From NCBI GenBank assembly GCA_001724265.1, contig MEDY01000078.1, forward strand, positions 124,001 through 182,146: a stretch of 58,146 nt of DNA, read 5' to 3'. Each line of letters starts with the position of its first letter. Positions within the stretch are counted from its first letter, which is position 1. Of this stretch, positions 1 through 58,146 are shown in pieces. The position numbers and the translations under genes are program-made. The notes under the pieces are model-generated. The model was not told the origin of the DNA. It made no database searches and saw only the letters and a list, made by a program, of their open reading frames with translations. This DNA is from Rhizaria sp. SCN 62-66. Taxonomy: Eukaryota.

Positions 1-2
1 CC

Positions 3-3000
3 GCGCGCTTCGCCGACTCGGCGACGCCCGCGCTGTGGTACCAGTCATCGCACTGGGTCGAGCCGACGCTGGCGGAGCTGCTGGCACCCGCTTTGGCGCC
101 CAAGCTGCCGCTGCCGCTGCCCACCGCCGCTGCGAGCTCAAGCGCAGTCACGAGCTCGAGCGCGCTCAACGCCGGCTCTGGCTCTAGCTCTAGCTCTAGC
201 TCTAGCTCGACTGCAAGTGCGGGTGCAAGTGCGCATAGCAACAACAACAACAACAGCAGCAGCGGTTTCGACGCCGTCGTGGTGGTTGAGCTGCACGGCC
301 CCGTCCGCTTCGCTGGCGACGGGCCCCTGCCGTGCCTCGAGACGGCCTCGCTGCGCGGTCTGGCCGCCAAGCTCGACGCACTCGCAGGCGGCAGCGGCAG
401 CAGCGGCAGCGGCAGCAGCAGCAGCGGCAGCGGCAGCAGCGGCAGCGGCAGCAGCAATGGCAGTGGCGGCGGCAGCGGCGCGGGCGTGCATGCAGATGAG
501 AGTGATAACGATGACTACTACGGGTGGACGTCCGACTCCGAGAGCGGCTCGGAGAGCTCAGGCTCGGAGGCCGAGGACTCAGATGCGGACGCAGAGGCTG
601 AGGCTGAGGCTGATGAGGCCGATGCTGTGTCGACTGAGAATCCTGAAGAGGCCGAGGAGGATTCATCCGAGTCTGCGAAGTCTAAGGGGGTACTTAGCAA
701 GTCTAAGGGGGCCGGTGCGGTGTTGTTGGGCTGGGACGAAGTAGCTGGCGGGCCGATCATGGGGGATCTAAGTGGCCCCTCGAAGGATCTGAGTGTCACC
801 GAGCGTGACGGCCACGACTCTGATCACACCCAGACGCAGTCTCAGAACAACGCTGCCGCTGCCACTGCAGCTTCAGCTGATGATAAGGCTGCAGCTGCGG
901 TCACGAGCGACTCTGGCGCTGACGCCGCCAACATCAACGTTACGGTGAACCTCTCTTTCTCGAAGCCTTTGTCGCCGCGCCGCCGCCGCCGCCGCCACAT
1001 GCGCTGGGCCGTTGCCGCCGTGGAGGCCGCCGCCGCCACGGCCACCGCACACGACCTCCTCATCAACAACAACAACGACACCAATAGTACCCACGCAGCT
1101 GACTGCAGTGGCCATGACCGTGGGCAGAGTGACCGTGGGCAGAATGACCGGAAGTGCAAGTGCAACTGCGACTCGTCCCCCTCGCCCGTGCCGTACCCCT
1201 GGGCGCCGCCGGTGCCGGCGCTGTTGCCGCCGCGTGCGCTGCCGCCGCTGTCCTCGCTGTCGTCCTTGCTGTTGACGGCGACGACGCAGCCGCACGCGCG
1301 CTCGCTGCGGCGCGCTTTCCCGCTGCGCTGGGACTGCTTGACGTGCCGGCTGCCGTGGCTCTGTCAGGGCTGCGCCGATGGCTGCCACCGCGGCCACGAT
1401 AAGGTCCTTGTCGGCTCGGAGGCCGCCGTCGCGCCCAGGGGGCTCGTGCCCGCAGCGGTGCTCGGCAGCGCCGGTCACACGGCGGGCCAGTCCAGTGTTG
1501 GCAGCAGCAGCAGCAGCAGCAGCAGCACTGACGAGTCGTCTTCGTCTAAGGGGTACTTAGACAGCTTCCCCCCGCGCGTGTTCGCCGAGGCGCGCGCCTG
1601 CGGCTCCTTCCTGGCCGCCGTGGCCGCACATAAGGGCCGCGCACTGCTCGCGGCCGCCGAGCAGGCCATCGCGGCCAAGGATTTCCACGCCATCGAAGAC
1701 AAGTCACAGGCGCAGGTTCAGAGCGCGGGGCGGCTTGACTTCACTGCACTCGAGGCACTGTGCCCCTTCGAGCCCCTGATCTCCAGCGACAGCAACCACG
1801 CCACCACCAACGCCGCCGTGAACAGCGTCAACTACGGCGGCGGCGGCGGGGCCACCTCGCTGTCGCCGCCGTCGTCGCTTGCGTCGCCCCCGTCCCTCTC
1901 CAACAGCAGCAGCGGCGGCAGCAGCAGCGGTCAGGGGCAAGCGGGCAGTGGCGACCGCGGCAGCGGCAGCCGGTCTGGCAACGCGCCGACCTTCACGCCC
2001 GAGTCTTCCCCAGTCCGCTCCGGTCCCCACGGCAGTCCCCGCAGCACCGCTCGCAGTAGCTCTGCTAGCGGCTGCTCTGTTGGCGGCGGCTCTGGTAGCG
2101 GCAGCTCTGCGGGCAGCGGCGGATCCGGCGCCGGCGGCAACGCAGCAGCAGCGTCGTCGTCGTCGTCGTCGTCGTCTTCGCTATCGTCCCGCTCTGCAAC
2201 AACTACCGCGAGTACTGCGACGACGAATGCGAGCGCGGCTGCGGCAGCAGCAGCGAGTGCGTTGGACATGCTGGACTCGTTCATCCCAGTGCCGCGCTGC
2301 TGCTGTGCGCTCGCCCCGGGCGGCTGCTCGCGTGGCCCCTACCGCCCCTCTCCCAGCGCTCAGAGCACGCAGAACGCTTACGCTGTCAGCGATGAGAGCC
2401 ACGGGCGCACGCAATCAAAGGGCTCCAAGGGATCTTCTAAGGGCTCGAAGGGGAAGAAGAACGTTGCTGCTGCTGCTGCTCTTGCGGCCGGCGCGTTCCC
2501 CCATAGTAGCGACGCGGGGGCTCCCCAGGAGCACCCAGCGCTGTTGGTGGCGCGCGTCACGGCCAGGCGCGCGCAGGCCTCGCAGCAGCGCGAGCAGCAG
2601 CTGCAGCAGCAGCGGCAGCAGCAGGCCGCGGCTGCGGCGGCGCAGGAGCGGCTGCGGCAGCAACAGCAGCGGCTGTCGGCCGCGTCGAACGGCCAACCTG
2701 GGGGCTTGGGACTGGGCGCGGCGGGCCGTACGGGCTCTTCCACCTCTACTGGCACTGGCGCAGGCGCTGGCACAGGTGCGAATGCCGGTATGATGACGAT
2801 TATCGGTCCTCGGGGCGCGATGGTCATCTCGCCGAGGCACTCGCACCACTCTAGCAACGCGGCCGCATCCAACGCCGCCGCTGCTGCTGCTGCGGCGGCG
2901 GCGGCGACACAGCAACAGCCGCCGCAGCAGCCGTTGTACCAGCAGCCAAGCAAGAAGGGCGCAACAGTGGTGACATTCTCGCAGCCGCAGCCGGTGGGGC

Positions 3001-3245
3001 AGCCCCCGCCGTCTATCGCGCAGCAGCAGCAACAGTTGCAGCAGCAGCAACTGCAACAACAGCAGCAGCAGCAGCATGCGGTCGCGGTGTCTGTGACCAG
3101 CGGTGCCGTCGGCGTCGGCGTCATTGGTCCCCGGGCGCGCGCCCCCTCGGGCTCTGGCTCTGCGTCTGCAACTCTGCCAGTCGCGGCGCCGGCCTCGCAG
3201 CTGCAGCAACAGCAGATCGTACTGCAACAGCAGCAACATCAGTAT

Positions 3246-3284
<39 letters not shown>

Positions 3285-3494
3285 TATCCTCACCCGATGC
3301 ACCCGCAGCCTCAGCCTCAGCTGCAGCCGGTGACCGTGAGCAGCGAAGATCGAGACCGTGCGCACTCGGAGCTCTACGACATGGGCTTCGTTGACTGCAC
3401 GCTTAACGAAAAAGTGCTGCGCGCCGTCAACTGGGACGTGCAGATGGCCGTGGGCGCGCTACTCGACCAAGCACCCGGCAGTCCTGCGCAGTAA
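3..3494 (+). CDS. Large low-complexity protein with a split UBR-box-like zinc finger and a C-terminal UBA domain (5' partial)
   Basis: Frame is open from base 3, so the start lies upstream of the window; ends at TAA 3492-3494. WDCLTC..LCQGCADGCHRGH (~1329-1400) plus RCCC....GGC (~2295-2327) resemble a UBR box. LYDMGFVDCTLNEKVLRAVNWDVQMAVGALL is a UBA (MGF motif). Poly-S/G/A/Q tracts in between. Confidence 0.75.
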
Positions 3495-3673
3495 AGCCCT
3501 GCGCAGTCAGGCCCTGCGCAGTAACTAAACGAACCCAAAGAAACATTCGTTCTTGTGATCTTAGCACTATCCAGCGCGGGGCTGCATGGATTGAAGAAAT
3601 CACAGAGTATTATTGTAAATATGTATTATACTAGTCGTTTATCGCTATAAGCTTGTAAACAAAATACAAATGT

Positions 3674-3745
3674 ATTGGTTACAGTTATGACACACAGACA
3701 CTGTCGCTGATTGGTTACAGTTATGACACACAGACACTGTCGCTG
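3674..3745. repeat. Exact 36-bp tandem duplication (2 copies)
   Basis: attggttacagttatgacacacagacactgtcgctg at 3674-3709 and 3710-3745. Confidence 0.95.
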
Positions 3746-3901
3746 CTCCAGCGGTGTGTCCCATCGATGCGTGTGATTCTCAGATAAACGCAGCGGACTA
3801 CAAACAATCATATCGGAGCTGCTAGATATTTATTCAAGGTAAAACCTCAGAAAAAGGCTCAAATTCTATCTACTATATATATACCCATTTTTCCAATGCA
3901 A

Positions 3902-5317
3902 TCAATTTGAAGTGACGCCATTGTTAGACTGTAGCTGCAGAGGTGGAGGGGGCACTGTGAACCAGGGTTTTGTAACGGTAATATTATGCCGTACAAACTG
4001 GAGACGCTCAGATGCATGAAACGTTGCCACACGGTTTTTCTCATTGGAAGTCAGCGGCGGATTGGACACATAATTGCCACGTTCATTGATGTAGTCAACG
4101 TCGTGAAACACAATGTAGTCATAGGCCCACTCTGCTGCCACCCGCACGCCAATGTTGAGCAAGTAGCCCTTGTTAAACAAGAGGTCGTTATTGCCCATCT
4201 CCACCACCAGCGTCGCATAGTCGCGTCCAGGCACTTTGCCAGCGGCGCGAAGGTGCGTGTCAAGAGCCTTCGTCAGCTGCAGCATGTGCTCTGCGCGCTC
4301 GCGCTTCGCGACATGCAGGAACTCGCGGTACGGAATCAGGATGAGCATCTTGCCGCTGCGCGCCTGTGACCGCGGACTGTTGCGGTGTGCCGCGACAACA
4401 TCGGGGTGCAGCGGGGACGTCATGCTCGCCCACGCAGGCAGATCCAAATCAGCCAAAGTCAAACTGCCCTTTTGCCGCTGCAGCCATGGTGCTTTTGTGA
4501 ACTCGACAACTGCGTTCGCAAGTGCTTCGGCGGCAAGCGGTGTCAAAGATGTCGTGTGGCTCATGCTGCTACAGTAACGTATTGCGTTGCCGACGCGGGA
4601 CGATGCTTGCTGTGAGACAGGTGTCGCCTGTTCTGAAGACGGCTGGTCGGGCATCTGGAGTGGCGCAGGCGTCTCGCTCTTCACGACTGAGGGCGGCTGC
4701 TCGGGCGTCGTAAATGGCGCGGGGGCCTCACTAACCACGACCGATGGCGGGTCAACCGTCGGCTATGGGGGCGGGTCCGTGTTTGAGACATGGGTCGTGG
4801 TGTCAGAGTTGGCAACTCGAGGTGTCTCGTCAGCTCGAGGTGTCTCGATGGAGGGGCACTGGACGGGCGCGGTGGTGGGAGTTTCCAAAGTCAAGTCGGC
4901 ATTCTCTGTTGCGGGTCGCTGCTGTATGCTTGAGTCAAGCTTGCTGTCAGTCGCGCTGGTCGCGCTGCGGACCTGTGGCAGGTAGCGGCGGTGAACGGCT
5001 CGGCGGAGTCTGAGGCCGAAGTGTTCGAGCAGAGCGGCATGCTGAGCCGGGGACGCAGGAGGCTGCAAGAGATCAGAATGTCGGCCGCGGCGCTATGACT
5101 GCGTCCAGGATAACGCAATGTTGGTTGAGAACGCGTCATAATGGCTTGATGTGGGTCGCGAGTGTAGAGAAACGCTGTCTGGAATGTAAGGTCTCTCCTA
5201 GGCGGTTGGTCCTCCCCCCAGAAACCCGAATAGCATCACGACATACAGTATGAGGAAGATGCTGATAAGTGATATTCTTACCCAACTTGTATGCGATCTA
5301 TCAAAGTAGTCGGTCAT
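3902..5317 (-). CDS. Glycosyltransferase family 7 (beta-1,4-galactosyltransferase-like) type II membrane protein; three in-frame TAG codons; C-terminal half not found (possible pseudogene)
   Basis: One frame from ATG 5317 gives a signal anchor (WVRISLISIFLILYVVMLFGFLGGG), a P/S/T-rich stem, then ILIPYR, FNKGYLLNIG and YDYIVFHDVD (DxD). TAG at 5198-5200, 5093-5095 and 4763-4765; first TGA at 3902-3904. No WGxEDDD motif seen downstream. Confidence 0.65.
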
Positions 5318-5867
5318 TGGGTCTCCAGGGCTGTGATAAAACAATGAAAGGCATATCGTAATGCCGTGGTGCAAGATTCTGTGTCAACAGAGCATGATTC
5401 TCCTCAAATAACGAGCCAAATACGTTTCAAGATAGACCGGGGACATACAATGATTGTCAATAAACTATACAATGTAAGATAACATAGCAAAATAATTGTA
5501 TCACACTCAACGATATGCTTAAGCCGGGAGAGCTTTCAAATGTCATCCATATCTGGGTGGACGCATCGCAAGCGGAGACATTATTTTTTTTTGGAGGTTT
5601 TTTTTTTTTTTTTACATTGGGCTCGGCGAGTTGAACGTTCAACGAAATGCAAATATTATCACACGAGCCGAGTTGACTCAACTTGAAATTTTCAAATATA
5701 ATTTAGCAGATAGTAAATTAGGGGGCATCTCGGTCATTATTTTATTTATACCCCGATTTTACTATCTGCTATATTTGTTTACTTATAACATAACCCATCT
5801 GTCATCATTTTTCCTGACGTCTATCTTGTACTGTACATAATGTACATATCTAGTATCATGAACGGGC

Positions 5868-6612
5868 GTGCATGCAGAGCCTGGAGCGAGTCGCGATGCC
5901 ATTATTGCAAAGATTCGAGACGAGATCGACATCTTGTTCTCGACGACCACGTTTTTGTTCTGCTTGCGTCGCGCTCACATTCGCTTTGGCAAGCCAGCTG
6001 TGCATATCGACATCTCGCAGGTCAGCATCGACACCCATCTTGCCTGGGCCGTGCCTAACCTCGGGCGCGATCTCAGCAACGTTGTCTACAGCGACGAAAA
6101 GATCTTCATCGCTGGTGATCGTGATAACAAGATTTACTACGAGCTTCACCACCGCCTGCTTATCTTCGCCAACCGCTGGTTAGCCAGGATCCACATCTGG
6201 TGGGCCATTTTCAAGTGCGCGCGCCTCGAACCTTTTGTCATCAAAGGACGCCTCAACTCCGAGAGTTTCTAAGAGGTGCTTGCTAAAAGCCTGCTGTCGA
6301 GTATCCGCGACGACCAGATTTTCCAGTGAGACAACGCACCGGTCCACGTGCCTTGTTATACCCTTGAATTTCTTGCTCGGAACGACGTTCTTCTGCTCGA
6401 GGACTGGCTGGCGCAGTCCCCTGACCCTGAACCCGACTGAGCATGCCTGGGCTCAAGCGCAGAAGCTCGTTGTTGAGCGCAACCCTGCTAAAGCAGCAGA
6501 GCTTAAGGCCACTGTTCTGAACGTTCTTCGCACGTTCCCTCAGGACAGCATCAACAGGCTCATTGACAGCGTGCCAAACAGGCTGCAAAAGGTTATCGAA
6601 AAGCAGGGTCGT
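5868..6612 (+). mobile_element. Degenerate Tc1/IS630-superfamily DDE transposase remnant
   Basis: VVYSDEKIF (D1), FQ*DNAPVH (D2), SPD/LNPTEHAW (E) and the C-terminal INRLIDSVPNRLQKVIEKQG. Disrupted by TAA 6270-6272, TGA 6327-6329 and a +1 frameshift near 6426. No clear terminal inverted repeats identified. Confidence 0.85.
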
Positions 6613-7109
6613 TTTTTTTTTTGTTTAAGCGCACTATTAAAAATACATTCGCATTTTAAGACATCATACTATGTTGAGCTTACACATATAAGTTTTGATT
6701 TTTATTGACCCCTTTCTTCAACTTATGTTTAAAAAGAAACGTTCAGCGTTCAGGCAATAGCAGAGGCACGCTTGTGTCCGCCCGTGCGCGTAGTACTCAG
6801 CTGCCGCAGTGCGTCAGTCTTGCGTCTTGCGAGAGACCTCTGCACGCGCAGCCATGCGTCTTTACTACAAATGGAGTCACGTATCATTTTTACACAGACT
6901 TGAGATCAGTGCAAGACCTGCGGCAAACAACAGCTATCTGACTATCATTGCGTTGCACTATCTGATTTGGAAGTCGCGTTTGCGTTATCGTCGCATGATG
7001 TTCTTCACCATCACCGCCCAGCACTTTATCAGTTACATTATACACTGTACATTCAAGTTATAAGTTACTTGTGACGCCAGCCCATCGCTCATTCTCGAAG
7101 TTTGCGCGT

Positions 7110-9266
7110 TTAGTGCTTCTCGTACACGCGGTTGCCACTCGCAGTCTCGTAGTACACGCCGCCGCGTGGCCCGATGAAGAGCTCGCGCCCGTTGGCGGAA
7201 CCCGTGCTTACGTGCACTTGGCCAGACGGGATGCCTCCATGCGTGTTGTAGCTCGTGCCAGAGCTGTAGCCAGAGCTGGAGCTGGTGCCTGTGCTGGAGC
7301 TATAGCTGGAGCTGGAGCACGGCGTGTAGCTAGCACGGGGAGTGTAGCTCGAGCTCGAAGTACGCACTGAGGGTGCGGCGGGAGGACTGTAGCTGCGGCT
7401 GTAACTTGGTTGCGGCGCATAACTGTAGCTGTCGTTGCCGCCACCGCCGCCGCCGCCGCTGTCATCACTGTCGTAGATGATGCTCGGGTAGCTGCTGCGC
7501 TGCTGCTGCGGCTGCTTGGTTTGCTGCTGACCGCGGCTGTGCAGCTTTTTCTCTGCGTCCTTCAGGGCAGCACGCAGCTTTTCCGCGTCCGCAAGCGCCT
7601 CTTTGGCAATCGCTAGCGCCGCCGCGGCCTGCTCTTGTGCTTCTCCCGTCCCCTGCTTTGCCGTCGCGCTGCGCTTGCTCGCCGCGGCCGCGCTCTCGGC
7701 GGAGGCAATGCGCGCCCGCGAGGCAAGAGACAGCGAAGACAACGACTGCTGCATCTGCGACAGCGACGGCGCCGCCGACGCGGCGTTCTTGAGAGCCTTC
7801 GCGCGGGCCTTGGCCTTGGCCAGCTCCATGTTCTGCGCGACGTCGAGCCGGACGGCGCGTGCGTGCTTGTTGCGGCGCGCCGCCAGAGCCTAAACGATGC
7901 GCTTCGTCTCGTTCGGCTCCAGTAAGCAGCCCGACTCGACCGTGGAGTAACGGTCAGAAATCCTGAGAAATTCATGCGTAGAGCAAAAGCAGAAACAAGC
8001 TCAGGTATATAAACTGTTCAATAGCTGACTCAGCAAGTCTAGCAAATCAGCTGAACGTGTTGTTCAAGGCACGAATGCGTACCTTTTGAGGAGACCGGCG
8101 ACCTCGCTCATCGTGGGCCGCTGCTCCTGCGCGCGCGCGAAGCATCGATGCACGAGCTCCACCAGTTCTTCCGGGCAGCCGCTGCTCGGCGGCCGTCCGG
8201 GACGGCTTCGCCATAGCTTGCAGCTTTTGGCCGAGCTCGATGTCACGATGTTGTCGAGACCGACATCGGGCCTCGACACCGCGGCAGGGGCATCGGAAGT
8301 ACTCCCGCGTGTTCCACCACGAGAACTCCCTTCACGCGTTCCGGCGGACGCGGGACTCTCGTGGCGACAAATATACTCGCGCAGCATGTCCGCGTTGGGG
8401 AAGTCTTTGCCCGCAAAGGGCGTGTCGTAGGTGATGAGCTCGACGGCGACGCAGCCGAAGCCCCACGTGTCGGTCTTGTCCGAGCAAGCGTCGCCGCCGC
8501 GGAACGCCTCGGGCGCCATCCAGGCCACGGTGCCAACGGCGCTACTCTTGCGCGAGCTTGTGCGCGACACCGAGCTCGACGTCTTTGTCGCGGCGAGACC
8601 GAAGTCGCAGAGCTTAGGTGTGAGGCTGCGGTCGACGAGTACGTTGGCGGCCTTGAGGTCGCGGTGGATGACGTGCTGGCCGTGCAGGTACGCCACACCG
8701 TTCGCGATCTGGGTCAGAATCATAATGCGCGTGCCCCACGGCAACGGGGACAGCGCTATAGAGCTGGCCGTGGCAGCAGTGTTGTCTTTGCTGTCGTTGT
8801 CTTTGCCGTCTTCGTCGTCGTCGTCATCGTCGTCGCTGTCCCAGTCGCCGTTGCTGTGCTGGTTGGCGGGGTTTGTGACGGCGATGACATCGTAGAGCGA
8901 GCCCTCAAGCAACTCCATAAGGATCATGTTCTGGTTGACGGCCATGCACGCGCCCAGGGTCTTGACGACGTAGGGGTTGTTGAGACCGTAGATGAGGGAC
9001 ACCTCCTTGCAGAACTTGGTTTTGGCCGAGTCGACGAGGTAGTGGATGTTGATTGCGTGCTTGGCTGCAATACGCATAGGGCCGTTGCTAACCGCGCTCG
9101 TCGTCTTGCTGGTCTTTCCCGTCTTGATGGTGTCGTTTTCGTCGTCGGGCGCGGGGTCGAGGGTGGACTCGAAGACGACGGCGAAGCCGCCCTCGCCGAT
9201 CTGCCGCAGGTGCGTCACGCGTGTCGGGTCGATGCGCCACGGGTAGACATCCTTTGCGTGGGACAT
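7110..9266 (-). CDS. TKL-group protein kinase with a coiled coil, an S/Y-rich tract and a C-terminal PBCV-basic-adaptor-like motif; 2 exons (9266-8083, 7962-7110), one in-frame TAG
   Basis: GEGGFAVV, IAAK, HRDLKAANVL, DFG, GTVAWMAPE and DTWGFG. Intron 8082-7963 (GTACGC...TTTCTCAG) joins in frame to the 7110-7829 ORF through TAG 7890-7892. Ends GRELFIGPRGGVYYETASGNRVYEKH-TAA. The kinase domain is certain; the exon 2 join depends on TAG being read. Confidence 0.8.
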
Positions 9267-9971
9267 AAGGACTGGGGAACAAAAATAATAGATATACCTT
9301 TGTTATGCAACAAGTGCGAGGGTATAAGAGCGACAGAGAGACTTAGATCTGACTTGATGGTGAAAAAAGGGGATCGTGTTAAAAAACTTGAGCGAATCCA
9401 GAATAAAGCTGTAATATAAGTTGGATGTACTTAAAGAGAGGTAGATTTTTTTTTGTAAAACATTGAACGTATAATAATACATCACAGTTTCACATTTTTA
9501 CAGCCAATACTTATGATGTATCATGATTGAACGTGAAATTCAGCATTATTGGAATCCAAACAAATTGCTTGTCACTTGCCTTGCTTGTCACTTGCCTGAA
9601 CCTTGACATTGCCCGCACAACATGTGAGGTACAATGCAATAAGAAACCGATACGTATTTAAGACCCATCAAGATGTGTCAAGTTGATGATAGATTGATTG
9701 TCCAACAGCGCGGGGGTACGACTGCACGTGGTGACGTAGCGAATAAATTGTAGGATTGTGTATATTAGCGTAGTCAAACGTACACGTGCATCACCTAAAG
9801 ACGTACAAAACTGGGTTCACTTCAATATCATAGAAGCTTAGCATGCCGGCTACAACAACGCGATGTTACAGCCACAATCGCTTTCAGTGAGCGGAAACGC
9901 CTCTATCTGTAGCAGCAGCACTCAGTCAGAAGAGATCTGCACCGCTGCCGCTGCAGCCACTTCGGCCGCAG

Positions 9972-10946
9972 TCACGTCTCCGTCGGCGGCAGGGGCAGCC
10001 TGAAGTAGAAGACGTGCGACCCGATCTGCACGCGCGTCATGTCTGCAAGCCGCACGCTCTTGCCGCTGCCCACGCGCCGCCCGTCGACGAGGACAAATCC
10101 GCGCGGGGCGAGACACGTGCACAGCCAAGCACCGACAGCGCCGCCTGCGCTGGCGCTGGCGCTGGCATTGGCAGGGGCATTAGAAATGGCCTCACTGGTT
10201 TCCTCGCCAGTGCCAGAGCCGGCACGAGCATCAGGGTTAGAGCTCCACTAGATGCGCGCGTGCGTGGGCCAAACAACGTCGCTCACGCTCTCTGTAACAA
10301 CCTTTCCGGTCGATTTGTCCCCACGACGCGTAGGCGCAGGCTTAGTACCGCTGCTGCCGCTGCTGGCCATCGCGTCGAGAGGCAGGAAGTTCGGCAGCTG
10401 GTGCGCGCTTTTGCCTTTGCCGGTGCTGCTCGGGCCGGTCAAATTGCACACGCGGCCAATGATGATGCGAGATGCCAGCAGATACACGTCTTTGTCTTCG
10501 AAGCAGAGCCGCGCGTAAGCCGGCAGCGGCGGCAGACTCGCTGGCCGACTCCCGTCGCCGCTAAAGCTGTTGGGCAAGGACTTTGCGGGCGTCTAAACGT
10601 GGAACTCCACGAGCTCGTTGAGAAGTGTCTGCGGGATGTCTAAGTAGTACTTAGATGACGCCGCCGTGCTGTTGCGGCAGTACACTGCGCCGGTGGCGAG
10701 GGCTGCCACCCAGGCCTGGGGCAAGGTCGTGAATGTGATCGGCTGGACACTCAACGCAACAGGGCCAGTACTGGCACTTGGAGCAACTCCGGAGCTATAG
10801 CTCAGCGTTCCTGCGGTGCCAGGGACGGCGGCAGGGACAGAGGCCACATTTGATGCGACAGCTGTTGATGCAAGTGGCAAGTGTGTCGCACCAACCATTG
10901 ACGGCTGATTTGACGATGACGGAAACGCAAAGGGATCGCAAAACAT
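9972..10946 (-). CDS. FHA-domain protein (Fkh/FOXK/Fhl1-type FHA); two in-frame TAG codons
   Basis: One frame from ATG 10946 (or 10898) to TGA 9972-9974 gives AYARLCFEDKDVYLLASRIIIGR ... HARI*W ... WLCTCLAPRGFVLVDG ... VRLADMTRVQIGSHVFYFRLP. TAG at 10593-10595 and 10248-10250. The supplied ORF track splits this gene and misses the last part. Confidence 0.7.
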
Positions 10947-11725
10947 GCGGTTAATAAACGGTGCGTGTGCCGCAAGTTGGTTTGACGGATGCAGCTTAAG
11001 TGTTGCTCAGTGGGGCGCGCCAGGCAGGTTGATGCGGAAGTGGAGGTGGGTGGCTCTGCACAGACGAGGTTGGAAAAGAACGCAAAAATGAAAGTTTCAA
11101 GTAGGATTATAAAACTCAAGGATATAGAAACACATGTAAAATGTTGATTAGGAGCGTTTGACATTGATCGATGATGGTTTAAGTGGGATATCCACTTTCC
11201 ACTTTGCAGTTTGAGTTTTTGATATCTCCTCTTGCTAGGGCACGGTTCCGAAAAAAGCTCAGCAGCTGAGGGAGCACCTTCCTTGGTTAGTTTTCTTGAA
11301 GCTCCCAGTCCATGCCTCTGTCCGTTATAGGGACTAGCGTCTCAATATTAAGTACAATAAACATTAATTTGCGAGCTCATTCTTTATTACTAAAATAACT
11401 CACAGCCCTGGCTCGCAAATCCTTTCTCACCTCCACCACCACGCCCTCCAAGAAGAACTCTCTTCCTCCTTCGACGCCCGTTCGTCGTCCCGCCGTGCCT
11501 GCTCTCTGTCCAAGCGCTTGCACTCACTGCCGCACCACCACCGTGCCGCCGTTGCGCCGCCCGCGACTTTGAAGCGTCCACGCTTTTGTCCTGGCGCGAC
11601 AGCATCCGCCCCTCTCGCTTCCCGCTTGAGTACCAAGCAAGCAGGCGTCGTCAATTTGCAAGTGAGCGCCTAAGCAGTTCGCAGCTTGCACTCGCAGCCG
11701 TCGCTGTCTTTTTACTCGTTGCACA

Positions 11726-14700
11726 ATGCCATCAATTTTCTTGTTATCCTTGTCGCCTCTGTGGCGGCGCCTCGCCACCGTTTGCATCGTCTTGGTGTTG
11801 GCGTCCATGCTCGTGCTAACGCCTTTCGCCGCCGCCGACGATGACGATGAGGTCGCCACTGTCAAAATTGCCTTCACGGGCTACGTCTACGGCGGCATTA
11901 CCGAGGTTACCAGCAGCGAGTTCTGCGCCGTCAAGACCCTCGCGAGCCCCGACGCCGTGTGCGCGGGCGGCTGCGCGCGGCGCAAGACGTTTCTCGACAC
12001 CATGCGCGCCGATGGGTACCTGCTCGTCGACATCGGCACCTTCGCCTTCGGCTCGCTCTACACGACGTTGTACCGCCTCGCGCCGGGCGCGGAGTGCCTT
12101 GCGCAGACCAAGTACGACCTGCTGGCCGTCGGCGGCGCCGACTTCTATCAGGGCTACGATGACTACGTGAATCTCCTCTCAGACGTCCGGACCCGCACTG
12201 CCGAGGCCTCTAGATTCATCGTCACCCCGCTCACGATCAACCCGACGTGCGCCAAGAACAGCACGGCACCCGCGCTGGGCTCGCTAGTGTCTCGTTCGTG
12301 GGCCACGACGCTGGAGAACGGCCTCACCGTGGGCTTTCTGTCGCACATTTCACCCTATTTCGAGTCCTCGGTGCCGGACCCCTACGGCTGCCTGACCTTC
12401 CCCAAGACTATGAGCGCCGCGATAGATATCATGCGGCAGGAGATCCACTACCTGCGCTACACCAAGAACGCTAAGGTCATCGTCCTGCTGTACGAGATGA
12501 ACCGCACCGTGTCGGCGTCGATCGACACGATCCGCGAGCTCGAGCATGTCAACATCGTCCTCACGTCGCGCTTCAACCAAACCACGCCCCTGGTCGCCAC
12601 CTCGGTGTTCGGCGACAAGTTCCTCATCGCGGGTGTCACCGCGACCTACGGCACACAGATCGGCGTGGTACAGGCGCAGTTCAACGCCACCAACGGCAGC
12701 TTCCTTAACATTGACGCCGCGGACGTCGCGAAGATCTCCACCATCAACGCCGCCTCGGCCCCGCGCGAAGCCACGCTCGCGAACTACATTGACACCCACT
12801 ACAACATCAGCGCCGACCCTAATTTCTCCCGCAAGGTCGCTGCGAGCATCCGCACGATCGATGGCCGCGACGGCCTGCTCATGTCCCCCGACGCGTGGGG
12901 CTGCCGCACCGCCGCGTGCCCTATGGGGAGACTCCTCGTCACCGCCTTCGCGTCATATTGCAAGCCCGTGCCGGCGGACGACCCTTGTATCGTGTTCGTT
13001 AACGGCGGCAGCATCCGCGGCAACTTCACGCGGCCAGACACTCTCAACGCCACCACGCCGTTCGACATCAAGATGTTCGACTCATACCGCGTCTCGCCCT
13101 TCGCCAACACGCTCGCGCAGGCCACGGTGACCGGCACCGCGCTGCTGCAGGCGCTGGCCAACTCGATCTCGCTGGCGCCCCAACAGGGCGGGCGCTTCAT
13201 GCAGTCCAACATGCGCGTCATCTTCAACCCGTATATTCGCTCCGACATCCCCGCGACCAACTTCGCCACGCGCGTGCTGAGCGCCGAGGTGCCGGTCCCG
13301 GATCCCGACGGGCTGGGGACCTGGAACGGCGCGCCCGTGACGTGGACGCAAATTAATCCGGCCAAAAACTACACTGTTATGACTCTCAAGTACCTCCTGG
13401 ACGGCTCTGATGGCTACACGTCGCTCGTCGACAACGTGCCGGCCGAGGGCAGCACTGAGATCTCGACTATTGACGCGTTCGCGGGCTACTTAGAGTCGCT
13501 CTCGGCGCCCTTAGACTATCCGACGTACGAGGAGATGGGCAGCTGTCTCACGGTCAACACCCCGCTGTCGCCGTCGTCGTCGTGCATGAACGTCTACGTC
13601 AACAAAACCTACAACGAGTACAACCGGTGCGTCACCAACGAGCCCTTTTGTGCCGCCAACGCCGGCTCCATCCTCTTCTCCGCGATGTATGTCGACCCGG
13701 ACCAGTGCGCCCAGTGCTCCGGGCTCGGCACGTGCTCCAAGGAACGCGTGTGCACGTGTTCCGGCCGCCACATCGTCACCGTCGACTCCCCTACCGGCGA
13801 CGGCAGCGTCGTCGACGTCACTTACGCCTTCGACAGCGGCCGCCCGCTGACGGGCCCCTGGAGGGGCATCGAGATGCTGCGCGGCGCCGACTGCTCCGAG
13901 ACGCGCGCGCTGCAGCTCCTGTCCGACGGCGACAGAGCCGCGCTCTACGTCGCCGCCGCGCTCGCGTTCTTGGTGTCGATCGCGTGGGCGGGGGTGCTGT
14001 TTTACTACCGCAACGAGGCCGTGGTGCGCGCGTCGTCGCCCTACTTCGGCATGCTCATGTGCGTTGGCGGGCTACTTGTCGCAACGTCCATCACCCTCGA
14101 CGCCACCAAGAATAAGACCACTGACAGCTGCAACGGCTCCGTGTGGCTGCTGGTGCTGGGCTATAGCCTCATCTTCGCCTGTGTGTTTGTCAAGACGCAC
14201 CGCATCCACGCCATCTTCAACGCCAAGATCCTCAAGGGCCGCATGTCTTACACGGACGCGTACGTGTTGCTCTACGTCGGCATCATTACCGCGGTCAACG
14301 TCATCGTGCTGATCCTCTTCCGCGCCACGGCGCCGCTGCGCGCGAACCTCTTCGCCGTTAAGGGCAGCTTCACTATCGCACAGCGCTGCTCTTCGGACGA
14401 GATCGCCTTCACGGCTGTCCTGCTCGTGTACAACGGGCTGCTGCTCGCCTGGGGCATCTACCTCGCAGTGCGCACGCGTAACGTCGACTCCAACTTCAAC
14501 GAGTCCAAGTACATCGGCGCGGCCGTGTACAACTGCGCTCTGGTGGCGCTTGTGTCCTTGCTCTTCGCGTACGCCGTCGCGCTGACCCAGCCCAACGTCG
14601 CCACCGTCGTCCGCGGCTGGCTGCTCGCATACGTCGTCATCTTTACGCTCACCGTGCTGTTTGCACCGCGTCTGCAGCTGTTTTTTCACGGCGTCCGCGA

Positions 14701-15558
14701 GTCCCAGGCGGCACGCACGCAGGCCAGCGACCTCGAGCGCCAGGTATGTTCTGTTCTCTCCTTACTAACCCTTCAGCAGCATATTTTGCCACGATATATC
14801 GACTTTAGTTGCTACTTTGTTTGTATTTTCTTATCACACTCATCTTTAACTTGACTATATTGCTCACCATTTCTTCCCTCCCTTTTACTACTTTCTTTCG
14901 CGCTTAGGCCGTGCGTGACAAGCGCGTGCTGCAGGCGATGGTGGCCAAGATGCGCGAGCACGACGAGCAGGTGCAGGAGCGCAACGACGTGATCGCGCTC
15001 CTAGTCAAGGCCTGCGCGCAGAGCGACATCTCCCCGCCCCCGCACGCGGTGAAGCTCGCCAGCGAGGGCGTCGCGCCCGCGCAGGACGCCGTGGTGATCA
15101 CCACCAACGACCCCGGCGCCGAGGGCGGCAGCCTCATCATGGGCGGCGTCAACGGAGGCGGCGGCGGCGGCGGCGCGCCGCGGGCATTGCCGATGCGCCG
15201 CGACCGCGACCGCGTGGGCGGCCGGCAAAACAACAGCAACAACAACAGCGGCATCTTCAATGCGTCCAACAACAACAACAAGCACGGCGCCGCGGTGCCT
15301 CTGAGCCCGATTGCGGCCAACGTAGTTGCGGGCGTGGCTACGGGCGCGGCTGCGGGCGCGCCTGCTGCTGCTGGCGACGGGCCCCGACAGACGGGCGCGC
15401 GCGGCAGTGGGATTCACCGGCCGCAGTTCGCCAACATGGGCAACAGCATGCTCAGCCTGCGGCACACCAACAGCGGCGACTTGGACCACACGAATAACGC
15501 CAGTATGACTGACGCGGGGGTTAGCGCGAATGATATTGAGCTCACGCGCTTCAATTAA
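11726..15558 (+). CDS. Class C (GABA-B-like) 7TM receptor with a pseudo-5'-nucleotidase ectodomain and Cys-rich/EGF-like linker, paralog 1; exons 11726-14743 and 14908-15558
   Basis: Signal peptide; nucleotidase-fold motifs NGGSIRG, PFAN, GGRF and YLLDGSDGY; CSGLGTC..CTC; 7TM hallmarks VVRASSP, KTHRIHAIF and RNVDSNFNESKYIG..VYN. Intron GTATGT...CTTAG keeps the frame; ends TAA. Confidence 0.88.
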
Positions 15559-16885
15559 GCAAGCCGTCGTGAGCAACTTCACTTTGATTTGATATTTGTC
15601 GATTCACATTGAAGATGTGTGTATAATCCATGTGTTTTTTCTGCTTTGTGTAAGCGTTGACTCATGATGTGTCGCGTTTGTGTTGTAATGTAACTGTTTG
15701 GGCCTCTCTGCTTTTGTTGCGACTTTGTTGTTGGTGTTGTCTGGTCTGTTTCGAGGGCAACTGTTATCGTTCAGTGTCTTCACTTTCGTTCTCTTAACTA
15801 TCTATGGACAGCAAAACAATGGTTTTGCGGTTCTTCTGTCTCCTTTTTCCTGTCCGTCGTTGAGGTTAGTGCCCTTTGTGTTTGTGCTGTGCGTACGCTT
15901 ACGAATGTTTTGTGTTTAATTACAAAGCGAGTTGCAGCGGAGCCTCCGTCTCGTATATCGGACCCGTGACGGGGGTGTATCGATCCTTATGTCATTTTCT
16001 TCTCTTATTTTATTCTTTTCTTGACTCTGGCTCATGCAGTTCGCTCGTTCAGACTGCTGTGAACTGTTTTTATGAATGTTGTCTGACTTAGACAGTGTAA
16101 CGGCGCTACCAGAACCAGGGATATCGTTGATTTAGTTGGTTTTTCCTAGTATAAAAAAACCTCTTATAACATTAAAAGCACGGATTTATAACTATACTCA
16201 AAGACCAGGTCTTAAAGTGACCCCCACTATGCGTTTATGGTTGACTACGCTGATTTGGGGCGGAAACGAACTGGCGCACGGTCACGTCGCCTCGAAAGGC
16301 CAAGTGACTGTGGGTCAGCGTTTTTGAAGGGACGAGCGAGATCAAATATAGACGCTGCATACCCTATGTCACCGTTGTTCGAATGCATAAAGTATTGCTC
16401 TAGCTGCTTTACGAGCTGACAATAACCGCACAATTGTCGCTTTTTCGAGGCAAAATCGTGACAACGCACACATCCGATCGTATGCTTCTCAATATGGCGT
16501 ATGCTCCGAAGGAGCAATCTCTCCAGTCGGGCTTCGTCACAGCTCCGGCCCGCAAACGCCAAAGTGCAGTGTTTTTATATTTTCGCAAACTAACGACGAT
16601 TATAATAATGGTTTGAAGATTCTGTCTCTACTGACGCTTGTTGTGCTGCTTCACAGTCTGTTCCGGTCTTCTGCCCGCCACTCGCACTCGCGCCAGCGGC
16701 TCACTCGTCGCTCCCGCCCCGACCCGGCCCTCACGTTCTCCCGTTTCCTCTTCCCTTTCCTCCTCAACCTGTCTCTCCTCACTTCTACTTACACAGAGCG
16801 TCACTTCGGTGTAGTTGCCATTGATTTCCCCCACCCCATCTCAATTGTCCGCAACAACTCCCTCTGCACACCAGTGACCGCCCCG

Positions 16886-19800
16886 ATGGTTCTCATCTCC
16901 GGGTCCGGGGTTTCCCCCCGCTGGCCCTCGGCGGCCACCACCACAGCAGCCGCCGCAGTCGCGACGCCTGCGCAGACCGCGCGCGTGTCTGTGCGCTCCC
17001 TGCTCGCCGCGCTCGCACTGGTCCTCTTTTGCATCCTGAGCGCCGCCCCTGTCGCTGTTTTCGCTGCCGACGAAGTGACGACGCTCAACATCGTCTTCAC
17101 GGGCTACGTCCACGGCGGCGTCACCAGCATCGACCCCGCCACGGGCGAGTTTTGCATTGCGCGCGGCATGAATGACACAGCGGCCAGCAGTACCTGTCAG
17201 GGTGGCGGCGACCGCCGCAAGGGCTACTTCGACTCACAGCGCGAGCTCTATCCCGACACCGTCGTCGTCGACCTCGGCAACTACTTCTGGGGCTCTGTGT
17301 TCTACACTATGTACGGCTCCGCGCCCTCGGTGGCGTGCTTCCAGCGCTCCGACTACGACATCGCAGCCATTGGCGGCAGCGACATGTACACGAGCTACGA
17401 GGACTACGCCAGCATCGTCAAGAACATGTCTGTGTACACGCAGTTCATCGCCACCAACGTTGACTTTGACAACGATCCGGAGAACGACCTCGGCAACAAC
17501 ATTGTCGCCAAGTCCTTCATCAAGACGCTCTCGTCCGGCGTCAAGGTCGGCTTTGTGTCGCCTGTCTCGCCCTACTACAATACCACGATTTCGCTGCCCA
17601 AGCCCGGTTTCATGACCATCAACCCCAACGCGACGGCGGCGAACCACCTGCGGCAGGAGATTTCCCGTCTCCGCGCCTCTGGCGTCACCGTCATTGTGCT
17701 CATGATGGAGTTCACCCGCGACTTCGACACGGAGCTGTCGCTGGCCAAGGAGCTCGAGTTCGTCGACATCGTGCTCTCATGCCGCGGCGGCGATATCGCG
17801 AACAAGAACAAGTCGATCGAGACGAACGACTACGGTCAGCCCTTTTTGTACATGACCGTGGGCGACTCGTGGGGATTGTACGTCGGAAGCGTCGTCGCTG
17901 AGCTCAACTCAACCACGGGGCTGTTCGTCAACAAGACTAAAGCATTGGAGGACTCGAAGCTCAAGCTCATTAACGCCGCCGTTACGCCCGACGCGGACAT
18001 TCGCAGCACTATTACGACCCAATTTGACCTCAGCAAGAACGAGAACTTCATCCGCGAAATCGGCACGACTGACAAGCCGATCGAGTTCCTCAAGGCGAGC
18101 TGCCGCACGCTCTCGTGCCCCGTCGGTCAGCTCGTCGTCGACGCCATGGCCAGCTACTGCAACATCACCTCGACCGACAACCCGTGCGTGGTGCTGCTCA
18201 ACGCTGGCTCACTGCGCGCCCCCGTCGGCTCCGGCACGGGCCCCAACATCACCGTGCGCGCCGCGAACGCGTACCAAGTGCTGCCTTTCTTCAACTCGTT
18301 GCTGAGAATGCGCATCAAGGGCAGTGTGCTGCTCGATGTGCTTGCCAACTCCATCTCCAAGTACTCGGCCGTCGACGGCCGCTTCCTGCAGACCAACATG
18401 CGCGTCATCTTCAACCCGTTCTCGAACCCCAGCATCATGGACTATGCAAGCCGCATCATGGAGGCGCTGGTCAAGTTCCCCAACGGCGAGTGGACGGCTA
18501 TCAACTCGGACGCCTACTACCCCATCATCACCTCGACTTACATGTCCGACGGCGGCGACGGATACACGATGCTCAAGGGCGCCGATCCTGACATGGCCGA
18601 GCTTAAGATGACGTTCGCCGATGCGCTTGTGAACTACATCGACAAGTTTACCCAGGGTCTTCTCACGACTTCTGCCTCCGCGGCCTCCTTCGCCGACGCC
18701 CCCGGCTTCATGCCCACCGACGCGTCTGGCTACTCGCCCTACGCCATGGCCCGCAAGTTCGTCGGCTACAGCAGCCCTCGCAACGCCGACGCCAACGCCG
18801 ACGCCGGCGAGGTGACCACCGCCGCCGTCTCGCACCCCCTCGTGTACCCGACGCTGGCCGAGTGCAACGCGTGCAACTACACTGAGACCCCCCTGCCGGT
18901 CGAGTCGACGTGCTTTAACGCCATCGTCAACAAGACGCTCGCCGAGTACCACCGCTGCAATACGGATCAGGATTTCTGCGACGCCTACGCCGGCTCGATC
19001 CTTTTTTCCTCGTTCTTCGTCGACGGGTCAACGTGCGACCAGTGCTCTGGCGTCGGCCGCTGCGAGGACCGCAAGTGCGTGTGCTCGGGCTCACATTCGG
19101 TCACCGTGCCCGACGGCGCGGGCGGCAACACAACCGTCACGTACAACTTGGTCGACGGCGCGCCCACGGCGGGCGTGTGGGAGGGCATCGTGCTCGTGCA
19201 GGGCACGCTATGCTCCGAGATCCGCACCGTGTGGTCCTTCTCCGAGGGCGACAAGGTGGCCATGTACGTCCCCGCCGCGCTGTCGTATCTCTTCTCGCTC
19301 GTCTGGTTCATCGTGCTGTTTGTGAACCGCAATGAGGCCGTGGTGCGCGCGTCATCCCCGCTCTTCGGCATGCTCATGTGCGTCGGCGGCTTTGTCGGCG
19401 GCACCTCGATCATCATGGATGCCAACGCAACCTCGACCGACACGTGCAACGCGTCCATCTGGCTGCTGGTGCTCGGCTACAGCCTGCTCTTCGCGTGCCT
19501 CTTCGTCAAGACGCACCGCATCCACGCCATCTTCAACGCCAAGCGCCTCAAGGGCCGCCTCGTGTACACGGACGCGATCGTGCTCACGTACGCCAGCGTG
19601 CTTACGGCGATCAACGTTATCGTGCTCATCGTCTTCCGCATTATCTCCCCGCTGGAGCTCAAACCATTCGTGATGGAGGACGACTTTGCGCTCGGCGAGC
19701 GCTGCTCGTCCAGCAGCATCATCTTCACCATCATCCTCTTTGTCTACAACGGCCTGCTGCTGGCGTGGGGCATCTACCTCGCCGCGCGCACCCGCAACGT

Positions 19801-20827
19801 CGACTCCAACTTCAACGAGTCCAAGTACATCGGCGCGGCCGTGTACAACTGCGCCTTCTCCGCGCTGGTGCTTATGCTCGTCATGTACGTCATGTCCACC
19901 ACGGAGCCCTCGATCGCGTACATCATCAAGTCGTGGCTCGTTTTCTACATCATCGCCGCCACGCTCTCGGTGCTCTTTGCGCCGCGCGTGTTGCTCGTGT
20001 ACCGCGGCATCCGCCAGGCGTCTGTCGAGGCCACCGCGCGCAGCACCACGGGCGGGCAGAGCGAGCTGGAGAAGCAGAGCGCGCGCGACCGCCGCACGAT
20101 CCAGACACTCGTGCAGCGCATGAAGGAGCACACGACCGAGCGCGACAACGCCATCTCGGTCCTCGTCAAGCTGCTGGAGGAGAACAACATCCAGGCGCCC
20201 GCGTTCAACTTCGCACAGGCCAGTCCCGAGGTCGAGCCAATCACCATCGCCGGCAGCAACAGCACTGCTGCGGGCGCTGGCGGCGAGGGCGGGCTGCAGG
20301 CGTCTCCGTCTATGGCCGCGGGCGCGGGCGTCGGCTCTGCACTGGCCTCCCAGCAGGGCGGCGCCGCGGGCTCCAACAGCCGACTAACAACGCAAACCAG
20401 CGGGCTCACGGGCGGCACTGTGCGGCGCCCGATGTTCGCGAACCAGCAGCGCTACAGCTCGCGGCCCGGCACTCCCGGCGGCGGCTCGCGCCAGTCGATC
20501 ACCTCGGCGTCGACCTCCGCGCCCGCCGCCGCCGCCGCGACGGCCGCGCACAACAAGAACAACCCCACCTACAACCTGTACGCCCAGTCGCAGCACCCGC
20601 AGGGCGAGGCCCCTGCGACCCCGACGTCTGATCTCGCGCCCAACGGCATGCAGCCCTCGTCCAGCGGCGTCGGTGCCGCGGCGCCGGGAACCGCGGGCGG
20701 GATGCGCGTCCCGACGTTCAGCCTCCCGTCGACGCCGTCCTCGGCGGTGAACATCCACGGCGACGTCGAGTCCGGCGCGGGCGCGGGCGTCGGCGCCGGC
20801 GATGTTGAGCTGCAGCCGATGCACTAA
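16886..20827 (+). CDS. Class C (GABA-B-like) 7TM receptor with a pseudo-5'-nucleotidase ectodomain, paralog 2 (intronless)
   Basis: Colinear with paralog 1: FTGYVHGG, NAGSLRA, PFFN, GRF, YMSDGGDGY, CSGVGRC, VVRASSP, RNVDSNFNESKYIG. First in-frame ATG at 16886 is followed by a hydrophobic signal; ends TAA. Confidence 0.88.
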   Translation: MVLISGSGVSPRWPSAATTTAAAAVATPAQTARVSVRSLLAALALVLFCILSAAPVAVFAADEVTTLNIVFTGYVHGGVTSIDPATGEFCIARGMNDTAASSTCQGGGDRRKGYFDSQRELYPDTVVVDLGNYFWGSVFYTMYGSAPSVACFQRSDYDIAAIGGSDMYTSYEDYASIVKNMSVYTQFIATNVDFDNDPENDLGNNIVAKSFIKTLSSGVKVGFVSPVSPYYNTTISLPKPGFMTINPNATAANHLRQEISRLRASGVTVIVLMMEFTRDFDTELSLAKELEFVDIVLSCRGGDIANKNKSIETNDYGQPFLYMTVGDSWGLYVGSVVAELNSTTGLFVNKTKALEDSKLKLINAAVTPDADIRSTITTQFDLSKNENFIREIGTTDKPIEFLKASCRTLSCPVGQLVVDAMASYCNITSTDNPCVVLLNAGSLRAPVGSGTGPNITVRAANAYQVLPFFNSLLRMRIKGSVLLDVLANSISKYSAVDGRFLQTNMRVIFNPFSNPSIMDYASRIMEALVKFPNGEWTAINSDAYYPIITSTYMSDGGDGYTMLKGADPDMAELKMTFADALVNYIDKFTQGLLTTSASAASFADAPGFMPTDASGYSPYAMARKFVGYSSPRNADANADAGEVTTAAVSHPLVYPTLAECNACNYTETPLPVESTCFNAIVNKTLAEYHRCNTDQDFCDAYAGSILFSSFFVDGSTCDQCSGVGRCEDRKCVCSGSHSVTVPDGAGGNTTVTYNLVDGAPTAGVWEGIVLVQGTLCSEIRTVWSFSEGDKVAMYVPAALSYLFSLVWFIVLFVNRNEAVVRASSPLFGMLMCVGGFVGGTSIIMDANATSTDTCNASIWLLVLGYSLLFACLFVKTHRIHAIFNAKRLKGRLVYTDAIVLTYASVLTAINVIVLIVFRIISPLELKPFVMEDDFALGERCSSSSIIFTIILFVYNGLLLAWGIYLAARTRNVDSNFNESKYIGAAVYNCAFSALVLMLVMYVMSTTEPSIAYIIKSWLVFYIIAATLSVLFAPRVLLVYRGIRQASVEATARSTTGGQSELEKQSARDRRTIQTLVQRMKEHTTERDNAISVLVKLLEENNIQAPAFNFAQASPEVEPITIAGSNSTAAGAGGEGGLQASPSMAAGAGVGSALASQQGGAAGSNSRLTTQTSGLTGGTVRRPMFANQQRYSSRPGTPGGGSRQSITSASTSAPAAAAATAAHNKNNPTYNLYAQSQHPQGEAPATPTSDLAPNGMQPSSSGVGAAAPGTAGGMRVPTFSLPSTPSSAVNIHGDVESGAGAGVGAGDVELQPMH

Positions 20828-22634
20828 GAGCCAAGCGAAGCGTCGCAGCCGCTGCGGCGGCGCAAGCTGATAAACTACGCTGCGATCGGTTCAGTGTGAT
20901 CGTGCTGTGTGCTGTACGCTATGTCGTGTTGTGGTCTAAGTACATTTCGTCCAAGTGTCTGTCCGGCAAGTATGTATCTCGGTAAAGGTGAAGACGCCTC
21001 ACTTGAGATACCAGTGGTGTTTCTCCATCATGAGGACTCTTGTCCTGTCAGTAGATACGATCACACAAGGATGCTTTGACGACTCATTGCCAACTCAAGC
21101 ATGTACTACTGAATGCTGTGTTGTTGCTATTCTGTGTACTGTTCCGGACTGTATTGTCCGTAATCTGTGCAAAATTGTATGTCTGTACCCTCTTCTCATC
21201 TCCTCCGTCTTTGTCATCGTTTGTTTTCTTTTTTCATCCAAGTGTTTTTTTCTTTAGTTCTTCTTATTAGGAAATCTAGAAATTGTGTTTTGCTTTGTTT
21301 CTTTTTCTTCGATATAACCTCCGTCATCCTCTAATCGTCCACTCATCGTCTCTCTTCATTCTTCTCAGTCGTTCAAACCTTTCCCATAATACCCATTCCT
21401 ACACTCGTTCGTTGATTCATTCAACGCGACTTCCCTATTCCTTCCTTTAATCGCAATTATAACTCCCATCATAATTCGTTGCAGTAGTCGCAACAGCCGA
21501 TATTATTCCTTTTTTTAAAAATACCAACACGAAAGGGCGTGTACTTAGGAGTTGCATCCGTCGTAGATAGAGTCAGTATAGCTGTCACAATAAGAACCAA
21601 TCTCGAGATATATCTGCACGCGTTTGTATATCATGCTCATGTTTTTGCAGTGTTTCTGATACTCCTTATGGCTGAGCTTATTATGACTAAGATTGACTTT
21701 TATTCTATTGCAACAACACACGTACACATTATTCTTTGACTCGGGCGATGTCTCGATCTTCATCTATATCTCACGGCATATCATCACATACACGCCGGTA
21801 CCTACACTCATCGATATGCCTTCGATACGGACGATCGTAAGTCCGAGTACCCAAGCGCAACCTACCCACGTTTGTGTGCGGAGGTGCGTGGCTTGTGGCA
21901 AGTGTGCGTGTCTGCCTGTATGCGTTGAGAAAGAGAGGGACATTGCCGCTCGTCACGTGCACTGTTTGCGATGTGCATCCTTCACCGCTACCGTCAACGC
22001 CTCGCTCGTTTTCTTGTTTTGTTTTGTTTCCGTTTTGGTTCTTTTTGTGTCTGTTTTGATTGCTAGTGCACCTATGTTTGTTGTTTTTTAAGTTCTCGAG
22101 TCGTACAGTACGTGTCTACGTGGCGTGTTTCAGCGCGGGAATTGGTTGATTAGCGTGAGTCGTTTACTGGAGTGCAAAGTACATGATTGAATCACGAATG
22201 TTTCTGATGCTTCCATTCATGCTTTGCTCTCGTTGCTGTCACAATCACATTATACTCACTTGCCGCTGGTTCCGACTGCTTTTTCACTGGTGTAACGATG
22301 AAACAATTGCATGATGCACTGAGCTTAGTGTTCTGTTTTATCTCAGCTAATCAGTAATATATAAACGTGTACATACACAGATTTGTTTGCATATCGATCA
22401 TAAGCATATACGTGCACACGGATCCGTAGCTTCATTACACATTTCGTCATGATACACGCGCAACCTGTCCGTGGACACAAATGTGGACATAAATGCAGTG
22501 CTGTATTGCGAATGAAATACATTCAACATCTAATAGTATCTAAAATCAACGTCGCATTAACGATTGCTTATTTCTAATTTATCTAAATCAACGTAGTATT
22601 CGTATCAGTCGAAGCATGCGACTTTTTTTCTCCC

Positions 22635-23884
22635 TTAGTGTTCGACGGAGCGCATGGCCTCAGAGACGTCGAGCGAGTCGGACAGCATAGCGTCCCGCTG
22701 CTCCTTGGTCATGAACATCTTCCCGTCCGGCTTGCGGCCGAACGTGACGCGTCCCTTGCGGTCACGCCGCTCCACCACGACGCGCTGCGTGCGCATGGCG
22801 TCGAGGTTGCCGAGGAAGCCGCGCAGGTCGTCCTCCTCCTCGCCCGCCGCGGCTGACATCCACTGCGCGTGCGTCTGCTGCAGCGCCGCTGCCTGCGTCA
22901 GCAGCCGCGCGAGCGTCTTCTGCACTACAATCACATCGCTCGTGACGGGCACCGGCACCGCGTAGCTGTTGGTGTTGCCGTGCGCGGCCGAAGCGGCGGC
23001 GACGACGGCGGCAAGCGCGATGCGGCGGATCACGTGCAGCTTGGCCCACACGGGCACGAACGAGATGAGCGCCAGGTCGCCGCGCACCAGCGGCGGCAGA
23101 GACGCCAGCACGCCCCCGGGGCACTCGCCGGCGTCGCCAACGCCGCCAGCGCCGCAGTTGAGGCCGCCGCCGCTGTAGCCGTCGCCGGCGCCCGCGATGC
23201 CCCCGCCCGCCGCGCCGCCTCCGCCACCGCCGCTGTTGATGCTGTGGTGGCCGTCGCTGCTGGCGGTGTGGAGCGCCGGGCTGGGACTGCCGCCGGTGCT
23301 CTTCTTCCCGCCGCCGGGGCGGCTACTTACATCGTCTAAGGGGCGTCCGGACTCGAGCGAAATGCCGAGGATCTCCGCATAGAGCACGCGCAGCCGCGAC
23401 GGCGGGCGGTCCGCAGCGCGCGCGGTGTCGCTCTCATGGCGCATCGCGATGGTGTTGTTGGCGTCGCTGCTGAGCTCGGACAGCAGCGTCGCCGCACTTA
23501 CGCCCGCCGACAGCGGCGTCAACAGGCCCAGCGACGCGCAGAAGGCGTACAGCGGCCGCGCGAGCGAGCCGATCCTGGGCGAGACAGGCACAGGCGCAGG
23601 CGCAGGCGCTGAGGAGGCAATCCCACCGCTGCCGCCGCCGCTACACCCACTGGCGCTGGCCTGGGGCAGCGGGACGGTAGCGGGCGCGCGCTGCTGCTGC
23701 TGGAACAGCGCCTGCGCGGTGATGGCGAGCCCGAACTCGGCGTTGATCGCCGCAAGCACCTCGCCCAGTGCGCGCGGGCGCGAGAGCAGCGCGGCAGCGA
23801 CGGCTGCGCCCCGCTGCTGCAGCGGCCGCTCCCAGGCCGTGCCGGCGGCGGCGCCGACGACCACTGGCGTGCTGCCGCTGCAGC

Positions 23885-23920
<36 letters not shown>

Positions 23921-26900
23921 TAGTGCTGCTGGTCTTGGCGCTCGCGGGCGTGGGTAGAGCGAGCGGGGTGGCCTTGCCGGCGCTAGTGTACGTGGCGTCG
24001 ACCTGGCACTGAGACATCTGCGCCAGCGCCGCGAGCAGAAACGCGTCCAGCGCGGCGTCGTTGCCGCTGTACAGCGCGGCCGCGAGCGGCGAGGCCGCGG
24101 CGGCGGCGGTCGCGGCGGCCGCCATCGACTCCGCGTCCAGCCCGTCGCCGCTCTCGCCGCCAGCGGCGGAGTACTTGGACACAGTGTAGGCGCTACTGCT
24201 GTTGTTATGGCTGTCGTGCGGGGTGACGGCGTCGAGCACGGCGAGCGGCGCGGCGGCCGTGCTGATGCGGTATGCGCTGGCGATGGCGGCGGCCTCGCTG
24301 CGCCACAACGCCAGCAGCAGCGTCGCGATGGCCGCCGCCGCGCCGCCACAGGGGCCCGCAACAGCGTTAGGACTCGCGACGCCAGATCCGCTGCCGCTGC
24401 CGGTGCCGCTCTCGGCGCCGTCCGCCATAGGCGAGGGTTGTGGGCTGGTGTTGTAGACGTAGCCGTAGCCGTTCGCGCTCGCGCCAGCGGTGGCGTTGGC
24501 GTTGGGGCTGGGCTGGATGAGAGCGTTCGGTGCGTTGGGGCGGGGTTTCCAGGTAAGAATCTGCTTATAGACGCGCGCATCGGCCGCCAGCGACGACAGC
24601 AGGGACATGGCGCCCCGCAGCAGCCCGCGGCAGTCGCCGTGCGCAGTGGCAGACGCCGACGCCGAGGAGCTGGAGGCGGAGCTAGAGATGACCTGTGTGG
24701 CGGACTCGTTGATAAGGTCAATGAGCCTGTCGACGCCGTTGACGAGTAAGAACTGCACCAAGCACTGGCCTGACATCTTGACCGCCGCCGACTCAGCCCC
24801 CACGCCCGCGCCCGCGCCCGCGCCCGCGCCCACGGCCTCAAGGAGCTCGATGGTGGGACGGAAGAGTTGTGTAAGGCAGTCGACGACGGCGAAAGGCAGC
24901 GCGGGGCACGCCACGGCCGCCTTGCGCAGCAGCGCGGGCGCCGCGAACAGCGACGCGAGCGCGGGGGCGAGCGAGAGGTGCCGCGCCAGCGCCAGCGAGG
25001 TCGGGTTGCGGTGCGCAAAGTGGCATGACAGCACGTGCAGCGCCGAGACGAGCGCGTTGAGGGACGCGATCGGCGGGAAGACACCGGAGTTTACATTAAC
25101 ACCGCCGGTCTGGTTAAGCGTGTGAAGGTGCATGTTGTTGTTCGTGGTGCTGCTCAGAGTCGCGGTGAAGTTGCCGTTGCCGACGGCGCTGCTGGCGTTG
25201 TCGGTGACGAGCGCGATGAGTGACAGCGCCGTGTCGAGCACGATGTACGACATTGCGCCCGTGGCCAGCGCGGAGTACACTCTGGCGCCCGCAGCGCTCA
25301 CGCCACTCACAACGACACTGCTGCTCACGGCCGCGCCCGCGCTGGTGCCGCCGCCGCCGCGGGCGTTGACGCCGGGAGGGCCCGCAGCGGGGGCGACGGT
25401 ATTGACCGTGTTGATCGCGAGACCGGAGGCGGCGGCGTCGGCGTCGTCCGTGGTCGCCGCGGCGGCCGTTTCTGCCAGCAAGGCCAGGCACAGCGCCAGG
25501 TGAGCGGGCGCGTTGGGGTCCGACGGAATCGGCGGCGCAGACGTCAGCAGCAGGTGCGGCTTCACTTGCGTGCCGTTGCCGTTGAAGCCGCCAAGGGGTC
25601 CCGTCTTGGTGTTACCCATCATCGCCGTCGTCGTCGTCGCCGTCGTCGTCATCGTCATCGTGGTCGAGCTCCCCGTGTTCACCGGGTTGCCGGCGGTGCG
25701 AGGAGCAGGCAGCGCCAGCCCCAGCGCCGCCGCCGCGGCCGCGACGGCCGCCGCGACGGCCGCCGCGCCCGCAGCCTGCTCCCGCAGCGCGACCGCGAAG
25801 CGCGCCACGTGCTCGTTCACGCGCGTCGCCGTGGCCGCAAGCGGGAGCAGCGGCGCCACGCGCTGCAACGTGCGCAGGGCGGCCGCCTGGAGCGAGCGCA
25901 CGAGCACCACGGACCAGCCGCCGCCGCCGCCGTTCACCGCCACCGTGGCCACAGCAGCGCTCTTAGAGTCGGCAGAGGGAATGCTGGAGTTGGTGTTGTT
26001 GAGCTCGCCATTGGTGTTCTCGATCCCAGTCGGCGAGCTGCTGCGGCTCCCGCTGCCGTTGCCGTTGCCATTATTGGTGTTGATGCTGGGGGAGATGGCG
26101 GTTGCGTACAGCACGTCGACGAGTTGCGACAAGAAGCAGGAAGTCAAGCTTCCCGCGACGGAAGTCAGGCCGCCCGCGTTGGCCGTGGAGAGGTACGCGC
26201 GACACACGGGGTCTTCACTCAGCGCAGACAGCGCAGCCCACAGAAGCAAGATGAACTCTTCGTCTAGCGCGTCGCCGCTCAGACTGCCACTCAACTGCTG
26301 TGCGTTCGCACTCGCCGAGACTGAGACGGGGTGTAAGGGGGTACTTAGAGCGAGCGATGCCGCGGCCGAGTGCGCCGCCAGGGCAGTGGCCGAGAGCAGG
26401 GACCTGACTGCGGCGGGCGCGGCGCGCGCGCGGGCCAGAGACTGCGCGGTGGCGGCCGCGACACAGACGGGGGCCAACGCCGCAGACGGAGACGAGGTGA
26501 TCCTGCTTCCGCAGCCGCTGCTGTTGCTGCTGCTGTTGCTGCTGTCAGCGGAGGGCAGGAGAGCGGGGGTGCGGGGGAGGAACTTGGCGGCGAGCGCGAG
26601 CAGCACTTGCACGCTGTTGTACACAGTGAAACCGCCGCCGCTGCCGCCGCCGCCGCCGCCGCTCTCGTCGCCGAAGAAGCCGCTGCCCGCGGCCGCCGGA
26701 CTCGCCTCCGCATAGATCCGCACGACGTCCCCCCCGTCGCCGCCGCTGCTGCTGGCGCCAACGCTGATAGGCGCCGCGAAGGCGTGCCTGTGCTGCGGCA
26801 CCCGCGCCAGCTGGCCCACGGCCACGGCAATGGCGTTGCGCGCCTGCCGGTCCGCGCGCCGCTGCTGGCCGCCGCTGGCCGACAGTCGGCACAGCAACGG

Positions 26901-29435
26901 AACGAGTACGGGGAGACACTGCGCCGGGTTCGCCGCCGCCGCGGTCGCCACTGTCGCGCCGCCGCCGCAGCTGGCGCCGGCGCCACTGGAACTCATGGGG
27001 GAACCCGTGACGGTGCCGCTGGGCGAGAGATGGGCCAGCGAGTGCGCCGCGGCGGCGCCGGCGCCCAGCACGCTCTCGGCCACGGCCGTGGTACTTACAC
27101 TGGCGGCACTTAAATCGACGGCCGAGGGGGCCGTGAGCGCGGGCGCGGGGGCCAAGGTGCGCGGCAGCACCAGGGCCGTCGCAGCGGCGGCGGCAGCGGC
27201 GGCGGCGGCGGCGGCGCTGTTAGCGGCACCCATCGTTTTGCTGTGACGGCTGCTGCTGCTGCTGCTGCTGGAGTTGTCCGTGACCGTGTTGGCGTTGAGC
27301 GTGGCCGTGCCGACGATGGTGTTTGAGTTGACGGTCGCCGTGGTGTACGCGGCGGGCAGCGGCGCGCAGTCCATGCCGAAGAGCGCGGTCAGCAGGTCGA
27401 GCGACAGCAGCGCCGCCGGCGTCAGCGAGGGCGCGGCGGTGCTAGAGAGCGGCTGCGCTACGGCGACAACCGTGGTGCCGCTCGCCAACGCACTCTTGCC
27501 CTTAGACTGCTTCGCGGAGCCAGAACCAGAGCCAGGAGAAGTGCTGGAGTTGGCGGTGGCGTTGGGGGGAAGCCCGGGGTACGGCGCGAGAGCCCCCGGG
27601 AGGAACAGAAGGTCGACGAGTCCGCACTGGACAAGCTCCCGCACGCTCGACTTGACGGCCGCCAGCGCCAGACACGCCTCGAGCGTGGCCATCACCGCTG
27701 CCGCGTGCGGGGTGAGGTCCGTCAGCAGGCCCACCAGGCCGCCGCCAGCGCTGCCGCCGCTGACGCCCACGGTCCCCGCGGCTGAAGTTAGGCCGCCGTG
27801 GGGGCCCGCGAGGGGCTGGCGGCGCGGGGAGCCGGGGTTGGGGTTACCCAGGCCGACGGCGGCGGCGGCGGCGGCGGAGGCGGCGGCAGTGCCGGGAGAG
27901 TGGGTGAACCCTGGATCGAAGTATGCCACCAACGGGGCAGCAGCAGCAGCACTGTTGTTGCCGCTGCCGTTGCCGTTGATCGAGGGGACGGTGTATGCGA
28001 ACGCGGCCTCGAGCCCGTCCAGGAGGCTCATGACGACGCCGCTGCGGGAGATGATACGGCTGCCCACGGTCGCCACTATCATGGCGCAGACGGAGCCGTT
28101 GCCGTTGCTGGCCGCACAGCTCGCGCCCGTCAGGTCGCTCACCATCGCAGCGTTGCCGTCGCCGGCCTTGCCGTCGCTCTCGGCGAGCGACGAGGGCGGC
28201 ACGGGGGCCGGATACAGCGCGAGCAGCGCGGCGACGAGGCGTGCCACAGAGGCCAACACTGAGGGGAAGGGCAGGCGCAGCGCGGGGCGGCACAGAGCGA
28301 GCGCCGCCGAGAGCGCCTGGTCCAGCGCGGGCGTCAGCCGCGGCACAGGCGCGCCCGCGAGCACGGTCACGGGGGCGCTCAGCGCGCCGGGGGACGACAG
28401 GACCCCCGCCGCGGTACTATGGCCGGCGCCGCCCACGGTGCCCGCGAGGGCGGCAGCGGGGCCGGCGAGGGCCATTGCGGTCATGGTGGTGGTGGGGAAG
28501 AGGGGGCTGCCCCAGAGCGCGATGAGGTCGATCAGCGCGGGCACGAGCGCGGCAGCCGCGGTTGTGAAGTGCTGGTCATCATTGAAACCATCCGTGCCAG
28601 CCGCAGTCGCAGAGCACGCGCGCGTGACGGCGCGCATGGCGGCGACGGTGTCAGCGAACGAGAGCGCGGCCAGCGCGGCGACAGAGTCGGGCATGGTGGC
28701 GTTGCCGCTGCTGCTGCTGCTGCTGCTGTTGCTGCTGCTGGTGTTGTTGTTGCTGGTCGAGCTCAGGAGCGTCTGCGCCGCCGCGAGCGAAAGGACTGGC
28801 GCGGACGCGGCGCCGCCCTCGTCCTGCTCGGGCAGCAGCGCAGTGGCGGGCGCAAGCGCGACAAGCAGCGCGACGACGTGCTTGGTCACCGCGAGCGCGA
28901 GCGGCACGTCGGGCAGCGCGAGGCCCCGGGGGCGAGCGCGCGAGATCTGGCGGACAGCGGACCCCAGGCGCGCGTACGAGGCCTGCGCGTGGCGGTGGTG
29001 GAACAGCGCCAGAATGCCGTCGTAGTCGACGGGAATAAGCGGCGTCGCGGCCGAGGCCGGGGCGGTGTCGCTGCTGTTGTTGTTGGTCGCGGCGCTGTGA
29101 CCGCGACTGCTAGAGCTGGCGCTGGAGCTAGTAGTTGTAACGACGGAGGCGTTGGTTGTGCGGAGCTTCTGCGACGTGGAGAGCTTACCGGTGGCGGTGC
29201 GGCCGCCGCCGGGCGCGTGATGCAAGTGGTACACCGCGCCACCAGCGGCGGATGCGCCAGAGGCAGCAGCGGCAGATGACGAGGAGGACGACACGGGGAG
29301 CGACTGGAGCAGCGCGGGCGGCGGGGGGCGCGGGCGGACGCTCGCAGCGCCAGCGCCAGCGCCTGTACTAGCGCTGAAGTCAGCGCTGCCGCTGCTGGAA
29401 AAGCCGGTGGTGCGGCCCTGGTGCGTGTAGGACAT
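22635..29435 (-). CDS. CFAP69: Cilia- and flagella-associated protein 69-like ARM-repeat protein, expanded by low-complexity inserts (2266 aa, no introns required)
   Basis: Ordered blocks resembling CFAP69 as I recall it: VDYDGILALF..PRGLALPDV, DRQARNAIAV, DEEFILLLW, WSVVLVRSLQAAALRTLQRVAPLL, FLLVNGVDRLIDLI, LLLALWRSE and EEEDDLRGFL. Ends TAA. Confidence 0.7.
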
Positions 29436-29985
29436 CGAGGGCAGAGTGCCGCGCGTGGGGACGCGAGGGAGGGCCAGCGGGTGGTGCCGAGATAGACGGG
29501 AAAAGCTTCAAACTTAGGGCGAGTTCAACGGGCCCTGGGAGATTTCTGAAGAGCTGTAAAACAAATGTTAAATAAACAGCAGACTGGTTAGTTACAAACA
29601 GATATCTATTTGCAAAAATTACTACGACAGGTCGAGATATCACACTTGGCGTAAGAACCGTTTCGTTCACTTCTTCTCTTATCGGTTGCTGGTCGCGATT
29701 TTTGCGAACAGGCCTTTGGGTTGCCGCCAGCCGCGACACCGACTGGCCGACGGCTGTCTCTGCGTGATGTTCACAGCATGGAACTGGAGTCTCTGGCCGT
29801 TGCCTCGCAGCATCACAGATACCACAGACTATTTTAGTGACAAATATACCGTTTAGATTTGCGACATTTCTTTCACGCCTTGTTTCCCCTCACGCCAGCT
29901 TGCCACCGACGACCCTCATCTCACTCACACTTCTCCCCCAACCGCCCCACTCTGTGCCCGCCATCCTTATCACCACCATCGCAGT

Positions 29986-30713
29986 ATGCAGCACTCGCAC
30001 CAGCCCGAGGAGGAGGCCCAGCCTGTCTCGCCGCTCCGCGCCGCCATCTCCGAGACCGTGGCCGACCTGGGCCACTACGGCTCCACCTTCCTCCGCTCCC
30101 TCAGCTGGGTCTACATCCCCCTCGTACGTCGACTTCCATACTATCTACAAGACGCAAACAACGCGTCAGGAACTCAAAACAGCACAATACGGATATTCGC
30201 AGAGCATGCTTATATTTTTGCGTTGTTTTAGTACTATCAGCATTAATCTCACTCCTCTGCAATCACTTAAACTTCCCCTGCTCACACCTCGCGACTCTTG
30301 ACTGTTCCTTGTTTCCCACCCCCCGTAGCTCGGCTACATCGTCTACCGTGGTCTTGCCGCCACCAACCACGCCGTTTACATGTCCCAGGAGGACGCTGAG
30401 TCCAACTACGAGCGCGAAGTCACCCAGTACGGTATCCTCGGCCACTCCAACCCCGTACGTGCCCATATCACACATCTCTCGACGTAGTCTATATCTTAAA
30501 AGGATAACTTGCGCATAACGTGACTTGTTTTCATATAAGCACGCATCATTGAATCATTTTGTCTTATTCAACTGCGTCACTTTCAGATTGGTCCCAAATC
30601 CGTCATGTACCACCCCTTTTGTCTCTCACTAAATGTTTTTCCCCGTTGTGTTTCCACTTCATTATGTTGTTGTGTAGGTCGATGTTGACGCCATGGAGAC
30701 CCAGAGCCAGTAA
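29986..30713 (+). CDS. Small (~99 aa) single-TM protein, weakly Tom7-like; exons 29986-30123, 30329-30454, 30678-30713
   Basis: Two phase-0 GTACGT...TAG introns give MQHSHQPEEEAQPVSPLRAAISETVADLGHYGSTFLRSLSWVYIPLLGYIVYRGLAATNHAVYMSQEDAESNYEREVTQYGILGHSNPVDVDAMETQSQ-TAA with strongly biased codons. The family call is tentative. Confidence 0.7.
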
Positions 30714-31986
30714 GCACGCTGCGCCACAGCAATCTACACACACTCACCGCACACATTGCACGCTCATGCACAAGTGTAGCTCAACGCAACACATCTCGGG
30801 CGCTATCTGCTGTGGCGATCAGACAGACTGTTACACGTGACCACGTGTTGCTGCCTGCAGTCACAGGCATAGCTGCAGCGTTAGCATTAGCATCAGCCAC
30901 CTACATTGCGCTTGCTGTCATTGCTCTTATGCGTTCCTGTGTGGATACTAAATTATGCTTGATTGTGTGTGTTTCCGTGGCGTTAGATGAACATAATGTA
31001 CCAGAAACACACACAATCATGCTTTTCATGTTCATTCATTACGTTCGTTTTTACGTTTCTTTTCATTAGATACGTATTTCACTTAGTCATTATGTATTAT
31101 TTTTTTCATGTGCATTCGTTTCACGACACGCGCATAACCCACTGTCCGTGACAACTGCTCTATCAACGCTGCTATTGCATTATCGCACAGCTAAGATCAC
31201 AAGACGCTGTTGAGGCAGAACGGACTTTCTTCTAAATAGCCACCTTATATCAAACACACACGCGCCCACACACGCATTACACTCACGACGATGCTTGTCA
31301 CATGAGCGTGCTAGTTTGCATTCACACCACCCACACTGTTGTCTCGCTTTTGGCGAGTTTTATTCACACTGGAAGGCAATAGGTAGACGCGATCATACTG
31401 CGTTGGTGGTGTCTAATACAAATTGTATTTTAACATATTTCAAATCTTAGCCCCAAATGTATTGTTTCATTGCACTAGCTCGATTACACGTGATTGCCAC
31501 ACCGTCACTGTGCAACGGCAGAGTGGCGAACGAGTAGGCGTATGACCGAGAAGACATGTTAAGAAACGGTCTCCCTATGCAAAATGCGTCTACAGACTTC
31601 ACATGCTGACATTCGCTATGCATGGAGCATCGTGTTTCAAGACACTTCTACTTTTTTACGTTTTGATAATTTGTCATCTTGACTCTCTGCTATCATCCTT
31701 TTCTGCACCGCCGATCACTCTCCTCCTGCACTTTATGTCCTTCCACTTGGAGGCAGAAGAATAACGCATATCCGAAATTCATTAGCATCAAGACATTTCG
31801 CACAAGAATTCTACTAACATTTTCTGTTTTCTTTTCCTAAAACCCCAACCTCGCCCCACCCCGTCGCTGTCCTTCTCACCACCAGTCCGTTACCACAGCC
31901 AAAGACACATCGCATTCGACCTTTTCCTAGCGCCTGTGCCCCGCCTCTCGCCTTGCGTTTGCCTGTCAAGACCCAACACACCCGAG

Positions 31987-33709
31987 ATGTCTTCCCCCGC
32001 TGCCGCCGCGGACGACAACGCGTCGTTCTCCGACGCCGCGAGCGACTACCTGGAGCGCCACCGCGTGTACGAGACCTTCCACCTGCTGCTTAAGTCGCTC
32101 ACCATCCACCGGCCCAAGGACCCCGTCGCGTTCATGATCTCGCAGCTGGACGAGCCCGAGGAGCGGCTCCGCGTTGTGCTGCTTGCGCCGCCCGACGCGC
32201 GCCTCTCCTCCCGTGCGACCCTGCTCTCTGCACTGGTCGACAAGTTCGGGCTCGTCCGTGTCTCGCTGCCCGCGCTGCTCGAAGACGAGGTGCTTCGTCA
32301 GTCCGCGCTTGGCACCAAGGCCAAGAGCTACCTCGACCGCGGCGCCGCCGTGCCCGACGAGCTCAGCGTTGCTGTCATCACCGCCGCGCTCGCCCGCTCC
32401 GACTGCGTCTCAAAGGGCTGGGTCCTCGACGGGTTCCCTAACACACCCACTCAGGCGCGGTACGTCTGATCGCAGTCTAGAACAAAATATATTTATCTTA
32501 GACATGTATATATTGATTTTGCAAACTATTCTTTTTTGTTTTATTCAGCTAATCACTGGAAGTACTCTTGAATCATCCTATATCGCGTCATACGATCAAC
32601 TCCTAACTGCTTTTCACTTTCTCTCGCTAACTGGAACACCACCACTTTACTTTCCCCCGTTTCTCTTCTCTAGGCTTCTACAAGCCGCCGGCGGCTACGC
32701 CAACAAGTGCATCGCCCTCGACGTGCCCGCCACGACCCTCAAGCTCCGCCTCGCCGACGTCGACTCCTTGCACAACAACAACAGTAGCACCCCCGAGTCC
32801 GCGCCCGCGCCCAGCGTCGAGGGCGACGACGGCGACTTCTACTCGCACACGGCGCTCCGTTCGCTCGAGCGCCGCGCCGACGCCATCCGCACCACGCTCG
32901 CCGCCACGGCCGCGCTGTACCCTGCCTGCCTCCTCACGCTGAGCGACACGCTGCCCGCCGCGACCCTCGCTGAGGCCGCCGGGCGCTTCCTGGCCCAGGA
33001 GCCCGCCTCCGCGGCCCCGCGCCGGCCCGCGCGCACCGTGCTGCTGGGTCCGCGCGGCGCCGGCAAGTCCCGCGCGGCGCGCGCACTGTCGGCCGCCACG
33101 GGCGCCGTGCACGTGTCGGTCGGGCAGCTTCTCGAGAGCGAGGCCGCCGCTGGCACGCGCGCCGCCGCCGCCGCCGCGCCGTACGTCGCGATGGGCGAGA
33201 TGGTGCCCGACGACATCGTGGCGCCTCTGGTGCTGGCGCGGCTGCAGCGCAGCGACTGCCAGCAGCGCGGGTGGGTGCTCGAGGGCTTCCCGCGCACGCT
33301 GCGGCAAGCGACGCTGCTGGCCAAGGCCAAGGTGCTGCCCTCTCGCTGCGTGGTGCTCGAGGCCGACGACAAGACGTGTCTCGACCGCGTGACGGCGTTG
33401 CGGTATGACCCCGTGACCGGCGACAGCTACAACCTCAAGACTTCGGCGTCCCTGCCGGCCGCCGCGGTGGTCAAGCGGCTGCAGCAGCGCGCAGAGGACG
33501 CCGAGCCCGTCGTGCGGTCTCTCATCAACAACTATCGGTCCTCGATCGGCCCTGTGGCCAACGCGTACAAAGCGATCATCACACAGATTGACACCAGCGC
33601 GAAGTCGCCCGCAGAGGTTGCCGACGAGGTGGCGGCCTTCGTGGCCGCGCCGCTGCGCGCTGGGGCGGCCTCTGGCGCTGTTGCCGCTGCCACTGCGCCT
33701 GCGCAGTGA
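31987..33709 (+). CDS. AK8: Adenylate kinase 8-like: N-terminal Dpy-30/RIIa-type docking motif plus two AK domains; exons 31987-32459, 32674-33709
   Basis: YLERHRVYETFHLLLKSLTIHRPKDPVAFM; VPDE..GWVLDGFP in domain 1; GPRGAGKS, VPDD, GWVLEGFPRT and RYDPVTG in domain 2. Intron GTACGT...CTAG; ends TGA. Confidence 0.85.
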
Positions 33710-34240
33710 GTGATTGAGTGATGTACGTATTGTGCGAGTGTTAGTAGTTATTCCTACTAGCATTCTTTAGATGTTCATGTTTTGATGTTTGACTGTGCTG
33801 TTTTAAAGAAGTAAAAATACAAAATATAGATTTTAGGTAGTCCAGTATATTATATAGTGCATGGCTTTATCTACGCGGTGTTATCTGGCCAGGCTTTGTG
33901 TTTGTTTTAGTGATTCGATAGCCGTTATGTGGCCTAGTTGTCATGCTGCGGTGGTCGAAGTGCCACACTTGGCCAGACGGAGTGAGATTTTCAAATGGAG
34001 GCTAACTTAAGGAGGCTCGCGCGCGATTATTTGAATGTCAAAGTGAAATGCCGCTGTATTACAGAACTTAATCGTGCTTATAGTTGCTATATCTTAATTT
34101 AGAATGCTACGCGGATGCGTATATGGCTAATTGCCCCGTCTTGCAAACACCCGCCATCTCACGCCGATCGCTGCCCTCTGCCCCTACCCTTTGCCCCCAC
34201 AGAACCACCTCCGCAGACACACAGAGAGACACTCTCAGCC

Positions 34241-37200
34241 ATGTCCGCGGATCAAGGAGGCGGTTTGGTACGTATGCTGCCCGCTTTTGTGTCTCTGCTC
34301 GTTTGCTTACCCGTAGCTCTACCGTCTTGTAAGACCCCCGCTGCCAACCGTTGGCCTGTGTCGCAATGCATACGTTTTCTACAAAGCACTCTAGCAACAC
34401 ATACTCCGCTTGTAATAACATATCTGCGCACTATGACAAATTTAAGTCCATACGATTTATAATCTCCAACCTCATTGTGTCATCATGACGTTTATCTCAC
34501 CCAGTTGTGCTAATCGTGTTCACCCTTGAACACACAACACTTGCCTTTGATCTTCCCGCACAATCTCCCCTCTCGCTTTGCTACCACTGGTGATCCTACA
34601 GCCTCAACTCTTCGTGCTAGCGCCGAAGTTGCACGACGCTGGCCCCGTCAAGGTGGCCTGGTCCCCCACCAGCACCATGCTCGCCACCTGCGGCCGCAAC
34701 AACACCGTCCACGTGTTCTACCGCAGCGGAGAGCTCTACCACGAATTCATGCTCAACAACCCCGTACGTCTTTACCCATAACGACAAAACAAAAGTGCAC
34801 GATTTGATTCTACCACATTATATCATATACTCTTGGTTTATTCCCCCAAGCTCTCTATTATCGCTAACTCACACCTCCTGTATTTTATTCTTCTTTTGCA
34901 CTCTGCGGCCACTACTCGACCGCAGTCGCCCGTTCTGTTCCTGAAGTGGGACTGCGAGGGCGAGACCCTGGCCGTGATGCAGCACAACTGCGCCTCGCTG
35001 ACTCTCTTCTCTCTCAGTCTCAAGTCCCTGACCGCGGTCGACACTGGCAACAAAGACGGCACGTTCCTCTCCTGGTCTAAGACTGCCCCCGTGCTGGCCG
35101 TGGGCACCAGCAAGGGCGCGCTGGTCCTCTACAACCACGCCACGCAGGCCAAGTGGACGCTCCAGGGCAAGCACGCGGGCGCCATCACCGGCGGCGACTG
35201 GTCCGCTGATGGACGCCTCGCGCTCTGCGGTTCCGAAAAATCCTTCACCGTGTCCGACGCGGCGGGTAACACGCTGCTCACGGTCCCGCTCAAGCACGCG
35301 CCGTCTGCGCTGCAGTTTTCGGCGCAGAAGGCCGACGCCGCCGCGCGCCGCTCCCCGGGCTCCGCCGCCGGCCACGGCCTCGGCGGCGGCGTTAACGGCG
35401 CCAGCGGCGGCGGTGCGGGGGCAAATGGCGGCGGCGCCAATGGACTGCAGCAAAGCGACTCTACGGTGAGTCTTGTGCTTTCGGGTCAGACAATCCTGCT
35501 GCACTCGTCGACGGACACGACTGAGACGCCGATCGAGCTCGCATTCCAACCGCGCTACGGCGAGATCAAGACCTTCTCCTGGTTCGGCGACGGCTACGTG
35601 CTGGTGGGCTTCGCGTCGGGCGCCGTCGTCGCGCTGTCGAGTCACATGGCCGAGATCCGCGGCGAGATGCAGTCGCTCAAGGTCCACGGCCAGCGGCTCA
35701 ACGACCTGGCCTTCTCGCCCGTGCTGCATAAGGTCGCCTCGGTCGGCGACGACGGGCTCCGCATCCTCGACGTCAGCAACGCAGCGCAGTGGCAGCCGCT
35801 GGCGCACGAGTCCTGCGCCTTCCCGCCCTCGCAGGGCGAGCCCGTCACCGCGGTCTGGTCCCCCGACGGCCAGATTCTCACCGTGTCGACTGTGCTGGGC
35901 GCCGTCGTGTCGTTCCTCGCTTCGGTGCCGCTGGTCGGCGCCGCCAACGCGTCCGCGCAACATCTGGCGTACGTGTCGTCGCTGCGCCGTGTGACCGTGG
36001 CGTCGGTGGCAGACCCTGCACCCGCGACGGGCGCGTTCCCGCCGGCGCTCGTGGCGCGGCTGCACATCGACGTTGCCGTCGAGCCCTCGCTCGTCGCGCT
36101 GGGGCCCAACCAGGTCGCCGTCGGTATGAACAACTTCGTGTGGTTCTACAACGTCGCGCAGGACAGCTCGAGCAACGCTGCGGCCGATGGCGTGGGGGCA
36201 CTTAGTCAGGATGTAAGTAGCAGCAGCACGACGGCGCGGCGCGTGATGGGCCAGATGGATTTCCAGGCCCCCGTGACCAAACTCGAGCTCACCGCGACTT
36301 ACGCCGCCGCACTCACCGAAGACCGGCGGCTTGTGATGCGCTCGCTCCAAGCCATCGCTGCCATGTTCAATAGCAACAGCAACAACAACAATAGCGCGGG
36401 GGTTACTGCTGGTGGTGCTGGCGGGATGATGCTTGATGCGTCTGCGTTCTCGGGTCCCGGACACGAGCTGATGCTGCCCGACGTCACTGCCTTCTCGCTG
36501 TCGCCGACGCTGCTGACGTACGCCACCGCGGACGGCGTGGTCCACATCTTTCACCTCGCGGAGTGGACCCGCCTCGGCGAGTACCGCCTCCCCAGCACCA
36601 ACCCCAACCCCAACTCCAACATCAACGGCAACAACGGGAGCGGGAACCATAACGACGCGTCGACCGCGGTTGTGGTGGGCCTGTACCCGAACCCTGCAGG
36701 CACCAAGGCCGTCGTCGTCGACTCGGCTGCGCGCGCGCACGTGCTACTGGCGAGCGAGGACGCGTGGGTCGAGACGCCCGCGTTTCCGGCCACGGCTGAC
36801 GCCGTGCTGTGGGACGTTCATGCCGACTGCGCGGGCACCATCTTCGCCGTCGTCGACGTCGCCGCCGCGCGCCGCGTGCACACCTACGCGCTCGAGCCGC
36901 TCGTCGTTGCGGGCGCCGCGGTTGGGCCCTGCGTGTCGCTGGTGTCGAGCACGGACAATTTCCCCGCGCGCTACGCCCCGCTGCTGCTGCGCGGCGGCGT
37001 GCTCCACGGCATCCTCGCCGGCGCGCCGACCCGCACGCAGGCCATCTGTCTGCACTCGCACCGCGCCTGCTACCCGGCCTTCAACTCCTCCGCGCTGCGC
37101 AACCTGCTCGGGCTGACCGAGTTCGCGTCGCCACACCTCTGCTCGCTCGCGCTCGCGCCCGCGCCGGCCGTGGCGCGCGTGCTGGACCCCGCCGAGTGGG

Positions 37201-40165
37201 TCGCCGCCGCGCTCGAGCTGGCCGCGCTGGGCCGCATCAGGGAGGCCTGGGCCGTGCTGCGCGGGGTTGAGCCTGCCAAGGACACCGTGCGCGTGCTCAC
37301 CACCATCCACGCCGCCAGTAACAACAGCCTCAACAACAACTCTGCAGATAATGCTGCCAATGGCAACAGCACGGGGCTGGCCGGCACGGTGCCTGCGGCC
37401 GTGGCGAACGACCCGCACGTGCGCGTGATGCTCGCCGCTCTGCGCACGCTCAACATCGACATCGCGCTCTCCATCGCGGGGCTGCTCAAGGACACGGCAC
37501 GCGCCGCCGCGCTGTCCCGCCTGGTCGGCATCGACGACTGCGAGCTCGTCGCCGGCTTCGTGCAGCTGCTGAACGGCGACCTCAACGCCGCGCAGCACCT
37601 CTTCCTGCGCTCGTCGCGGCCCGAGGAGGCGGTGTTGATGCGCTGCGACGCGCAACATTGGCCCCAGGCGCTCAAGCTCGCGCCCACCTGCGCGCCGCTG
37701 CTGGTGGCCGAGGCGTCGCGCCGCTGCGCGCAGCAGGCTGAGTTCCGCGGTGACACGGACCAGGCGCTGACGCACTACCGCACCGCGCTCGACGAGTACA
37801 ACCGGCGCCTCGCGACCGCCGCGGCCGCCGGGCTGACGGGCGCTGAGGTGGCCTCGCTGCGGTCGGGTCGGCTGCTCGCGCTGGGCGGACTTGCGCGCGC
37901 GACGGCGCGGCACGGCGACGTCATCGCGGCCGTCCGGCTGGCGCACCAGGCCGCGGACCGCACGCTCTACCGGGAGCTGGCCGCGCTGCTCGAGGGCATG
38001 CGGCTGTGGACCGACGCCTCGGAGCTGCACGTGGCCGCGGGCGATGCGGACCGCGCTGTGCTGGCGCTCATCAACGCCAAGGCCTTCGCCAAGGCCACGC
38101 CGCTCATCGCGCAGGTCTCCACGCCAAAGGTTCTCCTGGCGTACGCCAAGGCCATGGAGGCGACCAAGAACTACGCGGAGGCCGCCGGTGCGTACGAGCG
38201 TGCGCATGATATTGTCGCCATTGTGCGGCTGCTGCTCAGTGCCAATGCGGGGCTCAATGACCCACAGAGGGCGATTGCGCTCGTCCGGCGCACCAGGTAT
38301 GGCTATGATGATGATATGTTGTAAGATGACTGTGATTGTGCAGATGGACAACTGTCGATCTTGAACTTGGATGTATCTGCGAGAACCACTATGTTTTGTT
38401 TATTCAATTGTATTGTCAAATTGACATGCTCATATTCCATTGGTATATTGGTCTTTTTTTTTGCTCTTGTTTCTTCACATCACAGGCATGCTGAGGCCGC
38501 TGTGGCAGTTGCTGATTACTGCGCCAGCGCATCAGACTTTGGCGCCGCCGTTGAGTTCCTCATGCTCGCCAAGCAGCCGGGTCGCGCCTTTGACCTTGCT
38601 CGGTACGTCTCTTCATGTAATAGCTGTCCAGCTTTATAGTTGGCTTGAAACTTTTTTACCCAATGTATCTTTTCACCACGGGCCTTGCAAACATTATTTC
38701 CAACGCCAAATCGCTTACCGTGTGCTTGTATGTTGCCATTTTGTATCCCGATTTAGCCGCCACAACAAGGTTGCTGAGTATGGCGCCGCCCTGGGCCGCA
38801 ATGGCACTCTGGAGGACTACGCCGCAGTCGCCGCGCACTTCGAGGCCGCGGGCGACTGGGGCAACGCGGGACGCTACTGCGTCAAGGCCGAGCGCTGGGC
38901 GCCCGCTGTCACTGCCGGTTTGCGCTGTGGCACCAGTGAAGGCATCCAGATTGCCATCGACGCAGTGCGCGCGGCCCACGAGCGCGAGGACCCTACGTAC
39001 GCGCAACTGGCCAAGACCATCCACGACCACATCCTCCACATCTCCAGCGCCAACGCCAGTACGGGCGCGGGTGCGGGGACGCCGGGCGCGAGCGCGAGCG
39101 ATATGCGGCTTGTGCTGCAGCTCTACTTTGCCATTGGCGAGCACCACCAGGTACGTCTTGAATCGAGGGAGGAAGAAAATAGTCCACCAAATGTGATGTA
39201 TCTCAACCAAATAACACGTTAGCAAGAATATTTTGTTATTTTCGTATTTTAATGTGGATTATATATTTATTCGTACGTTTTCAAATTGATTCTCACTTAT
39301 CTTCGTGTCCTATACCTCATGTATTCCTATTCGCTTATCGCAGGCTGCGGTGACGGCTGTGGCGATCGCGAGCGAGGAGCAGCGCCAGGGCGCGTACCCG
39401 GCGGCGCACTCGCTGCTGCTGGACACGACGCTGCAGCTTGCGCGGCGCGGTGTGCGCGCCCCCGTGGAACTGGACCGCGCGCTGCAGGTGCTGCACAGCT
39501 ACCTCACGGTCAAGCGGTGGGTCAAGCGCGGCGACCACGCGACGGCGGCGATGCTGCTGGCGCGCGTGTCGCGCAACATCGCCGCGTTCCCGCTGCACAC
39601 GGTGCCGATCTTGACGTCGACGGTCGTCGAGTGTCAGCGCGCGGGCTTCAAGCGCACGTCGAGCGAGTTCGCCGCGATGCTGGCCAAGCCCGAGTACCGG
39701 CAGCTCGTGATCGAGAAGTACCGCAAGAAGATCGAGCTGCTCGCGCGGCGGCCCGAGACGGAGGAGGAGCCGCAGCCGGCGCCGCCGTGCCCGTACTGCG
39801 CGGCGCCGCTGCCGCAGGGCGTGCTCGACTGCCCATCCTGCTCCAACTCTGTGCCGTGGTGTGTGGCCTCGGGCCGCCACGTCGTCGCAGACGACCTCTG
39901 CCAGTGCCCCGGCTGCGGCTTCCCCGCCACGGCGAGTCTGTTCCGCGAGACGCTGGCCGAGGAGCAGTGCTGTCCTATGTGCGCGACGCCCGTGCCGGCC
40001 GCCTCGGTGGTCACCATGTCGCCGGGCGCCGTGAGGGAGTGGCTGGCTGCGGGGGCGCCGCTGGCCAAGGGCACTCTGTCCGCCGCCGCCGCCGCCGCCG
40101 CCGCGGGTGACGGCGCGCAGGGGCAGGGCCTGCGGGCTGTGGGCGGGGAGGTGGAGTACCAGTGA
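34241..40165 (+). CDS. WDR19: WD repeat protein 19 / IFT144 (IFT-A subunit); exons 34241-34267, 34602-34763, 34926-38296, 38486-38602, 38757-39150, 39344-40165
   Basis: PIELAFQPRYGEIKTFSWFGDGYVLVGFASG, WSPDGQILTVST, VEPSLVALGP..AVGMNN, TPR-like repeats, LHSYLTVK..VKRGDH, FPLHTVPILTSTVVECQRAG and a C-terminal Cys-rich zinc finger. All five GT-AG introns keep the frame; ends TGA. Confidence 0.93.
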
Positions 40166-41008
40166 GGCGGGCCGAGTACGCGTGATACCCACGAATGCCG
40201 AATGCTGACTACCTGACAGACCGAGATGGAGAACAAACCGGCCAGGTGTACTGCTTAAGCCGACTACTGGATGCACGAGTATCCCGCAAGGGGGTGAATA
40301 GTGGCTATATATGAGAATTTGATGTATTTTCATTGTTTTGATGTGACGCTTTTCAATATTGAAGCGAACGTCGCCAACACTATACAATACTTTGACATTT
40401 TAAGTGCGTTGCAGAATCTTAACAACTGAGCTTTTAGATGGAGATATGTATTCACGCAATATTAGAAACGTAGAAATAACAACATACAAGTTGGCTGCCA
40501 CATAACCTGAGCCTAAGACCGTATATCCGAGAAGTCAAACCCAACTCAGCGTGTATCGTGCGCTAAAAAATTGCTCAGTCATTTCATTGCCTAAGGACTT
40601 GACACAAATATTGTTCGTTCCACAAAGGAGTTTGATCCGTGATGACTGTTTAACATTGAACTGTGTTTTATTACTCTTGTGAAACGGGTTTGTTTGATGC
40701 ATATGCTTACAGCTATCGTAAACATGTATTCGTACGTCGAATCATCGTGACAGTTAATGGGGATATCGTACTGTCTATATAGACGCAGAACGTGAAGAGA
40801 ACTAATTTGAATCTTGATCTAAATGTGAAAGACTTTCAGTTGCCTTGAAATCTCTCATACTCTGCGATATGTAGCATCGTTTCAAAGGAAGCGACCGTAG
40901 TTTTGGGAAAGCGTTTGCATTCTTGACACTTAGTCAATGTAGAAACATCACAGGTCGTATTAGTATTACACGCAAATGGGACATGTGTTGTGGACTCTCT
41001 ACACCCGT

Positions 41009-44000
41009 TCACAGCATCACCTTGGCGTCTGTAAACTTTTCGACACCGCTGACTGTAGCAAGGAACGCAGCCATCTTGTCGAGGTACGCGTCGACGCGGC
41101 GCGTGCCAACGCGGCGCACAAAGCTCAGCAAGTCGTCGTCCACCATGTAGTCGATCGACAAGTAACCATTGCAGATAAAGAACGCAAACGTTGGAACGAG
41201 CATGCTTAGCATGTCGGGCTGACTCTCAAAGTCTTCGACGACGTACATGTGAAGCATGCGCACGGCGACCTGCACGGCTTTCTTGGACAGCATCTTGTTC
41301 AGGATAAGTAGGCGCCAAAACGCCATGAGATCGTTGAACTTGGCTCCCAGACTCCCGTTTGAGACTGCGGCGGCGATTGGTACGGTCACTGCAGTCATCA
41401 TCAACAGGCTGTCGCTGCCCGCAAGCCCGAGGCCAATGAGCTGCGTCCTGAGCGCGCCAAAGTCGCGGCTCTCGAAGTACTGGTCGAGGATGACCTTCAT
41501 CTTCTCCTCCACAGCCTGGGCCGCCGGCTCCTCGAGCTCGGAGTAGTCGGTGTCGGAGTCGTCCGCGTGGAGGGGCAAGACCGCGCCAGCGTCCACGCCT
41601 ACCCTTACCGTGGCCACGACCTTGACGTTGGACTTAGGCTTAGGCTTACTGAGACTCGTCCAAAAGTCTTCTGAGACATTGCGAGCCGGAGGGGTTGCAC
41701 CGCGTTTTGCTGTGACATCGCGAGTCGGAGGAGTCGCACTGCGCCTTGCCTCTCTCCGTCCCGATTGCATGCTCTCGGTGCCGCGACCGCCACGGGTCAC
41801 GTTGCCGTCCTTCTTCTTCGCCTTGTCGTCACTGCCACACTCTTCGCCCGGGGGCGTACGAGTAACAGGGGCTGCTGTTTTAGCAGACCGCGGTGAGTTG
41901 CCGGGCCGGACCCAGTTGTTGCGTGGAAGCGCGACGACGTCAACGATGGCTTTGCGATTATCTGAGTTCAAACGGTCAGTATCACGGATGGTGGCAACAC
42001 CCTCAAGACGCGCCATCATGGCGTCGAGCTGGCCCTGCCACTCGGGATTCCGGGTCACGTTGTCGTCCTTCTTCTTGACCTTGTCGTCACTGCCACACTC
42101 TTCGCCCGGGGGCGTACGAGTAACAGGGGCTGCTGTTTTAGCAGCCCGCGGTGAGTTGCCGGGCAGGACCCAGTTGTTGCGTGCAAGCGCGACGACGTCA
42201 ACGATGGCTTTGCGATTATCTGAGTTCAAACGGGTAGTATCACGGATGGTGGCAATAGCCTCAAGACGCGCCATCATGGCGTCGAGCTGGCCCTGCCACT
42301 CGGGATTCCTGGCATTGACGAAGAGATGGCCCGTGTTGGTGAGGAAGCGGCAAAAACGTCCCATGACGTCCCCGATAATCATCTGGTCGTTGGCGGGCTG
42401 CCAGTTGGTCTCACCGGCCTGGGGCATGTTAAGCGACGTGGCGGACATAAACAGAGTGGCGATGCAGTTGCGCACGAAGTCGACGGCCAGCACGTTGCTG
42501 CCCAGGGAGAGCTCACCAAAGAAGCGCACCAAGCTAAAAAAGCGATCACGTGACAGCAACAGCTTCCTCGTGGCGTCGGCATCGTTGGCCGCTGCCTTGG
42601 TCTCCTCCTTGGTGGGGTACTTGTACTCGTCGAGCTTCTCCTGGCACATAAGCAACAGGAGACGACGGAACAGCTCGCTGACATTCGTATTGTCCTGCTT
42701 CGACTGCATCCTCTCGACCTTACCATCCCACAGGTGCTTGCACAGCGACGCGCACGCGGGCGCATACAGTGAATTGTTAATGACCTTCTCGAACACAACC
42801 GTAACGATCTGGTTCAGGAGCTCCTCGTTGGAGATGTGCATCTTTAGGATATAGTCAGACAGCTCCTTCAGTTTCGCAGTTGTAGGCATGTCTAGCACCT
42901 GGCTGACTTGACGCAGCATATTAGCTCCAACTTTATCGATCGATTGACCGCAACTCCTCGTGTTACACGAACGCTCTTGAAGCATCTGGTCTTTGAGATC
43001 AATGCAGTCGGCATCAGGGTTGTTCACGCTCAGCTCTGGCTTAGTGTTCAAACACGTCGCTGTTTTAGGACGAGCCTTGGGCTCGGCCTTGTCAGAGTCG
43101 GAGTCCAACACGGTGTCACTCTGCTTCTTGGTGGGGAGCTCGTGCTCACTGACCCTCTTTTGGCACTCAAACGAGACAACGTTGTGGGGAAACACACCGT
43201 CCTCTTCGTCGCGTTTACCCGGCTGCGTCGCCTTATCCACCGCCTCAGACTGCTGTTGAGCCAAGTGAACAGACATGTCCTGCAGGCGCTCGCAGAGTGA
43301 CGTGCCCACGGGCAAAAAGTGCGGCTCACCAATCGACTTGTTCGACACGACGGACACATTCCGGCGCAGCTGCTCTTCGCCTGCAATGTTCAACATGAAC
43401 AGCTTTTCGATGTTGCTGTCAGTAGGCTCGTTCAGAAGCTCACGCACAATCTCGGTGAACGCATCTTCGTCGGCTAACTTGTTCCGAAACGTAGACGCCT
43501 CGGAGTCCGCCTTGTCAGCGGCAGGCGAAGAATCAACCACGGAGCCCTGCGGCAAACATGTCGTCACTGTCGTCGCCACTCCGGTAGGATCGAACGCTAG
43601 GTCAGGAGCGCGCTCAACCTCGTGACTCTGCTGCGTCTCGAAGGTCTCCGCAGAAGTTGCAGTGGCAGTTGAGAGCGTTGAGTCGAGCGCGCCAACAGTG
43701 CTGGAGCTCTGAACCGGTTCAGTCACTTCTGCATGTGCTATATCCGCCTCTGTCACGGAAGACGTCGGGTCAGTGGCCTGAACGACGTCGGGGCTCTCAG
43801 TCAGCTCAGCCTCCTCCTCAGCCTTCTTGGCAGCGGCAGCCTCCTCCTCAGCCTTCTTGGCAGCGGTGGCCTCATCCTCGGCCTGAGCCTTGGCGGCAGC
43901 CTCGGCCTCAGCAGCAGCCTTCGCATCAGCAGCCTCCTCCTCACCCTTCTTGGCGGCAGCGGCAGCAGCGGCAGCTTCCTCCTCAGCCTTCTTGGCGGCG

Positions 44001-44182
44001 GCGGCTTCAGCAGCGGCCTTGGCCTCAGCCTCGGCCTTAGCCTTAGCGGCGGCAGCCTCCTCCTCAGCCTTGATGCGAGCAGCCTCAGCCTCCGCAGCAG
44101 CCTTAGCCTCAGCAGCAGCCTTAGCCTCGTTCGCTTCTGCCACGGTCGAGGAGGACGTTGAATCTTGAGAAGCAGTCTCGGC
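41009..44182 (-). CDS. Divergent eIF4G-like protein (MIF4G plus MA3-like domain) with an N-terminal Ala/Glu/Lys repeat; 5' exon(s) unresolved
   Basis: IVTVVFEK, LFRRLLLLMCQ, VRFFGEL and DVVALARNNW follow the eIF4G MIF4G pattern; VILDQYFESRDF is MA3-like. Likely acceptor ACAACAG just above 44182; ends TGA. Confidence 0.75.
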   Translation of the reverse strand, partial: AETASQDSTSSSTVAEANEAKAAAEAKAAAEAEAARIKAEEEAAAAKAKAEAEAKAAAEAAAAKKAEEEAAAAAAAAKKGEEEAADAKAAAEAEAAAKAQAEDEATAAKKAEEEAAAAKKAEEEAELTESPDVVQATDPTSSVTEADIAHAEVTEPVQSSSTVGALDSTLSTATATSAETFETQQSHEVERAPDLAFDPTGVATTVTTCLPQGSVVDSSPAADKADSEASTFRNKLADEDAFTEIVRELLNEPTDSNIEKLFMLNIAGEEQLRRNVSVVSNKSIGEPHFLPVGTSLCERLQDMSVHLAQQQSEAVDKATQPGKRDEEDGVFPHNVVSFECQKRVSEHELPTKKQSDTVLDSDSDKAEPKARPKTATCLNTKPELSVNNPDADCIDLKDQMLQERSCNTRSCGQSIDKVGANMLRQVSQVLDMPTTAKLKELSDYILKMHISNEELLNQIVTVVFEKVINNSLYAPACASLCKHLWDGKVERMQSKQDNTNVSELFRRLLLLMCQEKLDEYKYPTKEETKAAANDADATRKLLLSRDRFFSLVRFFGELSLGSNVLAVDFVRNCIATLFMSATSLNMPQAGETNWQPANDQMIIGDVMGRFCRFLTNTGHLFVNARNPEWQGQLDAMMARLEAIATIRDTTRLNSDNRKAIVDVVALARNNWVLPGNSPRAAKTAAPVTRTPPGEECGSDDKVKKKDDNVTRNPEWQGQLDAMMARLEGVATIRDTDRLNSDNRKAIVDVVALPRNNWVRPGNSPRSAKTAAPVTRTPPGEECGSDDKAKKKDGNVTRGGRGTESMQSGRREARRSATPPTRDVTAKRGATPPARNVSEDFWTSLSKPKPKSNVKVVATVRVGVDAGAVLPLHADDSDTDYSELEEPAAQAVEEKMKVILDQYFESRDFGALRTQLIGLGLAGSDSLLMMTAVTVPIAAAVSNGSLGAKFNDLMAFWRLLILNKMLSKKAVQVAVRMLHMYVVEDFESQPDMLSMLVPTFAFFICNGYLSIDYMVDDDLLSFVRRVGTRRVDAYLDKMAAFLATVSGVEKFTDAKVML
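41793..42308. repeat. 258-bp (86-codon) near-identical tandem duplication inside the eIF4G-like CDS
   Basis: Copies at 41793-42050 and 42051-42308, both encoding NPEWQGQLDAMMARLE...DDK.KKKD.NVTR. Confidence 0.95.
43800..44130 (-). repeat. Coding minisatellite of AEAKAAA / AAAKKAEEE units
   Basis: Repeated gcctcctcctcagccttcttggc(a/g)gc and gccttagcctc units on the + strand. Confidence 0.85.
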
Positions 44183-45386
44183 CTGTTGTGTTGTTTGAAG
44201 TAGTAGAGCGTCATAAAAACGTGTTGATATTCGATGATATCTTAGATATATAGATGCGAAATGCGTGGTAGTACATGTACATTGAACCTGGGTAACCTCG
44301 TCTGTGTCTTGCAAAGCGTGTCCAGGAAACAGTTTGATGGGCAGATGGCTATAGTTCAGGTATTCGTACCATCAAGCAACTCTCACCAGTAGTCACCGGT
44401 CTATCATCATACGATGTAACAGAAGAGTTGCCGCAGAGTTTCTCTGCAACTTCTTCTGACATAGAATAACTAGGTTTGTTGCAGTGCGAGTTTGGCCACA
44501 TTAGGTGATTTAGGATGCGGAATTAAGAATGCAGATTGTGAGCTATATTTGTTGCTGTTGGTGGAGATAAATTAGTAAAATATATCATATAGCACTTTAA
44601 GTAGGGATTCATTACTGAAACGCTGAACATAAAGTAGTATTCTGTGTTTATGAAGTTTGTAATGTCCCGTTGACTCGACGCCTGACGAGTCCAGAGAACT
44701 TTGTTGGTTGCCAGCAGCCAGTCCCGCCTCAACATGCGGGTCCGCTAATAGTCCAGCAAGCTCAGATCATCGTCATTCTTGTGACATATACATATGTGCG
44801 AGTTTGTCCTCAGAAATAATTAATTATCTGTAATGTGTCCGTTATTAATGTTGTTTAGACATTGATTTGTACGATCTTGCGTTGTATTAGCACATGCATG
44901 TTGTGATAATGTCATTTCGCGCCATTTGACTGTGGCAGTCACTAAGGCTTCACTGGCCGTGGGCTCATCACCATCGCCTTTCTAAATCAAAAATTATACA
45001 CCACTAAAAACGTCAATACGTACCGTGTGTGTAACGTTGATTTCCTGCGTCTTCTACGATACCTCCGCTCCGCTATGGGCCCTTTAGCCCGGCCGAATAA
45101 AATCACCATGGTCACAACTGTGACCATGGTGTGTGGTTCTGTACGTCAGTGAGCATGAATGAAATCATCGCGCATTAAGAGAATGATTCGAGTTCACGTA
45201 AAATGTGCGACACTGTTAAAACAAAGGAAAAACTATGTAGAGAAAAAGTTGCGCAACAAGAACAAAGTATGCGACCGACGCAAACTGCAATGCGTGCTTT
45301 TGAATCGCGCGTCAGAGGGTGCGATAGACGCACCGGAGCCATGTCGGCACTGTCTGGAATAGATTATTGTGATGTGATATAATAAA

Positions 45387-46102
45387 TTACTTCTTGGCGC
45401 CCTTAGCAAGATCCTTCTTGACCTCCTCGGCGAACTTCTTGCCAGCCTGGAGAACGATAAGAAACAAATACAATAACAAATGGGACATTGAAACACAAAG
45501 ATGAGATCTGATCAGCATGTAACTACAGAGGATTATACTTCCATATAAGCCTCATAAAAGGGTTATGAATCAGCGTGGTAGCTTCTCAGTAATGTGGCTA
45601 AATTTACGATTCAGTCCCAAGCCCGAGATAAGGTGTGTTTCGTGCGTACCTCAGAGGCGACATGGGAGGCCTTGCGGGCAAGGCTCTTGGCCTTAAGCAG
45701 CGTCGGGTGGTTAGGGTCCAACAGGGGGTCGCTACGGCTATAGAAGCACGGAAGCGGAGTCAAATGGATCGCATCAAACAAACGAAGCGAAAAGGAGTCA
45801 AGGGATGAGAAGGTATGAGATGAGAGTTGAAAGCAAGCAAAGTCGTCACATGGAAACATATATCCAAGTGGTCAAAATAAAATACAGCAGCATCTGGCAG
45901 ATAAGCGAGTTTAGTGGTTAGATGTGGTCATTGTGCCGACGTACAGGTGCAAGTAGCGTGGGTCGTTGGGGTTGCGGATGCGAGTCACCACCTCGTGGGT
46001 CTTCTCCGCGAGCTTCTTCATCGCGGGCGTCTCCGCGAGGCGCTTAGTGAGCTCGCCCTCGGAGGCGTGCAGAGCGTCGTTGAACAGACGGCGCCAGAGC
46101 AT
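45387..46102 (-). CDS. Small (~101 aa) NCBP2AS2-like protein; exons 46102-45945, 45737-45650, 45446-45387
   Basis: Two GTACG...AG introns give MLWRRLFNDALHASEGELTKRLAETPAMKKLAEKTHEVVTRIRNPNDPRYLHLRSDPLLDPNHPTLLKAKSLARKASHVASEAGKKFAEEVKKDLAKGAKK-TAA. The N-terminal L..RLAE.P.M...A..T pattern and the F.EE.K end recall NCBP2AS2. The gene model is firmer than the family call. Confidence 0.65.
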
Positions 46103-46641
46103 ATCGGGGTACTGAGTGGGGTGACGCAGGAGGTCGGTGCGGGGGGGGGGGGGGGGTTGGTGAGTTGGGAGCAAGGGGTGCTGATGTAGGTGATAACGGC
46201 AAAGTCGCAAAGGATAAATAAAGGTGAATACTCGCAATGCAAGAATATGTTCGGATGTTGGAAATTTAGCCCACGTTATCGATTGGAAGTGCGTTTACTG
46301 GGATGCTTTTTTGCATTGCTCGAGAGTCTTGCTCGTTGTGGCTGCGACAGCTGGCCCAAAGCGGTGTTTCTGAACAACTCCCGTTTATCACCCAAACCAC
46401 CATCAATAAGCCTGTCGCTCGAACTGCAAACTGATATGTGCTTTTGCTTATATATTATCTTTTAATATTACTTCAACTCACCGTCTTCCTACTCTAACAC
46501 CACATTGCCGTGATCCGCTCTCCACAGCTCCCAACTCAACCACCAACTTCCCCATCGCACTCCTCGTTCGCACGCACGCAGCTTTACACACAGCATCAAG
46601 TTTACCCGTGCCCGGCATCCAGCGCTTTGCGTTGCGTCCTT

Positions 46642-49600
46642 ATGTCGTCCTCGTCGCTGCTGCGGCCCACCACAGCCGCGCTCAGGCACCTCGCGCTCTC
46701 CGCCTCAAGCGCCACCGCAACTGCTACCAGCGCTGTCACTGCCGCTACCGCCACAGTTGTGTCTGCTGTCAATGTGAGCTTGGGTGTCTCTGCATTAAGT
46801 AGTATCACTGCGCACGCCTCTACGTCCGCATTGCTGTCCGCTGCCACTCTCATGCCTGCGGACTCCATGTCATCCACTAACAGCTCCAACATCAGCATCA
46901 GCAACAGCAGTCTAGGCATCAGTACTGCGGCTCCTGCTGTGTCATCTTCCTCTGCCGTGCAGTCCTCGTTGCTGCGTGGCTCCCCCGTGCTGCTGCGCGT
47001 TGTCCGCTACCTCAACTCCGACCCCACTAAGACCCTCGCCGTCACCACCGCGCCCCCCAACACCACCAACAACAAAGCTGCGAACGCGAACGGCAGGCAC
47101 CAGCAGCAGGAGGCGTTTGACAGCGACGCCGCGGTGGCCTCTCGCCTGGCCGCCTTCAACTCCTACTCCGCGCAGCCCACCGCGGCGCCGCTTGCCCGGC
47201 GAGACCGCAAGAAGGCCCGCTCCCGCGACGTGGACCACCCGTTCAACGCGTACAACCTCACCATCGCGATCGTCGGCCGCCCTAACGTCGGCAAGTCGAC
47301 TCTGTTCAACAAGCTGGCCGGCCGCCCGCTGGCGATCGCCGACGGCAGCGCGGGCGTCACGCGCGACTGGCACGACGCGCCCGCTTCTCTCGCGGGGCTT
47401 GAGTTCCGCGCCGTTGACACGGCCGGGCTGGCCGAGGTTGACGCCAGCCTCGAGCGTGGCGACGCGAGCCGGCGCAAGGGCGGCTTCTCCATCCACAACA
47501 CGCCCTTCGGGGTGCCCATTAGGCCCGAGCGCCGCTCAGGCCGGGGCGTCGCGCCCTCTTGGTCCTCCAACAACACCGGCGCCAGCGGCAGCTCGTCCGG
47601 CTCGAATGGCAGCGTGGTTGTGAAGAATAGGGAAGCGAGGGATATGTCGAGCAACTACGTGCTGGGCCGGCCGCTTACCGTGCAGCTGCAGAGGGAGATT
47701 CTGGAACTGACTGAGAAGGCGGTGGCCGAGGCGGACGTCGTGATGTTTGTCGTTGACGCAAGGTTCGTTGCATTGTTCACACAAACACGATTTTTAGAAG
47801 CGATATGTGCATATTGAAAAGGGATACCTTCGTTTCGAATTATTCGTGATTATTCCCATGTTATTGTAATGTATTTCTCAATTGTAATGGAAAATCCCAA
47901 TCTATATCTCACATTTGTTCATGTTCTCTCTCTGACGAACCGTTTGCCTCACTTTATAGGGCTGGCCTGAACCCCTACGACATCCACTTTGCCCAGTGGT
48001 TACGCCGCCGCGTCACCCCCAGCTCCCAATCTGACGCCGACGCCGTAGACGACAAGTCCGAGCTCATCCTTCCCAGCGCCGCCGAGGAGGCTGCGCCGGG
48101 CTTCAACCCGAGCGCGCGCGCCGTCCTGCGGCGCACGCACACGAAGCCCGTGATCTTGGTCGCGAACAAGTATGACCGCGACAGCGATGACATGATGGCG
48201 CAGGTGGCGCCTTTCTACGAGCTGGGCTTTGGTGACCCCGTGACGATATCGGCCACGCACAACAACGGCATGGCGGACCTCTTCACTGCTCTGACCGACG
48301 GCATGGGACGGTACGCAGACATTCCTCACTAAAATGATGTTATTGGTTTCGTCTTTCTTGTTTTCAGTGATTTACCACGAAGTCTACATGTCTATTTTAG
48401 TGTTTTATTGTATATGCAAAGTTTCACTTGTAATTACTCACAGCTAACAGATATCTCCACTCTCTTTTGCATTTCGTTATTTGTTCCCCCTTGACAGTGT
48501 GCTGACCCAGTGGACAAAGTACCAAGAGAGCGTTGACAAGCGCGCCCGCGCCCGCGAGCAGGGCCTTTTGACTCTGGAGCAGGCGCAACGTGACATCAAC
48601 AAGCGCTCGTGGGTCAACATCACCGTTGGCAACATCAGCAACAACAACGCAGCGGCGGCTGACGCAGATGACGACTTGTCTAAGGGGGTACTTACCCACC
48701 ACAACACCGCGCTGCCCCACATCCCCGGCACTGCTGTTGCCGCCGCAGCTGCTGCAACTGCGGCGAGTGACCGCGGCGGGAAGCGCCGCGCCGTGCCGAT
48801 CGAGTTCAGTCTGGAGCCAATGCCGGGTGTGCGTGTGCTCCGCAGGAAAGCGGACGACGACGGATCCCTGCAGGTCGCGGAGCCCCAGTTGCCATCGCAT
48901 CAACAGCTGCAGCAGCAGAAGCCGAGTGCGGTTGCTGCACCGGCAAGCGGGTCGAAGATAAGCCGCCCTGAGCGGGGGGAGAACGTTGACGAAGAAGAGG
49001 ACGGCGACGCGCCCGGCGGCGGCGTCAGCGGGCGGCTCGACGTCGAGGACGAAGACGACGACACTGTCGACCACGCCTGGGAACACGCGCAGGATGCGCT
49101 TGCTGACTTGGCGGCGAAAAGTCAAGCCGCCTCGCCCCTCACGGAGGAAGAGATCGAGGAACCCATGACCGTGCGTGTCGTTATTGCTGGCAAGCCCAAC
49201 GTCGGCAAGTCGACTCTGATCAATGCCGTTCTCGGTCAAAACCGTCTGTTGACTGGGCCCCAGGCCGGTATCACGCGTGACAGTGTGGCGATCAAGTGGG
49301 CCGACGAACGGTTCCCCGACCATAAGTTCGAGCTCGTCGACACGGCGGGCATGAAGGGCGTGACCGAGTTCGCGCACAGCAAGTTCGACCGCGTCGACTC
49401 GATCGCCATGGGCTCCTCGCTCCGCGCGCTGCGCAAGGCACACGTCCTGGTACTCGTGATCGACATCGCGGACGGGCTCTACGGCGGCACCGGCACGTCC
49501 TCGGGCGTCGATCCCGTGTTCGCGGCGCAGATCCGCCGCAACTTCGTCGAGTCGCTCGCCGCGCCGTCCCCCACCGCCTCTAACAGCGGCCGCACCAGCG

Positions 49601-50572
49601 GCATAACTTTGAGCCAGGACCAATCCGGCGCGCCGCTGGGCCGACGCACGCAGGCGTACCTCGACGCGCTGCACAAACATGGTCCGCGCGGCATCGCGCA
49701 GGTCAAGCAGAAGCCCGAGAAGGGCGCGTACCTGGACAAGCTGGCGATGATGGTCAACCGCGTCGCCGGCGCCGTGTCGCGGCACGACATCGACATCGCG
49801 CGCGTCGCCGCCGCAGAGGGCAAGTCGCTCATCGTCGTAGCGAACAAGATCGACCTACTCGCCAACGGCGCCGCCGAGGTGACCGCCGTGACCAAGGGGT
49901 TACAGGCGCTGTTTCTGCAGCAGTTGGCGCAGAACCGCGGTGTGACTGTGGTGCCCATGTCTGCGAAGGAGCAGGTCTCGGTCGATGCGCTGCCCGCCAA
50001 GATCGTTCAGGTCTACAAGTACGTCGTGTTGAAATGAAATCGGTACAACTAAATTTACTCTGATAACGCTCATAATAGTCATATTACTAAAGTATAGCCT
50101 ATCTATTGTCCGCTTTGTTGTTGACTCACATCATGTTCACTTCACGTTAACTCACGCTTCCTATATTTGCTTTGCTGTTTGTTTTCGCTTTGTTTTGCTT
50201 TGTCATGTCTGTAGTCGCTGGAACACGCGCGTCTCGACGGGCCTGCTGAACCGTTGGCTGCGCGCCATCCTGGTCCTGAAGCCTCCCCCTGCGATTGGTG
50301 GGCGCCGCTACAACCTTAAGTACATCACGCAAACCAACATCCGGCCCCCGACCTTCTCCGTCTTCAGCGGCCGCAAGAAGGAGTTCCCCGAAGACTACCG
50401 TCGCTTCCTCGTCACCGCGCTCAAGGAGGAGTTCGGGCTGCACGGCATCCCCGTGCGCCTGCACATCCGCGGCAGCAAGAACCCCTACGCGGCCGCGGGC
50501 AAGGGCAGTCGCAGCGAGGAGCGCAAGGCGCGGCAGAGTAAGGTGCACGAGAAGAAGGCGGTGACGATGTGA
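46642..50572 (+). CDS. engA: Der/EngA double-GTPase ribosome biogenesis factor, probably mitochondrial; exons 46642-47762, 47960-48310, 48498-50018, 50215-50572
   Basis: GD1: [28 protein letters not shown]2: [28 protein letters not shown]-like end [29 protein letters not shown]. Long S/A/T-rich N-terminal extension; ends TGA. Confidence 0.92.
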
Positions 50573-51309
50573 TGTCGCGAAATGGATTGATACGCGGAGA
50601 TATTTAAGATATTTAAGTGAATTGGGATATTTATTCGACCGAGTTCAATACAATTTGTTTCTATGTTTGTTCTGTCGTTCTATACCTGAATCCGTTCACT
50701 GAATTTGTTCAGGAGATAAAACTAATCACCGGATTCTTGGACGCATTTTTGCAACTCTTAGTTTCTTCGCGTTCGAGTCTGCGACCGACTGAGGGCGGGT
50801 GTGGGGCGCGTGCGAGTTCTGAACAGACGACTTTCGTCAGGATATCTAACATCTGTATCCTTCTTGTTTAACTATATGTATTTAGATTGGCGCTAATATT
50901 ACCACATTTAATAGTTTGCTCTGTGACGTTGGTCTTCCCTGCATTTTTCTGTGCTGTCGCGATGAGACGACTTCAACGTGTGTCTCCATCTATCTATCTC
51001 CTAACAGCCATCAAACAACCACGATTCAACACGTTACCTTGCTCCCATGGTGTCAATGGCGCTGATCTATGATATAAATATACGCTCACTCTCGCGCACA
51101 CGCTCTGTCCTCCCTATATCCTTCCCCCGACACCTGCCACCACAAGCAGCTCTCACCTCTTCGCCAAACAAAGCACATTTGCTCGCCCTCCAAAGCCTTC
51201 GCTGCTCTCCCACTCTCACGCACCCGCACCCCTCAACCCCTGGCCCAGCCACCCTTCCCCGCTTGCCCCGCCGCGCCGCCCGTTCGCCCCTTTGCACACG
51301 TCGACCAGC

Positions 51310-53624
51310 ATGAGCGCCGCCGCCTCCGCGGGCCAGTCCCCTTCCCCGCCCTCCCGCAGCCGTCCGGCACCGCCCGTGCCGCCGCGTCCCAACGCGCTGC
51401 CCATCGCCGTCCCCACGGGCAGCCTCGCCCCGACCCTCGCGGTGCACCTGCCGCCGCCGCCGCCGCCGCCCGCGCCGTCAGTTCCCGTCCCCGTCGCCGC
51501 CTTCGGCTCCGGCCCCTCGGCCTCCGCTGCCGGCGCAGGCGGCGCTGCCGGCGGCGGCCACCACCCGCCGCAGCTGCCCATGGGCCTCTGGCGCGCCCCC
51601 GCCGTGGCCACCCCGCTGTCCCTGCGCGCGACGCAAACGGGCGCAAACAGCGCCGGCACCGGCAACAAGGCCGCTTTGGCACGCGCGCTCGCTGACGGCA
51701 ACGGCAACGGCAGCGGCAACGGGCCTGAACACAGCGGCAGCGGCAGCGGGTCCACTCAAGGCCCCTCCAGCGGCATGAGCGACCCCAAGAGCACCACAAA
51801 CACGGCCGGCGGCGCGGGCGCGAAGCAGGCGGCGGCCGCCGAGGACGACGAGGAGCAAGTCAAGCTCATCAACAAGGAGCGCAACCTCTCCTGGGACGAC
51901 CTCAAGCGGATGGCGCAGAACGCGCAGCGCGTGCGGGCCGAGATTCTCTCCACGGAGGACTCGTACCTCACCAACCTGCGGCGGCTGCATAAGGCATACA
52001 TCGTGCCCCTGATGCAGACCGACCCCGAGGAGCTGGGCATCGAGGACTTTCACCGCCGCACTCTCGTCTCGAATCTTGAGCAGCTCGTGACTGTACACAG
52101 CCAGTTCAATCAAGTACGTCTGCAAGCAACAATATATCTCGCCCTGAAACAAAGCCCTCCCTGCAATAGTGCGCTCGATCGTAACTCCCTCATCTGCGTC
52201 CATCCTGACGAACTGTCCCCCTTTTTTTTCTCATTGCTTTGCTTTGCTTGTTTTGCTTTGCGAACTAGGACTTGATCTCTGGCGGCGCCGACAACATCGA
52301 GCACGCCATGATCAACTACTCGCGCTACTTCAAGATGTACTCCGTCTACCTCAACGACTACCTTAAGTGTCTCACGACGCTTGAGTCCCTCCGCCGGTCC
52401 AAGCTCTTCCAGGGCTTCGTCGCGCGCGTCAACGAGCGGCTCAAGGAGGAATCGTCGCTCTCGCTCATGGACTACCTCATCATGCCGGTGCAGCGGCTCC
52501 CGCGTTACGTGTTGCTGCTGCGCGAGCTCCGCCGCAACACCGTACCCTCGTCGGCCGGGTTTGACCTCGTCAACGTCGCGCTTGCTAAGGTCCGCGAGAC
52601 TGCCACGGCGGTGAACGAGAAGTCTCGCGAGGCTGAGAAGATGCAGGAGCTGGCACAGGTCTTCAACGCGCTCACGGGCGACTTCAAGGACCTCACGCTG
52701 GTTGAGGCGCACCGCAGGCTCGTGCGCAAGGGCGAGGTGATGATGGAGGAGGAACGCCAAGGTGGGCTGTTTGGCACCAGCGTCTACCTCAAGACAGCGC
52801 CGCGCACGGTGTACCTGTTCAACGACCTGTTGATGTGGACCAACAAGTCGTGTGTGTACAAGGCGCACATGTTCACCTCCTCGATCGAGATTTCTCCCGC
52901 TATCCCCAGCACCTCGACCTACGCCCAGTCCACCGGGTTCGGATGTCTGCTATCCAACGCTAAGAGCAAGATCACACTCCATTTCGCGTCCGAGGACGAG
53001 TACAATGCGTGGCTGCCCGACATCACCGCGCACGTCCGCGAGCAAAAGATGGTGCGCGCGCAGAAGCGCGAGATCCTGAACCAGCGCGCGACGCAGAAGA
53101 AGCCCAAGACTGCGCACAACATCATCTACGAGGGGCTCAACGACCTCAACCGCAAGACTCTACACCGGCAGTCTCTCGCGTCCGCAGGCTCCGCGGCGCC
53201 CTACGGCAGCGGCGGCGACGGCGACGACGACGGCAACGGCTCGCCTGTGGCCTCCCCGGACGCCGAGGACGGCTCGCCGATGCCCGATTCATCCCCCTCG
53301 ACCAACGCGGCCGGCGGGGACAGTCCCGTCGTCTCGTCCTCGCAGTCCCCCAACGTGCCCCCGCCCCCGCCCCCCGCCGCGCTCGCCGGCGCCGGAGCTA
53401 ATCCCGGTGCCGGGGCGATGCCGCGCGGCATTACGGCCAACCGGGTCCCCTCCCGCGGCACCGGAGCCCGCGTCGGCGCGGCTGGCTCCACTGCCGCCGG
53501 TGGCGCCGGCGCTGGGAAGATGGATCTGGCGGCGTCGTTGGCGAACCTCAAGCTGGCGCAGCAGCGGAATAAGGCTGCGGCGGCAGCAGGCGCGACGACC
53601 ACCACCAATGCCGCGCAGACTTGA
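51310..53624 (+). CDS. RhoGEF (DH-PH) with Pro-rich termini; exons 51310-52113, 52269-53624
   Basis: EILSTEDSYLTNL, FKMYSVYLNDY and LIMPVQRLPRYVLLLREL are DH hallmarks; the PH domain follows (RRLVRKG, VYLFNDLL, EYNAW). Intron GTACGT...CTAG; ends TGA. Confidence 0.92.
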
Positions 53625-54419
53625 AGTTTATGTGCGTTCGACGTACACGAAGGAGTTTGAACGCCATTGGTGCATTACGACTTAAGGTTCGACATGTTTC
53701 TTCAGTTGACAGGATTCTCGCGTCTCGTTCAGGTCCAGATGATGTTTTGCTGTTGAGAGAACTTTTTTTGTTTTTGTTTTGTGTTTCTGTTGACTTCTTT
53801 TCTACTCCGTTGGTGTCTTTGTCGAGTGATCTCTTGCAACCTTACAAAGAACACCAACATCTTATGTGTTTTCCCTTGTTTTGGTTTCATTGACGTATGT
53901 ATTATATTATTCCAGCATATGATTCATATGTTTTTTCTATCATACGATTTTCGTATCTCTAGTTGCGTGCTGATCTGCGCTGTGGTGTACGTATGTGTTT
54001 GGACACATGTTTGCTGACTCGCACGCTCACGTCCACATGCCTATCTCGTCAGGCCACGCCAGTCGTGCGTGCTAGTGCAGCACTGCAACCACACGATAAC
54101 AAAATACACTCTTCATTTCAATTTCACAACGCCCCAGCATCAAATTGTATATATCACAGTTAAACTCAACAAACACATGACAATGCAGTGTGTTTTAAAC
54201 AAACACGTGTTATTGTATTGCATTATTACTAAGGTATATATCCGTACAGATCAACGTTGACACCAACATCACTAGCAGTATGTAAACTGTCACCTGGCCC
54301 TTCTGCCATGCGTCACAAATGTGTTCTCCATGTGTGTACCGCCCTGCGCTCCACCCCACCCCATCATGAGTTCCCACCACGTGTGTTCCCACCCCGTGTG
54401 TTCCCACCACGTGTTCCGT

Positions 54420-56024
54420 TCAGTTGTTGGTGAACCGCACACCGGCCATGCCCTTGACGCCGCTGGCGCCCTGGTTGACGACGTCGGCCTTTAGCACGCG
54501 CTTGACATGGCGGCGCTTGCTGGGGTCCGAGGCTTGGAACTGCACCATGCCGTGGAAGTCGATGATGTAGTCGCGGCCGCCCAATGCGATGCGATGGCGG
54601 TTCTCCACCAGCCGGGCCAGACGGGTCGACAGGGGGATGATGCTGCTGATCGGGGCATTGCCATCGTCGTCGTCGTCGCTGTCACTGTTATCCTCGTCGT
54701 CACTGCGATCCCCCGTGTCGTCGTCATCGTCTTCGTCGCTGTTGTAAGAGTATGAGTAGGTCTCCGTGTCATCGCCACTGTCGTCGGCGTTGTTGTTAGC
54801 GCCAGAGGCCGAGGCCGAAGAGCTGAGGTTGTTGTTGCTGTCGTTGTTGTTGGTGCTGCTGTTAGCAAAAGTCTGGATGTGGCTGTGGCTCGAGGAGGAA
54901 GACGTGTCAAGAGGACGCTTGAACGGAGAGCGTTGAACAACAGGAACCCCGTTGACCGCATTGCTAAGCCCGGAGCTGGGGGCACCGGACGCAGCAGCCG
55001 CAGCAAACGCGTTAGCGTGACCAGCCGCGTTGCCAATGCCACCGGCGGGCAGCGGCAGCTGAGCGCCGTCATCATCACCCATAGCAGCTCCCGCCCTCGC
55101 ACCTGAACTCGCACTGGGAGTCGCGCTGGCACTGGCAGTGGCACCGGCAGCGACAGCGGCACTACTGGGGGTAACTGTGCTCATAGTGGTCGAGACGGCG
55201 GTGCCACCGGGAGGCACAATCACACCGTCACCCGCAGCATTGGCGCCATTGTTGTTGCTGCTGTTGTTAGAGAGAGAGAGCTCAGCAAGCTTAGCAAGCT
55301 GCTCCCGGGCGATCCGCTCAGCCTCAACCTCGATGTTGTATTCCAACGTCGTCTGCTGCCGCTGCGCCGTTAGCTTGGCCCACGCCTCCTCGAGCTCCGC
55401 GCTGGCAGCGGCCTCGTAGAGCCAGTAGCGTGTGTTACTATTGGCGGCGACACCGGCGGGGGAGTACTGCCACACGTACTCGTCAGAACCCGTGGCGGCT
55501 TGACTAAAGTCCTGTAGGAACTCGCGGGCCGACACGCGCGCGTTGGTGATCTGTGTCGTGTCAATGTCGCCGCGGCACATCGGGCACAGCGTCGCGCCGT
55601 GAGACGAGAGCATGACGTTCTTGAGGCAGAGGAAGCAGAAGGTGTGCTTGCACGAAGTGATGAACGGCAGCGTCATCACGCAGCTGCAGACGGGGCAGTC
55701 CTCGCCGTGACCAGACGCCGTCGACAGCGACGACCCCGCTGACGCGGTGCGGCCCACGCCGCCGCCCCCAGCAGCGCCAGCCCCGGCGGCGGCGGCAGTG
55801 GAGGAAGAGGAGAGGCGGGCACGCTTGGCGCTGCGGCGCTTGAGCTGGATGCCCACGGACGGGTTGCGGGCAAGCTGAGCCGCAGCGCCGTCGCCGTTGC
55901 CGTCAGCAGCAGGCGCGGAGACGACGGGCGCGGGCTGAGCGAGAGTGACGGCGGCGGCGGCGGCGGGGGCCGCGAGGGCCGAGGCGCGCGAGGTATCGGA
56001 CGAGGCCGGGGTTTGAGAATCCAT
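54420..56024 (-). CDS. RING-HC plus WWE E3 ubiquitin ligase, RNF146/Iduna-like, with a large insert splitting the WWE domain
   Basis: CPVC..SCKHTFCFLC..CPMCR (C3HC4); WWE halves VWQY..YWLYEAAASAELEEAW and LGGRDYIIDFHGMVQF..RRHVKR. Ends TGA. Confidence 0.82.
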   Translation of the reverse strand: MDSQTPASSDTSRASALAAPAAAAAVTLAQPAPVVSAPAADGNGDGAAAQLARNPSVGIQLKRRSAKRARLSSSSTAAAAGAGAAGGGGVGRTASAGSSLSTASGHGEDCPVCSCVMTLPFITSCKHTFCFLCLKNVMLSSHGATLCPMCRGDIDTTQITNARVSAREFLQDFSQAATGSDEYVWQYSPAGVAANSNTRYWLYEAAASAELEEAWAKLTAQRQQTTLEYNIEVEAERIAREQLAKLAELSLSNNSSNNNGANAAGDGVIVPPGGTAVSTTMSTVTPSSAAVAAGATASASATPSASSGARAGAAMGDDDGAQLPLPAGGIGNAAGHANAFAAAAASGAPSSGLSNAVNGVPVVQRSPFKRPLDTSSSSSHSHIQTFANSSTNNNDSNNNLSSSASASGANNNADDSGDDTETYSYSYNSDEDDDDDTGDRSDDEDNSDSDDDDDGNAPISSIIPLSTRLARLVENRHRIALGGRDYIIDFHGMVQFQASDPSKRRHVKRVLKADVVNQGASGVKGMAGVRFTNN

Positions 56025-56670
56025 ATTGCGCAATTATATAAGCCGCAAAAGAGGTAAATACCGCGATACTCTAATTTAAAAGTAGTAGGCTAAACATTTG
56101 TTAAGGAAACATGATGATATCGAGATGAGATAAGGCTGGCTGGTCTATAACGGGAAAGTCGGAGCGCATCGTTCCTCAACGGGTCGCAGTCGCACCAGAA
56201 AGATGAGATACAGGCTCGCAAGACGACCTCATATAGAAATGTAATATAATTACTAAGTGTGTTAAACATCTCTCTGTCGGAATATCGTGCTAATATAACG
56301 AATTGTGGAATGTGTGTCGGACGAATCAAAGAGGGGAAATTCTGAAGACGTTTGTGGTCGGGCAAAGGCCTGTGAGAGGCCTGTTCGTGAAAAAGGAAAA
56401 TGGACGAAATTGGCTCAGCATTGTTTTCGATTGGGCTTCGCCCGACCGATTCGACCGGCCGGATTCAAAGCGGGCCAGCGCGTCAGGATCACCGTCATGC
56501 TAAATGCTGGGACTATAACCGCATGGTGCACTTCTTGTATAAACCACTCTTCATTTGAGCCGCCCTCACACACTTCTGTTGTCCCCGATTTGTTCCTTTC
56601 CTTGCGCCCGAATGATGTGCCCCCCTCTGTGTGTCGTCTACCCCTTTCCCGCGTCCCGCAGCGGTCTACC

Positions 56671-57256
56671 ATGAGCGCGGAGCAGCTTGAGAAGATGCAA
56701 CAGGACCAGTACGGCCTCGAGCAGGAGGTCATGGAGCTCGAGAAGGCCGAGCCCACCAAGAACGTACGCAAACATTCCTTTTCCCCACTTGTTTCTTGTC
56801 CTCGCCAGCCCCTTTGTTTGCCCTGCACCCACCAACTCCAATCTCACATCCGTTCTCCCTGTTTCGACCCCGTTTGCGCATGATTATAGGCTGCTGACAA
56901 GATTCTCTCCTACTTCGACAACAAGGTCGACCCTATCTCCAACCCCGTACGTCTCCAGCATCGCATATCACGCCACTCATGCCTACCCACCCCAAAGCAC
57001 ACTCACTGTGGTCTCTAACACGTCCGGCTCAGTTTTCTCTTGCTCAATCATCACATCGTCGTGCAAAGAATGTCTACATGTGCTCACTCTGCTACCGTCA
57101 TTCCCTCTTTGCCTCTTTTTTGCGTCTTTCGCTTTTGCCTCTCTTGCTTTGCGTCCCTCGCTACACACTCTATAACCTGCTGTGACTCTCTCCATGCGCC
57201 CCGTGTAGTTCGACAACGAGTGGATTGACAATGCCCCAAACCCAGGCGGCTGTTAA
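56671..57256 (+). CDS. Heterotrimeric G-protein gamma-subunit-like protein (65 aa); exons 56671-56763, 56890-56946, 57209-57256
   Basis: Spliced product MSAEQLEKMQQDQYGLEQEVMELEKAEPTKNAADKILSYFDNKVDPISNPFDNEWIDNAPNPGGC-TAA shows a coiled coil, A...I..Y, DP(I/L), N.W and a terminal Cys. Both introns are GTACG...TAG, phase 0. Confidence 0.7.
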
Positions 57257-58052
57257 TCGCCGTCCCTGCAGAGGCTGCAAATATAGCCTCGTTATGGTCA
57301 CTGACAAACTCTCGCCACAGTCCTAATTCACTAAGTCACTGCTTCACTGCGAACCTCACCAGTCAATACTCAACGTGACGTTCTAAACCACTGCGGCGAC
57401 GCACAAGTTGGGCGTCAATGAAACTCGGCACGCGGACGCATTCGTCTCTGTCGCTTGCTTCGTTGTGTGTGTGTGGTTTTCTTGCTGTTGTTGCTCTGTG
57501 TTGCTCTGTGCTCTGCTGATTGTCATTGCCACTCTTCAGTTCTTTCTTTTCTCTTGCGTCACCTAGCCTTTTTCTCTCAAATCTGTGTTTTCATTCATTC
57601 GTTTTATTGTTTCTTTTATCGTTTTTGTACAAGTAATATTAAACAACGCGCCACGCCCTGTCGCGCGCTCAGAGTTCTTGAATAAACAACTCTCTTAATA
57701 CAAGATCATGTCAGATCACGTAAAGCACGATGCATTACATCAAGCTTCGAAATATATGTATACATTTTTGCATGAGTCAAATAAAGATCAAACATGGGGT
57801 TGTTGTGTATTCATGACAACCGACGGGGCAAAACACACACTACAGGCAATAATGCGGTAACTCATTGTAGAGCCACAAGCGCACACACATGGGAGGCGTT
57901 TTGTGATCGCACATGACGAGAAAAGGGTGTTTGGTTTGTTTGTTAATTAATTCGAGTTGAATCGGTGAGTCGTTTTAAGTCATCAAACCCCCTACACTCC
58001 ACCCATTCACTGGGTAATCAACATGAGTGAGGCGCTTATTCAGGGGGTCAAG

Positions 58053-58144
58053 TCGTTCGTTCGTTCGTTCGTTCGTTCGTTCGTTCGTTCGTTCGTTCGT
58101 TCGTTCGTTCGTTCGTTCGTTCGTTCGTTCGTTCGTTCGTTCGT
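58053..58144. repeat. (TCGT)n tetranucleotide microsatellite reaching the window end
   Basis: About 23 perfect TCGT units. Confidence 0.97.
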
Positions 58145-58146
58145 TT

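Follow-up and report, generated by a model that had tools for sequence, protein, structure and literature searches.

In-frame TAG codons in three adjacent genes of an uncultured eukaryote: a candidate reading of UAG as glutamine

Six TAG codons interrupt otherwise open, coding-like frames of three adjacent genes in the window, by which we mean the whole stretch of 58,146 nucleotides that was analysed. The TAGs are real, they lie away from intron ends, and at least three of them persist in X4, a related diverged strain sampled in 2025 by a different study. This TAG-only interruption, kept in a related strain, suggests that UAG is read as an amino acid by the organism. That UAG is decoded, most likely as glutamine, with UAA and UGA as the stops, is given an even chance; from these observations we infer the translation of the TAGs, the inserted residue, its tRNA or release-factor basis and the genome-wide rule. 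A sense meaning of UAG had been proposed in a sequence-only reading of this DNA, and it is favored by the reality of the TAGs, by the three kept in X4 and by the lack of TAG gene ends, but it is weakened by the confinement of all six to three adjacent genes. The source is a GC-rich, intron-poor, uncultured eukaryote of bioreactors and wastewater; it is flagellated and has IFT144, and its nearest relatives share 27–32% identity (32% for the best IFT144 match).

The TAG-bearing genes

3902..5317, minus strand: GT7-type glycosyltransferase copy, ATG 5317-5315, stop TGA 3902-3904
5198-5200, minus strand: TAG 1 of the GT7 copy, codon 40, between GGGPTA and ERPY
5093-5095, minus strand: TAG 2 of the GT7 copy, codon 75, between WTQS and RRGR
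4763-4765, minus strand: TAG 3 of the GT7 copy, codon 185, between DPPP and PTVD
5862..6708, plus strand: Tc1/mariner-like transposase remnant, degenerate, in two frames, seen in ORF translations
7110..7962, minus strand: protein kinase exon 2, with a 23-codon linker, the TAG, a tail and the stop TAA
7890-7892, minus strand: kinase TAG in exon 2, between ETKRIV and ALAARR
7963..8082, minus strand: kinase intron, 120 nt, in phase, donor GTACGC, T-rich tract then CAG
8083..9266, minus strand: protein kinase exon 1, ATG at 9266, identified by Pfam
9972..10946, minus strand: orphan ORF, stop TGA 9972-9974
10593-10595, minus strand: TAG of the orphan ORF, between EFHV and TPAKS
10248-10250, minus strand: TAG of the orphan ORF, between THARI and WSSN

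The positions of the six TAGs on the minus strand, as first reported, were confirmed by translation. A check against independent DNA contigs gave full agreement: Logan contigs of DNA runs X2 and X3, which look like one dataset filed twice, span 6/6 sites with 0 differences from the window. Additionally, a metagenome contig of 1,668 nt (L001), the sole return of one metagenome scan, is identical to the window over 9379-11046. Assembly error is unlikely as the source of the TAGs because all these contigs reproduce the window without difference.

With TAA and TGA as sole stops, three frames of 493, 296 and 344 codons are open, each of them the top-scoring of six. The GT7, kinase and orphan frames together (1,472 codons) contain six TAG and zero TAA, TGA or frameshifts, as had been claimed; neither pseudogene-type frameshifts nor mixed stops were found in them, and by coding score the frame does not shift. 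Interruption by TAG only is also seen in antisense frames of GC-rich genes, such as 12148-13821 (minus strand) with 15 TAGs in 558 codons; since it is not rare here, the case rests on the frame-specific coding signal. This signal is strong near 7890 and 10593, moderate near 10248 and approximately zero near the three GT7 TAGs, and it persists without a change of frame past both 7890 and 10593, less clearly past 10248.

Exon 1 of the kinase matches PK_Tyr_Ser-Thr (1.4e-41) and Pkinase (3.9e-39) in Pfam, and the intron, modelled from sequence only, has a donor that fits the GTAYG of four other modelled introns. Exon 2 is in the best of six frames on either side of TAG 7890, with coding scores of +0.27 upstream and +0.52 downstream. 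The tail is coiled-coil or low-complexity and has a PBCV_basic_adap-like end (Pfam E = 0.062, below the cut-off). The codon bias of exon 1, linker and tail is on par with intact genes, and neither loss of an essential domain nor loss of codon bias was seen in the kinase and its tail.

The GT7 copy consists of a TM-like anchor, a P/S/T-rich stalk and a Glyco_transf_7N region at ~4082-4408 (Pfam E = 8.3e-9). Glyco_transf_7C has no Pfam match in the copy and was not found in the three long antisense ORFs of the neighbouring gene that were tested. A paralogue, P0027, shares 59% identity with the copy over 117 aa and runs on into 7C, whereas the likeness of the copy to it ends at HDVDYINE, so that the gene is 3' truncated, as suspected earlier, with the half that P0027 keeps missing. 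Strong coding signal in it is limited to 4417-4028, and the stretch bearing the TAGs is almost without codon bias. Because of the missing 7C half and the near absence of bias around its TAGs, the GT7 copy has the look of a gene in decay.

In codon bias the orphan gene lies between the GT7 copy and the kinase. It scores +0.26 to +0.56 over 10766-10512, a stretch spanning TAG 10593; the next in-frame ATG is ~75 codons past this TAG, and the intervening stretch scores as coding. It had been labelled as an FHA gene (Pfam PF00498), a likeness by eye only that no profile match supports: Pfam returned no family even at E ≤ 10, PDB gave no sequence relative (chance matches only, at E about 0.8), and a search of 1.84 billion representatives for homologues recovered nothing but the fragments into which its TAGs divide it and a single spurious repeat match. 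The single-sequence AlphaFold model has a pLDDT of 34. No orthologue covering any of the six TAG sites was found. As for the element described before as a dead transposase, its degeneracy and its two frames stand; its identity is a by-eye Tc1/mariner reading with one sub-threshold Pfam match (HTH_Tnp_Tc3_2, E = 0.042).

Gene ends and distribution of TAG in the window

The 15 modelled genes end in TAA (7) or TGA (8) and never in TAG, which agrees with the earlier claim except for its counts of 8 TAA and 7 TGA. If TAG made up 20% of stops, 0/15 would have P = 0.035, in a small sample, and the 0/12 outside the locus P = 0.07. In-frame UAG is not widespread in the window and does not extend to conserved genes: all six lie in three adjacent genes. 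The caveat that they fall within about 6 kb of one strand, with none in other genes, holds, as the 11 other genes (10,772 codons) contain 312 CAG, 67 CAA and no TAG, compared with 6 TAG and 49 Gln codons in the three TAG genes (Fisher p = 3e-6). Even an eIF4G-like gene of 1,120 codons with weak codon bias has no TAG. By our own calculation, adjacency of 3/15 genes by chance has P ~0.03. ARAGORN found no tRNA in the window, and no eRF1 gene was found there.

Comparison with a related strain and polyA RNA

At 4763-4765, X4 carries CAG for the TAG of the window (4765 A>G on the plus strand). No change is seen at 5093, 5198 and 10248 among the differences listed (40 of 263), on which the conservation of the TAGs at 5093 and 5198 is based. 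X4 and the window differ at 14/555 nt in the GT7 stretch 4763-5317, with one listed indel, net +9 nt and in frame. By contrast, the adjacent non-coding 5318-5557 appears, from the differences listed, to differ at ~23/240 nt and has at least seven indels (deletions of 2, 1, 5, 6 and 3 nt, insertions of 5 and 3 nt). Over 4472-5296 there are 13 synonymous and 18 non-synonymous differences. The sequence-only reading had left glutamine and leucine as candidates; CAG in X4 at 4763, one site among the 18 non-synonymous ones, would fit glutamine better than leucine, to which nothing points.

PolyA-RNA contigs of X5 overlap TAG 5093 (~5007-5163) and TAG 10248 (10093-10363), although RNA libraries may also carry DNA. 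Three of the four bins without X5 coverage are intergenic.

Alternative explanations

Under the standard code, the TAGs would be ordinary nonsense mutations, older than the strain split, in a decaying locus, with the GT7 copy as a truncated pseudogene, the orphan ORF dying or spurious and the tail lost from the kinase; this is the main rival, though we consider it doubtful. TAG would predominate as the stop most often reached in one step from GC-rich codon usage, and TAG is indeed expected in 56–66% of random nonsense hits on these codons, which gives P = 0.03-0.08 for 6/6. The absence of Glyco_transf_7C from the GT7 copy, the degenerate transposon inside the locus and the crowding of the TAGs beside 10,772 TAG-free codons all agree with decay, as does the weak frame signal, the true frame being best in 6/15 windows of 30 codons in GT7 and 5/10 in the orphan gene vs 310/354 in other genes. 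X4 divergence is likewise higher in 4472-9771 (3–5%) than in 10567-18217 (under 1%), and one nonsense-type change among 31 strain differences is close to the neutral expectation (31 x 0.028 = 0.9). However, nonsense accounts for 2.8% of substitutions as computed for these codons, so that six hits imply ~200 substitutions and probably many indels, and yet no frameshift, TAA or TGA has accumulated; the indel listed in the GT7 frame keeps phase, unlike the irregular ones of the flanking non-coding DNA. Decay would also sit poorly with the intact-like bias of the kinase exon 1, linker and tail, with the lack of TAG ends outside the locus and with the polyA-RNA contigs over it. Moreover, no C>T hypermutation signature was found, which also speaks against the local CAG>TAG hypermutation put forward before: the RIP-type dinucleotide index gives no sign at the locus (TpA/ApT and CpA unremarkable), third codon positions show no T excess over A (A3 increases along with T3), and there is no surplus of CAA.

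Two further explanations keep the standard code or remove some TAGs from the message, and both are judged improbable. Restorative UAG editing, or leaky or programmed readthrough, could rescue the messages of a gene subset; this would account for TAG in only some genes and for TAG conservation, and a UAG-only gene subset is the pattern reported for restorative editing in Fusarium (PMC10776026, PMC4817773, PMC11156358). The organism is not a filamentous ascomycete, judging by its IFT144 and by the low identity of its relatives; the X4 variant at 4763 is CAG and not TGG, and none of the differences listed (40 of 263) is an RNA-DNA difference at 5093 or 10248. None of the six 3' contexts fits the readthrough motifs considered, such as CARYYA, in line with the earlier remark that the TAGs share no readthrough context. 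A gene with three leaky stops in series would yield next to no full-length protein, and rescue leaves the 0/15 TAG terminators unexplained. Alternatively, two TAGs could be the 3' ends of in-phase introns, whichever of the other explanations applies to the four that remain: 5281-5198 (84 nt, GTAAGA...TAG) and 8072-7890 (183 nt, GTGCCT...TAG) both start with GT and are multiples of 3, and the modelled introns at 52268 and 14907 end in TAG before a G and read in-frame within TAA/TGA-delimited frames. Nevertheless, splicing appears unlikely because the T and pyrimidine content flanking the TAGs falls below that of modelled acceptors: in the 30 nt that precede each of the six TAGs, the fraction of T is 0.13-0.33 and that of pyrimidine 0.40-0.63, compared with 0.43-0.60 and 0.70-0.87 at the five modelled acceptors, and the T-rich tract is absent at 6/6 TAGs (T = 0.20 at 5198 and 0.17 at 7890). 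The donors GTGCCT and GTAAGA are unlike the GTAYG of the five modelled introns, the 23 codons upstream of TAG 7890 score as coding (+0.46), and a membrane anchor in a fitting position is encoded by the 84-nt segment. By eye, in-phase GT...TAG candidates at 5093, 4763, 10593 and 10248 are ≤ 39 nt or have a poor donor, and one of 58 nt at 10593 does not keep phase. Among the candidates listed for the consensus donor GTACGC at 8082, no T-rich acceptor joins the kinase to the tail frame while skipping TAG 7890.

A possible mechanism

UAG is most likely not a working terminator in this organism: a tRNA with anticodon CUA would insert an amino acid, most likely glutamine, at UAG, and translation would end at UAA and UGA. 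UAG would still be a rare codon, limited in the window to three neighbouring, weakly constrained genes, or parts of genes, namely the truncated GT7 copy, the kinase linker and the orphan gene. Tentatively, and with clearly less confidence than in decoding itself, this may represent early codon capture, in which UAG has gone from gene ends, is decoded as glutamine and is just starting to re-enter coding sequence. Neutral CAG>TAG changes would then occur in the least constrained, fastest-diverging genes, and conserved genes would lack UAG because re-entry starts in the former. The lineage, deep-branching and uncultured, would then show a natural intermediate step in the reassignment of a stop codon.

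Known systems and perspectives

Nuclear codes that split UAG from UAA are known in few lineages: Iotanema, a single rhizarian and certain phyllopharyngean ciliates. In the rhizarian exLh, UAG encodes leucine; 71 genes carry 384 in-frame UAGs, most of them where Leu is conserved, and the termini are 56 UAA, 15 UGA and 0 UAG (PMC5304391). The present case resembles it in a sense UAG with UAA and UGA as stops, and UAG usage in exLh also varies strongly by gene class; it differs in a far lower UAG density and in that nothing here indicates leucine. The code of Iotanema spirale is UAG = Gln with UAA and UGA as stops (PMC5304391). Here too UAG alone is in frame, UAA and UGA end genes and glutamine would be likeliest, given one TAG/CAG difference, although the Iotanema assignment drew on a likelihood test and a large set of conserved genes, compared with six sites in three non-conserved genes of one locus here. 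The lineage is also unlike Iotanema in being GC-rich and flagellated, with long contigs and no close relative. Phyllopharyngean ciliate chromosomes are AT-rich and gene-sized, unlike the window, which is GC-rich, has spliceosomal introns and belongs to a contig of 58 kb or more. In these ciliates, UAG is read as leucine or glutamine, UAA is the preferred stop and suppressor tRNAs are predicted; the likeness is that UAG alone is reassigned and that the cases came from environmental and metagenome data (PMC11687900). Ascomycete A-to-I editing reportedly turns premature UAG into UGG (Trp) in the sexual stage and in ascomycetes only; it shares with this locus a UAG-only gene subset, there famously with a kinase in it, and yields full-length protein there (PMC10776026, PMC4817773). 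The strain variant here is CAG, and none of the differences listed is of the RNA-DNA kind.

In practice, gene-calling software of the standard kind already breaks these genes up where the TAGs lie, and the orphan gene stands in the database only as two fragments, P0028 and P0029. If UAG is indeed a sense codon here, such a code would have one more independent origin, in a eukaryote that is GC-rich, not a ciliate and found repeatedly in wastewater reactors. If UAG use is truly very sparse, the organism would offer a view of the early phase of reassignment, for which the codon-capture and ambiguous-intermediate models predict differently.

The window and its organism

The window is eukaryotic, with long GC-rich open reading frames (GC3 0.77-0.87) separated by AT-rich spacers, and it encodes IFT144/WDR19, an eIF4G-like protein, GTPases, a RhoGEF, a RING-WWE protein and two 5_nucleotid_C/7tm_3 fusion receptors. 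The identity of IFT144/WDR19 was confirmed by protein and Atlas searches, its nearest relatives being 27-32% identical (best non-self match 32%); the database places this IFT144 gene on a 104-kb contig. Spliceosomal introns are few and have a GTAYG donor and a T-rich tract ahead of the acceptor; no tRNA gene was found in the window. Bioreactor and wastewater metagenome runs of several years carry DNA near-identical to the window. A scan of genome and viral contigs with the neighbouring receptor protein gave no match, and the orphan protein, searched against metagenomes, had a single one, a separately assembled contig of 1,668 nt that is identical to the window over 9379-11046. The features considered here are the following.

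3902-5317, minus strand: GT7 copy, in-frame TAGs at 5198, 5093 and 4763
5862-6708, plus strand: Tc1/mariner-like transposase remnant, degenerate, in two frames, motifs recognisable by eye
7110-9266, minus strand: kinase gene, ATG at 9266, in-frame TAG at 7890
7963-8082, minus strand: modelled kinase intron, 120 nt, in phase, from the consensus donor GTACGC (8082) to an acceptor CAG (7963) preceded by a T-rich tract
9972-10946, minus strand: orphan ORF, in-frame TAGs at 10593 and 10248
11666-15558 and 16391-20827, plus strand: paralogous genes joining a 5'-nucleotidase C-terminal domain to a class-C 7tm_3 receptor
12148-13821, minus strand: antisense frame of 558 codons without TAA or TGA, 15 TAGs
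18967-21027, minus strand: antisense frame of 687 codons without TAA or TGA, 9 TAGs
22635-29507, minus strand: ORF of 2,290 codons, strong codon bias, GC3 0.87
52114-52268, 34764-34850, from 38297 and from 50019: further modelled introns

In the two receptor genes the 5'-nucleotidase domain was matched with E = 1.6e-14 and 4.2e-21, respectively, and 7tm_3 with E ~1e-42. The 2,290-codon ORF has no Pfam family at E <= 0.01, and the only Pfam match of the transposase remnant is a sub-threshold one to HTH_Tnp_Tc3_2 (E = 0.042).

Six in-frame TAG codons in coding-like frames

The sequence-only reading had proposed that UAG is a sense codon while UAA and UGA remain stops, and its six in-frame TAGs were all confirmed in place. 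Contigs of two DNA runs (X2 and X3, apparently a single data set deposited under two entries) cover six of six sites with zero differences; since these and the separate metagenome contig agree, the TAGs are not an assembly error. When only TAA and TGA are taken as stops, the three minus-strand frames extend over 493, 296 and 344 codons, each being the top-scoring of six frames and, as the earlier reading had described, free of frameshifts. Antisense frames of GC-rich genes broken only by TAG can, as the two listed here illustrate, mimic a TAG-recoding signal in GC-rich genomes; the TAG-only pattern thus says little by itself and the frame-specific coding signal was checked. In a strict 30-codon best-of-six-frames test TAG 7890 is the only one of the six to pass, but two dubious sites and the TAG of an intron acceptor (14905) pass as well; the test is therefore neither sensitive nor specific.

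The kinase gene gives a coding signal on both sides of its TAG. Its second exon opens with 23 codons of coding-like character, followed by TAG 7890 and a tail of 259 codons whose codon bias is normal. The tail has its first ATG after 19 codons, which have ~90% GC at third positions (counted), unlike any intergenic spacer of the window. Under the standard code the whole tail could be kept in frame only through one of two non-consensus donors, GTGCCT (8072) and GTCGCC (8102), and would also need a purine-rich acceptor at 7890. The end of the tail (7110-7200, minus strand) reads ...GRELFIGPRGGVYYETASGNRVY, and a PBCV-specific basic adaptor domain is matched there weakly, below the cut-off (E = 0.062).

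In the orphan ORF the coding score stays at +0.26 to +0.56 through TAG 10593 and is +0.1 to +0.35 near TAG 10248, and an in-frame ATG is absent for ~75 codons past TAG 10593. The FHA label first given to this ORF gained no support: the ORF has no Pfam match at E <= 10 and no PDB sequence relative; a single-sequence AlphaFold model (pLDDT 34) shows no usable fold. No homologue beyond its own fragments was found among 5.8 billion word-indexed proteins, and cluster look-ups returned single-member clusters only. A full HMMER search of 1.84 billion representatives gave its own two TAG-delimited fragments and P0030, a spurious repeat protein that was rejected as a homologue.

The GT7 copy matches Glyco_transf_7N and has one relative, the paralogue P0027 (59% identity over 117 residues). 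The similarity ends just past the DVD motif, where P0027 runs on into Glyco_transf_7C, and neither inspection by eye of the DNA downstream nor three antisense ORFs of the adjacent gene revealed a 7C half, so the copy is truncated at its 3' end, as had been suspected. All three of its TAGs fall within the anchor and the stalk, a stretch with almost no codon bias. Just downstream, at ~3700-3790 (minus reading), the AT-rich spacer holds a direct duplication of ~36 nt that may mark the rearrangement that took away the 3' half of the gene.

Introns

The donors of the five modelled introns are GTACGT (three), GTACGC and GTATGG (one each), with a T-rich tract before each acceptor. Apparent stops of long ORFs at 38322, 50035, 52273, 14852 and 8064 fall inside introns; in the receptor gene 11666-15558 an intron ends TTAG/G at 14907 and is followed by an exon closed by TAA at 15556. 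Because two modelled introns end TAG/G, and their TAGs (14905 and 52266) read in-frame within TAA/TGA-delimited frames, base composition was compared over the 30 nt preceding each site. These contain 0.43-0.60 T and 0.70-0.87 pyrimidine at the five modelled acceptors, against 0.13-0.33 and 0.40-0.63 at the six candidate TAGs. In-phase GT...TAG segments of 84 nt and 183 nt end at TAGs 5198 and 7890, so that these two retain some small probability of being intron ends, although their upstream T content lies below the range of the modelled acceptors. For 5093, 4763, 10593 and 10248, the candidate introns inspected by eye had insufficient length, the wrong phase or a weak donor.

A related strain and polyA RNA

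A 2025 run from a different study (X4) holds a related strain whose divergence from the window amounts to 3-5% across 4472-9771 and stays below 1% across 10567-18217. The shift is sharp, overlaps the TAG-bearing locus in part and is possibly a haplotype or recombination boundary. Site states were taken from the best 40 of 263 differences, apparently ranked by support; judging from depths, the differences should be complete over 10092-10563 and, for the contig 4472-5557, up to 5296. On this basis TAGs 5198, 5093 and 10248 appear unchanged in X4, and TAG 4763 is CAG (4765 A>G, plus strand). X4 has 31 substitutions over 4472-5296, of which 13 are synonymous and 18 non-synonymous (11:6:14 by codon position, counted), and one net insertion of +9 nt. 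In the TAG-interrupted stretch 4763-5317 it departs from the window at 14 of 555 nt; in the non-coding flank (5318-5557) it does so at ~23 of 240 nt, and there are seven indels whose lengths show no triplet pattern. The contrast suggests, as moderate evidence from sequence divergence, that the GT7 frame upstream of and between its TAGs is more coding-like than the flank, moderate because it concerns one strain pair and AT-rich spacers are indel-prone. PolyA-RNA contigs from the same study (X5) overlap 5093 and 10248 by position and are also found on the kinase, including its tail. Four bins have no X5 coverage, and three of these are intergenic.

Weighing recoding against decay

None of the 15 modelled termini is TAG, as first reported; with TAG assumed to form 20% of all stops, this has P = 0.035, and P = 0.07 when the count is limited to the 12 genes that lie outside the locus. 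The confinement of the TAGs to three neighbouring genes, raised at the outset as a caveat, also holds: these genes have 43 CAG, 6 CAA and 6 TAG in 1,472 codons, and eleven other genes 312 CAG, 67 CAA and no TAG in 10,772 (Fisher p = 3e-6). The local CAG>TAG hypermutation offered to explain this found no support, as no TAG-specific mutational signature was seen. RIP-type indices are unremarkable, the GT7 copy shows a joint increase of A3 and T3, and the orphan ORF has the same third-position composition as the TAG-free eIF4G-like gene. CHG-type deamination is disfavoured because it would increase CAA as much as TAG, and there is neither a CAA excess nor a signature in CAA/TTG usage. If single-base nonsense mutations struck these codons at random, 56-66% of them would produce TAG, which puts six of six at P = 0.03-0.08. 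Nonsense changes account for 2.8% of substitutions, and six hits are therefore expected with ~200 substitutions, alongside which many frameshifts would be expected at any usual indel rate; none is seen.

Ordinary decay of the locus under the standard code accounts for the clustering of the TAGs, the weak codon bias and the truncation of the GT7 copy, yet it fits poorly with the lack of any other lesion in the TAG genes, a kinase tail whose codon bias is intact, divergence in X4 that preserves the frame and the absence of TAG terminators elsewhere, and we regard it as unlikely, though as the foremost rival. Reading UAG as sense would account for these same four observations; it would also require UAG to be very rare and, in this window, limited to three weakly constrained genes that lie side by side. 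The proposed code keeps real TAGs in coding-like frames and 0/15 TAG termini in its favour, with six TAGs at one locus against it, and the chances that UAG is decoded in this organism are about even. Glutamine would be its favoured meaning, from the one CAG/TAG difference (4763) and from precedent. Restorative editing, as in Fusarium, or leaky readthrough is possible, with little support; these and mixed cases take up the remaining probability.

Comparison with known UAG codes

The rhizarian exLh is described as having 384 UAGs in 71 genes, very unlike the six at one locus here, although there too UAG use differed strongly by gene class (PMC5304391). UAG as sense with UAA as stop is known in Iotanema and a rhizarian (PMC5304391) and in several phyllopharyngean ciliates (PMC11687900). 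A GC-rich non-ciliate wastewater eukaryote was not found in the UAG-reassignment literature, in a search not aimed at excluding one. If true, the present reading would add another case to the known UAG-sense/UAA-stop codes, notable for its unplaced lineage and for its sparse use of UAG, consistent with a reassignment still at an early stage.
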